Notes under the pieces: generated by a model
What the model was told of the DNA's origin: nothing
What the model saw: the letters and a program-made list of their open reading frames with translations, nothing else
The model's database searches: none
Made by a program: the position numbers and the translations under genes
Shown here: positions 1 to 64,000 of the stretch, piece by piece
How the letters are laid out: each line of letters opens with the position of its first letter
How positions within the stretch are numbered: the first letter of the stretch is position 1
Assembly: GCA_048013815.1 (NCBI GenBank)
Contig: CM106585.1
Location: 8,370,001 to 8,434,000, forward strand
DNA: 64,000 nucleotides
Direction: 5' to 3'
DNA from: Setoptus koraiensis
Lineage: Eukaryota > Animalia > Arthropoda

Positions 1-420
1 TAAGCTCTCAATTGTGTGCTAAGCCGTCGTTAAGATCATGGCGAGAGATTAGTTTGTTCGTCGTGATTAATTAACACAAATCGTCATCTGTCAGCGAGTG
101 TCAGCTGTTAAATTATGGCCATAACATAACATGCCCATTACATACATTACTAGTACATGTTACATTATATAATACATAATATGTAAGCAGCCAATTGACA
201 GATAGTGGCAGTTATGAGAAGCGTCTGCACTTGTTCCAATCAGCTGCTAATTGGGCAAGCGCCAACAGGCACAAGTCGAGCATGACAGTCCGATGACAGT
301 CAACAAACGACGACAAACACATACAACAACAACAACAACAACAAACGAACCAATTGTGCAACAGCGTCGAGCGCGTGCTCCGGCCAGCAGCGGCACAAAT
401 ATCCGATTTGCCGACAGCGA

Positions 421-976
421 CTATCGGCAGACAAAAAACATACAAGAAAACACAGATAACGCGATGGACATGAAACAAAAAACTGACAACTGTTTGCCTA
501 TTGTCACTATTGCATGGGTGGCGGCGACACTTTCAATCGGGGCCAGATCACTGACAGAATAATTTAGATATGGGTCAAAAATGGTGCTGTCAATGGGGCA
601 CGAAAGCTGGCCCGACGAGACGAGTATCGGACAGCAGAAACAGGCCCACGGATAAGAGCCACAACAGTAGGTCAAAATCAAAACGGGCCCGGCAACAGGA
701 AGCTTGTGAGGCCGACAAGTTGCAGTCGGGCCGACAGAGGGGCCAGCGCAAAGAACAAATGGACACTCGGTTGTTGAAGGAATCGCCAGAAGAGGCGCGT
801 CGTCGATTGATTGCGGACGCCGCGCTCACCGGGGCCGTCATTCGTGGCAGCAAATCGCCGGCGGCAGCGGACAGCGCCACCAACGAATCGTTTCCGCCGC
901 CCGAATTGCTAGAATCAAGCCGCTCGGACTCGCATGGTTTGACGCCCAAATCCGCGCCCTCTTCCGGCCCGTTCGA
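421..976 (-). other. Candidate additional terminal exons of the Skeletor-like gene (976-830 and 606-421) encoding a spacer and hydrophobic GPI/TM-like tail
   Basis: TAG|TCG acceptor at 977/976, strong CCG|GTGAGC donor at 830/829, and CCAG| acceptor at 607/606, all phase 0. The final exon ends ...KQLSVFCFMSIALSVFSCMFFVCR*. The link to the main exon is not resolved. Confidence 0.3.
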
Positions 977-1240
977 CTACCGTTGAGCGGGCTTGAGTGG
1001 GCGTCGTTGATTTATTACATTTGCATCATTTTGCATCATTTGTGGTCGACAACAAGTCATCAATGGCAACACACACACACTGATTGGCAATTAGTTAATT
1101 ATGGGCCACTGATCACCAATCGACCAATCAACCAATTACCAATCACCAATTACCGGTCAACAATCAACAGCTGACATTGAGGCAATCGATCAGCCATTAT
1201 TGACGCGACTGATCGATGTGGACTGGCCCGAATTCGGACG

Positions 1241-1380
1241 TGAATTTGGATGCGGATTCGAATGCGGATTTGAATGTGGATTTGATTGTGAATTTGTTGG
1301 TGAATTTGTTGGTGAATTTGCTGGTGAATTTGCTGGCGAATTTGCTGGTGAATTTGCTGGTGAATTTGCTGGTGAATTTG
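1241..1380. repeat. Degenerate 12-bp minisatellite (GAATTTGCTGGT-like, about 11 units)
   Basis: Directly visible tandem units gaatttgctggt/gaatttgttggt/gaatgcggattt. Confidence 0.9.
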
Positions 1381-1411
1381 AACTAGTGTTGAATTGTATC
1401 AGTTGCGTAAA

Positions 1412-4400
1412 TCAATTGTTTGCCGGCTGCTCGTCGCTGACCAGTATCTTCCAGCCCATGTTGCGCTGCGTCCAACTCTGATAATAAACGACGTCCGGCG
1501 TGCTCACGTTGGGCGTCCACTGCAAAATGCCCGCCTGGCCGGCCAGACAGGTGTAATTGAGACTGGACCGGAACTGGGCAAACGATTGGTGTGTGTCCGC
1601 TTTTCTAATGTCGTTGATGTTGTTGGGCAGCCACGAGCACAGTCGGCCCACGCCCGTGGGCACCGGCTTGCCCACGGGCCCGTGCTGTTTGCTCGGCTCA
1701 AACTCAATGCCCGCAAATATTTTCTGTTGGCGCCGTTGTGTCACATTCTGCAAATAATATCCGCCATACGGATCGTCCGTTATGTACAACGGATGATAGA
1801 ACCGGTAAGACTGGTCAAATGTTTGTCCGCCCTCCACCCTAAATGTGTACGTTTTGCCCCGTTGAACGTGCAAAATGGGCGCTATCAATCCGTTTATGTA
1901 CCACACCAGACCCGCCGATCCGTGGCCGGTCATTTTCAGGTAGCCCTTGGTGACGCCAGGATGACCCAAGCGAGCATAAAAGGTTGTCGCTGTCTTGTTC
2001 AGCACATTCAACAATCCCCAAGGTGCGGCCCCAGTTGGCACCGCACCTGGTTGCTGCTCTTGGCCGCTTGCCGCACCGGAAGTGGCGCCAGCCAACAACG
2101 ACTGAGCGCCGCCGCCGCCGCCGCCAATTGCCGCTGACCCAATCATTGGGGCGCCCGTTAATGAGGCTATTTGTTGCCTGGTGAAGCCAATGTCGTTGTT
2201 GTTGTTTGTGTTGAGCGATGTTTGCGCCACCTTAAATTGGAAGCAATTTTTCGCTATTTTGCGAACAAAATCCAGCTTAACATTGCCCTTTGAGTACATG
2301 TGATGATAGCGGGGCTCCTTGAATTTGTTCAATTTGCCCACTGCCCACACTATGTAAGTGGAGCCCGTTGTCTTGAACAGGCGATCGCCCTCGTCGCCTG
2401 CGTTGTTTGCGTTTGCCAGTTAATTGTTGGTTTCGGTTTTGATTTTAATTTTAATTTTGATTTCAATTGCGTCGCAACCAGCGGATGATGGCGGCATAAA
2501 TAGTGATGGCGCAACAATCCAATATCGCAATTATTGCACAATATTACACAATATTGCATTGCATAATGTTGGGCATTGCATAATACGTTACGTGTTGCAT
2601 AATACGTTACGTGTTGGGGTGAGCGAAGGCCAGTCGACCAAGAGCGACGAGGAGAAGAAGAGCGACAAGAAGAAGAACAGTTAACACGCCATTGGCTCAT
2701 TTAAATTTAAAGAGAGATTATCGCAGAATTATCACTGCTCAGTTGGCCAGTTGGCCAGTTGGCCAGTTGGCGAGCGCAAACAAGCAAAGAGCAGCAGTCA
2801 GCTCACCTGTATTGATGAGATTCCTTCGGAATGTTATTTTGGTTAGTCCGTCCTCTCGTGTGAACGTATGAACTTGATAGTTTTCCACTCCGCCCGTTCT
2901 GACGTCGGGGCAGACACCTTTGAATTCGTTGTTGTGCAGATTAACGCACTGAGTGTGTTGTGTTAATTGCAACAAATGAAACGAAACACAAGATAATGAG
3001 AATTTTCGTTTGTTTGTCTATTGCAAATTTACAAATTTTCGGATTTCCAGATTTCAGATTTACAGATTTACAAATTTTGTGTGCCGTGCACAAATTTGCA
3101 AAGTGGCCGAGGAGCTCGCTAGGTGACCTAGGGCACATGAACTGTCGGCAACAGGTTTGCATTGGTCGCACCGATAACACTTGCCAAGCTGGCTAATGTT
3201 GTGTAGGCACGCCACACAAATTAGATATTATCAAACGGCTGATAGACAACTTTTATCGGCTACTTTTATCCAATCGCGCGGGGATATCGCGGCCTGACGC
3301 AACAACTTACCGGATGCCTGTCCGTTATGTTGTAGTCGAAGGTGTAACCCAGGTGCCTGTCGATGTACGAAATGGCAACATCCGAGCCAATCATCTGAGA
3401 GGAATTATCCGCGCCGCTAATGCCAAATCCAATGTAATCGTCGCTGTCTATTTTGGCCACCAGCTCAAACGTAATCTGCGGCCCGAACACCTCCCAATTG
3501 ACCTGTATGTTTCTGTGCAATTGTTCGCACTGCGGCAACCGCGACTCGTATTTCTGCACAAACAGCGATACAAACACACAGTCAGTTTATTATCCGGATA
3601 AAATATATTTATAAACATATACAAACAATAGTTAACATTATTTACAAACTCACCACAATGGACACCAGGGCCGGCGGCACGCTCAGCTGTGAGGGTATTG
3701 TGACGCTGCCAAAGTTGTCCTGGAGCACAATGTCGTAAATGGAGAGCCAGTCGATGTCGAAAATGGTTAAATTGCCCGGCAGTTCGAGCACTATGTCCTC
3801 GCCGTTATAGGCGCCCAATCGTTCCAGGCTGGACCATCGATCACAATATGTATTATTAATGAATTATTATACACGACAAACAATTAATCAGGGCCAACAA
3901 TTACAGTTGCGCCAATTACACTGCGCCAATTAAATTGTGTTATTAAATGGAATACTCACGCGCCCGTCTCGTCGGGTATCTTGTGGCCGGTGGGGTTGGG
4001 CTGGGGACCGATGCCCGCGTAAAAGTAGGCATTTTCGCTCAGTCCGTCGTAGTAAAGCTGCTGAATTGTTATAGTTCGCGAATTCAAAATAGTCACACTC
4101 TCGCTTCTGACCTCGTGCGACAAACGCGAAAATTCCGATATCCGCTTGGGCGTGGGCGGCTCAAAGCCCTCGGGCACTATAATATCGCCCAGATTTTTAC
4201 TACTACGGATGTCCCAAATGGCCAGCCACTTTATTGAGGTGATCTTGCGATCGTCTGGCATCTTAATTGTTATATCACGATTGGTGTAACGCTGCAATTT
4301 GTTTGTGCGTCCATCTTCGCTAGGTATTATGAATCCCTTGTTGCTGGGCCTAATAGATGAGCCGGCCCAAAAGAAGGCGTCCTGCGACAGGCCATCATAG

Positions 4401-4662
4401 AAGAAATTTTTTATCAAGAACGTGTACTCGTCAACAGTGTAAACGTCCCCGTTTACCTGATGAGAATAAGAATTGAACTTGCCCAAATACACGCCTTGGT
4501 AATCATCACAATTTGTCAGGTTGTCATTGTTCAATGTTATCAGTAGCAAGCAAACAACAACTGTTAACTGTGCTCTGGGCGAGATCACTGCTCCCGAACT
4601 ATAACTAGATTTACATTGCTGGGAGATAAATAAAATCAACGATATTATACCTATGTTACCAT
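1412..4662 (-). CDS. Skeletor: Skeletor/Knickkopf-family protein (2x DM13 + DOMON + C-terminal domain), about 735 aa, multi-exon
   Basis: DM13 motifs (FFYDGLSQDAFFWAG; LYYDGLSENAYFYAG; IDWLSIYD), DOMON (IGFGISG..QMIGSDVAI), C-terminal YHPLYITDDPYGGY...TPDVVYYQSWTQRNMGWKI. Manually inferred GT-AG exons 4618-3960, 3828-3654, 3553-3311, 2948-2807, 2397-1412 keep the frame. The first exon is uncertain (ATG at 4662-4660 or exon 5424-5293). Confidence 0.85.
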
Positions 4663-6599
4663 TGGTTTTTGGTGGTTAAATTACATCTCTAGTGGTTAAA
4701 TGAGTTAGAATGAGAGTTAGAATGGTGATAATGAACAATTGCGTTTCAATTTTCGATTGGCGCCATCTAATTTGCGATTCACAAAGTGATAGAATTGCTC
4801 ACTGTTGGCGCCAATCGCAATTAGCCAAATGTTACATCATTTATGTACATTATGTAACAAGTTGTGAGTTGTGATGCAATGGTCTGCAATTTTCAAAGAA
4901 GAAAGAAAGCCAGTCCGAAATGCACAGTCTAGATGGGCATGCGACAATCTTTCTCGTGATCAGGCTATAGGTGACCGCGATAATACCCTTTGTATCATAT
5001 GATACAATTGCTACAAACCATCGTACATTTGAATTTAAATTCATTCGACGTGAATCTGATACTAGTGCATGACACAGTTCACAGGTGAATATTGATTGGC
5101 AGTGTTTAGCTGCTATTTTGTGCAATTTTGGCTAGCGAATCGCCAGTGGCGATCGTGTGCCCAAATGGTACAGATCTCGAAGGGGCAGCTTTGTTCTCAA
5201 GATCAAATATTCTTCATATCGATATCAGAGAAAGTTTGTGTGTGCAAATATTGCAAGCAGACATTCGAATGAACAGAAGCCACAATACTTACTCCTTGAT
5301 TTTGATTTTTTTCCACCAACGTATTACCTATTGCATCATTAGTTGTGTTGTCATTATTATTTGGGTCTAGTTGTTGCTTTTGGCCACTTGTTGTTGTTGT
5401 TGTTGTCGCGTGCCTTGAATCCATAAATGGGTGAGTGAGTGTTATGTCTATTGGCGGCCAAACAAATATTAGACTGACGAATGTTGTTGTCACTGTGTTA
5501 ACTTTTTACCTTGATATCTTTATTACGATGTATAGTACACATTACAGGTAACAACACATAATAGTAATAATAATAATAATGAGTAGTTGATAGTGATACA
5601 CGCACACATTCAATGTTGATTGAGTTGGCTGCAAAACAAATATCTACGCAAGCAAGATATTGTTTAGATATTGTTGCTGTTATTACTTTCGTTTGCTCTG
5701 ATGACCGTGATTAGCGACTGTATTGTTTAGTTGAGCAAATGTTCTAAAGCAAATATTCTCGTTAGCGTTCTCGACTCGATTAGTGGGCACGCAAGCATGA
5801 GAGAGAGTTGACACCAGAGTGAGAAACCGTTTCTCGCCATTTATTCTCGCCGTTTATTCTCTTCGTTTACTCTCCACTTACTCTCCATTTATGCGCTCTC
5901 TGGACTCTTGGAAATAGATTAAAAAGAAGATGATGATCCAGATAAGAAGGCGGAGATGGACCAGAGTATCTAGGTCACTTAGATGTGCTGCTGGAGGTCA
6001 TGGCATAATGTTGAGTACATAACAAGTTTGACCATCTCTCCGTCTCTCCGACTCTGGTGATCGTGAACGCTACACAGCACTTGCGGTGCAGCAACCTGTC
6101 GAAAGTGTGCTCAAACAGATGAACATATAAACATATAAATATTATTATGTTATTATCTATTTATGTTCATGACATGAACTTGATGTGTATAAACATATAC
6201 AAACATTCGGACAACCACAGCCATTTGGATGAACAACGAAATATTGTTATCAATTAGCTTGTTATTACTATTATTATTATTATTATTGTGGCCTCGTGAC
6301 GATCGTGACCACCTTCAATTGCCACCTTCATATTTTACAAGCATATTCTCTCGCAACAATGGATAAAATAAATCTGGAGCACATGATTGCCGCAACAACA
6401 GGCACAACCATGCCGACAGCTGACCGACGAGACGCGTTCTGTCCAGTCGTATCAACAAGTGATTATATTATTAGGATATCGATTGATTGATTGATTGATT
6501 AATTTGTTTGTTTATTATTTAACGTTATTCACCATGGCGCACAAAGGTCCGGGAGTCAACAATTAATTCTCACCTACAAATCTATTACTACCTTATTGA

Positions 6600-7882
6600 T
6601 CAGTAGTCGCTGTTGACCTCTTTCCAGTCCAATTTGACCACTTCGCCCGTTCTGGCCGAATGCTCGCAAGCATCAACGATCTGGCACAATGCTATCACTG
6701 TATGGGCCTTGACTGGATTCAAAACAGGAAAACCTATTGTTGGACACGATATTAGAGGACGCAAGAGAGGAGCATTAGAAATCAATGTCAAATTGGTCGC
6801 CAGATATGTATTATCGCATAGATATAGTCAGGTTACGTACCCTCGATGTGGTTCAGCAGGTCTACAACTTCATTTTGATAGCCCTCGTAGTAACGGGAAG
6901 GAAACGAAAATTTCAAACAGGCTGTCTTAATGCCGGTGGCATCGTGCTGTTCGCCCGCTGTTGCTTTGTCCTCGTCTAATTTAAGCATTCCTTTCTCGCC
7001 GAAAACCTCAATTCTTTGATCGTAACCATAAGACGATTTACGCGATATGTCGATGAGGCCAAGAGCGCCGGATTTAAATTTCAGAGATATTACACAAGTG
7101 TCAAAGTCGTCTAGAGCCTTGTAGTCCTCCATGTAACAATGGCCGAATGCGTGCACCTCAGTTGGCAACTCTTGTATCATCCACACTATGAGATCGACAT
7201 CGTGAACGACGCAATCATGAAATATTCCACCACTAATCTTGATGTAATCAATGCCGGGCGTTGGGCTGTCTCTACTGCAGGATTTGATCACTCTAACTGG
7301 GCCCACTTCGCCGTTTCTCACTTGTGCCTGTATTTGTCTGAACGATGGATCATAACGTCTATTGAAGGCACAAATTAATGCAAGTTTTCTATCGGCAGCT
7401 ATCTGGTAAAGCTCTCTCACATTTTCCAATTTAATAGCCAACGGTTTCTCGCAAAGAACATGCTTATTGGCCAGCAGAGAAGGCTTAGCATAAATTTCGT
7501 GAGTGAATGTTGGTGTTGCAATGACACAAGCCTCTACGGCCTTATCATCCAGGACAGGTTGGATATCTTCCTGATTCTTAATCTGAATTAATGTGACGTT
7601 TTTCGGATCTAGGAAATATCTTTGTTGTGCAAAGGCTAATCTCTTCGGGTCGCTATCTACGATGTACAACAATTTAACTCTGGGCTCTCTTATCAAATTG
7701 TGTAGATGAATTGTACCCATACGGCCCAAACCGAACAGAGCCACGCCAACTTGACGCGACCCATGCTGACTAGGAGTGTGCTTGAGATGAAAATCATTTT
7801 TCATAGCTCTCCATAGTTCGTCGAAGTTTTCCGAATTCGGCTCTGGCACTATAGGCTCCGCTCTGATGTTAAAATTAGCCAT
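6600..7882 (-). CDS. Gfo/Idh/MocA-family oxidoreductase, myo-inositol 2-dehydrogenase-like, about 391 aa, 2 exons
   Basis: Rossmann motif VALFGLGRMG, HVLCEKP, AFNRRYDP, GGIFHDCVVHD, YGYDQRIEVFG. Exons 7882-6841 and 6733-6600; the 107-bp phase-1 intron (GTACGT...ATAG) restores the C-terminal helix DACEHSARTGEVV. Confidence 0.9.
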
Positions 7883-10436
7883 TGTTGGTTGTCAATTGGT
7901 TTTTTCTTACTTGTTGACTATTTGTTTTGCTACTAATTTAAATTGATTTTTAGTCTCACCCGTCGATATATTCAACTCGTTGAAGATTGAAAAACAAAAC
8001 AAATGATTCGACAATTGCGCTCCATTCATTTAAATACTGACTGATAACGATTGAATTGACATTGAAATCAGATAACAACTGAACTGCTCATAATAGAAAG
8101 TGATACGTGTGAAGTACGATAAAGAGTTTTTGCCAGATCGACTACAGAGTCAGTCATTTGTTGCATAGACAGTGGCAGTGATTTATATTTGAGATATGTA
8201 CGAAGTGAATTTTTCAACATTGTGTCAGTATATCGAATAGAATGACGGAAACAGTAAAGTCATCAAGTCGTCAAGTAGTCGCTATGAAAGAGCTTGTTAC
8301 AACAGATAGAGAAAATAGATACAGATAGTTTGGTTTGTTTATTTGCAAACTCTCAGATGATTGCGTTAGAGGGAGAATGTACGTAGTTTGAGTGATATTT
8401 TAAACAACTGGCTAAACAATCGCTAATAATCATGAGATTAGTAGACGATTTCACAATAATTATAATAACTATTACGTGCGATAGATCAGTAGCTAATAGT
8501 AATGATAGACAGATAAGTTTGTTCCTCGTTGTAAGCACTTGATTGACGACGACAGCCAGACAATAAATTAATCAATCAATAAATTAGCCAATCGATCAAT
8601 TGATCAAATTAATTCAATCAACAATAATCTATCGACGACGATCATTGGCTCGTTCAAACATTGCACAATAGCATATTTCGGGATGTGTAGATTATTGCGC
8701 AATGTCATCATCGATAAGGCTTCTCGTTATTTGTCCGCAAAAATGTCGATCGGTTCATTAGCTCATTAGGTCCTGTTAAACACTCTACTACACACTACAG
8801 ATACTAGTAGATAACATACGATTATTGGTATACATTGTAGATAACATCGTCAGATTTACTTCGCCTGGTCTGCTGCTAGTTAGACGCCAACAAGACAATA
8901 ACTAGATGATCTGTCCCTTGATTGATGGTTGATACTGGCAAGCTGATACTCAACTCACTGACTGTAGGACAGAACAGGATAAAAAAAAATTTGAGCATAG
9001 TTTGAGTGCACCATTGGCAGTGCATAATTTTTTATATCTATTTGAATTTATATTTTCTCGTGAGTAATGTTGTGGTCAAAGAATGACAAGAGTAGTGGAC
9101 AAATATTGTCACATCGACCGATAGCTGCGACGCAAACAATCGCTAGATTATTGTCACATCGCCATAATTATAGTCACTCCAGTGTCATTGGTACTGGGGT
9201 GCAACTTGAAGCATCACACTCTGATGATCAGAGAATCGGCGCTGGCAGAAGAGAAACAAACGAAAAAGTTGCATTTATTACTGGCATGCAGCAGATCATT
9301 GGTGCATGCGGATAATGATGCCCAACAATGCCCAATAATTGGCCGCATTATTATTATCCGCGTTATTGGGCCGACGCAACGAACGCGTTACGCGTCAACC
9401 TTGATTTCGGTCGATTCTCTCACAAGTCGGCTCGATTTGTTCCAGAGACTGGGTGTGTTGAGAATTCGATTGATTTTTTAACAATTTTCTGATAGCTTGC
9501 GAGCACGCAATACAAGCAACAAGCTGGCAAGATGCATGTTAGTTGGTGGGTGTTCACTTGATGCCCATTGTCGATCTCATCATATCCATCTTGTATATTA
9601 TAGAGTGTATTCTGTATTCTATTTGATATTCAATGATTCTTCAATGTTGAACCACAATATCCATTGAAACATTGAGGAATATGGCAGACGAGGCGAGTGT
9701 GGCTAGCAAGGGTATTAGTAAACGATATGACTAGACAATAGACAGGACTAAGAGATAAACACAAACGGCGCCATGATTATACAGCCAGATACAGCGAGAT
9801 AGTGCAATTAGATAAACGTGACTCACGACAGCGCGATATCTATCGCATGGCCAACGGTGGCGACGACGCCAAGCGAGATAAGCTCCATCTAGCCAGACTG
9901 TATACAGCGATACATTAGATTTGTACATGTATGTGTTTGGCTGGATGTATAGCAGGCTCTTTTGAGGGAACAACAACGATGAAAAGACTCAATCATGGCA
10001 ACAAATATGAATACTAACAATACGTATTATTGCTACCATTAAGCAACCAACCAAATAATAGCTTGATCGGTCTCTGGCTTACACAATATTATACCATTAC
10101 TGCATTAATATATCTATAATGGGTAGTGATAAGTTTGCGCAATTGGGACCGGATTGGATATAAATAAGTATATAATAAATATTGTATATATTGCCTATAC
10201 AAATATCGCTTGCCAACGGTTGATTGCTGCGGGCTGATTGACAAGATTGTGAGCTAGAGTAACGGCCACCAGCCTTGATGCAACTCGTTGATGCACTTCG
10301 TTAATACAGGTGTAATCGATTTGTCAAAAGTCAATCTTGCTTGTGGTCAATCTTATCTGTTGTGGCAAAACTGTTTACCTGTGCGCCGTAACAACAACTG
10401 TTGTTGTTTCTGTGTAGCACAACAAAGGGACAAGCA

Positions 10437-10612
<176 letters not shown>

Positions 10613-10700
10613 GGCTCGTTGTGCCGCATAGAGGAAACGAACTGCTCGCTAGCGGCCAGTCGCTTAATTACTGTGACCGCTCGCATTCATCTCACATACC

Positions 10701-10777
10701 TGTTGTTGTTGTTGTTGTTGTTGTTGTTGCTGCTGCTGTTATTGCTGCTGTTGTTGTTGTTGTTGTTGCTGTTGCCG
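10701..10777. repeat. Composite (TTG)n microsatellite, inverted relative to 10441-10485
   Basis: 10709-10753 is the exact reverse complement of 10441-10485, including the interruptions. Confidence 0.9.
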
Positions 10778-11911
10778 TTTGGTTGTATATACTTTATATA
10801 TTGTTGCAACCACACAAAACCAATTCGATCATCTTTTGTGGAGTGCGGTTTGAACTTGTTGTTGAGCTGTCCGTTTGCTTGTTCGCAATGTTTGTACGCC
10901 AACAACATTGCGGACAAACAACAAACTCTGTCTGACCACTATCCCATTTCGGCCACTAACCCAAACCGATGCCAGCGATAATTGTGCAGTCTTGTCAAAC
11001 AACAACACAGTGTAGACAAGCAAAGATTGTTTGAGCAATGCGATTCGTTGATACACTTGCTGACCGAATGGGTGCTGTTGGCGCAACAGTGTTGCGCCCG
11101 CTTTGCTACCCACAAGAGTGCAAAAGTGCGCAAGAGAGGGCGCTTAGGTGTTTCAGGGAAATATTTTGGATAAATGAAAGCTCACAACTAACCGACTAGC
11201 TAACGCGACACAACTAACGCCCCCACTTTCAACAGGTGCCCTTCGTGCAACTTTGTTGTTGTTAGTAGCGCCAACTTACAGCTGTTAGTACTACTAACTT
11301 ACTTGTTAGTAGGTTGTTGTTGGTGTTGGTGTTGGTGGGCTAACAATGTTAGCAATGATACGATTGTGTGATATTTCATTTTATATTTTCACCAATGTGA
11401 ATTGGCTGGTCGTGCATGGGTGTCTGGCAATGCAGAGCAAGCTAGCTGAATCCCAAAGTTGAAGTGGCGCGTTGATAATCGTTGAGCAGGCAAACTGTCC
11501 TTGGCGGCGCTATCCAAATAGAGAGTTTCTCACTTCGGTGTCACCTTGACACTCGCTTCAGCCTGCACTGTCATGTATCCATGTGTATAATGTGTATGTT
11601 GGGTATACTGGGTATTGGGTATATTGTGTGTACATTGTGTGAGCGAGAGAAGGCTCGAGAAATTGTTTGCTCGCTTCTTTTGGGCCATTCTTTTGGGTGA
11701 ATCGAGTCGAACAGCAAGACACAGGCATTGTGTTGCATCAATTTGCAGCACTATTAAGTTATTGTATTGCTATCAAGTTGATAGTGCTATCGAGTTGAGT
11801 GTTGGCGTTCACTTGGCATGCTCATTACATATCTGGCCGGCTCTGCTAATTAAGGCCGGTCTCACTAATTAAGGCTCACAGTGTGCCACTCATGACGACA
11901 AAACAAAGCCC

Positions 11912-11991
11912 CTCGCCAGCTCACCAGCTCACAAACTCACCAGCTCACCGGCTCAAAAACTCACAAGCTCAAAAACTCACAAGCTCGAAAG
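11912..11991. repeat. Degenerate 8-bp tandem repeat (CTCACCAG/CTCACAAG/CTCAAAAA), 10 units
   Basis: Directly visible periodicity. Confidence 0.8.
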
Positions 11992-13739
11992 GCTGGCTCA
12001 CGAGCCAGTGCCCGTGTGAGCCGATGTGTGTCCAGTCGAGACAATTTGAGAGCAATCAGAGTGACCAGTGACAAAAGCCAGACGACATCATTAAGACGAC
12101 TCGTCTCGCTGACAACTACACCTGACGACCAAAGCTGACAGCTACAGCCGACAACTACAGCCGACAACTACGGCTGCACAGCAGCCTGTCACAAGCACTT
12201 GTGGTGGAGATAGAGTTACATAATATAATGCTGCCGTAATGCTGGTATGATGCTGCCATGGTCGTAGCAGCGCAATCACGTCCGCCGATTCAGCTGACAA
12301 AGCTCAGTTGTGAGTCAAACGATTTGACGTAGCATCAAGCGCGACAGAGCAACTTTGTTGCTGTCCAATTGCGCGTCTGTCACTATTTGTGTGACTTGGG
12401 ACAAACAACAACCTGCCAGTGATTGAGTGAGCGAGTTAACGAGCTTCACCTGGCCAGCACCGGCCGTCACTGGTCAGCACTGGTCAGCACTGGTCAGCTT
12501 CACAGGCAACCGATTACACGATGACCATCTCCGACTGCTGGCACTGCCATGGATGCACTTGCAATCAGCTGGTCGCTATCGGCTGCACAGTTAGTGTTGG
12601 TGTTTGACAGTCACTAACGGCCGAGCTGGACAGGAGAGAGTGTGTCGCAATTGTAATCGATTACCGTGAGCAACAATACGACGCGACGCGTGTGTGCATA
12701 ATCTTGTTATCTTGTAAACTTGTCCTGACAGCGCTGTAAGGGCAGCGGATATTACGCGCCCAATTCACAATTGTCAGGCGATTGTCAGGCGATCGTCAGA
12801 CGATTGTCAGTTGTGTCCGGCCTCGGGCTGCATCTCGAAGGCAGCGTGCGAGTTTGAGTCAGGGGCCGATTGCTGGCACAGGCTAGACGAGCCAGTTGCC
12901 AGCAGACATAGAGGCCAGCGAGAGTCGTGGTCACCGTTGAGCGATCATGCCAACAATTGAATCGGATGTGTCAACAGTTTTAACGCCCGGCCTTTGTGTT
13001 GCGACATGCACAATGGGCACAGTGCATTGATTTAATCATTTAATCACGCCGTCCGGCACACAGAGAGAGAGAGAGAGAGCTGGCCAAACGAAGGCTATTG
13101 ATTATGTTAAGTGGCGGCCGGTGGTGCTGTCAATGATGTCCGGATGCCAGCGCACAGATGCCACAACAGATAATGGTCAACGGGCCAACGGTGCAAACGG
13201 TGAGCCGCAAATGACAGGCACACCAACTGACGACCAACTGACGGATAAAATTGAATTCTCTGCGTCAGCCGCTTCAAACTCGAACAGTCAGCCGGTTCAA
13301 ACTCAAACAATCAACCGGCCAACCGACCAAATGGCCGGCCGATGCGCTCGAAAATGGCAGGCCCAATGGTGGTGGCGCCAGCCGAAAATAGACATTGGCG
13401 CCACTCGCATGCTCGCTGTTGTGCCACAACAGAGCATAACAGAGCATAACAGGCCGGCCAATGGAGCCCACGAAGCGATTGGCCAACCAATAACAAGCGT
13501 CTAATTTAGCCAGCCGGACGGGGCGTCGCAAGCCGGCCAACAATCATGAGCATCGCCTAATGATGCCACTGCCAGCAACAAACTTGCAACCGGCGCCCGA
13601 TGGCGAGCTTGCCAATCTGCAATCGGACACCAATGGACAGCGCCACAAAAGCACAGCCGGCGATGAGAGCGCAGATAATGGCTCGCCAACCAGCCAGCCA
13701 ACCAGCCAGCCAACCAGCCAGCGACGGTCGGAGGCACGA

Positions 13740-13773
<34 letters not shown>

Positions 13774-14210
13774 TAAATGCGATCATAAAAAGACAATTGC
13801 AGTGTGCGGCTAAAACAGCGGACAGCGGCCATGAGTGGCCGTCGTTGCGTTTAGTCTCGCTCGAGACACTCAACAAACTTGGGTCTGGCGAGCTGCAGTT
13901 TAGCTGGCAGTTGCAGTTTGGCTGGCAGTTGTGAGGCATCAGTGTTTGGGCATCGCAATGGGCAATTGCAGCCAACTGGCCAGTCGCAACTAACAAGTTG
14001 TGACTTGAGTCGCTGGCTCGGCGAGCGCTCGCAATCGCCACTTGCCAGCGCATGAATCGATGCGCTCGTTGCCCAACAAAAAGCAGCCAACAACCGACGA
14101 CGACCGTCACACACTCGCAGAGTCACACAGTCAAAAATAGACAGACAAGTAAACAGGTGGAAAAGAGAGAGAGAGAGCGAGACTTGCCGCATTCGGCTCG
14201 CCGCATTCAA

Positions 14211-14285
14211 CTCGACGAGCTGCGACTCGACGAGCTGCGACTCGACGAGCTGCGACTCGACGGGCTGCGACTCGACGGGCTGCGA
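14211..14285. repeat. 15-bp minisatellite CTCGACG(A/G)GCTGCGA x5
   Basis: Five near-identical units; the last two share an A>G variant. Confidence 0.95.
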
Positions 14286-15186
14286 CTGGTTGCTGGTGGC
14301 TCGAGCACACGACTGGCAAATATCATCGTTTTCCTACGTGCCTCCCTATATGGAAATGCACACACATTTATCTCGCTGCCTCAATAATAATGCTGTCTCA
14401 ACTATCTAAGAAAAAGTTGGCCCGATAACTTATCGGGCTTATCGGCGGCCCGCTCGACTTTGGCTGCTTGCGAGCGTCTCGTGACGGCTCAGCAGCTCGC
14501 TGTCTAATATTAAGTTATTCACTTGCGCACACATGTTACGTGAGATGGGGGCAGCCGGCCGGCCGGCCGGGTTTAGCTGTCGCGACTCGCGAACGGTCCT
14601 CCTTCTTCGCTCAACGTTCTTCACTTATGGCACTCTCGCTCTGTCTTAGAGCTCACCTGTGTGATAACGCAACCGCCATTATGATAACAACTGGCGTGCT
14701 TGCCAGCAACGGCAGCAGCAGCAACAACAACAACAACAGCGGCAGCAACAACGGCAACAACAGCGGCAACAACTGAGCACGCTAATGATACTGCCAATGA
14801 TCGGCAAAAAGAAAGCTGATAGTCGAAAGGAGACAACCACTTACAAGTAGTTAGCGCGCTCATCGGCCGGCTGGCGGCGAGACAGCGAGTGAAAAAAGAA
14901 GCGCCATAGTGGGAACAGTTAGCTCACATTAGAGCGCCCTCATTTGTTTGTTGGTTGTCTTTTTGTTGTTACCCAGCCAGCCAGCCAGCCAGCCAACCAT
15001 CAGTCAGGTGAGTGAGCCAGCCAGCGAGTTAGTGAGCTTGCCCAAAAGTCATAACGGTGCCGACCCCCACCTCTCTGCTGTCTAACAGCGCTGCTTGCGA
15101 TTGTTGGTCGTGCCAGCCATCCAGCGAGCTCTCGAGCTAGCTTGCCAGCACCGTCTACATCTGCTGCCAGCACTCTGCTTCTTTTG

Positions 15187-15188
<2 letters not shown>

Positions 15189-15241
<53 letters not shown>
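15189..15241. repeat. (GT)n microsatellite, about 26 units
   Basis: Directly visible. Confidence 0.95.
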
Positions 15242-15242
<1 letters not shown>

Positions 15243-16208
15243 ATCCATTTGGCCAAATGCAACCAGCGAATGTACGGCAACAACAGCGACGACGACGACG
15301 ACGCGCACAATCAACAAATAACAAACAACATTTATGGACATCATCAACATGGTTGCTCTCAAAAGCTTAACGCAATTTTTGCGCTCAGGTAGCCAGTGAA
15401 CTTGTGTACTGATTGTGTCTGTTTATGCCTTGTGGAGCAACAGTTTCGTGAGACAGACACAAACGTAAGGTAAATGTTTGCCTGTGTCAACGAGTGGTTA
15501 TTCCAATTGCCAACAACTGTATCCAACAATTGTGTGAGTGTCTACCAACTCAGTCAGCGACTCACAACGCACAAGTCGTCAACATAGAGAGAGAGCGAGA
15601 GACAGAGAGAAGCCGAGAAAAGTCGGAGGAAAAGAACTGACAATTCGGAAAAAGAATTCGCAAACTGAGTTGTTGCGTTCCTTCGAGAGGACGAGCATCC
15701 AGATAGACACACACACACACTTACCATCCGACAGGAGACGAGAATTGACCATAATTAGGGTTACATCAAGAGCAACATAATCGTCCTCGCAAGCTATTGT
15801 ATCTAATCATGTTATCAGTCGACCACCACTAATATCACAAGTGATAAAAACATCAGTTCATGTTGGATGCATCCAAAGCACACGTAACAACAGTCTCGAT
15901 CTAAGTCAATCTATTTCATTTTCATCCGGTCATTCCAATCAATAGTAATTATGCGTCAACAACATCCAAACAATGTAACCAGACACAACTCAAGCATCAA
16001 GTGTTGATGCCAGTGAATAAGATATAAGCCCCAGTCAATTGCAACACTATACAGCAAAAACTGTAATTAATCCGTGCCACTGCATCAGTGTCACCTAAGC
16101 TCAACAAGATACTGTGTTTGTATCTATATGTGATTTAACAAAACAACGCCAAGTTACAGCCAATCTGCATAACGCAATCTCTGCTTCATCAAATCATCAT
16201 AAGCAACA

Positions 16209-17975
16209 ATGATGGCAAAGAAATTGAAACGATTCCACATTCTTTTAGACGATGAGAGTCTATTGTATTTTCCAGGATCATTCCTAACGGGCAAAGTATT
16301 GCTAGAACTGGAAGAGGACACACCAGCGTCTGGTGAGTATTTTCATCAATATATTCGATTCAATTAATTCAAGTGAGATAATTGCTTGAGCTAGTAACAA
16401 CACAGTTTACTGATTATCTGAAACATTCGTCAAATATCGACCATTATTCAGGCCTCTACTTTCACATTATTGGCGAGGGAGTTGTCAGATTTAGCAGTGG
16501 CAACAAAGGCAAAATTATAGCCAACGACAAAGAAAATTACATCGATTTTAGAATGCGCCTTCTGGGCGATGGACCAATGGCCAAGGCAGGTGAGTCTGTT
16601 GTCCAGTTGAGATTGGCAGTATCAAGTAAAGTCTGTTGTCAGCAGTCTTGTCATAGAACCGAGAATAGAGGCAAAAAAAGAGATTTTTTTTTTGAGTGAA
16701 GGACGCAAACTTTGCACAAAGAGTTGGAAAGTGTCCAACTGTCGAAATTGAACTGTGACATTTTCGACTCGCATTCATTCTCAAAAGATTTACATGATGG
16801 TCAAAAGTTTAATAAACTTCGTTTTTTTCTTTCTTTCTCTTCTCGTCTTCTAATCGCCACTCGTTGACCCTCTTGGGCAAAACAAATTAAAATGCTTTTT
16901 GTCGTCACAGACACTGGAAGTATAACAGACGATAGCATGTCAGATAGTTCCCTAGTCAGATCTCAGGGACCAAGAATACTCATATTATCACCGGGAGTGC
17001 ACACATTCCCATTTAAATTGTGCCTACCAAACGGGTTGCCTTCAACATTTTTAGGCCTGCACGGATGGGTACAATACTTCTGTCGTGCAATACTCAAAGA
17101 GCCCTCTGGTTTAGTACACAAAAATCAACAAGTCTTCATAATAATGAATCCAATAGATCTCAACAGAGAGCCACCTATTCTCCAGCAGCCATTCTACTGT
17201 GAGGCCGAAGAGAAAATTGGCTCTAGGTGCACATCGTCGGGATTGATATCATGTAGGGTGAGATTGGATAGAGGTGGTTTTGTTCCTGGCGAAAGCATTA
17301 TTGTGTCGGCCTCGATAGAAAACGCAAGCAGATTAACAATTAAAAAGACAAGGGCTGTTTTAGCTGAGGTAAGCCAAACATTTTAAAATCGCACATTTGC
17401 ATTGTATTAGCCTTCATTTCACCTCAATAACGACGTTACCTTTCTTTCTAAACCCATCTAGACTGTTCAATATGCCGCCAAGAACAAGATTATACAATCA
17501 GAAACAAGAGAATTAGCGTCCATAGAAAAGGGCAAAATTCTACCTAGATCGTCGGACGTCTGGAAAAAAGAACTACTTTTGATACCCGCACTACCCCCAA
17601 CTAACTTACGAGGTTGTCATCTGATAAAGATTCAATATGACGTCTATGTGAGTACCCTGTAATTTGCTGAAGAATTATAACCAGTGTCTAGACACCACAT
17701 CTAACTGTAATCTGTCTTCTCATTTATTTATGATTGTTCGTTGCGTCAACTTTGGATCTTATTGACACGCCAATAATTTATTTGACAACGTTTTAACGCA
17801 GTTCATAATCGTGCCAAAGAATAGAAACAAGCCCATAAAGTTACAGTTACCGATTGTGATGGCTACTTACCCGATAAGAAATAAAGATGGAACATTGAAA
17901 AAGAGGAAGGGAACTTCCTATCCATCGAATTTGCCCATTTTCAGACCATGGATGGATACTCTCAAGAAGAACTAA
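16209..17975 (+). CDS. Arrestin domain-containing protein (alpha-arrestin), about 359 aa, 5 exons
   Basis: YFPGSFLTGKVLLEL, GVHTFPFKLCLPNGLPSTFLGLHGWVQYFCRA, LDRGGFVPGESI, WKKELLLIPALPPTNLRGCHLIKIQYDV. Exons 16209-16332, 16452-16589, 16911-17368, 17462-17647, 17802-17975 with canonical GT-AG sites total 1,080 nt, in frame. Confidence 0.9.
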
Positions 17976-18491
17976 TCTACTTCTAACCACTGCAATAATA
18001 TATTCACATGTATACGGTCTAATTGAGAAAACAAAACAACGAAACTAAATAAAATGATAACAGTGTGTGACATATGAATTAAAATTGTCCGTGACCAGTT
18101 TGTCTTTTATATCATCAAATTATTGAATGGCTCATTGATCTACTATACAAGTCCAAAATGGGCATACAAATTGGTTAAGTGTTTTCTCGTATGACGAAAA
18201 ATAGACGATGATGGTTGAGCGACATGCTGGCCGAATTGTACATATAATATAATAATTGATAATAATTAGAAAAAAAAGAATCTATATTCTATGTGTCTAG
18301 AGATGCATGTATATAATATGATAATAATAGATATTATTATAATAATTGATTTTCCTTAGTATTGATACGCCTTGTGTGGTAATTGGTTGTATAGCTAGAT
18401 ATGATTTTCCTGTTTTGTGGCGGCGGTGGTATTTAACATCAATAATCAATTCTAATCAAATCTTATTATATCTGTATATCTAAATCAACAA

Positions 18492-20093
18492 TCATGATTT
18501 ATAAATACTTGGTGCCCACACTCTGATTGTTCCATCATCCGAGGCACTGACTAAAAGCTCATGATACTTAGAATTCCAGCTGACACAATTGACGCACCGC
18601 TGATGACCGCTCAGTATTGCTATTGGTCGTTCCCTTTGAATATGATAAATGTAAATTTTACAATCTTCACTACCGCTAGCGAGAAACGTTTGATTGGCTC
18701 CGCCAAACGAAGTGTGTATTGTAAAAATGCCTTGTGTCACACCCTGAAATCTCCTCAGAAGCATCCGGTCATTCAAATCCCACAAATGTATTCCTTGTCC
18801 CATAAGACTGAGAGCGGCAAGTCTGTCATCGCTATCACATGAGAATGATAAAATTGAATGGTCCTCTTCACAAATTGGCATCTCTTCTGCTTTCATTTGG
18901 CCCTGATCGGCCCTGTAGGCCCTGATTCTATTGTGCGTGTCGGCTACTAATATGGTCTTAGAATCCTTTCTAAACGCCAAACAATGCGACCGAACTCCGT
19001 CGCGCGAGTCCAGCACATTGCCGTCCATGTCGCACAAATATAGATTGCCATACAGGCTGCCGCCAGCGAAATTGGCCTCTTCCCTGTGCCAGGAGCAGGT
19101 GGTCATTTGTATTTCGGTAAAATTGGTGACAACGCGATCAACTCCATTTTGGATGTTCCAAATCCACGGGCCCTCGTTGTAGTCGCCGCTGGCGCACGCA
19201 ATCAGATGCGAATCGTCAGGGCTCCAGGAGAGACAGGTGATCATGTTGCCCCTGGCGCCGCACTCTAGCGGGCCCAGGCGCTTCGTAAGATGCAACGTGT
19301 TAGGATTGACGTCCCAAATGAACAGCTTGGCCGCTCTGTCGCCCGAGGCTAGCTTGGTGCCGTCGTTTGAGAATTTACAATATAGTACCTCTTCGTTATG
19401 TTCCTTTAAAATTTGTATTGTCTCACAAGGGAATTTGTCTTTGCTACAGGTGTGATCAGTTAATAGATCGGTACAATCGAGATCGTTCTCTAATAGTTGA
19501 TTGTGTAAAGGACAGTGTTCTTTTTGTAATTGTAGCGCCTGATTTAGCAATGTACTCAATCGTTTTGGTGGCAACATAATAGACGGTGGAATGAACTGAT
19601 GGAAGCGTTCTATTAGTCGCTGGCGCGACTTTAGGCCCTTGCCGTCCCATTTGGCCCTCTGTCTCAGGTCAGCTATCGAGGTGCACATTATGAGACCGCT
19701 CAGTCTGTGCAATCGCTCGAAATTGTGCTTCAACGGCGTCAATTCCAATCTGAGACATTGCAACGCCTGGCTGTGTTGGCCGTCCTCCACAAGCTCCAGA
19801 TACTTTTGTTCCGCTAGCAAAAATTTCATGTCTGTTATGCAAGTCTCGCGATCCTCAATAAATAGCGCCAACTCACTGAGATACGTCTCGGCCTTGTCCC
19901 ATTCGCCGTTGAGTATGTGATGCTGGAAATTGGAGGCCGACGGATGCTCTATTTTGTTGAGGCCTGATTCCTGTAACAGTTGCTCCACTGTCTGCTTTAG
20001 ACCTAAATTGATGAGGTGCTGCCCAATCATTCTGACAATATCCCTCTCAGTGGATGATTTTACCTTGCTCATTGGCTCCGTGTCGATCTCCAT
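18492..20093 (-). CDS. WDR26: WD repeat-containing protein 26 (CTLH/GID complex subunit Gid7), intronless
   Basis: LisH/CTLH (DIVRMIGQHLINLGL..EHPSASNF..GEWDKAE; LAEQKYLELVEDG; MLPPKRLSTLLNQA) followed by WD40 repeats (FGGANQTFLASGSED; GHQRCVNCVSWN; SASDDGTIRVW). First in-frame ATG at 20093. Confidence 0.93.
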   Translation of the reverse strand: MEIDTEPMSKVKSSTERDIVRMIGQHLINLGLKQTVEQLLQESGLNKIEHPSASNFQHHILNGEWDKAETYLSELALFIEDRETCITDMKFLLAEQKYLELVEDGQHSQALQCLRLELTPLKHNFERLHRLSGLIMCTSIADLRQRAKWDGKGLKSRQRLIERFHQFIPPSIMLPPKRLSTLLNQALQLQKEHCPLHNQLLENDLDCTDLLTDHTCSKDKFPCETIQILKEHNEEVLYCKFSNDGTKLASGDRAAKLFIWDVNPNTLHLTKRLGPLECGARGNMITCLSWSPDDSHLIACASGDYNEGPWIWNIQNGVDRVVTNFTEIQMTTCSWHREEANFAGGSLYGNLYLCDMDGNVLDSRDGVRSHCLAFRKDSKTILVADTHNRIRAYRADQGQMKAEEMPICEEDHSILSFSCDSDDRLAALSLMGQGIHLWDLNDRMLLRRFQGVTQGIFTIHTSFGGANQTFLASGSEDCKIYIYHIQRERPIAILSGHQRCVNCVSWNSKYHELLVSASDDGTIRVWAPSIYKS

Positions 20094-21295
20094 TGTTATT
20101 AATATTGTTGGCAACAATTATTATTATTATTGTTATTGTTCCTGCTGCTATTGGCTCGATGGCAATTGATGTTTTTGTTCGAAAGCTACAAACTAATAAT
20201 GAAACAATTGCTGCTGCTACTGCTGCTACCCAGTTATCGCCCGATGCTTGCCTCACTGACTCACTGACTGAATGGCTGCTATCTGCGCTTATCTCGCTGA
20301 TGGATTTGCTTTTTGTCAGATAATTGATATGATGTTTTGTTGACGATGTTAGATGACCAACCAATGCACTAGTCAAATAGTGTCCATGTCTATGATATAT
20401 ATAATAATAATAACAATGATAATAGTGTATACCCAGCAACTATATTTCACATTTCGTTTTGTCTGTATCGATGGATGAAATCAACAAACTCAACAAAAAC
20501 ATACAATAGTAAACACATATGTAACGTAGCACTAACAACAGCCACTCTGCATAGTTGCTTGGTCGCGCACAGCGCACAGATAGTTCCTTTGTTTACGCAC
20601 TATGTTAGTGTGTGTGTGCCACTATAGTATAAAACTGCCATTGCCAACACTCACTGTGAAGCTCTAACTCAACGTTCTTACATAGAGGGCGCACTTGACA
20701 AGTTTTAGCATTGCAAAAGTCAGCCATCTTTATCACCATAGGCTCTCATATATAAGCCACCCCATATCGTTCGAATGTTCGTCATGTACTAGTGTTCGAT
20801 AGAAGCCGTTCAGTGATATCTCACTGCTTCTTGCCGATTGTTTAACCTGTTCGACCAGTATTTCAGGCGGAATGACACAAACAAGATAGATTTGTCGGAT
20901 CTTCAGACGAGCTCGAGGTCTTGATGTCTCAAGAAAAGAAGCAACCGAGAGAGGACTCGTCTTCCCATTCTGATCGATGAGTTTTGGAATAGTTTCGAGA
21001 GTGTATAGTGAAGCATCTACAAACTTAATAATGTAATTAGGATATATATATATATATCTATATATTTATATAAGGTTAAATATATACCACATGTATTTGT
21101 ATACGTGGGTCTTTTGATGATTCAACATAAAATTATTATCGTTACTTTACAGAAATGGAAACAGGTGCTTGTGATTCACTTATTACGCGTGTATGTATGT
21201 GTACCGTATAAAGATGCTGTATTTGTTTATATTATGTGAATTGGCATCTATAGATATACGTTATGATAATAGGTATCTAACAACTAAAGTTTTCT

Positions 21296-24200
21296 CTAAA
21301 CAAAGCCAAAATTTTTCTCTTTGATGGCGATAAGTAACTTGTTTTTCAGAATAGTCTTCGAAGAATAAAGTGGTATATATAGCCTGAATATGCAAACGTT
21401 AGATGTCGGTAGGTGCTGGTCGTCTGCTGGCCTAATTGAGACAGTCGGCATTGGCTGAAATCCTTCCTCGCTGGCGGGTAGTGATGGAGATCCGGTCCAG
21501 AAGTAAACTAGATCTTGTTTTTCTCTAGTAGCCATTTTCTCCACTATAGACCAAAACCATTTCTTGAAATAGCCTAGGTGTTCGCCCGAGTTTTGCTTGC
21601 CTCTATCATCGATGAAGGTTGTGTAGCTCATCAGCGTCTTAACATTTATCTCTCCTACTCCATTGAGCAATAGTCTGAAGTCTTCAGCTGTAAGATTTTC
21701 CAATGCACAAGCTGGTATAGCGTCATGTACTCCTTGTTTCATTGATTGAAGAGCCTTCTCTTGAGATCGGACCATTCTTCTTAAGGAATATCTTCTGACG
21801 TAATCATAAACATTGGAGGGAGTTACTTCGATGTTCTTACCGCAAGGAACTAGTTCAACTTGACCTCCACCTTCTTCGGCGCATAAATCAACACAGAATC
21901 TCAGATCCAACGACTGAAAAGTTTGTTCTGCATCGCGATTTGTTTCGGCATCCAATATCAACTGTCGCAGCGATTCATACAAAAGAGGGTCGAAGAAGGC
22001 CAAATCGTGCCAAGATATCGGTCTCTTAAGGATGTATTTTATCACATGCCGGTTGAGCTGTATGGGGCATATTTCGTTCTGTGAGAGACAGATTCCGATA
22101 ATTCGACCAACATTCCGGAATGCATTCAAGCGTTCTGGTGTGGCATCACCTTGTCGGGGGGAGTAGAAGTTTCTCAATCCAGGCTGATAGAAGAGTGGTG
22201 TGTTATCTTCCTCATCTTCCTCTTCGCAAGCCGTTGTTTCATGTTCAGTGAGTCCTGTCTGAATGAAGTTTTCAGGGAAACTCATGTGTTCACTAATCAA
22301 TCTTGATGGTGAATTCAAAGATTGGTGAGCGGATGCATCATGGCCCGTGTTCGAGTTGTAAAGTCCAGCAAGTATATTTGCAGGGGAGTTCGATGTACCA
22401 CTAATCATGCCGAGATTAGGATTTATTGCATTGGCATTATTTATGGCATTAATAGGTAGTGAGCCCCATGGCGGATCCCTACTTGAGGAAGATTGTTGTT
22501 GACTAAATGTGCGGCGCGCTTGTTCACGCTCTCTTTCTTTGGTTTTGATTCTTTGAAGAAGATTGTACTGCGAGGGTCTTGCGTTCGTCTGACAACCCAT
22601 GAGTCTAGGTAGTTTTTCATTTGATAATATAGCTTCACAAAAGGCTGTGTAGAAGCTTCTGGCTACACCATTACCCTCACCTTTTTCATCCTTGAATGAT
22701 ACTTTAATCTTAGAAACTGCAAGTATAGGTAGCTCAGAAGAAACCTTTCTAACAAAAGCATGGTGAACGTTATTGAGTTCCTTGAATGTCTGTTCAATCA
22801 AAGTATTTCTATCACGATCTATAGAAGTGAATGTTATTTCCCGTGGAGTTGCTGTGCGTAATCTCTCCATATCTTTTCTGAATCTATTTTCTTTTGATGG
22901 GAATCCAACTAGGTCAGATATTATAGATCCTGGTTCTGCACCGACATCATCGACAAACTCACCCCCGAAAAGTTCAAGAGACAAGCGCCATCTACCTAAC
23001 AAGCTTGTATGAGTGATCTCCTTGTTGGCTGAGATAGGTGTATGAATGGCGCAATATAAACGACTCTCTTCAGTGTCTTTGGCAGTTTGTTTACTAGACG
23101 ATTGCCTAGCTGTGTCACAAGACTGTGTGAACGAAGATTGTTGTTTTGAAGAACACATCGGACAAGTTATCGCTGTTGACAATTCCGAGTTGCTAGTTCG
23201 AGCGCTAAGACTGAGCCGTGTAGGCAGGGAATCAAATATTAGGTCACCTGATGATGCGTTAGCTGCGGGTCGGGGGATACCAAATAGTTCCTCACGTCTC
23301 GATGTTGGCTGCAATAGGTGAGGTTGCTCCGCCAAAGGTAATGCCTCGGATATAGGTGATGAAAATGGATCTGGAGGTGGACAACCGAGGTAGAGTGTCG
23401 ACTCGGATCGTTTGAAGAATTGATGCCCAGAGCCTTTGGCATGGCTGCTAGATGCATTGGCTGTCGACAAGTTTGATGTAGCTTCATCAATGCACATTGG
23501 CATTTCATTTTGAGCGAGAGATAAAACAGCTTCGGCATCAGTTTCATCGTCGTTCCAGGTTTCACTGTAGATCTCACTTGGTGATTTGCTTCCAGATTGT
23601 TCTTTCTGCAAAGCCTGAAGATAGTATATGTATGCATCGAAGACGTAAGCCACGTGTCGCAAAGACGATACGTCCAGAATCGGCAATGAATCATAGTGTT
23701 CGTTTCCATGTCCTCGAATCAGAGATATCATGTAGGTAAGAAAGTCTCTTCTCGCAGCTGTACCATCAGGAACTTCATGTGAATCGCTTTGTGGCATCCT
23801 GATGTAACTGGGAGGCTGATTTAAACCGGATGTTCGACTAGTTGTTGGTATCAATTGTCCTCTGATATTAGGGTTGGTGTTTGCATTAGTAGGTATAATA
23901 TTACGGACCCCCTGTGATTCACTAGCGCTTGAAGACTGGTCATGAATTCGATTGTCACTCAATAGAGCGGGGACTTGGCGATTGAGATTCTGAGCAGATG
24001 AACTAGGCTGTTGTGGAACTCTAGATATTAACATTGTTGGGGGCAAAGGTGCCATACCGGATGCCATAAACCCAATACCAGGACCAGGATTGTTAACGAG
24101 AGCTGCATTAATACCGGAACTTCTGTATGGTTGATGATTATAAGAGCTAGTAGATGGTATAGGTTGCGAGGTTGAAACATGGTTTGTACCATTTGTGAGA

Positions 24201-27200
24201 GCACATCCGAACCTAAGCTGTCCTTCAGTCGAGTCCATCACTCTCAATAGCCAATCCCATGTTGGTTTCAGTTTTTTCTCAATGTTCTCAAGTATTGTTG
24301 TAGAAGCAGCTGGAGAAACTTTGAGCTGATTGATGGGCGAATTTGAGTTCTCCCCACGTTCAGATTCCCTAAGTAAGGGTATGAGATCTGATATTGAACG
24401 AATAATGATTGAGAAAGCTCTGGCCAACCCAACAGCTGTTGCTGCCATAGAGAGTTCATTACTGGTTGTAGGCACGGTAGTTAAATGAGAACCAGGGAAG
24501 TTTGTTCGTCTAGCCAACGAGGCGTCTAGATAGTAAGAGTTGTTGGTATGTATCCCTCCAATCGATGCAATTCTGGCAGCCCCATGAGGCAATGCGTTTA
24601 AAGGCGCCGAGTAGACACCACTGTGCTGGTCACGGTGTCGTAAGGCCCATTGTAAATGCTGAGCTAAGTTCGGTCTTGCGTTATTCTGTTGTTGATTTGG
24701 CATGAATGATTCTTGAGATTGCTGCATGGGCATATTAGAGATTGGCGGTCTTCTATTATCTACAGATAATTCGTCACCTACAAAGGCTAGTTCTTCATTG
24801 TCTTGCTCAGTATCATTGGCCTCACTTTCCTCATCATCTTCCGGATTAGATGAATCTCCAGATTCAACCTCAGAAAAATAGGCTATTGTCCCTGCTCCTA
24901 CCTCGCTACCTGTCGCGGCACCTGCAGTAACACTACGGTGGCCACTGGGGTTATCTGTGTTGCTCTGTAAAGAAGCGTCGTCTGCATTAGAATCACTCTC
25001 CGAGTCACTTTCATCATGACCTTCAGGCCTGTATACGTTGTTACTCTCATCTGCATCTTCAGAGTCTGCAGCATCGTTGATGCTAGAACTATCATAGAGA
25101 AGTCTGTCGGAATGATGCTCGTGTCTCGTAGAATCGTTGTTAGGTGCAGAAGAGTTCGGATTATCGTCATTCAAAGTTGGATTCGAGGGGAGATTTGAGG
25201 AGCTAGGCACTACGACAGGATCCACTATAAATATTTCTTCACTTCCTTGAGTAGCGTCAGCCATCGAATTAACTAATGAAAAAGGTGCGGTTGGTCTCGT
25301 GACACCAAGTCGGACTGGAGCTATAATGGCGTCGGCTATTTCTGCCAATTGCTCGGCAGCAATAGGTAATAGAGCTTGGAATACTCTTCTGCACTTTTGT
25401 AATATTGTTGACGGTTGATTCTTTTTCCATAAGTTGGACGAACCTCCATTGTTGTGCAGACCTACTTGAGCAAGACTAATTGGCAGATTGGATAGACTAG
25501 ACTGATTGGAGTAGTTGACTGGTGAAAGTTCGACACTCAAAACGAATCCAACGCGAGCGACAGACCGAACAAATCGAACAGCCACTTTTCTTGCTTCATT
25601 CGCGTGGGAAATATTGGAGTTGGAAGATTCTCGGATTATGGTGGTCAATAATACGTCCAACATTTCTTGTCCTATTTTGATTAGAATACAATGGGTGAAT
25701 CGATCCAGCAAAGCGGTGCCATCTTGATTCGACAATAAGGCTTGATCTTCAGCAGCAAGAACTGGGTTATAACGAGAAGTCGTCGAACCTCTCGAAGAAC
25801 TAGTGCCTGTATTTATCACGGCTTTAACTGCAGCCCATTCACCCAATAATTTATCAAGGGCTTTTCTGGAGAATCTTGGAGGCTCCAGATCATGATCAGG
25901 CATATTTTGTTCAGTGGAGTCACTGGGTTTTCTTGCTCCGCTGGGATGGCGAGATCGAGATGTTCCATATTGACGTTGCTCAACTATTTGTCGGCCGACA
26001 GTCTGCACTAAGAACAACAATATGTTTTCTCCTCTGCTATTAGTATATCCGACAAGATCTGTGTCGCTAATAAGTCGTCGTAGTAATTGATATCTGGCTG
26101 TTTGTGAACCAGCGACTAAGGCTTTACATTTACATTTTTCCCAACAATCACAGTACGCTGTGGGTGAAGTACGCTTCAATCTGCACTCGTGTCCCTTGTG
26201 ACAAACTCGAGCACATTCTGAGCAGCAACACAGTGTTTTGGTAAGGCCACAAGTTTTACATTCAAATATATCTTGATTGATATGTTGTGCCCCAGTCCAG
26301 GTGAAACTGCATGTGTCGTTGGCGCATAGCATGTACAGCGGATTGTTATCCAAGTTTGTTCCTTTAGGGAAGATCATTGAAAGAAATAGTTTACGTTGAT
26401 TTTCGGGCTCACTATTGGATTTCTCATAAGCGATTCGTTGAGCAACGTTCAGCAATATAATTGCTGCTGAGTATGCTTTGCCTGCGACTGCTGCCATGAA
26501 AGGTGTCATACCATGAGCGTCCCGCTGCACCATCAGATCAGGTAAGTAAGGTTTTAGAGCATGTGATTCTACTAGTATCCATAAGACTGAATGTGCAGCC
26601 TGTTTTTGTTCTGTGGGATCTATAGTGGAGTCATTGTTGGTATTGTTAAGATGATCATTCGCCCAAGTGTTGTTCAAAACTGCATTGGTTGAATCCGAGT
26701 CTGATAGACCAGGCATTGATCTACTATCGTTGTCCGAAGGTGCCAGATTTATAGTGAGATTTTGCTGTTGTGTGGCATGTTTCAATTTTGATCTCTTAAT
26801 GGCCTCGTGCAGAGAATTGGCCTGCTGGGCACTCGTATCCATTGGTTCGAAAGGTTCCTCGTTCGCGTTTCCAGATCGCATTGGAGTAGTAGATTCCGAC
26901 ATTTTGTTTGATGTTGGTACACATGCACTGACAGCGGCATGGAGTATATTTCTATTAGCATCAATACGTTCTCCAGCCACAACTTGCTGCGATGCCGGCT
27001 CTCGTTCTAATGACGCCAGAGTTAATCTGACATATTCCGGATCGCTTCTTAGAATAGCCGGAATTAGGATTTGGCTGTCCATTGCAAGAGCAACTACAAG
27101 AGTAGGATGGACTTTATTGCCATTCGTAGTGTCCTTAACTGGATGGACGGCCATAGAAAGCGCTTGAACGGGTGCCATATCTAATTGAAGAGGCTCCTTG

Positions 27201-29878
27201 ATCGAGTCTAAACAATCTTTGGATAGAGGGTAGAGTGCTCCGTTGCCATCACGTAATATCACTGCAACATCATTTTCACCACTAGTGTGTAAACTGATTT
27301 GAGATGGATCTCTTCCGAGGAAAGCTTGGTAGTCAGTAGGGAACGTTAAGGATTTGGTGGCCTTTCCTGAGGTGATCTGGTATATTTTGTATTGTATCTT
27401 ATTCCCTGATTGTACAATGGTGTGTATACCATTGTTGCTCACTGCGAGGGATAGTATTGACGAGCTGTCGGTTATGTTGATCTTTCTCGGAGATTTTTGG
27501 CAGTCTATCACTTTCGATGATGATGATCCTCTTACAAGCTGCAGCTCATCTTTTCTTATCATTCGACAATCCTGCAGGTAGGCGTTGACATCAGAGTCAG
27601 TTTGGCCAAATAGATCACGCTGGTTGAATCTAACTAATGCTGTCATACCATCCAGCTTAACAACCTTGGCAACAGTTAAATTTTTCACATCTTCCAAGAA
27701 AACTACATCTTTGAGATTCCACTGCTCTTCTTCTCTTGACTTGTCGTCATCCTTGACAGAAGAGAGATGACGATGTTTTCTCTTTGGCAGCGGGCTGCAA
27801 CCAGGCTCACTACAAGTAGATGAAGCTGGCGATGGTGGAGGAGGCATTTCCAAACGTTCAGAAGATGCAGCCTTCGATAGACCCGGACTTGATGGAGCTT
27901 GTTCCTCATTAGTGATACCACAAAATTCTATAGATTGACCAGGGACACGTCTGTTTCTTACGTTGGAGACTTTGCTGTCACCCCCTATTTGTGTTGTTGA
28001 CTGAGTGAGATACTTTCTGAATTCACTAGGATGAATCAATTTGAAGGTGCAAGTGTCGGTGATGTTCCATGCTGAAACCATCAATTTTCCGACCTTCGGA
28101 ATGCCTCCGCACGTAGTAAAACCAATCGCACCGCTGTGGTATGAGGGTGAGTTTTTTAGACAAATAACAGACCCAACCGATATTTCATTTGTGCTAGAAG
28201 CGCTTGATCGTTGCTTACTTGCTCTTGTTTGAACTTTTTTCCATGTCTTCTTTCGCTGCGCGAAAGGAGCTACACCCCACCAGTAAAGTGAGCCAGAGTC
28301 TAGTCGCACACATGTATATAGTGAGCATGTGTGTAGCTGAGTTATTCTATCACATCGCTGGAATTCTGGAAAACTCTGAGCAGAATGCTCAAGTTTAGTT
28401 GCGACGATCGATATTGTTTCATCGACCCATGTTGCCACCTTGTTTGATTCGGTGACGACAGAGGCTCTGATACAGGTAGCTGATAACAAAGTGATTTTTT
28501 CGTTTGTTAGATTGAGAGTAACAGCTTTCGGGTGGTAGTGGTTCATGTCACCTTGACGAATGCCTTCAAATGGATGAGGATCAGTCCATTTCCACTGATG
28601 GAGCTGGCCATTACTTGAGATTGCTATGAGTTCGGTGTATAGGCAAGCAATTTGCACAAATTTTTTATCATTGGTTGGCCATAGTTCGAGAGTATCAGAT
28701 ATGTAGATTGGGTTGCTATCAATAGAGGAAGTCTTTTTAGTGTGAGACGATCCATGCACAGAATCTGATCTGTGCGACGTAAAATCAGTAGGTGCGGTAG
28801 ATGTAGAAGGGCTACTACGGTTACTTGGTACATCAGATGCGGATTGAGTTTCCCTAAGTGCATACTCTAACCATCTACGCGAGGAAGATGACGAGACTCC
28901 TGGTCTCACATAATTATCTTGAGAGTTCAATCTGAGCAACTCTCTATCAGCTGAAACAGATGGATCTCTATCACTGGTGTTGCTGCGATTAAGACGGGCG
29001 CTGACACCTGATCTAAGGCGAGCTGATGAATAGGCATTAAAAACATCTTCAGGAAAAACTGTTTCAGCGTCAATGAGAACTGACGATGGTCCGCTAGGTA
29101 AACTAGAATCTAGCAACGACATAAGATCTTCATTTGGAAGGTAATCTTGACTTTCATCCATATCTTCAGGGTCTTCATTATCGCTACTTAGTAGATTGTT
29201 GACTGCTAAATTGACGTCGAGATTTGTACGCTGCAATTCTCTAACTATTGCGTTCCTAGGCTTACCTTGTAAAACAACTTGCGCCTGGGTAATCAAATCT
29301 TCTGGCACATATTGAGCTGGTATGAGAGCACGAGACCCCATAATAACACTAGTGGCACCACGCCCGCGGCTAGCAGTGTTACGTAGCATACGGCCGCGTC
29401 TAGCAGCTTGACGATGCTGCACAGATAATCCACTAACTTGCCCCGATATAGAGGCTCGATTTTGGCTGCTGGATCCACTACTGCCACCACCACCGCCACC
29501 AGAGCTGCCACTAGGTCCTGAGCTAGTTCCAGTATTATTGTTGGATGACGATTGTTTTTGGCCTGATATTTGTGATGATGCTTGCTGTGGTATCTGTGCG
29601 GACTGATCGACGCATGTTACTGGCACCGATGGCAAGTCTAGTCTATCAGCTAAGACTTGGTATTGTGTACGGTAAATTCTTCCATCCTCAAGGAGCAAGG
29701 CTATGTGTGTGGCACTAGCCGTTAATTGGACCACTGGTATAGATTTTATGGCATTAAAGGTTGTGTTGTACAATGAGGTTCCTTTGTTAGATCTGTCGGC
29801 CGCGTCTTTGATTCTATCGATCAGATTCTCATCGCTAGTCGGTAGTGGTGTTACCACAAATTGCATAGAATTGGACAT
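21296..29878 (-). CDS. UBR5: E3 ubiquitin ligase UBR5/Hyperplastic discs (UBA, UBR-box, HECT), 2,860 aa, single exon
   Basis: N-terminus MQFVVTPLP; UBA (VPEDLITQAQVVLQGKPRNAIVRELQRTNLDVNLAVNNLLS); UBR-box (CSFTWTGAQHINQDIFECKTCGL...CDCWEKCKC); HECT end with catalytic Cys (HLPTSNVCIFRLYIPLYSSK...KNFGFV). Confidence 0.97.
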   Translation of the reverse strand: MSNSMQFVVTPLPTSDENLIDRIKDAADRSNKGTSLYNTTFNAIKSIPVVQLTASATHIALLLEDGRIYRTQYQVLADRLDLPSVPVTCVDQSAQIPQQASSQISGQKQSSSNNNTGTSSGPSGSSGGGGGGSSGSSSQNRASISGQVSGLSVQHRQAARRGRMLRNTASRGRGATSVIMGSRALIPAQYVPEDLITQAQVVLQGKPRNAIVRELQRTNLDVNLAVNNLLSSDNEDPEDMDESQDYLPNEDLMSLLDSSLPSGPSSVLIDAETVFPEDVFNAYSSARLRSGVSARLNRSNTSDRDPSVSADRELLRLNSQDNYVRPGVSSSSSRRWLEYALRETQSASDVPSNRSSPSTSTAPTDFTSHRSDSVHGSSHTKKTSSIDSNPIYISDTLELWPTNDKKFVQIACLYTELIAISSNGQLHQWKWTDPHPFEGIRQGDMNHYHPKAVTLNLTNEKITLLSATCIRASVVTESNKVATWVDETISIVATKLEHSAQSFPEFQRCDRITQLHTCSLYTCVRLDSGSLYWWGVAPFAQRKKTWKKVQTRASKQRSSASSTNEISVGSVICLKNSPSYHSGAIGFTTCGGIPKVGKLMVSAWNITDTCTFKLIHPSEFRKYLTQSTTQIGGDSKVSNVRNRRVPGQSIEFCGITNEEQAPSSPGLSKAASSERLEMPPPPSPASSTCSEPGCSPLPKRKHRHLSSVKDDDKSREEEQWNLKDVVFLEDVKNLTVAKVVKLDGMTALVRFNQRDLFGQTDSDVNAYLQDCRMIRKDELQLVRGSSSSKVIDCQKSPRKINITDSSSILSLAVSNNGIHTIVQSGNKIQYKIYQITSGKATKSLTFPTDYQAFLGRDPSQISLHTSGENDVAVILRDGNGALYPLSKDCLDSIKEPLQLDMAPVQALSMAVHPVKDTTNGNKVHPTLVVALAMDSQILIPAILRSDPEYVRLTLASLEREPASQQVVAGERIDANRNILHAAVSACVPTSNKMSESTTPMRSGNANEEPFEPMDTSAQQANSLHEAIKRSKLKHATQQQNLTINLAPSDNDSRSMPGLSDSDSTNAVLNNTWANDHLNNTNNDSTIDPTEQKQAAHSVLWILVESHALKPYLPDLMVQRDAHGMTPFMAAVAGKAYSAAIILLNVAQRIAYEKSNSEPENQRKLFLSMIFPKGTNLDNNPLYMLCANDTCSFTWTGAQHINQDIFECKTCGLTKTLCCCSECARVCHKGHECRLKRTSPTAYCDCWEKCKCKALVAGSQTARYQLLRRLISDTDLVGYTNSRGENILLFLVQTVGRQIVEQRQYGTSRSRHPSGARKPSDSTEQNMPDHDLEPPRFSRKALDKLLGEWAAVKAVINTGTSSSRGSTTSRYNPVLAAEDQALLSNQDGTALLDRFTHCILIKIGQEMLDVLLTTIIRESSNSNISHANEARKVAVRFVRSVARVGFVLSVELSPVNYSNQSSLSNLPISLAQVGLHNNGGSSNLWKKNQPSTILQKCRRVFQALLPIAAEQLAEIADAIIAPVRLGVTRPTAPFSLVNSMADATQGSEEIFIVDPVVVPSSSNLPSNPTLNDDNPNSSAPNNDSTRHEHHSDRLLYDSSSINDAADSEDADESNNVYRPEGHDESDSESDSNADDASLQSNTDNPSGHRSVTAGAATGSEVGAGTIAYFSEVESGDSSNPEDDEESEANDTEQDNEELAFVGDELSVDNRRPPISNMPMQQSQESFMPNQQQNNARPNLAQHLQWALRHRDQHSGVYSAPLNALPHGAARIASIGGIHTNNSYYLDASLARRTNFPGSHLTTVPTTSNELSMAATAVGLARAFSIIIRSISDLIPLLRESERGENSNSPINQLKVSPAASTTILENIEKKLKPTWDWLLRVMDSTEGQLRFGCALTNGTNHVSTSQPIPSTSSYNHQPYRSSGINAALVNNPGPGIGFMASGMAPLPPTMLISRVPQQPSSSAQNLNRQVPALLSDNRIHDQSSSASESQGVRNIIPTNANTNPNIRGQLIPTTSRTSGLNQPPSYIRMPQSDSHEVPDGTAARRDFLTYMISLIRGHGNEHYDSLPILDVSSLRHVAYVFDAYIYYLQALQKEQSGSKSPSEIYSETWNDDETDAEAVLSLAQNEMPMCIDEATSNLSTANASSSHAKGSGHQFFKRSESTLYLGCPPPDPFSSPISEALPLAEQPHLLQPTSRREELFGIPRPAANASSGDLIFDSLPTRLSLSARTSNSELSTAITCPMCSSKQQSSFTQSCDTARQSSSKQTAKDTEESRLYCAIHTPISANKEITHTSLLGRWRLSLELFGGEFVDDVGAEPGSIISDLVGFPSKENRFRKDMERLRTATPREITFTSIDRDRNTLIEQTFKELNNVHHAFVRKVSSELPILAVSKIKVSFKDEKGEGNGVARSFYTAFCEAILSNEKLPRLMGCQTNARPSQYNLLQRIKTKEREREQARRTFSQQQSSSSRDPPWGSLPINAINNANAINPNLGMISGTSNSPANILAGLYNSNTGHDASAHQSLNSPSRLISEHMSFPENFIQTGLTEHETTACEEEDEEDNTPLFYQPGLRNFYSPRQGDATPERLNAFRNVGRIIGICLSQNEICPIQLNRHVIKYILKRPISWHDLAFFDPLLYESLRQLILDAETNRDAEQTFQSLDLRFCVDLCAEEGGGQVELVPCGKNIEVTPSNVYDYVRRYSLRRMVRSQEKALQSMKQGVHDAIPACALENLTAEDFRLLLNGVGEINVKTLMSYTTFIDDRGKQNSGEHLGYFKKWFWSIVEKMATREKQDLVYFWTGSPSLPASEEGFQPMPTVSIRPADDQHLPTSNVCIFRLYIPLYSSKTILKNKLLIAIKEKNFGFV

Positions 29879-31021
29879 GATATGAAACTAATGGTGGTGG
29901 CGACGGTGACAATCTTATGTATATTTCACAAATATTTTTCAACAATAATGATAATAATAATATAGTGCCTCCCCCTAGTATCTTTTGTTAGAGAAGGCGT
30001 TTATGTCTTTATTCCCGTTTGACCATTCGGGTGATGAGATGTTTAAGTTACTATCTTGAGCAATATGTTGTTATTTGTTATATTTAATCAACTATTGTAT
30101 AATATATTGAGGACATAGCTAAACTGTTGTAGCCATTTGAATTGGCTTAAACATAGTTATGAATATAATGTAATAATAATAATAATGAGATAATAATGAT
30201 TTTTTTATTAATGCAGTTATTGTAATGCTGCACTACTATCATCTAGGAATATCACGATGAGATTTAGAATGTGACGATTTTACGACGATGTTGTCTTTAT
30301 TCTCAAAAGCATTGCTGTTCACTAAAACGCCATTGACAGAGAAGGCGCATGCGTCTTATGCAAGCGCCATTTTCAAACAAATAAAGGACCCCATATGGGT
30401 GTGTCAGTCAATTGATACTGCACACACTTGCAATCTGTGACTCACAAAAACAAAAACAATAATTGTTTCGTCCAAGAGTCGGTAATCCTAGAAAACTTTT
30501 TTGTTTGCCACTATTTCACTATTTTAATCACAAATCTACTAAACTAATTACTATTTACTAATGTTGATAGCAAGCAGAGTTTAGTTTAAGTAGGCCGGCG
30601 GTGTCATCAGTTCAATAGGCAGTTGTTTATCACAAAGAGGATGCGCATACCAGTTGTTAATCCGCAGCAACACCACATGCACCTGACAAAGACTTACGGG
30701 TTCACGTACCCCTCGTACTGCGTTCTACGTGAAACGGGTATGCGGCTGCGCCGTGATTCAGTGTGAATACTTCAAAATAGAATGGAAAAATTATTTCATG
30801 TCGTTATTCAAAACAGATTTGTACATCTTGGCTGCAATCAATTTATTCTTGCAAGGACACACAAATATGACGAAGCTCAACTCAAACGGCTAAAACTATT
30901 CCAAGTACAATCTCTCACAGGGCTTGTGGCCTAACAACGGCCAGAAACTGTCAGATAGGCGTATCAATTACAATTTTATAACACGAACGGTCTCATTTTT
31001 TGAACTACATAAAAAGTAATC
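29879..31021. promoter_or_regulatory. Probable bidirectional promoter and 5' UTRs between UBR5 (-) and FBXL6 (+)
   Basis: Head-to-head genes 1.1 kb apart. YY1-like GCGCCATTTT at about 30364 and Inr-like TCAGTC at 30404-30409. Motifs are short, so the positional argument carries the call. Confidence 0.4.
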
Positions 31022-32593
31022 ATGCGTGGCAAAAAAGGATCAAGGAAAAGTCCACGTGTCTCCGGGATAGGTAGTAAAAGATCGTTGAGTCCAGATAGCG
31101 ACTCAGGCGATTCCGACTATGGACCGGACCAAGGAGAAATCAAAAAAACTTGCAAACCGAAAACTTCTAAACGATCTACAAAAAAATCGAGAGCTGAAAA
31201 TGACGAAGCCTTATATTTTCTAACGACAAAATCTGTTCCAAAAGATGCAGTCAATTTGGATCAAGATCATGGAGTCAACTTGTGGCTCATCGTTAGAGAG
31301 GTCGAGCCCAACAATCATAGAGATAGACTACCCGCAGAACTATTGCTCAAGATTATCAGACGTAGTATAGAAATCTCCGACAATCCACTTCTGCAACTTG
31401 TAAACTGCAGTCAAGTTAGTGAATACTGGCGACAACTGGTTGTTTACACCTCTGACTTGTGGTCAAGATTGGATCTCACTCATTTACCACAAACTAAAAG
31501 GAACATCGAAACATTGAGACAGCTATTTAGATTGAATCCAAATATACCCAAATGCATCAGAAGGCTAGATTTGGAGGGATGGAATGTTAATCATTTGATG
31601 TTTCCCTTGATAGATTCTATTTTCGAACATCAAAAATTAGAACATTTAGGTCTTAGAGCTGTGACAACTGCTAACAGAACAGTATTTTTCGAAGCGATCT
31701 CTAAGACATCCGCGACGTTGAGATCAATTGTAGTAAATAACTCTAAGCCTCTTCTCCAAACTGGCCAAAGTTGGCTTGTGCAATATTTCACCAATTATGG
31801 AAATAACTTGGAAACATTAGATCTGAATGTCAGTCTTCATTCGATAACCCCAACTCTCTTCAAAATAATTTGTTCAACTTGTTTGAACCTCAAAGTATTA
31901 GACTTATCCACTGGAGTATATATAAACCAAGGTTCATTAGGACTTGATGCATCTCTCTTGGCAAATAACTTACCAAACCTTGAAGTATTGAGGTGTGCCA
32001 CAACTTCCTTCAAGCGAGTGATTAATGCAAACCCAATTCGTGGTCTGACCAAACTGAAGGAATTATCAATTCCAACTTTAGTACCCGACTCGGATAGAGA
32101 TGATGCTTTATTTGCCACTCTCGCGTACGGTTCTGAGTCTCTAGAATATCTTGACATTAGAGGTAGTGTAATTTCAACATATGCTCTAAACGATCTCCCA
32201 AGCGCCAACATTACAGCCTTACATATGGATGATATGTCATCAAATATATACAGAAATTATCCATTAATTATAAAGAAATGGGCAAAAAACTTGGAATGTT
32301 TGAGTTTACTTAGGATCAATAATGGAGAACTAATAGATGAATCTTTGAAAATAATCGCCGAAGAGCAAAAAAATGGTTCGAATATGCGAGCTATCGACTT
32401 ATCTGGTTCTGATGTTACCCTGACTGGCCTTAGACATATTTTAGATTCGTGCACCCACCTGGAGGCTTTGAATTTGATCTCTTGTCGTTGCTTGCCTAGA
32501 GGATTCAAAGGTTCTTATAGTTCCAATGTAAGATCAAACAGGTTAAGTATTACCACACTTAAGTCCAAGATTAGTGAAGAAACTTGGAACTGA
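31022..32593 (+). CDS. FBXL6: F-box/LRR-repeat protein 6-like, 523 aa, intronless
   Basis: Basic/acidic N-terminus; F-box (LPAELLLKIIR...CSQVSEYWRQL...LWSRLDL); AMN1-type LRRs; C-terminal LNLISCRCLPRGFKGSY typical of FBXL6. Confidence 0.82.
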   Translation: MRGKKGSRKSPRVSGIGSKRSLSPDSDSGDSDYGPDQGEIKKTCKPKTSKRSTKKSRAENDEALYFLTTKSVPKDAVNLDQDHGVNLWLIVREVEPNNHRDRLPAELLLKIIRRSIEISDNPLLQLVNCSQVSEYWRQLVVYTSDLWSRLDLTHLPQTKRNIETLRQLFRLNPNIPKCIRRLDLEGWNVNHLMFPLIDSIFEHQKLEHLGLRAVTTANRTVFFEAISKTSATLRSIVVNNSKPLLQTGQSWLVQYFTNYGNNLETLDLNVSLHSITPTLFKIICSTCLNLKVLDLSTGVYINQGSLGLDASLLANNLPNLEVLRCATTSFKRVINANPIRGLTKLKELSIPTLVPDSDRDDALFATLAYGSESLEYLDIRGSVISTYALNDLPSANITALHMDDMSSNIYRNYPLIIKKWAKNLECLSLLRINNGELIDESLKIIAEEQKNGSNMRAIDLSGSDVTLTGLRHILDSCTHLEALNLISCRCLPRGFKGSYSSNVRSNRLSITTLKSKISEETWN

Positions 32594-32966
32594 TTATTAC
32601 TAAATAGTGACAAACAATAGAAACATCTAGTTCATCACATTCTACACTGTATCGAAAGTATTGAAGAAACAATTGTTACAATGATGTAAAATTACCAATG
32701 TATTCGAAAGTATGTTATAGCACTCATAGAAAAGTAAGTTATCATACTGATTTAAATTGTCAGATTATTGATGAGGCGCACAATTCTTAGAGTAATCAAC
32801 CTCTATAAGATTTTAGAAGTTCTTATACAATTTATGCCATTCTTTTAATCAGTCGTTTCTCTGTCGAAATGAATATTGATAAACAATAAGACTTTCACTC
32901 ATCACTACACTGCCAATCCAAAAAGAGCAAAAAGTCTGTATTATTTGTTTTTTTTTGTGAAATGAT

Positions 32967-35900
32967 TTATTTATTTTTGGTTCTTGAATTCTTAGTTAAT
33001 TTATCCGATTTACTTGTCACCAGATTTTTCTTTTCATTTCTCTTGCTTTTTCTACGTTCAATTGTGCCATCGACTACGGCGGTGATGTTGTCTGTGTTGT
33101 AGGATTCAGATTTTAATATGTTAGACAATAGTAATGGTTGTTTCGATAGACCAACACTTGGATTTAACTCTAGCTCAGCTAATATAGGAAAATGATCGGA
33201 TGGGAAATTCGGTTGAGGCAAACCCACAACTCCATTCTCTTTTATCCAGTGATCGTCTAATGGCCCGAGTACTCCCTTGACATTTAGTAAACTCTTAGAG
33301 TAGAATATATAGTCAATCATTCCACAGAAACTTGATCTGCTCGGGGGAAAAACAACAACAATACAAACAAGTATCACAAATTAGTATACGACGTTGAGGT
33401 TGTAATAATATTGCTGTCAATCAAGATATCGTGTTAGGGCTACTTACGTGTAATTTGTGTAAGGCATTATATTTGTGTTGTAAGCCGTGTCTAAATTAAA
33501 TGAATGATAGTATTGTTGTTGCTCGTCGTTATCAGAGAGCCGTTTACTCATCGCTCCAGAATTGATTGTCTTAGTTTTCATTGAGAAACAATTTCTGTAA
33601 GCGTAGTTTTTGAAGTCGGCGTGATCGACTGAGATTCTGCCATCAGTGAGAAATTTGAATACCCCTGAATCTGGCAATGAGTTGAAGTCACCGCATAACA
33701 CAAGCGGTATATTAATTATATCTCCGTCACAATCTCTTTTTCCATCTTCGCATGCTTTCTTCGCCATTGATGTCAATTCGTTCATCAACATAATTGTTTG
33801 AATTAGTTTAACATCACAAAACTCTGGATCCCAGTGGATGTGGGCGGTGCAAACTAACAATCTCTTTTTCTCTTTGCACGTTGACAAGTTTTTATGATCA
33901 TCTTTGCTGATTTTTGTTTCGTCGTCTTTAACGCAACCATTCAAATGCTCAACAGAGTTGTGGCTTAGTTTCTTGTAGTTTAAGCTATCTGAGCTAGCTT
34001 CGATGGGACCAAACTTGTTGATTAAAGGAGGCCATTCCATAGAATCGTTAGATGGTGGTGGCAACGAGTTGGATCTATCAGTGAGAAGCCTGAGCGTCAA
34101 AACTGGGTCTTTATCTTTGTCGTGGTGATGGTGTTCCATATCTTGAGGAGGGTCGGTTTCATTCTGATCAATCAACTCAAGAAGGGCTGCAATGCCGATA
34201 TTATCTTTGGTCATGACTCTATTGAGCATGGCGTCGGAACCGTGTGCGTTGGCCATGGCAATCTTGTTAAACTCTATCAAATTTTGTTCAACAAGTTTGA
34301 ATTTGGACGCTTTGTAAAATATTGCGCAACCGTCCACAAGCCTTCTGAATGGCTCTAACATTGTTTTTGCTCTCGATTTAGGCGCGAATATGCCTTCGTA
34401 ACCCTCTAGTCTGAGTTGAGGCAAGAAATAGTCATAGAATTGATTTGTTTCAACCTCTTGCAACGAAATAAGATCCGATCCTGATGATTTGATTTCGTTA
34501 AATATCTTCTGTTTCCTGTACGTCCAATTAAGAGCATAATCTGGACAATAGCTATATTTTTGTTTTGTTGCATAGATGTCTGATAGTATATTGTAGCACA
34601 TAACAGAGAAAGGTGGGTTGTTTTTATGATTAGTGTCACTCGGTTTAGTCATGTTGTTTTGCTCATTCGATTTTAACCAGGGCCTTGGTGGCGGGTCTCT
34701 CCTGGATTGCTCAGCAAATGATTTTGATACACCTGAGGACACCCCTGGTGGTTGATGAGATAGATTAAGATAACAAACAAAATGATGCAATCAACAATAT
34801 TTCAACCATTTTCTCAATATAATCATTGAATGACTGTTTTACTTACCCATTCTCGGTGAGCTAGACATTCCCATATTATAGCTATAGTTGAGTTGATGAC
34901 TATTCTGTTGAAGTTGGCTGTTATGTCGAGAATGTGTCCTAGTAATATTATTATCTAATGTTAAATTTAGGCATGAGTTGGCGGGCAAAGACTTATGTCG
35001 GTGTACGACATTCGAAGCAACATTGACGTTGAAAGAGTTAAGACATTTTAGTTTATGTAGATTCTGTTGCTGGTGGTGCTGCTGCTGTTGTTGTCGGCGA
35101 TGAAGATTCGTATGATAGCAGCATGTCATATGCTGATTTTGATGATGGATATATTGATGTTCAAAGAAGACACTGTCATTAATATTAGCGAGACAACTAT
35201 CATTATAATCCATTATTGTGGTTGTAAGATCACAAGATTTTCTTGTCGTTTGCTGCTGCTCCCGAGGCTGCTGACTAGTGTCAGCGTAGAGTTTGTTGCG
35301 ACTACTTGGTTCCATAATTACGCGAGGTAATTGTATTTTGCTTGTTTCATCTGAAAGTTGTTTGCAACAATCGACAGATGATAGCAAACCAACAGGTCGA
35401 CCTGCTGTCGCAGTTCTCTCTATTAAACTTAAATCATTGAATGAATCACCTAGGGATCCATGCTTGATTATTGTTGCTAAAGATGCTCTAGGGTTGTAAT
35501 GATTTGGCTCTACATCATTGAAACTTTTTCTTGTTAATTGACTCTGGTCAAGATCCTCGAAAGATTTCAATTTGTTTTCATTGTCGTTGGCCACATTTAA
35601 TGTATCAGCGCTGTCAGGTAATATTAACATATAAGAATCTTCTTTTTCTACATGAGTCAATGATTGGCTCGGATTACTATTCTGTTCACAATTCTGTTTG
35701 GAACAATCAAAGCTATCTATATTATTGTTGTTGTTGTTGTTATTCAAGCAATTCCTGTCCTCTGGACTTTGACGCTGATTTTTTATTGATGTTGAATTGA
35801 TTGCTCTATTTTCTAGTTCATCAAAACAACAATGAGTACAACAACAATCAAGCATTGGCGGCGAGGAATAACAAGCAGTAGCCTGTTCAAGTTGCTGCTT

Positions 35901-38591
35901 CAATAGTTTCAATTGTTTTAAATGTAGCCGTTCGCGTTTCGTCGGATTATTTCTCATTCTTTTATGTTTTCGCGGTTTGTCGCGCCGATGGTTTGATGTA
36001 TCTGTGTCTGGATTTGAAGCAAGTTCTGTTTGATGAATGATTTTCGGTTGTTGATTATCTCTATTAGTATCGCCATTAATTGGATCGTTGGTGCTTATAG
36101 GCACAGAAACTGTTCGCATTAATGGTTTAATCTTAGATTTTTGCTGTTGCAATTGTTGTGCAGTTGTTTGCGATATACACTGACTCAATTGATTTGTTTC
36201 ACAACAATCCTTCTGGCCCTCCAAACTTATGCAACATTGTCGTTGACGATTGTTGAAGTTTCTATCGTTGCCGAGAGCTCGCGTTACGACATTACCATCG
36301 ACACTGTAGTTGCTAATGCCGTTTGTTAGTTGTTGATTTTGTAATAATAAATCACTGTTATTTACAAAAATTTTATTGTTGTTGTCGCTGATGCAATCGC
36401 TTATGTTTGCACTTGTAATTTCATCGACATTATTTGCAAAGTCACAACATTGCTGCTGTTGTTTATCGTACTCAACATTATTAGTAATGTTGTCATTGTT
36501 GTTGTTGGCAACTATTTTCAAATTGTTGTTGTTATTGCTGTTGCTTACTAAACTACAAGAATTATTATGACTGCTGTTTGCGTTTGGTATTATTGTTGGC
36601 CAATCTTCATCAGTGGCGTTAGTCGATATTGTTTGACTGTCAATGTCTAACAGTGATACTGTGTCTTGGTAGGATGAATCCTCCTCCGATCTAATACTTA
36701 GACTATCGAATAGCGAAGTTGACGACTTGAAAGACAACTGATCAATGCTTATCGTCACACTACTACAACTATCATGTTGATGATCCTTGTTGTTGCTGTT
36801 AGTAGAATTGGCCAATTCGTAGTTGGCATCATAAATAGAAGATGATGCATTGTTGTTATGTGATATGCTAGATGCGAAACCCGATGAAGATGATGTTGAT
36901 GATATTGACGATGATAACGGCGGATGATGATGGTGATTACTCAACAACGAGGATGGCGAATTGTTGTTATTACTATATGATTGAACAAGAGATGAACTAG
37001 AATTAAGACGAACACGACCCGTTGCCGATGATTTGATCGGTATCGATAACGATCTACTAATCGTTTGTTGACTAGTCAAGTGTTTAGTCGGCCCTGTAGC
37101 TGTCGTTAGCTGTGGGTCACTGTTGGTGTCTAGTGCGAACTGGCCATGATCATATTCATCCTCATGTTGTTGTTGGCCCGATGATGATGTCGACTTTCTC
37201 CGCTCGCCTTCTTGCTTGTTGTTGTTTATTTTATTTTTCGATTGGTGTTTAGTTGCTTGACAATTATTGAACGAGTGAGTTCGACTGCAATCGTTTTTTG
37301 TGGTTGTCGAATCGGGCGCTATCTTGTGGATATCAACAGAGCCTCGGCAAACGTGGTGCTGGTGGTCGGCTGACAACGTTTGGCGAAGCTTGTAATCTGT
37401 GTAATTATGACTATGGATGTTTTCGCAACTATTACCGCTACTTTGTTGCTGTTTGTTGATGCTACTAAATCCAATGCTAATTTTGTTATCATTACTATGA
37501 TAATTATTGTGATGTAGATGATTGACATCAAGTGTTCTTTTCAATTTTTGCTTTTGATGATATTTTCTGTTTTGTTGTTGTTGTTGTTGTTGCTGTTTAT
37601 CTCGGATTCTAGTTTGTTCGTCGTTGTCGCGTTCATCAGGCGATCTAAGCGAAACCAGTTGGTCATAGTTCCCATTTAAGAGTTTGGCGCTTGATTTGAA
37701 AACTTTTGAATTGTCCACTTTGTTCATCGGCAACGATTTTCTATCATCGTGCCGGTCACTATTTGGGGCATTCTCATCATCGTCTAATCTAATGAGTAAA
37801 TGTGATGGAGATGACCAATCAACAGGTGATTGAGGCACTGATGTGTTATCTACATGAGATGATGCAATTGAATTCTTGGCGCTCTGCTGCTGGTGTTTGG
37901 GCTGTTTGGGTCTCATATGGTAATATTCATCTCGCTCGCACTGCTGCTGTGATAACTGTGCGGACTTGGTTGTCTGATATCTGCTGAATTGAGATCTCTC
38001 ATTCAATCTTGCCGTTGCAAATCTATCGCCATTTGTATCATCTGTTATGGCATTTTGATTAGGATTAATAATGATATCAGTGCGGCCTTTAGTATTCTGG
38101 CCTCGTCGAGTTTTTCGTTTCCTTTTAGTCGTATCATGTATCATATTGGCGGCTTTTGTTTGCGAGACAATCTGTTGCTGTTCACTTGAAACTACTTCTG
38201 CGTCTTCTTTGGGCACTGGCTTGTCTTCAGGATGGGCTTTGTCATCGATGTTGCAACATGATGATGCTGTTGCCGATGTTGTTTGTGTTTGCATTTTATT
38301 TTGCCAACAATCTGGCAAAATTGACTTGCTTATTCCGGTTTGTTGCTTTTCATCAAAAAAGAAACGATGATGGTTTTTATTGTTGCTGTCGGTGTCTCGG
38401 AAAACTGTAACAAATGTTTTTTGGCGCTCGTTTGTGCAAGCAACTGAATGGTCGCTAGTGGTTTTAGGAAGAAGTTGTTGGGTAGTTTGTTGTTGTTTTA
38501 CATTTAATGAAACATTTGCCGTTAACGTTGGTAGCTTCGGTTGTAGTCTTGATGTTTCGTTGACATCTTTGTCTCTAGTCTTTTGTTCCAT
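32967..38591 (-). CDS. Divergent CCR4/CNOT6-type EEP deadenylase paralogue, about 1,803 aa: ~1,250-aa low-complexity first exon with eroded LRR, plus intact EEP nuclease domain
   Basis: Exons 38591-34847 (donor ATG G|GTAAGT), 34744-33448 (acceptor CCAG|; an in-frame alternative AG lies 12 nt downstream) and 33336-32967 total 5,412 nt, in frame. EEP motifs: MCYNIL, SLQEVET, KSRAKTM, VDGCAIFY, NRVMTKDNIG, CTAHIHWDPEFCDVK, CGDFNSLPDSGV, IDYIFYS, PSDHFP. Confidence 0.85.
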
Positions 38592-40107
38592 CGTTTTCTT
38601 TTGATTGTTTTTCTTGTTCTTGTGTTCTTAAAATATGATTCGATTGTTTCTTGTTCCTTTAATAGATTTGTTTTGTTGTGATTAATCTAGACTGATCAAT
38701 ATTGTTATTATTGTAATATATTATATCTGCTTCTATGCCGGCAAACACACACAGCTAATAGAAAGCTTGTAGAACTAGGAATCAATCTTCTTCTTTTAAA
38801 TACACATACCACCACGCATGATATCATATGGCGACAGTGTGGTGATGCTGCTCACTTTATTATTATTATTATTATGGTTTCCTGTTTCATTTTCATCTAT
38901 TTGTCGTTTAGCGTTTAGTGTGTCTCGCTTAGCCACTTGCCTGTATTATCAGACTATTATTACATGGATAAGTTGATATTTAGAATATAACTGGTGGTAG
39001 TTGGGTATTCTCTGTCTGGCTCGTTGTCTTTGTTTGTGAACGCGTGACTAGCGAAAGAAATATATTAATTAATGTTACTAATAGTCGACTGGTTTTTATG
39101 ACTAACACCAGTTGTGAGAGTGAGTCAGTGTTTACACTAGCTGTTCTCGAGAGGCATGTTTTTCATAAAGTATCGGAAGATGATGATTTTGTGATCACGA
39201 TGATGTACCACGAGTTGTTGTTGTTGTCGCCTGTTGATGGGTTTAAGTTGATATGGGAAGATAACGAATGATGATTGTTGACGCTAGTTAAAAGAGATGG
39301 CAATCACGATGTTTATATTAATAGCAGTAATAATAATATTATTATACGATTATTATCAGAGATTCTGATCATCCGCGTTCATCTAACACTCTACTATCGG
39401 AATGGCTTGTCTTCCAGACAACCCGGCCGGCAAGCCAGGCTTTCCAGGAACGGCATCGGCGGCAGGTAGTTGATTTCATCTTCACATCACTTGTAGTTCG
39501 TCTTCATCTTACAATTCGAATCACACCTCAGCCGTCTTAGAGAGTCTAATTGCGTGTGAGACAAACGAGCCAGACGTGCTGGTTAACATTGAACACCACC
39601 GGCATGAGCGACAACAATTATGGCAGTCACACACACACACCACAATGATAATAATGCAGTAGTTAACTTAATTCGACCACATTAACCAGATTGTAGTGGT
39701 AGTAAATGATGCCAGATATAGAGGAATCTATAACATAGTAAATATCCATTATGTGCGAGAGGTACAAAACAATCTATTGATTGACAGCATTGCACCAATC
39801 AATCGTCCAATTAGACAGCTATTACTGCGCCTGTTGTTGCATACTCGTTCGTTGGCTATTGCTTGTCGCATTGGCTATTGATTCAAGGAAGCCAATTTTG
39901 AAAGAAGGAAGCCAAGGCTAAAATTTGTTGTCTTGCCAAGCTCATAATAGAACGCACACACACACACTGCAGAGCACTGTAACTAAACTTATTGCCGGTT
40001 TAATAGTGCTGCAATCGGTGCAATTGTCATGGCACCACCACAAAAAATGTGTATAAGAGGCAGGTATTGTTGTGTTGTTTAGCTCACCTGAATTGTCTGT
40101 TATGGAC

Positions 40108-40113
40108 TGTTGC

Positions 40114-40150
<37 letters not shown>
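40108..40150. repeat. (GTT)n microsatellite
   Basis: Directly visible. Confidence 0.9.
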
Positions 40151-43100
40151 AATTATAACTTGCAGTTATCTGTTTTTCGTTGCTGGTGTGCGCTGGCGTA
40201 GACTATGGTGCTCAATAGAAAATGAGAGAGGACCTTCGCTCATTGCTCGAATTGCCTTGTCTAAAATGATAGTCCCTTGTTGACAATGTAAAAAGCACGT
40301 TTTCTTTCTTTCCTGACTCACTCAAGTAAAAGTAGCTGGCTTCCAACGTTTGCTAGTGACGCTGACTGGTTACGCTCAATAGTTGTGATTAATAAAACTG
40401 AAAGCTTTCCAAAGTACCTGCACTCTGAAACGCCATTATGGGCCTGGACAACGTTACTCTCAATCTATTTATAAATATATCTCTTGTTACTTCCCTGCTA
40501 ATACACTTTTTGTATATAAATACATATATTATAGAGCAGTAGCTACACAACAGCAATACCGCGCGATCGATATTGATCGTCAGATCGTCGTAACACTCGA
40601 TCCGACGAAACTCTAATAACTCTGTATGAATATGCTTTTATTGCTCACTTTACAATGTATACAATGAACTTAACTATCATTTACAGCACGACAATGCTCG
40701 TGGTGGTGTTAAATGTGAGCCATTTGGCTAATTAGTTTATTGCGCTTGATTATATTGCTCGATTAAATAATAATTCAAATTCGTCTCAATAGAAGATATA
40801 GGGATAATTTCACAACTATCACCACTACTCCAACTACTGTATCACTATCAATTTACTATTGGTATTGCGCAATGCGCAAAAACACTCCGTCCGCGGTTAA
40901 TAAAAGATGAAAACTACTTCACACAAACTACAGTACTGTACTAGCAGCAAGTTGAGTGAACTCTCACTAGTTGATAGTATACGATGTCCAATGCGGCATT
41001 GCATTGGAAAATATTGCTGCTGCCAGCTCATGTCTAACCATTAGTGAGAGTAGTCACTGTTGTTGTTGTTATATAACATCCATGGTTGCTTCTCATGCAT
41101 AGTTATGTGTATTGCTGCAGCTTAAAATGCTAAAGTGCAAGTGTAAGGTCATTGCCTCAGCTCTTTTCACCAACAACCCATTGCAACAGCAACAGCAGCA
41201 ACAACAACAACAACAACAACAACTCATCAGCCACCTTGATCTAAAGCAATGTGCAAACTTTGACTTGGCCAGATACCCTCTGTGTTTGTGTTAGCTTTGT
41301 GTGATGATGACCTCCAAAAGAACGCTCTCTTGCCCTCTTGTTGGCTTCGCTTGCTTGCTCGATTACTCACTTGCTCTGCGCAACATCTCACAATCCTTTG
41401 CTGTCTAAAATTCTTCTTCTTCTTCTAATAATAACAAGTCTTCCATGAGAATGTGTGAGAAAACAAAAAACAAGTCAAAACCACATGACACTATGTGTAT
41501 TATTGATGACGATAAAGACGAGATTGGGCTAGACGCATAGACGGCGTGCAACTCATTACTATTATTATTATTCAAATATGATGCCAAGCCTGCTTGTTTA
41601 TCGTTACATAACAGAGTGGCATGTGCCGCAACTTTGAGCAGTCAAGACGGGAACTGTCGGAGAAAACATCAACAACAAGCAATGTTAACAATAACAACAT
41701 CACCATACACTTCTGCGCAAGGTGCATTAGGTTACGTAGACAAGATGGCTAATCCTTTTATTACGTTATTGCATTAAGTTTGTTGACACTGCCATCGAAC
41801 CTAAGACACTGGTCACAAGACTGACTAGCCATTTTCATGTGTCATGTGATCTCAAGTATCATGCGCTCGTCAATAATAGTGTGTTACTATGTTTGTTGTT
41901 TATCTCTTCTAGTGAATCTTTCATTCTACGCCAATTTTGCTAGCTTGGGAAATATTTGTAAGCATCCCTTTCTCTTCAACAAATCTCAAAATAGATAGAT
42001 GAATAAATTACACGAGCTCTTGACTACTCACGCGCACTCAATAAATGGCTCTCTAAATCACTGCTAAGAATCAATTAAGGACAAGATTGACAGAGAAGTC
42101 AATTTTTGTCGCAAAATCTCAATAATATCGATTGAATATTGCCACTTTCGCCTCTCTAGAAATCAATGGGCAAACGATGCCTCATCCTTCCAGTCCTGTG
42201 ATACATGTAGTAAGAGTCACGATTGGGGTACGTGAACTCGTTTTGTTATGTGCATCATTGTTGTAACATAATGGAAACATAACATGACCGAATATTGAAA
42301 TAGTCTGGCGTGCACAAACGAACAGGTTGTGACACCAAGGTCAGCGACCTTTTGTCTATCCACTCAACTACCTGGTGTCTCATCTCATGAGTATAGTGTT
42401 TGACGATTATCTTCACGTTCAAATAGTGGAATATTTTCGAACGTTTCAGGGCATGAACCATGTCTGATGATGGGTGAATCATACATATTGTGTGATTACA
42501 TTGCTGATGAAACTAATCACGCGGATACTCAATGATTTCCGCCACATATTAAAACAAAAAACAAAAAGAATAGCAACCGTTTGATTGTGTCCTATCAATC
42601 ATGATACTTCATGATGAGATATGATCAGCGCGCTGAAAGTATTATAATAGATGTGAATAGATTATAGTTATAGCAGTAATACTAGCCATTGTTTTACAGG
42701 ATGATTATTTGTTTAACTGTCGATGACACATTAACTAGATCACATGGTATTTCTTTCTTTCTCTCTTTGTAGATAGGTTTATCATCGCCACTATGTGTGA
42801 GTGTTGTCATCAACAAACAATGAGTGGATTGGTCCACAGTTTACTTTTAAATTTTGTCTGTTATTTGTTCGCCACAGCTTCATCGACACAAATATTCATC
42901 AACATCTAATGATTATACAATAATATATAATGGAGTTGTTTTTTTTTGTTTCTTCGATCAATACACAATGATGTAATAATTATTACGAGATATTGCTATA
43001 ATGCTCATATCGGTGAGTTCATCAAATTTTGCTTTTACATCTTGTTTTTTCTTTATCAACACTTTAATTGTCGGAGTTTACTGATGTGAAAATAAATGTT

Positions 43101-43548
43101 ATCAATCTATTGATAATCATAGAATGAGTGAGCAATGGCTTATGTCACACATCTCATATGATATCGTTGTTGGCCCTAATTGCTTTAAAGCCAATCCTTG
43201 TTGATTTATATATGTATATAATTGCTCTTTCGACTATGTACAAATTCCTTTAGTTGTAGTCCTATCATTTATAAACAATTCTAAAACATCATCCGTTTGT
43301 TTTGTGTGACAAGAATAGTCAAACTCGCAACCATATGAGGAAAATGTTCTAGAGGGGCAAACAGATACATAATTATTGACAATAGAAATACTGTTCCTTC
43401 CGAGAAGATTCTTGTTCCTTGTGGTTGTCTCGACAATCTCAGATCTAGTCTTTTCACCTTAGATTCTTAGTGATTTAAAAGATAATTTATAGTAACATAT
43501 TGAGAATTTGATTGGGGAAATCCCTAAGATGCTCTCGTCCATTGTTAT

Positions 43549-46500
43549 CTACCATACAACGCATTTCTTCTCTGGATTCATTCGAGAGTTTAATGGACAA
43601 TTGAACTCGCGTGCAAATTCTTGACTATTGGACAAGGTCCCAATGACGCGATACTGTGCTGGTGCATGAGGGTCGTTAACTATTTGCAGTTTTAAAGCTT
43701 CCGGTGTACTTGTTGAGCACCACACTTGTGCAAAGCCGATGAAGAACAATTGTTTACTAGTCAGATTGAGGCCGGGTAAAGGAGCCTCGTGGTGCACTTT
43801 GAGCCATTCCTGGAAAGCTCGGAAGGCAGCCTTCAAACCACCGTTATCAGCAATATTTTCACCTAAAGTCTGTTTACCATTGAGCTATCGAAAAATAAAA
43901 GAGCATCAAATTGAAAAAATTAATATCAATTTAGGTGCCAGTCAGAGTCGATGTTGTATAATCACTGTGATTGTAGTTTTTTGCTTTGATAATTCTACAA
44001 GAGAAGTCTCTTACTTACATGATCGTCTTCAATCTCATAAGTAGAGTATTGATCTACGAAACATTTTACCCTCTCTTCAAAATTTCGAAGCGTTGTATTG
44101 AACCACCAGGGGTGCAAATTTCCGTCTTTATCGTATTCACGGCCTTGATCATCGAATGCATGAGTCAACTCGTGGCCCATCACTACTCCCATGGCCCCGA
44201 AATTCAATGAGTGCGGAAAATTCGCATCATAGAATGGAGTTTGCAAGATACCAGCCGGAAAGACAATCTGATTCTTAGTTGGTGTGTAGTAGGCATTGAC
44301 TGTTGGCGGTGACATTTCCCATTCAGTTTTATTAGCTAATTTGTTGATTTTTTCCATATTTTCCCTTAGAGAATACACATTGACCTTGATGTTGTTCTCG
44401 AAATAGGTGTTTTCATCGAAATGCAGCTATAGTTATCGTGTGTTATGTGTTAAAATACAGATAGAGATATAGAGATGGTAATGGCAAGAGTCAGTAGAGA
44501 GCGAATGATCTGCGCGATTCAGTTAATTACTAGTTGGTAATCTACTATCGAGTTACTATCAAGTTACTATCGAGCTTCGAACTTACGTCGCGGTACTTTT
44601 CATCCAACTTATCTGGATTCAATATAAAGTCTGGAAATCCAATCATTTCATTGATCTTATCCGCCTGAAAAGTATCAACGAAGAAAGACTTATTAGTTTA
44701 CTGGCACTCATGAGAAAAATGATAGCATAAGCGATCATCTAGTTGGCTATTTCTAAAAGGTCACTGCATATGGATATTGCGATCATCCGAATCAATTCAA
44801 GTACCTTTTCTTCAGCTAGACGACGAGTGTTTTCATCCATCCAATTTAGGTTTGCTAGATGTTCCTTGAATGCTGTTCGGATCGAGTCGATCATCTCCTC
44901 TGCCTTCTCTTTAGAACCATTATCGAAGACACTTCTCACAAACATGGAACCTGTGGCGAAACCCATAACTCCGTTGGTGTCCGACACACACCACCGCCAA
45001 TTCGATTCATGTCCTTCGCTCCCTATTAGAGCTCTCCTTAATATTTTAGAGGCCTCACGGAATTGTTTTGGCAAAGTCGCTATTAGTGACTGTATTACGG
45101 ACCAAGCTAAATAATTTGCCATCGTGACTTTTCCCTTGTCGGTCTTTAATTGTTCTGTGACCAAATTTGACAAGTCATCAAAATATTCGGGTGAGTATAT
45201 GACTACGTGCTCATTATCTGTCACGACATGCCGATGCACACTGCTTTTAAAACTTGTATTATGGTTGCTACTGTTTGTTGTTTGTAGCTTGATATTATCT
45301 GTATAACTTATATCAGTTCGCGAGTGATAATCAAAAGCATCATCGAAGTACTTTGTCCAATTTAAAAATGGAGCTCTCTGGTTTAGTTTTCTAAGAGTAA
45401 ACTTATGATACATCCTCTCGTCATCACGACGCTGATCGGCAGGAACAGTTATTGCAGCCAATTTTGTTTCAAATTCCAAAACATCTCTCATCTGATCGCT
45501 AGTATTGCTAGCTCCCATAAGTGTAGCCACTTTATTCATATATGTGAGGTATGCCTCTAAGACCTATTAAAGTAGCATCAATACAAGTGAAGTTGAGAGA
45601 AATTGAATGTCATCATAAAATAATTTAATAATAAGGAATGGTTTTAGATCTAATGTCAAACACTTACAGCATGCTTATCAGTTTTGTTTAGGTAGTAATC
45701 ACGATTGGGTAGACCTAATCCACTCTGATCCAATTCTATGACATTCCTAGTGCTATTCCTTTCATCGGCGCCAATGGCCCAAGAAAAGAGTCCTCCTCTA
45801 TTATATTGATTGTGATATATTTGCAATGACCTCTGAAGATCCCATTCTTTTAGATTGAATGCACCACTTATGCTCCAACCTCCACTCTGAAGATCAGATA
45901 AAAAGGAACTTGATGAGTTACTGATAAAATTATGTAGAGGGGGATGAGTGCTCACTATGCTAAGATCATCAGGCTTAAGGTGGTTACGCGATGTGTTAAC
46001 CTCACTACATAACCCGAAGGAGATTGGAAAAAATATCTAACAAATCCATCTATCAATGGTCAACATGCATTATCGATAGATTAAGTCATAATTTTAGGTA
46101 GCAATTTAGGGACTATCGGCACTTGATCTATTCCACTTGAGATTGATGGATAAAAGTGAAGCAATCGCAATCAGATAGCTAACTTCACTACGATCAAATC
46201 TCCTTAATGCATCATGTGATTATCAAACAATCGAAACATTCAAGCTAATCTCAATAAAAGGTTTTTCAAACAACAATTCAGATAGTCTTGATTGGGACGT
46301 GCACATATCAAGATAGTATATCGATAGATCTCGCTACATTATGCAACTATTCGATAATATTTTCGATGAAATAAATGATTCGAAATATGCTAAAAGTAAA
46401 CGTTTCAATAGTTTCCAAGTAGTAGTAGACGATTGTAAAGAATCGATGAGCCCTCAAGCTTGATATAACAGAATGTAAAATGATCAGTTGACTTCGATCG

Positions 46501-47870
46501 TGATTATCTTTTTCGCTGCCACATTCCTCTCTGAATTTCACTCATCAAGCGTCGCTCTTCTCTTATGATTGGCGTATCATTTCTTCAGCGAGACAGTTCA
46601 TGAAGAAAAGTCATAGTTTGAACTCATATAAATGTATAATAAATTAGCATGTCAAATAATATAAACATGAAACAAACGAAAGTATAACTGACAAGCACTG
46701 ACTCGTAGGCTATACTGAATTCCTCTCGAGTAACTTATGGTAATCAACTTAGAAATGTCTTTCACATTTATGTAATATAAGATAGCGTGAATGATAAACA
46801 TGTACATCCTAGTTGTACTTACTGACTCGATGAGATCTTGCATAGGTTTGGCACCTCTACTTTCAATAGTTTCATTTTTATCAAGGCACGATAAGTAATA
46901 AGTCCTGGTTTTTTCCTCAGCACTACCAGGTTTGAACTCTTCATTCTCTGAAAATAAAATTGAATAAACGTAAAAAAGCGTCGATGTTTTATGATATTTT
47001 AAACTTGTAGTATATGCAGTTTTGAGCCAGTAATGTTAACACTAGTTGGTAAGAAATTCTAACCCACCTAAAACGTTCTTCATGATCAACTGATTCTCTT
47101 GCCATAATTTTCCGAACGTCCCCCATGATGATTTACCTTCGGGTAGTGGATTTGATTTGATCCAATCTCCACAAGAGTACATCTGTTATCATAGAAGAAA
47201 GCGAATTATAATTTGTTAGCGTGATCAGTGTTAACTGTTACAGGTAAAAATGAACATCGTCATTCCTCTTCTACGACTCTTGATAACAATGCAAGTTACA
47301 TTAAGGTGGCAGACTCACATAAAAGTCGTCACATGGATCTACAGTGGTATCAATGGCGCTGATAATATTTGCCGCAACAGTAATACATGAAGGAGTTAGA
47401 CAATAATCTGGTTGAGCTGTCTCTGGCCGCGTTGCAATCTCGTTTGTTTGTTCTTTTCTATCTGTTTGGTATCTATCCGAAATTAGTACCGATATAAGTA
47501 TTAGAACTAAAGCGGTGGTTGTAGTTGCGAAAAAGGTGGACACTAATATGAGTAACCTCTCAAATGGCGACGATCTAGACCACATTGACCGCTGATATTT
47601 TTTACTTGATCGGGATAGAGAGCATGCATTGGCCAACATAATAGCTGGCCGAGGGGCACTTGTCGGGGCCACTGTTATGGTGGGTGAGTTGTCATTGTCT
47701 GAATTATTTTCACTATTGCAGCAACTAGTCGATATAGGATGTAATCTTGTTGATGAATTCATAGTTAAAGATGCCGTGCTACTACAATCGATTGCCACCA
47801 TTTTCTCAGTGCTGATGCAAGCACTATCTATAGAGGTAAAACTGGTACTGTTCATTCGTGGTTGAGGCAT
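43549..47870 (-). CDS. ECE1: Endothelin-converting enzyme 1 / neprilysin (M13) type II membrane metallopeptidase, about 863 aa, 8 exons
   Basis: TM anchor ([25 protein letters not shown]), CLTPSC...[21 protein letters not shown] (HExxH), [10 protein letters not shown]-terminal CVVW. Exons 47870-47319, 47182-47068, 46947-46823, 45886-45668, 45563-44805, 44664-44587, 44426-44019, 43884-43549 total 2,592 nt, in frame. Confidence 0.92.
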
Positions 47871-50152
47871 CTCAGAAAAATAATGAGGGAGCGGCTTTTC
47901 AGAGTAATCCAAGAAACTATTTCACGATTCTTCTGTCACTGTTTTTATACTGTCGCTGTTATATAGATCATTTAATAGATAAGTTTAATAAGTTACGTAA
48001 CAAATGAATAGTCAGGCATTGCATAAACACTGCTGGTGATATTAGCTGGTGATGTTTGAAAGTTGCGAAACTTCTGAAAGTTCTGAACTTTGTTGTGTGT
48101 TTTTCTGCGTGTTCTTCTCGTTGTTATTGTCACACTGTTTCGCCTGAATGAAGTCAATCAAAAGATAACTTTTCTCCTTTCTCCTTTCTCTCTCTCTACC
48201 TCTCGCTCTCTCGTTCTCTCGCATCCGAGTTATGCGTTGCTCGGTGAGGGTCGCACTCTCTCCTCTCTTCCTTGAGTATCCTATTGTGTTTAGATATTGC
48301 TCCTGTACGTTTGAGTGCTTTCGTCTCCTGTAAAGTTGCTTAGGAACTTATAATTTGGCTAACTTGATATTGTCATACGATAGATAGTTTCGATGTTTTG
48401 ATTTTGACAAGAAGAAAAATGAAAGAAAGCTGACATAGATTGGGTGTGTTGGCAATGAAATAAAGTTGATAATGAGCCTATTTGTGTGAGATGACAACGA
48501 CGACCGACTAGATTCTTTGTCTGAGCAGAAATGTTTGAAATTCAACTAGTACTATTGTCACTAATAAGCCACTCTCTCTCTCTCTCTCCCTATATATATC
48601 TCTCAAGTCAACGACGATGATAATGATGGCTGTTCGGTTTCTGTAGAGAAAAATGGCGTCTAGGCATCTAAATACTATACATAATAGTCGTGATGATATC
48701 TAAGCTATAAGTTAGTTTCAACTTATATAACATAATGCGTGTCTCTATCAAAGTGTTTGTTTGTGTTTGACTGAGTGGTAATTTGTATCAACATCTATGA
48801 TTGAAGCGTGATAAAAAGAGTTACTGACGAAGAGTTACCATTGAAGGGCGCGCGCGCTTTTGCAGCTTGTTAGCTGGATTGTAGGATCATATCAGTCAGT
48901 TTGTCTCAGCTTGAACTAATCTGTCTGTCTATCTGCCTATCTGCTAGATTTATATATAACTTTGAACTATTGCGCACTGTTAGCTTTCTCAGACTACTAC
49001 TACTGCTGCTGTTGCTGCTACCGTTGTTGTTGCCGTTGTTGTTATCATCGTTAGGCTAGCCCCGAAGTGGATATATTGATGCGCTATATATTGATGCTGA
49101 TGATGATCTCTTAATGGATTTAGTTGTGCTAAGATACTATTCCATGGTGATAGGCTAATACTATTTGGATATTAATTTTAAGTTTGTCTCGCGTGTTTGC
49201 TTGTTCGCCGTTCATCGCCTAGAGACAATCTCGGTGAGTGTCGGGTTGGTAATAGTGTAGAGAAAATTGTTGACTAGTTTCACTGTTTTGCATGGCCCAA
49301 TGCGATAGGAATGATCAAGTGATGAAGCTATTAGCTGGTGATAGTGTTAAATGATAATAATAACAACAGTGTAAAATATTCCCTATAGTTGTTGCTGTTG
49401 TGCGGTTCCAAGTAAATGGCGGCTGTTGTGGACTGTTAACTACTAAAACTGTTAACAACAATAACATTGCAAATGTGAAATAATGTGTAATCACGACAAT
49501 AATAATAATAAAATTCTACATGTTGGTTTCATGTCACTTGTCAATTTGTTGTGCTGCCGCTGAAGCAATTTGATAATAATGGCCAACATTCAAGATATGT
49601 GTGTGTGTGAGTGTTTACTTATACGTGTATTTCCTGATAAACTTTGCTTCTTATTCTCTAGCTTCCATGAGGGGATCGGCGCCGGTCAATTTTTCTCACA
49701 AGCCACAACAACAATATGTAACTGGATGCACTGGAATGTTGTCTGCTGAATGTAATTGACTTGTAAGTAATTGACTAGTGTAGTTGCTTGCGGCCTGTAC
49801 TATATATTGCAAGTGTATTATAAATATTTATTCACGGACTAGCGGAATTTATCCGTTCGGTGGCCCACGATAACATGCGAGCTATTTATTATTGCTATTT
49901 GTGTGTACAGTTCACTGTGTCATCATCATGCCAAAGAGAGAGGGAGAGAATCCTTTCTTCACTACGCGCGCGCACACAATATCGATGGTTTTGCGCCTAG
50001 ACACACACAGGCTACACAGCGCGCACAAGCTCTGCATCGAAATGTCCACCAATCAGGTTTCGCCATTTTCACTATATAACTACACATGTAACATGCTCAG
50101 ACTGCGCGCTATCCAACGGACAGACAGCGCGCACAGCAATGGCGTCCTGTGT

Positions 50153-50220
50153 GTACGGTAACCATAGTATGGTTACCGTACTATGGTTTCGACTGGATCC
50201 ATCGAATGGTTACCATTCGA
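50153..50220. repeat. Cluster of overlapping palindromes built on GGTNACC cores
   Basis: GTACGGTAACCAT-agt-ATGGTTACCGTAC (13-bp perfect stem, 50153-50181); ACCATAGTA...TACTATGGT (50161-50187); TCGAATGGT-t-ACCATTCGA (50202-50220). Confidence 0.9.
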
Positions 50221-53200
50221 CCACGCCAGCACACACACACACTAGCTTGCACTGCGAGCTACACAAGCGCCAACGCTGGCGAATATTGTACTGGGCGAAA
50301 TTAAATTCAATTTATGAAATTATTTGCTCAAGCTCGAAAAAGTTCGCTACGCACTGCGTGAGCCGTCGAACATTTATGCAACATTATACAGTTCGACGGT
50401 GCCAGTTTCTTCGGAGTCCATGAGCATTCCATCAAATATGCTCCAGCAACTAAAATGTGCATTGAACACACACACACACACACACACACACACCGTCGAA
50501 CTTGCTCGCAAAGACTCGCCAGATTGTGAGGGGCGATATTGACCAATAAATGTGTATGAGCGTGTGCGCGCGCACGCCATCAAGAGGGTGCATGTGTAGC
50601 TCAGACAGGGCCCCGGGGCGTATGGATAACTAACAAACACATTCCAGAGGGGGCGCTTATTCACTGCGGTGTGCTTGTGTGCTCACTGGCCCACAATCTT
50701 GATATGTGTACATATGTATCAATATGGATGCCCGAGCGCACAAGTCCAAGCGAGCTTCCTTCTTTTTGTCTTTACTTTCTTCTTATCATCATGTTGTTGT
50801 TATCATCTATAACATTGTGTGCAATAAAAATGAATAATTAGCTAGCAGATATATAGGGGCACGCACTGGACTGGAATATTACTGATGATATTGTTCGATG
50901 GTTCAGCGGTATCCACTCCATCTACAGCACACGAAACTATGCCAACGAACAACAAACATATATAGTTGCGATTATCAGTATGATTATGGCTAAATTAACG
51001 AACAACTCTTCATTAGACCCGCTCTATCAAATTTCCGTTTGTTCCCTTTCTCTTCATCATTACTCGGCGCTTTTTTTTCTATTCTTGTGGCCATCGAAGG
51101 CAAAAAACAAACAAAATAAAAACACTGTCGGCAATCTCCTGCTCCACATGAACACTTGAACAACAAATAACTTTTCTTCCGGTTAACTCTCGCTCTCACA
51201 ATAACTCTATCCATCCGGATAAATATAGTTGTCTAACTAGTGTGGGCAGCAAGGAAGCGTGTCAGATCAATCAGGAGGTTGCCTGTCTATCTTATCTAAT
51301 ATGTATGAGCTTGAATGGATGTGAGTGTTGAGTTGAGCACTCTCGATCAAATATTGATTATCTCAGCAAAGTCGTGACAACATCACATATCATACACACA
51401 TGAACACATTTAATATATCGTAGTATCATTATTATTCATCCTTCGTCATTAAGGCCAACGCAAACTGTGGGCGATGATAGAATTGTAATTGAATAATGTA
51501 ATTATTCATAATAGATGATGATGTTTGCTCCACATGTACTTGCTATTGCTTTTATCATCAGAGCCTGTTGGATTTTCATCATGCCACTCTCAGTCTATTA
51601 CGCACTAAATGTATCAAAGCAAACCATCTGGTGTTTGTTTTCAGTTACCCTTCTCGTATAAAGCTAAACTTAGCAACTCTAATATAATGCGGGTCACTTT
51701 ATCCTTATTATATCACCATAACTCTACTTTGATAATTCTTCCTGAATCATTAGATTTCATCATTATGCCATATGGAATCAATGGAATGGTTTGTAATGAC
51801 AGGGTTTATAGTTGGAAGCGGCAAAAATCGCTTCATCACTATATGTGTCAAAAGTACATTCAAGCTAAACCAACAAAGCACTTTGCAACAAAAATGATCA
51901 ATATTGCAATAGCAAGATCTATAAATGGCTCATTTTAATGATATTGTTTGAAGATTAATGAAGTATCTCAATTCTCGCAAGGTTCTAACTTGTGCAAACA
52001 AAAATATTAACTAAAATTATCGCCGCTAAACATTTGCTGCAAAACCAGCTAAACAAATCGGTCTGTAGAAGGTGTTGACCGGTCGATCGAACTAAACATG
52101 ATCGATACATACATATCAATTTACTGACAACTTGATACTATTCGACCAGACTATCCTCACTGTTAATCCCCAAACAATGGCTTGAACCATTTATAATCGA
52201 GAGCACTGACCCAAAAAGAAGTGTTCCATAGTTCTTGCAACTTCGATTGTTTATACTACTAAATCATCAACTCCGGATTGTGACGAGGAACATTTGCTGT
52301 ATTGGCGAATTCTCCCAGTGAGCAATGCCCATGAGAATGATACAATGGCTCGCTTTATCCTTCTGAACTTCACTACAGGCGAACTAGTACAGCGTGTGGC
52401 GAGATCGTTGCAAACCATTCAACGACGAGATAAAACCAGGGATATCTTGCTGGTAGATGTTTCTTTCGCTTATCTATTTGGCATGTCTCTAAATCTACAA
52501 CTGCCCCCATCTGTTTGTGACGTCTAGATACTGGAGATATCATAAAGATAAGTGCGGGCGGCAGCATACAGTTCGGCTAAAGAGTTATAGTTTTTAAACC
52601 GAATGAAGATAATGCGAAATATCTCAATTCTCTCCTCACCACTGCCGCTTGAAGCCAATTTCATTTTCTATGTCGTGAAACGTCTGTCCAAAGATCATAC
52701 GGGCAGAGATCACAAGAGTGTGAAGACATCTGTCAAGCCGATGTGGCTTATGAGTAAATATATATTATTTTCTTCCCATCATTTCAGAAGACGATATGTA
52801 GTACAATGTTGTACTATGTATTGCTTGATAACAGTTGAGTGGCAGATACACAAGTATCTACGTCGGAGTCTTTTGAAGGCTTTCGTGACATCTCATTATT
52901 AGATGATCAGAACTACGAACTAGCCTATAATTATTTGTTCAGCATAGTGGAAAGAAGTTTGCGATTATGAAGGTACAGAGAACTTGAATAGTGACTCGTG
53001 GCAATTCGATGATGAATCTTCAAATCACTAAAGCGCCACCTACACATACCGAATAATACTTGCCAATGTTCGTCTATGCATATCATTTATCCAGCCCAAT
53101 TGCATCATGTCTATTACACCCTGATATCATTGTAACATTGGATATTGCAGAGGTCTTTTGAGGTGCAATGTTGTAATTAATCTCGGATGATGCAAAGAAT

Positions 53201-54907
53201 CAGTTAATTTATCAAGATGGCGATCGAGACAAAACTTTGAAACTGGCGCCCTTTGGTCTGGCGTACACTTTATTCCTGCTCGTGCATCCAGTGAGAACAA
53301 TCCAGAGATCTGTGCACCTGTGCACTTGCGCTCAACGTTGATAGTTCATTGGAAGCTATTGAAGGACGTGCCGTAGCGCTCATAGTGAGATGTTCAGTTT
53401 ACTTTTTTGTGCCCACTCAACGGGCTCATGAGTACACGGTGTTCGGCACACAAGCCGTCATACCTAGCCCTATACGACGGTTGTCATACCTGATTGACTG
53501 AATACGTGAATTCTTTTTTATGCCTACCGTTCAAGTTCAATGAATACCCACGAGAGACGCTGACAACGCATCTAGTAACACCATGAAGCGCCTGTGGTAT
53601 TCTGTTGTTCTTTTACCATCCATTGGCAAAAACTGTTTGCCATTGGATGGTGCAGCGTAGATAGTCAGGCCACCAATCGGCTTCTTGCTGAACTACGAGT
53701 GAAGCAATTGAAACGGCTCACACAGAGTGGAAAAAAAGGTATTACTGTAGTAGCAAGCATTCATATTGTGTCATTAGTATGCGCAGACAAATAGTGTTCC
53801 CACTGGATTCAGTGTGTGCCTAGTTTAGATGCACGCAAATTCATAAAGCGCGCTCATAAGTCTGCACATGGGGAAAAATCTTTGGATATCCAGCGCCCCT
53901 GTGGCAATATTTTATGGACACAAGTGTAAAGCGCTAGCTCATGTTTGTTGGACACACTGGTTAGTGAGCGTATACTTTATGCACAGCACATTTATACTGT
54001 GAAAGAGCTGTATATAAAGTGGACTGTGTGTCTGTGTGTGTGTGTGTGTGCGTGTGTATTGAATTGTTGTGTGTGTTTGTTTGTGTGTTTGTCTGTGTGT
54101 TTGTGCAGTTTTGTAACCATCATCATCAACATTTATGACAAAATTTTTCAATATTATTATTATCAACAATAATATCAATACTCGCCCTTAGATTAGAGGT
54201 TGTCTGGAATCTATTCAACTATACTTAATGAATACTACACTACCATAAGTAAACTAATACTACTAGATTGACACTTCATTCGATTGATGATAAGATCATG
54301 GACATCACGACTTTATTATTACTTTAGGTAGAAACTTTTATTATTATTATTATAATTATCACTATTATTATCATCATTATTATAATTATTATCAATATTA
54401 TAGATTGACTGGTGATCTAAACACTAATTGACATTCATTAGAATTATAACGAGAAAACTCTTTATCTAATATTTAGCTAAAATTTGAATTCCCATTATGA
54501 ATTGATCCCCATCCCCCCCAATCCCCAATTAGAAGCTGTAAACTGTATATCAATATCAACTACCACTACTATTACCACAATAGCACTCACTAAGAAAGAA
54601 CACCGACAACATCAAACAACAGCATTCAGGATTAACAACAGAATCAACCACAGCAACACCATTACCAGCATCACAATATCATCTAAACACTAACAATAAT
54701 ATAATACAGAAAATACATACGTACATATACAAACATACAAAACCTAAAACTAATATAATTTCTCACTTATTTGGATAACAATTAAAAAAACTCACACAGC
54801 AGCCAACCAGCTTTAGCAACTGACACTCATCTATAACGCTGGCTACATTGACCAATAATTCACCCAGTCGCGGAGGATCCTACGCAACATTTCATTACAA
54901 TAATGTT

Positions 54908-57244
54908 ATGGCTAGACCTGGACATCGTGATAGGGACAAATATGAAGCGCCCAATCCGCGCCGTGTACATACTATTATGTCTGCAGAGGATTTAGCCAGT
55001 GGCAGAAAACCGGCCCCCTGGAGAGGTCTAGAGATTACTGGTGGCGTAAGGACATTATCTCCCCAATTATGGTCGATGATACATCTAACATCATTATATT
55101 TGAATGATAATAATCTACAACGAATACCTCCCGATATCGGTAGACTGACTAAGCTCAGGTATTTAGATATATCATCAAACAAATTACGTGGGTTGCCCAA
55201 TCAAATAGGTGATCTAATACTCTTAAAAGAGTTATTATTGAACAACAATAGCTTGCGCACCCTACCCTATGAGATGGGAAAATTATTTCAACTACAAAAA
55301 TTGGGTCTCAAAGGTAACGCATTAAGTTCGGAATATTTACAATTGTACAATGACCACGGAGGTACACAGAAGTTAATCACATACCTATTGGATTGTCTAG
55401 CTGTACAACAACCAGCGCCCCGCCCATCACAGCGCCCATGGATCTTGATGGATCAGCCTGTTGACAGATCTAAACCATCATGCATGTTTACGGTGATGTG
55501 TTATAATGTTTTATGTGATAAATATGCTACAAGACAACTCTATGGATACTGTCCAAGTTGGGCTCTTAGCTGGGAGTATAGGAGACATTCTATTATGGAA
55601 GAACTTAAAGCTAATTCGGCCGACATCATAGCCCTTCAAGAAGTAGAAACCGAACAATATCACGACTATTTCTTGAGAGAATTACAAGCTGAAGGTTATG
55701 ATGGTATATTTTCACCAAAATCGCGAGCTAAAACAATGACGGAATCAGAAAGGAAATACGTTGATGGTTGTGCCATTTTCTACAGAACTAGTAAATTCTC
55801 ATTAATAGCCGAGCATCTGATTGAATTCAATCAATTGGCTATGGCTAATGCTGAAGGTTCAGATGATATGTTGAACAGAGTAATGACCAAAGATAATATT
55901 GCTTTAGCAGCATTACTACAGATCAAAGAAGGAGCATTCGATTCTTTTCAAACAAGTGGCACTGGAAGTAATGTTGTTGGCGGAGGCCTGAATTCTACAT
56001 CGGGTATCCCTTCGGCCAGCAACCAGAGCACGCCAGGTATGTCCGGAACTACTCAGCAACAACCACATCAGCAGAGGTTATTAGTCTGTACAGCACATAT
56101 TTATTGGGATCCTGAATTCTGTGATGTCAAGATTATACAAACTATAATGTTGACGCAAGAGCTGCAAGCCATCGCTGATGCCGCTGCTCTTGATCTTATT
56201 AACAGTAGCACCAATTCAAATAAACAGTTATTAAACAATGGATGCGCAACCAATAGCGACGGAGATAGTAATAATGGGAACTCGACTGATAGCATTGATG
56301 GTGAAATAATGGCCTCCAAAAGCGATAGTATGAAGATTGATCTATACCAACAGAAGCCGAACGGTCAATTGGGTGCCGAGATGATACCTTTGATATTGTG
56401 CGGAGATTTTAATTCATTGCCTGAATCTAGCGTTGTTGAATTCTTAAACAACGGATCTATATCAGATGACCATAAAGATTTTAAAAAATTAGCTTACAAA
56501 GACTGTTTACGCAAGATATGTAACTCGAGATTATCAGCGTTGGCAAACTCACAGCATTCACAACACCAACAAAGTCATCAGTATTCGACGTCGCAGTCGT
56601 CAAAATTATCGTCACTATCAACGCAAGCATCATCATCGCTTGATAATGACAAATCATCCGGAAGTATCGACTCACTATCGAATACTCCCAATGGTAATGG
56701 TGGGAACAACCCGCAGAAGAATAGCAATGTCTATTCCAATAGTAGTATGTCCACCTTAACCAATTCAGCTATAAACAACTCAGAGTCCAACAATTACACC
56801 CACCCTTTTCCGATTGCAACGGCTTATACTGGCGAAGGAGCCATGCCGTTTACCAACTACACGTATGTTAATTTCTAAAGTTTACTAACTCTAACGATCG
56901 AGCTCTATAGCATAAAGTATGTTTCTAATTAATCCTAATTCTTCCTTTATCTACATAGGTTTGACTTCAAAGGTGTTATTGATTACATTTTTTACTCAAG
57001 AAACCTAATGTCAGTGCTGGGAGTGTCCGGTCTGGACAAGAGCTGGCTTACAGAGAACAAAATACCCGGTTTGCCGCATCCATACTTCCCCTCGGACCAT
57101 TTTCCATTATATGTGGAGCTAGAAATATTGCCAACCCCTCGTAGCACTACCATAAGCAACAGATATAAGCTACAACAACCAAATCAACATCAACACAAAA
57201 ATGACTTTCTTCAAATAAATCCAATGAGAAAACCCTTTTTTTGA
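54908..57244 (+). CDS. CNOT6: CCR4-NOT complex subunit 6 (CCR4/Twin), LRR + EEP deadenylase, about 746 aa, 2 exons
   Basis: DKYEAPNPRRVHTIMS N-terminus; LRRs (LTSLYLNDNNLQRIP, LRYLDISSNKLRGLP, LKELLLNNNSLRTLP, LQKLGLKGN); EEP motifs to PSDHFP. Exons 54908-56862 and 56959-57244 (96-bp phase-2 intron GTATGT...ATAG). Confidence 0.96.
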
Positions 57245-57320
57245 CCTTAAATATTGAAAAGATTGCTATACTTTATTCTTGATACAGCCTCAACAGTTGA
57301 CTTGACTTTACTACATATGC

Positions 57321-58139
57321 CTATTTAGGCAGACTTAATAACGTCTGTTGACCCTGGGGAAGGTATACTACATTTCTAGAGTTAGATAGTTGGGCGGCAA
57401 TTTCTTCTGCTGCTTCCAATCTTCTAAGTTCTACGAGCGCCTCACCAACATCACCGAAAGCCTTCGCCAGAAGAGAGGCGGCTTGACTGTCACCCTCTGC
57501 TGAGATAACGGCAGCTTTCTTCTGTTGTTCTGCCTTCTCTACAAGGAACTTGGCTCTTTCGGCATCTTGCTGAGCTACTTGCTTAAGTTCTACTGCGTTC
57601 GTGAATTCCCTACCAAACGTCAAATGTGTAATAGATATATCATCAAGAATGAGCCCAAATTGGGTGGCTCTCTTTGTGAGTGCCTCATTAACTCTCTGTG
57701 ACACATGCTCTCTTTGTGTGATCAGTTCTCCTGCATCGAATTGGGCCACCACTGCTTTGAGAACTTCAGTGGTGATGGAGGGTAGGACACGTTCATCGTA
57801 ATCAGGTCCCAAAGTCTTATAGAGTGTGGGTAAATTATCCGACACCGGTCTAAATAGAATACGTAATGTGATGTTGACTGTCTGCAGATCCTTGCTACCA
57901 GTAATAGTGGGCACATTTCTAGGTCTAGTTTTAATGTCATAAATGATGGGCGACTGAACCCAAGGAATCAGAAAATGGGTACCTTCCCCAACGACATAAT
58001 TCTTTATACCAGCAAATCGATCAAATATAATAGCTCTCTGGCCTCCGTCAACATTGTACATGGCAGTGCTTGCGATTCCTCCTGCAGCAGTTAAAGCGAG
58101 TCCCACCTTTCCTATGGCATTGAATATCTGCGAGGCCAT
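57321..58139 (-). CDS. PHB1: Prohibitin-1, 272 aa, intronless
   Basis: [91 protein letters not shown] on the minus strand at 57277-57272. Confidence 0.97.
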
Positions 58140-58497
58140 GATGATTAGAATGAGAGTTACAAGAGACGAATATATCTAGGCACCCAATCGATATTAGTTA
58201 GCTTCAATGAATCGGTATGGTAGTGATTTAATGAACGATCGACCTCTCTGAGAAAATAAACACGCTTTGAGATGTTGGTGTTTTGAGAGTGGTATTCTGT
58301 AGACGGCCGCTGGCCACGCTCTTCTGTAATTATCAATAGCGTTACATTGCATGTGCTCATGGGGCGCGACATTTGAATGAAAAAAACTTCGGCAATTTAA
58401 CCAATCACAACTTAATTGTGATCGAGAACTTGCTTGGACCAAGATAGATTCTAGATAAAGATCATTTTTAGTGAATTGTTATAGATTATAAGTAACA

Positions 58498-58670
58498 TCC
58501 TGTGATGTAAACCCGATTGGGTGATACAAGCATCATTGTGATGTCTTGAGACAAGTGATGTAGGTGATGGTGGCTAATCTTTTAAGAATGCGCCAAGAGC
58601 TGCCTTTAATTGCCATTTTTAATTTAATCAATTCATCTAATCGGTTCAAATGATTGAGGCAGTGTCGGAA
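58498..58670 (-). pseudogene. Decayed partial copy of the neighbouring UBA-like domain gene
   Basis: 58498-58526 is identical to 60363-60391 (29 bp). Similarity continues with substitutions and a 9-bp deletion to 58615 (vs 60492), with weaker traces (CAAATGATT..GAGGC) to about 58670. Confidence 0.85.
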
Positions 58671-59695
58671 AAATACCACCGACAGAGTCCTCCAGACCAT
58701 GTTGTCGTGTAATTAAGACCTAACACATCAGTTTAGCCAACAGTAAAGAAACTAGGCCCTCATTTGCAGTTTCATTATGTTTTGTTCTTAGACCTTCATG
58801 AGTTCGCTTACTTCTTTCTTCAACATTTTTGTAGGCCAATCTCATAACAGGATCAATGTTTAGTAGAAACCAATGTTTTCCAATGTTTTGCTGACCTTTC
58901 CTCATATTTCAAATCCGTCATTGAATCCTTCGCCCTTATTGAGCATGTCTAATCTACCCCCAATAAACTGTCAGAAGATTTGCAAATGTAACATCTTCTG
59001 AAGATAGGGCTGCATATGCGCCGTTCAAACAGATGTATCATAGTTGAAAATTATTTTGTGGCCGTTGTTGAATTGAAGTGCCTCTCTATGGCCACCAACG
59101 AGCTACCAAAGAGGCCCCCGCCAATACTAATAGGATCTTTAACATTTCTTTTGAGACAATTGACGATCTTGATGGGCATTGTTTGCGAATCATCACAAGG
59201 TTTCCACGATATTTTCTACTCAGAAGTAAGCGGAAATATCTGATTCAAGTGTTAGTCTACAATAACCAGTTGTCGACTTGTAATCACCAACAGTTAGAAC
59301 AGAGGTGAAGTGATTTAATGACTTCCATGTCGCAAAGATAGGCGAATTCGAGCACATGTTACGGAACCTTTACAACTTTAAATTCCTTCGGGTTTCTTCG
59401 TTCGATGAGTGGTGGTCGTCAATTGACAGGTTAGCCAACTTCGCAGTAACAACCATGTATCTTTTGCGTATCGCTCTCGTGCCGCGTTGATCTACTATTC
59501 ATAATCCGATTGGAGATGAAAGTTTCTTTTTCTCCCAAATTAACTCAATCAATCATTACATTAGAGTTATTACGATAATTCGTTTAAAACTCGTGTCAAC
59601 TATATATGCCACAATGATAGAAATAATTGATACAAGTGAGGCGTAACAGTCGAGATGTACAATTAAGACACAAGCAACAGTTAATAGTTAACATG

Positions 59696-59933
59696 ACGAC
59701 TATTTCTTCAGAAGATTACAAGCTGAGGTTGGATCTAAATCGCGAGCTAAAACAATGACGAAATCGAAAAGGAAATGTGTAGATGGTTGTGCCATTGTCT
59801 ACAGAACTAGTAAATTCCCTTAAGCCGAGCTGATCTGATTGAATTTTATCAATTGGCCATCACTAATGCCAAAAGTTCAGCTAGCTAAACCAAGCTAAAA
59901 CCAGTGCCAATTGAATTGATATCGGAGATTAAT
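59696..59933 (+). pseudogene. Decayed fragment of the canonical CCR4/CNOT6 gene
   Basis: 59696-59880 matches 55662-55862 (ACGACTATTTCTT..ATTACAAGCTGA..AAATCGCGAGCTAAAACAATGACG..GATGGTTGTGCCATT.TCTACAGAACTAGTAAATTC..) with indels and frameshifts. A possible further trace at 59904-59933 matches 56373-56413. Confidence 0.88.
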
Positions 59934-60051
59934 GAAGAGAAATTAGCTAAGGTGTTTAATTGAATTTTGAATTGATCAGAGATGTAGCGTTAGATTCGAT
60001 AGATTTGCTTAATTTAGTTGTTTGTGTCAAATGACGTCATGATGAATTAAT

Positions 60052-60594
60052 TTAGTAGTTGTCAGCCGCTCTTTTGTAACTAATAGAAGAGTTATCGTTG
60101 GCAACACTATCTCCAGTGGATAATTTAGCAAATGCCAATAGTGTATCAGGAAAATTTGGTGGTGTTGCCGGTGTGTTCGCTGGCGCTAATATAGAATTAA
60201 AGCGACTATCTCGATTAAGCATAGATGTATGACTGTTGATATCGTTGGTCATATTACTGTTGTTGTTGTTTGTATCATTTAAGATATAATCATTATAGTT
60301 GACGTGATTGCTACTACGATAGTTTTCGTTTATTGGCGGCGCTCTAACTGACAACGGCGCCGTCCTGTGATGTAAACCCGATTGGGTGATATGAGTCCCA
60401 TTGTTGTGATGGCCTGAGACAGGTGATGTAGGTGATGGTAATAGAACTGGCTGATCTTGTAAGAATACGCTAAGAGCTGCCTCTAATTGCCAATGCGTGG
60501 CTCGTAATAGTTCGCGAGCCTGTTCATGAGCGCATCCCGCTGTTGCCACCAAATGATTAATCATAACCTGCTCCTTGAGGCCGATATCTGACAT
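60052..60594 (-). CDS. UBALD1: UBA-like domain-containing protein (UBALD1/2 family), 180 aa, intronless
   Basis: EQVMINHLVATAGCAHEQARELLRATHWQLEAALSVFLQD and family signature PANTPATPPNFPDTLLAFAKL. Confidence 0.88.
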   Translation of the reverse strand: MSDIGLKEQVMINHLVATAGCAHEQARELLRATHWQLEAALSVFLQDQPVLLPSPTSPVSGHHNNGTHITQSGLHHRTAPLSVRAPPINENYRSSNHVNYNDYILNDTNNNNSNMTNDINSHTSMLNRDSRFNSILAPANTPATPPNFPDTLLAFAKLSTGDSVANDNSSISYKRAADNY

Positions 60595-62724
60595 TGTGTG
60601 TGTAAATTATCCGCTGCTTGCAATGATGATAATATTTCCAAGTGATTTTGTATAATAATAAATTGTCACATTATTAGAATTGATAATACTAACCATAATA
60701 ATGATGATAGTAAAAAGATAAATAATCCATGAGTGACAAACAACAATTTTGTTTCACAACAACACAACAATTTATTGATAATAATAATAAACGCAAACAC
60801 ACACACACACACACTCGAACAGGCAAGCACACTCACACTTACACACACAGACAACACACTCACTTGTGAGTCACTATAAGCACACACTGCTACGGAGAGC
60901 TGCTCAAAGTCACGCCTACAGTGTGTGCCAAAAAGAGGGAACACAAACAAGCGGGCGAATGTAGTGCGCAAAAGTGACTGTTTGCAGGGCGCACACTGTC
61001 ACAACAACAGCACACACACACGACGAAACGATACACAACGAATTGTGTGTGGGGGACAAGACAAGAGTGAATGCATTGCGATCGCTTGCGTTCTCACCAG
61101 TACGTTTGCGGCAGCAGCAACAACAACAACAACAACAACGATCATTATTGTTGTTTATACACAACGCTTACTCTGGCGCACTCGGCGTGTGTGTCGGCGC
61201 TGTCCCGCAGCGTTGCGCCCGGCCCAGAGTTTTGCGGGCACCCTGTACTCGCCTCGTGTATCACTTTCACATTCATAAATATATAAATATATAAATATAT
61301 GAATATAAATATAATAATAGATGAATAAACGTATTAATATAGATATTGCTTTGTACACTTGATATTATATAATTCTATGGCGGGCACATTATGTGATGAT
61401 GTGTGCGCTTATTGTTGTTGTTGCCCATATTGAAGGATCTGCCAATGGATACGCTCGCAGCGCCAGCAGGAGACATGCCTAGACACTTGCATCATTACAT
61501 GCTCAACATAACTCACTGCCAGTCTCAACAACAACAACAACACCGCCAGTATGGAGAGGATTACCATGAATGTAATAAGCATGCCAGACAGCGGCGAAGG
61601 CACCAACGTGGATAAGGCATGAGTGGCGTCTCTCTTGCGCAAACGCTTTATTTATCCACCCAATTGTCTAGTCATACAACAGCAACAGCAACAGTAACAG
61701 CAACAACGACATCAACTATAGACACGTATCACATGTTGGCAGCGAACGTGTACTACGCGTAGACTCTGGCACTACCGACACCTTTGCGCCAAATAGCTCG
61801 ACGGCCAAATTGCGTAGAAAGTTTCGCCGGAGCAACAACTGCCAGCAGCCGGCAGCCGGCGTGTCTCTGTATTGGCTTATCGGGGCTTCTCTCGCGCCGG
61901 CCCGGCAACCACCACGCAGCTGGCCATTATGAGAACGATAGACGACGACGATTCTTTCTTTTTGTTGTGCTGATTCAGCACTCGCTCACTTGGCAATGGA
62001 ACAAGAAGAAAAAGTAGAAAGCTGCCTACATTAACTGTGGCTCTCGTTGTGGCTGCAGCAGGCAAATTACAAGAATCAGGTTCAAGGTCATCGGCGCATG
62101 TCTTACCCTTTTGTGACCACCACTGCCGGCTCTCGTCAGACTTGCCCTCTCGACTGGACTAGCTGTGAGTTTGTTTGTGTTTATATTCACTCGCTTGTGT
62201 CTAGCCAGCATCTAACATTTCGGATGAGAGAACAACAACTTGCACTTGTCGCTCGGCCGCGCCAACCAGCCGTGCAACTCGTCCGCAACAGCAGCTACTG
62301 CTTCTCTGTGTCGCTGGCGTCTTATATACAATTGATAGATTCTCGACGAAGAAAACAAAACATTGCCTTTGTGCAACAGGCCACAGCCAATGCCGAAAGA
62401 AGCCTTTTGCCTGACAGTCGGTAGCAGCTACCGACGACTTACAGACAGTAGCTCCTACCAACTGTGACTGCGCCACTCACGCGCCGGCCTCCACGCACGG
62501 CGCTTCGACAGGTGATACAAGCCTTTGGTGTTGTCTATCATGAACAGTCTATGTGCCTTGTCCTTTGTTCTTACAACCTGATGGGCGAAATCAATTTCCT
62601 GTTTCAATCACGCAATCACACAACAGTTGGCATACAGTTAAATTGATTTGATTTAATTTCTAAATATACATAATTTGCATTATATTATTGTTGTCGCAAG
62701 TAACTATACACAATCGACACGATC

Positions 62725-63999
62725 TCAAGATTTATGATAACGGTTTCGGTGTTGTTGGTGGGCTGCCTGGGGACCTGATTGTCGGCCTATGGCCGAGCCA
62801 TTGGTTGTAGCTGGTTGCAGATAGTATTTGCCTGTTGAATTGTTAATCGGCTGCTGCTGGCCATTATCAACGTACATGGCGTCGACTTGATTGTCGTTGG
62901 ACCATCCATCCATGTCCTGTGTTGCTGTTGTTAACGCTGCTGTCGATGTTGCATCGCCCAATCTGGTGCCAGCGAACATGCAGGACATTGCGTTTCCGGT
63001 TCCATATGCAGCACTTCCGTATTGCAAATGGCGACTATCGGCACCGTTGGGAACCATGTAACCGTTGACTTGGCTAAAAAAGGACGAGCTTGTTGAGGCT
63101 GCTGGAGTTGTCGCCTGTTGCTGTGACGATAGCTGATGCGGCAAGGGTGGCGGTGGCATTCCGGCATTGTTGCTGTTGTAATAATTGTAATCGCCATTGT
63201 CACCGTATTGCTGCTGTTGCTGATGATGCAAATCAGAATACCTCTTCGATGATTGTTGCTTGGATTTTGATGTTGACACCGATTGCGACTGGTGATTGGC
63301 GAGAAGATGGTCGTTATGTTCATCGCCGCCAGATAATATAAGGCCTCTTGGGTGAAAGTTGGACCGACCATTCAGCACGGGTGGAAATAGGCGTCTGTTC
63401 ATAGTCATCGTCTGTAATTGGGGATCCAATTGATCTTGATTAGCGCTCCGCTTATAACTGCTATTATCGCCACGTTGATGATATCTTGTCATTTTATCGA
63501 CATGCTCATAGTCGTACGGATGCTGATTATTGCTGTTGTTTAATGCTGTCGACAATTGATGTCCACTCTTATAGTAGTTTGTCTCCAGCGCTATACCATA
63601 ATTGTCGTGCATAATCATATTATCGTGGCCGCCACCGATGGCAGCCATCGATCGACTCCTATGAATGCCTCTGTGATGATGATGATCCGCTCTAGCATCA
63701 TGCTGATTGTATCGTCTGGATAATGTTTGTTCAAACACACCGTTGTGTTTGGCGCTGTTGTTGTTAGTGTCATTGGCGTTGCTTGTTAACAAGTGTCTAT
63801 CCGATGATGTTGCCGATCTGTCGCTGTCATAATAATCAGCCTGAGGTAGCGAGAACGATGTTGCCGTTGTCAATAGTCCCGATGACTTATTATTGCTGCC
63901 CAATTTGCTAGTATTCACGGAACATTTACCTATGGGCGGCATACCATGGGTAACAACAACACCATCATTGTCATAGTGAACCGTTTGATTGTGTTGTCT
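62725..63999 (-). CDS. 3' part of an unidentified N/Q/H/S-rich low-complexity protein; frame is open to the window edge
   Basis: At least 424 stop-free codons; the frame continues upstream of the ATG at 63942 to position 63999. No recognisable domain. Confidence 0.6.
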   Translation of the reverse strand, partial: RQHNQTVHYDNDGVVVTHGMPPIGKCSVNTSKLGSNNKSSGLLTTATSFSLPQADYYDSDRSATSSDRHLLTSNANDTNNNSAKHNGVFEQTLSRRYNQHDARADHHHHRGIHRSRSMAAIGGGHDNMIMHDNYGIALETNYYKSGHQLSTALNNSNNQHPYDYEHVDKMTRYHQRGDNSSYKRSANQDQLDPQLQTMTMNRRLFPPVLNGRSNFHPRGLILSGGDEHNDHLLANHQSQSVSTSKSKQQSSKRYSDLHHQQQQQYGDNGDYNYYNSNNAGMPPPPLPHQLSSQQQATTPAASTSSSFFSQVNGYMVPNGADSRHLQYGSAAYGTGNAMSCMFAGTRLGDATSTAALTTATQDMDGWSNDNQVDAMYVDNGQQQPINNSTGKYYLQPATTNGSAIGRQSGPQAAHQQHRNRYHKS

Positions 64000-64000
64000 T

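What the first reader, a model, noticed from the sequence alone, without database searches (positions are those of the whole stretch)
32967..38591. Second CCR4/CNOT6 deadenylase with an intact active site but a giant disordered N-terminus and no intact CAF1-binding LRR
Seen: the EEP domain has CNOT6-specific motifs (KSRAKTM, VDGCAIFY, MANAHGSDAMLNRVMTKDNI, HWDPEFCDVK) and all catalytic positions (YN, LQE, GDFN, IDY, SDH). It is spliced to a 3,745-bp stop-free exon of Q/N/S/H-rich sequence that includes a basic KRKRKTRR stretch and has no intact LRR. Established: in animals and fungi the CCR4 LRR docks the enzyme on CAF1/POP2 within CCR4-NOT, and the LRR-less relatives (Nocturnin, Angel, PDE12) are separate ancient subfamilies. 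Inference: this is a lineage-specific CNOT6-derived deadenylase uncoupled from CAF1. It may be targeted instead by a condensate-prone disordered region, as a stand-alone or granule-localised enzyme. It is the best candidate here for an undescribed system.
Basis: partly seen in the sequence, partly recalled or inferred. Interest (0 to 1): 0.82.

Follow-up and report, generated by a model that had tools for sequence, protein, structure and literature searches.

The report
LRR-less CCR4 deadenylase paralogue in a mite
A gall-mite genome carries, 16 kb from its normal CCR4 poly(A)-removing enzyme, a second conserved copy that keeps the catalytic domain but replaces the CAF1-docking repeat with a 1,249-residue orphan floppy region; this resembles repeat-less CCR4 isoforms predicted in many arthropods, so it is a variant of something known, not a new system.

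Summary
A three-exon minus-strand gene (38591-34847, 34744-33448, 33336-32967) encodes 1,803 aa. It joins a 1,249-aa orphan, mostly disordered N-terminus in frame to a CCR4/CNOT6-type EEP nuclease with every catalytic motif. No LRR is detectable by any test tried.

A sister species has the orthologue in the same synteny, with the same splice sites and phase and a 103-nt intron against 102 nt here. dN/dS is 0.12-0.19, so the gene is real and under purifying selection. No RNA data could be obtained.

A canonical LRR-bearing CCR4 lies at 54908-57238 and shares the paralogue's second intron.

The interpretation needs revision in three ways.
- The duplication is probably old, on the eriophyoid stem, not recent.
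- LRR-less CCR4 proteoforms, made from an alternative first exon joined by a phase-1 intron at the same LRR/EEP boundary, are predicted in flies, bees/ants, crustaceans and a scorpion. The paralogue looks like that isoform turned into its own gene.
- Other notes of this scan report giant disordered stretches in further genes of this genome, and the canonical CCR4 here is also inflated.

CAF1 independence and condensate targeting remain untested inferences. Verdict: new variant of a known kind, moderate interest.

The parts
34847..38591 (-). Exon 1: ATG at 38591 (A at -3, G at +4), 1,248 codons plus 1 base. It encodes an orphan S/N/Q/T-rich, mostly disordered N-terminus.
   Evidence: ORF and shuffle test, coding potential. 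No Pfam hit. No homologue in 1.84e9 representative proteins or in the word-index search. Atlas gave nothing. Order-promoting residue fraction is 0.10-0.30, against 0.35-0.47 in the EEP core. The last 81 aligned codons are conserved in the sister species, dN/dS 0.19.
38103..38126 (-). Basic cluster KRKRKTRR (residues 156-163), NLS-like.
   Evidence: Regex on the translation. Function inferred only.
35868..35939 (-). The only confidently predicted helix of the exon-1 tail (about residues 885-908, KRERLHLKQLKLLKQQLEQATAC), followed by the Cys cluster CCCTHCC.
   Evidence: AlphaFold2 single-sequence model of residues 859-1248: mean pLDDT 37, one helix with pLDDT 70-86, no solenoid. Cys cluster.
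34745..34846 (-). Intron 1: 102 nt, GTAAGT...CAG, phase 1 (split Gly codon G|GG), with an in-frame stop directly after the donor.
   Evidence: In the sister species the donor, acceptor and phase are the same but the length is 103 nt, so only splicing preserves the frame in both.
33448..34744 (-). Exon 2: linker PPPRPW plus most of the CCR4-type EEP nuclease domain, up to PYTNYT.
   Evidence: Pfam PF03372 6.8e-13. PDB CNOT6 4e-95. AF2 pTM 0.69 and Foldseek CNOT6L 3e-26. dN/dS 0.13.
33864..34130 (-). Paralogue-specific insertion of about 90 aa in an EEP surface loop, predicted disordered.
   Evidence: Alignment. pLDDT < 50 for residues 205-280 of exon 2.
34011..34091 (-). Invariant 27-aa motif RLLTDRSNSLPPPSNDSMEWPPLINKF inside the insertion; a candidate linear binding motif.
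   Evidence: 27 consecutive invariant residues. 6 synonymous and 0 non-synonymous differences from the sister species.
33337..33447 (-). Intron 2: 111 nt, phase 2, inside the Thr codon of NYT. The canonical CCR4 has an intron at the same position and phase.
   Evidence: AC|GTAAGT...CAG|A here, AC|GTATGT...TAG|G in the canonical copy.
32967..33336 (-). Exon 3: end of the EEP domain (IDYIFYS, PSDHFP), then a 65-aa Lys/Ser-rich basic tail and the stop codon.
   Evidence: dN/dS 0.12 against the sister species.
54908..57238 (+). Canonical CCR4 (twin/CNOT6-like), two exons (54908-56862, 56959-57238), 744 aa. It has four LRR cores and low-complexity insertions in EEP loops. It is the presumed parent or sister copy.
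   Evidence: tblastn. LRR profile 1e-73. Sequence. 150 of 161 near-invariant columns kept. 97% identical to the sister species' copy.

Best explanation
This is a real, selectively maintained gene of an eriophyoid (gall/rust) mite. It encodes a CCR4-type Mg2+-dependent poly(A) 3'-exonuclease that has no LRR and so cannot dock on CAF1/POP2 in the known way.

Its build is a long alternative N-terminal exon, then a phase-1 intron just upstream of the PPxRPW linker, then the EEP domain. That matches the LRR-less CCR4 isoforms which other arthropods make from an internal alternative first exon.

The most likely history is as follows. CCR4 duplicated on the eriophyoid stem. One copy kept the LRR form and lost the boundary intron during genome streamlining. 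The other copy kept the LRR-less form. Its N-terminal exon then diverged beyond recognition and swelled to 1,249 residues, as other notes of this scan report for further proteins of this genome.

The enzyme would work as a CAF1-independent deadenylase, recruited by short motifs. Candidates are the invariant proline/tryptophan motif in the EEP insertion, the basic clusters, a helix in the N-terminus, and the basic C-tail.

Shown: the gene structure, family, intact active site, lack of an LRR, conservation and purifying selection, and the existence and layout of LRR-less isoforms elsewhere. Inferred: activity, independence from CAF1, the recruitment mode, and the isoform-partition history.
For: Gene and junctions:
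- establish the ORF, the splice sites and the coding potential.
- The sister-species orthologue has the same synteny (F-box, UBR5).
- It has the same splice sites and phase, with an intron of 103 against 102 nt.
- dN/dS is 0.13, 0.12 and 0.19 for the three coding parts compared.
- Three independent samples of the species carry only substitutions, with no frameshift or stop.

Family and active site:
- Sequence match to CNOT6, model and fold match to CNOT6L, placement inside arthropod CCR4.
- 140 of 161 near-invariant CCR4 EEP columns are kept, including all catalytic motifs; all 21 changes are also present in the sister species' copy (which has two further changes), so they are old and fixed.

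No LRR.

Role of the LRR: the LRR is the only specific CCR4-CAF1 contact in the human crystal structure (PMC8216464, read; also PMC7105381).

LRR-less isoforms elsewhere:
- Paired isoforms diverge just before (T)xxxPPxRPW in Drosophila, Hymenoptera, crabs and the scorpion Centruroides.
- In the scorpion locus the alternative first exon lies between the LRR exons and the linker exon, with a phase-1 split codon G|TT. The paralogue's split codon is G|GG, also phase 1.

Old duplication:
- AU p 0.044 against a sister relationship to the genome's own canonical copy.
- AU p 0.355 for a clade with all eriophyoid CCR4, so not rejected.
- Diagnostic columns: 6 ancestral, 3 derived, 4 other.
- The shared NYT intron shows a DNA-level duplication, not retroposition.

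Genome context:
- Extreme intron loss in eriophyoids is described in PMC7738191 (title and abstract).
- Motif selection.
- The canonical copy is also inflated, and the scan's other notes report giant disordered stretches elsewhere in this genome.
Against: - No transcript evidence: the only runs found were genomic contigs. Expression and the exon 1-exon 2 junction therefore rest on comparative evidence alone.
- Exon 1 shows no significant similarity to the conserved arachnid alternative exon. The best profile domain scores 5.8 bits (E 0.3), and motif tests gave p 0.03-0.8 with the matches not colinear.
- The paralogue's intron lies 22 codons upstream of the W of RPW, against 10-12 in other arthropods. 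Intron identity is therefore plausible but not shown.
- Apart from the sister species, no other orthologue appeared among the best 120 hits of the EEP search, and about 30 other eriophyoid assemblies yielded canonical copies only. None lies within 10 kb of the canonical gene in the two eriophyoid species checked. An old duplication would then require many losses, or a failure of detection.
- The paralogue's stem branch is very long (1.24 changes per site), so its placement in the tree is unreliable.
Confidence: 0.55

Rival explanations
1. Young chimeric gene. A partial local duplication copied only the linker and EEP part of the already intron-poor eriophyoid CCR4. It fused, through a newly created intron, to an unrelated or de novo low-complexity ORF. 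A burst of fast evolution followed, then purifying selection. This is essentially the first reader's 'lineage-specific' origin.
For: - The paralogue lies 16 kb from the canonical gene.
- A further EEP fragment lies at 59698-59879, so the locus does duplicate.
- Homology to CCR4 begins within about 10 codons of the start of exon 2.
- Exon 1 is an orphan.
- The paralogue was found only in this species and one sister species.
- Three eriophyoid-derived states and the shared change C>L in GCPHP are present.
Against: - AU test p 0.044 against a sister relationship to the genome's own canonical copy.
- 6 of 13 diagnostic columns are in exactly the ancestral state, which is unlikely to arise by reversal.
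- The breakpoint would have to coincide by chance with the position and phase of the widespread arthropod boundary intron.
Confidence: 0.28
2. In-place decay. A full duplicate with an LRR lost the repeat by sequence drift, so 'ghost LRRs' survive in the last 130 codons of exon 1 (window 34900-35290). The rest of exon 1 arose by repeat expansion.
For: The exon-1 tail is conserved between the two species: NLHKL(K/R)CLNSFN(V/I)N(V/I)ASN, dN/dS 0.19. It is somewhat Leu/Asn-rich.
Against: - The CCR4-LRR profile lists no match in the exon-1 reading frame at E <= 100.
- The LRR-core regex has 0 hits (shuffle mean 0.2), against 4 in the canonical copy.
- hhalign probability is 0.1%.
- AlphaFold predicts no solenoid.
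- This history needs an intron gain exactly at the domain boundary in a lineage known for losing introns.
Confidence: 0.07
3. Wrong gene model. The 1,250-codon ORF and the EEP exons are two separate genes, or the EEP is translated alone from an internal ATG. Candidates are MTKPSD in this species and MSSGMSK in the sister species. That would give a bare nuclease of about 500 aa.
For: There is no RNA evidence. The sister species has ATG codons at the start of exon 2, where this species has GTG and GTA.
Against: - The donor G|GTAAGT, the acceptor and phase 1 are all conserved, with intron lengths of 102 and 103 nt.
- The ORF ends exactly at the donor in both species.
- This species has no ATG at the sister species' site, and the 102-nt gap leaves no room for a promoter.
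- The exon-1 tail is under purifying selection right up to the donor.
Confidence: 0.08

Closest known systems
CCR4 / CNOT6 / CNOT6L / Drosophila twin (catalytic subunit of CCR4-NOT)
   Same: - The EEP domain is of this type by sequence (E 4e-95), by fold (3e-26) and by tree.
- All catalytic and poly(A)-contact motifs checked are retained.
- One intron is shared with the genome's own canonical CCR4, 16 kb away.
   Different: - No LRR, which is the only known CAF1-docking element.
- A 1,249-aa orphan disordered N-terminus.
- A 90-aa insertion with a conserved motif in an EEP loop.
- A basic C-terminal tail.
- It diverges about five to six times faster than the canonical copy between the two species (amino-acid differences 16% against 3%; dN 0.086 against 0.015).
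LRR-less predicted isoforms of arthropod CCR4. Examples: Centruroides vittatus isoform X2 (P0068); Drosophila bipectinata X3, eugracilis X2 and ananassae X2 (P0022, P0028, P0086); Atta and Bombus (P0004, P0005); Petrolisthes (P0063); Pollicipes (P0110); Logan transcript-like contig (P0071).
   Same: - An alternative, LRR-free and often low-complexity (Q/H-rich in Drosophila) N-terminal exon.
- It is joined by a phase-1 intron a few codons upstream of PPxRPW to the same EEP exons.
   Different: - Those are isoforms of the single canonical gene, with N-termini of 15-345 aa. Here the form is a separate, diverged gene with a 1,249-aa N-terminus.
- The junction is 22 codons before the W, against 10-12.
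- No detectable similarity to the conserved arachnid alternative exon.
- I found no experimental paper on these isoforms. The Drosophila CCR4-NOT review PMC4033318 does not mention them.
Plant CCR4a/b (zf-MYND-like domain in place of the LRR)
   Same: A bona fide CCR4 orthologue class that lacks the LRR (PMC7105381).
   Different: - Plants use an N-terminal MYND-like zinc finger to bind CAF1.
- No MYND or any other Pfam domain is found here.
- The Cys clusters (CCCTHCC and others) do not fit a MYND pattern.
Yeast Ccr4
   Same: A long N-terminal extension precedes the conserved part. PMC8216464 mentions a long, partly structured extension; its Q/N-richness is from my memory.
   Different: Yeast keeps the LRR between the extension and the nuclease domain.
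Nocturnin, Angel/ANGEL2, PDE12/3635
   Same: LRR-less EEP enzymes of the wider CCR4 superfamily.
   Different: Clearly more distant: sequence E 1e-19 to 1e-22 against 1e-95, and fold E 1e-12 to 1e-13 against 1e-26. The paralogue is not a member of these families.

Membership tests
CCR4/CNOT6 deadenylase family | EEP nuclease domain closest to CCR4, not to Nocturnin, Angel or PDE12 | tested here: met
   By sequence (phmmer against PDB): CNOT6 4e-95, CNOT6L 5.5e-93, yeast Ccr4 1e-46, against ANGEL2 3e-22, PDE12 8e-22, Nocturnin 4e-19. By fold (Foldseek): CNOT6L 3e-26, against PDE12 9e-14 and NOCT/ANGEL2 2e-12. Placed inside arthropod CCR4 with 98/92 support.
CCR4/CNOT6 deadenylase family | Catalytic residues (CNOT6L N195, E240, D410, N412, D489, H529) and poly(A)-contact residues (P365, F484) | tested here: met
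   All are conserved in the alignments. 140 of 161 near-invariant columns are kept. Residue numbers are from memory and consistent with the chain offset derived.
CCR4/CNOT6 deadenylase family | N-terminal leucine-rich repeat domain | tested here: not met
   The LRR profile scores the canonical copy 1e-73 and lists no match in the paralogue's exon-1 reading frame at E <= 100. Regex 0 hits against 4, and hhalign 0.1%. Pfam finds none. The AF2 model shows no solenoid.
CCR4/CNOT6 deadenylase family | Binds CAF1/POP2 and so joins CCR4-NOT | not testable with these tools
   Needs co-IP, two-hybrid or multimer modelling with this genome's CAF1, which is not in the window.
CCR4/CNOT6 deadenylase family | Poly(A)-specific 3'-exonuclease activity | not testable with these tools
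   Inferred from the intact active site. The isolated human CNOT6L nuclease domain was crystallised with poly(A) DNA (3ngo).
LRR-less alternative-first-exon CCR4 proteoform of arthropods | LRR-free N-terminal exon joined by a phase-1 intron just upstream of the PPxRPW linker | tested here: met
   Window: G|GG, phase 1, 22 codons before the W. Scorpion: G|TT, phase 1, 11 codons before the W, with the alternative exon lying between the LRR exons and the linker exon. Isoform pairs in flies, Hymenoptera and crabs.
LRR-less alternative-first-exon CCR4 proteoform of arthropods | Sequence homology of the N-terminal exon to the conserved arachnid alternative exon (motifs VQKYIGSCLI, SRLAIHAQGAPLI, LPRxIKPRKRR, SIVTLxPYxPLCYR) | tested here: inconclusive
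   Best profile domain 5.8 bits, E 0.3. Block tests gave p 0.08, 0.62, 0.03 and 0.82, and the matches are not colinear.
Plant-type CCR4 (zf-MYND-like) | N-terminal MYND-like zinc finger | tested here: not met
   No Pfam hit in exon 1 at E < 0.1.
Nocturnin / Angel / PDE12 | EEP domain closest to that subfamily | tested here: not met
   as above.

The most novel reading that the evidence does not exclude
An ancient but unstudied LRR-less CCR4 proteoform, made in most arthropods from an internal alternative first exon, has been resolved into a separate gene in an eriophyoid mite by duplication and isoform partitioning. It is now a CAF1-independent deadenylase, recruited through its own linear motifs within a hugely expanded disordered N-terminus. 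This would give a natural 'separation-of-function' allele for asking what LRR-less CCR4 does in animals.
Probability: 0.35. Interest if true: 0.6.

Novelty: new variant of a known kind. Interest (0 to 1): 0.45.

Why it matters
In animals and fungi CCR4 is thought to act only when tethered to CAF1 through its LRR. A conserved, catalytically intact CCR4 gene with no LRR implies that LRR-free CCR4 has a selectable function. So do the matching LRR-less isoforms predicted across arthropods.

This mite offers that form as a stand-alone gene, which can be knocked down or expressed without touching canonical CCR4-NOT. It is also a tidy example of possible isoform partitioning after duplication, in a genome that otherwise sheds introns.

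It is not a new enzymatic system. The giant disordered region is probably part of a genome-wide trend, not a specific adaptation.

Tried and rejected
1. RNA evidence. Transcription and splicing remain untested.

2. Homologues of exon 1. The word-index search was saturated by low-complexity words and found nothing. phmmer of residues 1-1200 against 1.84e9 representatives gave 0 hits at E <= 0.001. The ESM Atlas gave only sub-0.8 scores to unrelated disordered proteins. Pfam found nothing.

3. More orthologues of the paralogue. A metagenome scan with the two-species alignment found nothing. There is no second EEP copy within 10 kb of the canonical gene in two other eriophyoids. The sister-species contig ends 363 nt upstream of exon 2, so only 83 codons of its exon 1 could be compared.

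4. 'Ghost LRR' in 34900-35290: rejected.

5. Homology of exon 1 to the arachnid alternative exon. Suggestive fragments exist (DKPRKHKR; YSSPPMLDCCCTHC against YPHPPSPRCRCPHC; LPRVI), but none is significant and they are not colinear.

6. Tree placement. It is unresolved because of the paralogue's 1.24-per-site stem, so AU tests and diagnostic columns were used instead.

7. Two scripting slips (splice coordinates, hmmsearch options) were corrected.

Full report
**What is there**

The minus strand between 38591 and 32967 carries three open pieces. They join through canonical GT-AG sites into one 5,412-nt reading frame of 1,803 codons.
- Exon 1 (38591-34847) starts at an ATG with A at -3 and G at +4. 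It runs 1,248 codons plus one base.
- Intron 1 is 102 nt, phase 1, with the split codon G|GG and a stop codon directly after the donor.
- Exon 2 (34744-33448) encodes the PPPRPW linker and most of an EEP nuclease domain.
- Intron 2 is 111 nt, phase 2.
- Exon 3 (33336-32967) completes the domain and adds a 65-residue basic tail.

The long exon is not a chance open frame. Its 1,248 stop-free codons compare with at most 171 in 300 shuffles, and the other five frames hold 65-152 stops. A codon-usage score trained on neighbouring genes is positive in frame 0 and negative in frames 1 and 2 in every 150-codon window.

**Family of the nuclease**

- By sequence, exon 2 matches human CNOT6 (E 4e-95), CNOT6L (5.5e-93) and yeast Ccr4 (1e-46). 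ANGEL2 (3e-22), PDE12 (8e-22) and Nocturnin (4e-19) are far weaker.
- An AlphaFold2 model built with a 60-sequence alignment has pTM 0.69 and a confident core. It matches CNOT6L structures at 3e-26, against 9e-14 for PDE12 and 2e-12 for Nocturnin and ANGEL2.
- The chain-to-residue offset maps the paralogue's CYN, LQE, AHIHWDP and GDFN onto CNOT6L N195, E240, H360/P365 and D410/N412. IDY and SDH in exon 3 correspond to D489 and H529, and the F of SSFCG corresponds to F484. These residue numbers are from memory and agree with the alignment.
- Of 161 EEP columns that are at least 97% identical in 92 reference CCR4 proteins, the paralogue keeps 140 and the genome's canonical copy keeps 150. All 21 of the paralogue's changes also occur in the sister species' copy, which has two further changes, so they are old and fixed.

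**No LRR**

- A profile built from the N-terminal regions of 74 CCR4 proteins was run with all filters off over the six-frame translation of the whole window. It finds the canonical gene at E 1e-73 and does not list the paralogue's exon-1 reading frame at E <= 100. The only pieces from 34.8-38.6 kb are short matches in other frames, the best at E 2.1.
- An LRR-core pattern occurs four times in the canonical protein and never in exon 1. hhalign of the LRR alignment against the last 200 residues of exon 1 gives 0.1% probability.
- Pfam finds no domain in exon 1 at E < 0.1.
- A single-sequence AlphaFold model of its last 390 residues has mean pLDDT 37 and one helix only. This is weak evidence taken alone.
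- The 'ghost LRR' idea from another note of this scan (s1-343061) is therefore not supported.

**The N-terminus**

- Composition is S 13%, N 11%, Q 9%. Order-promoting residues make up 10-30% per 40-residue window, against 35-47% in the nuclease core.
- It contains a KRKRKTRR cluster, a second basic cluster followed by a predicted helix and a CCCTHCC cluster, and short Q, N and H runs.
- No homologue was found in 1.84 billion representative proteins, in the word-index search (which was saturated by low-complexity words) or in the ESM Atlas.

**Is it a functional gene?**

- The best hit of the nuclease exon (82% identity by BLASTP; 84% in the pairwise alignments) comes from a Logan assembly of another sample. 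There the gene lies beside the same F-box and UBR5 genes as in the window.
- That contig ends 363 nt upstream of exon 2, but it holds the last 83 codons of exon 1. The donor, the acceptor and phase 1 are identical, while the intron is 103 nt and not 102. Only splicing keeps the frame in both species.
- Nei-Gojobori estimates between the two species:

| Region | dN/dS | Other values |
|---|---|---|
| Paralogue exon 2 | 0.13 | dS 0.66 |
| Paralogue exon 3 | 0.12 | |
| Paralogue exon-1 tail | 0.19 | |
| Neighbouring F-box gene | 0.08 | |
| Canonical CCR4 | 0.10 | 97% identical, dS 0.15 |

  The canonical copy of the sister species comes from the same sample.
- The paralogue is thus under purifying selection, though its protein diverges about five to six times faster than the canonical one (amino-acid differences 16% against 3%; dN 0.086 against 0.015).
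- Three independent genomic samples of the window's species differ from the window by one synonymous and three conservative non-synonymous substitutions, with no frameshift.
- No RNA evidence could be obtained. The runs returned are genomic assemblies whose contigs run through both introns.

**Paralogue-specific features of the nuclease**

A loop between two core strands carries an insertion of about 90 residues that is predicted disordered. Inside it, 27 consecutive residues (RLLTDRSNSLPPPSNDSMEWPPLINKF) are invariant between the two species. Those codons carry six synonymous and no non-synonymous differences. This is the signature of a linear binding motif.

**Context and origin**

- The organism is an eriophyoid mite. 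The canonical CCR4 in the window (54908-56862 and 56959-57238, 744 aa, four LRR cores) is 69% identical to that of Fragariocoptes setiger. It falls in a 100/100 clade with that protein and about 30 unnamed assemblies.
- The canonical gene has no intron between the LRR and the EEP. It does share the paralogue's second intron, at the same position and phase inside the Thr codon of NYT. The duplication was therefore at the DNA level.
- A 180-nt EEP fragment at 59698-59879, closer to the canonical copy, shows that the locus has duplicated more than once.
- In the tree the two paralogue sequences sit on a 1.24-per-site stem, unresolved among arthropod CCR4.
- An AU test does not reject a clade of the paralogue with all eriophyoid CCR4 (p 0.355). 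It disfavours a sister relationship to the genome's own canonical copy (log-likelihood 22.5 lower, p 0.044).
- At 13 columns that distinguish eriophyoid canonical CCR4 from other arthropods, the paralogue has the ancestral state at 6, the eriophyoid state at 3 and another residue at 4.
- Together these results point to a duplication part-way along the eriophyoid stem, not a recent event. Against that, no other eriophyoid yielded an orthologue. Those searches were shallow.

**The key comparison**

- Among the CCR4 hits are a dozen proteins with at least 60 residues before the linker and no LRR.
- Isoform pairs from the same or closely related species are identical from just before the linker and unrelated upstream of it:

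| Group | LRR form | LRR-less form |
|---|---|---|
| Drosophila | ...LDNLSF\|TVNPPPQRPW | ...NPCPI\|TVNPPPQRPW |
| Hymenoptera | ...NLQV\|TANHPPQRPW | ...KRTL\|TANHPPQRPW |
| Crabs | ...NLAV\|TTPQPPQRPW | ...TTQV\|TTPQPPQRPW |

  The scorpion Centruroides vittatus has isoforms X1 and X2 of the same kind.
- The Drosophila LRR-less N-termini are Q/H-rich and low in complexity.
- In the scorpion genome the LRR exons lie at 1001-24391 of locus L006. A single alternative first exon lies at 40422-40919, and the linker exon starts near 60845. Both upstream exons end in G|GT and the linker exon supplies TT, which makes a phase-1 split codon.
- The mite paralogue has the same build: an LRR-free first exon, a phase-1 intron (G|GG), then linker and EEP. 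Its junction lies 22 codons before the W, not 10-12.
- The scorpion alternative exon shares conserved blocks with an unnamed arthropod contig, P0071. Exon 1 of the mite shows no significant match to those blocks.

**Reading**

The most economical explanation is that the paralogue is the LRR-less CCR4 proteoform of arthropods turned into its own gene after a duplication on the eriophyoid stem. The canonical copy then lost the boundary intron during the intron loss described for eriophyoids (PMC7738191, title and abstract seen). The paralogue's first exon diverged and expanded.

Expansion by disordered sequence seems general in this genome. The canonical CCR4 is itself about 190 residues longer than usual because of low-complexity loops. 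Other notes of this scan describe a Ras GTPase, PDE4 and other genes with giant disordered stretches (I did not check these).

[quoted passage not shown] The paralogue should therefore not join CCR4-NOT in the known way. Whether it acts alone, is recruited by its motifs, or reaches the complex by another route (as plants do with a MYND-like finger, PMC7105381) cannot be decided here. The condensate idea is compatible with the composition, but nothing tested here speaks for it specifically.

**Rivals**

- A young chimeric gene from a partial duplication fused to an unrelated ORF remains possible (about 0.28). It fits the orphan exon and the narrow known distribution, but not the AU test or the ancestral character states.
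- In-place LRR decay is disfavoured (about 0.07).
- A wrong gene model (two genes, or a bare nuclease translated from an internal ATG) is unlikely given the conserved splice sites and phase (about 0.08), but it needs cDNA to exclude.

**Verdict**

The gene is a new variant of a known kind: a bona fide CCR4 nuclease in an LRR-less architecture that already exists, as predicted and apparently unstudied isoforms, across arthropods. Here it is fixed as a separate, fast-evolving but constrained gene with an unusually large disordered N-terminus.

Interest is moderate. It offers a clean handle on the function of LRR-free CCR4, but it is not an undescribed system, and expression is unproven.

Noticed in passing
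window 59698-59879 (+): A short EEP fragment matching canonical CCR4 residues 253-318. It is 69% identical to the canonical copy over 45 aa and 51% identical to the paralogue. It lies about 2.5 kb downstream of the canonical gene and is probably a relic of a further local CCR4 duplication.
   Followed up: partly
L006 40422-40919 (Centruroides vittatus); P0068 residues 1-166; P0071 residues 1-345: The alternative LRR-less first exon of scorpion CCR4 shares conserved blocks with an unnamed arthropod contig (Logan SRR7472198). The blocks are MGPxP..VQKYIGSCLI, SRLAIHAQGAPLI, LPRxIKPRKRR and SIVTLxPYxPLCYR. There is no Pfam family for them. This suggests a conserved but uncharacterised LRR-less CCR4 proteoform in arachnids.
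   Followed up: partly
window 54908-57238 (+) versus L002 248-2233: Between the two mite species the canonical CCR4 has dS 0.15, while the paralogue and the F-box gene have dS about 0.65. This fourfold difference in synonymous divergence between genes 20 kb apart is unexplained. Possible causes are selection on synonymous sites, introgression or conversion.
   Followed up: no
window 37556-38700: In runs X1 and X2, assembler depth rises from about 22 to 83-133 over the 5' end of exon 1 and the upstream region. In run X3 it stays flat at about 121. The contigs also break at short repeats (35713-35750, 37561-37604). This could be a copy-number difference or repeat collapse in one strain.
   Followed up: no
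window 54908-56862 (+): The canonical eriophyoid CCR4 carries several S/N/Q/T-rich insertions in EEP surface loops. Its length is 744 aa, against about 550 in other arthropods. Other eriophyoids share these insertions in variable form.
   Followed up: partly
P0002 (Dendroctonus ponderosae YQE_04930, 736 aa): This database protein consists of two nearly identical LRR-less CCR4 EEP units in tandem, the second with an internal deletion. It is likely an assembly or annotation artefact, or a tandem duplication, in the beetle.
   Followed up: no
window 21296-32593; L001 2464-11650: The UBR5/EDD (HECT) and F-box/LRR genes flank the paralogue in the same order in both mite species. The gene order around the canonical CCR4 (Band_7, M13 peptidase, GCM) differs from that in two other eriophyoids (L003, L004).
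   Followed up: partly
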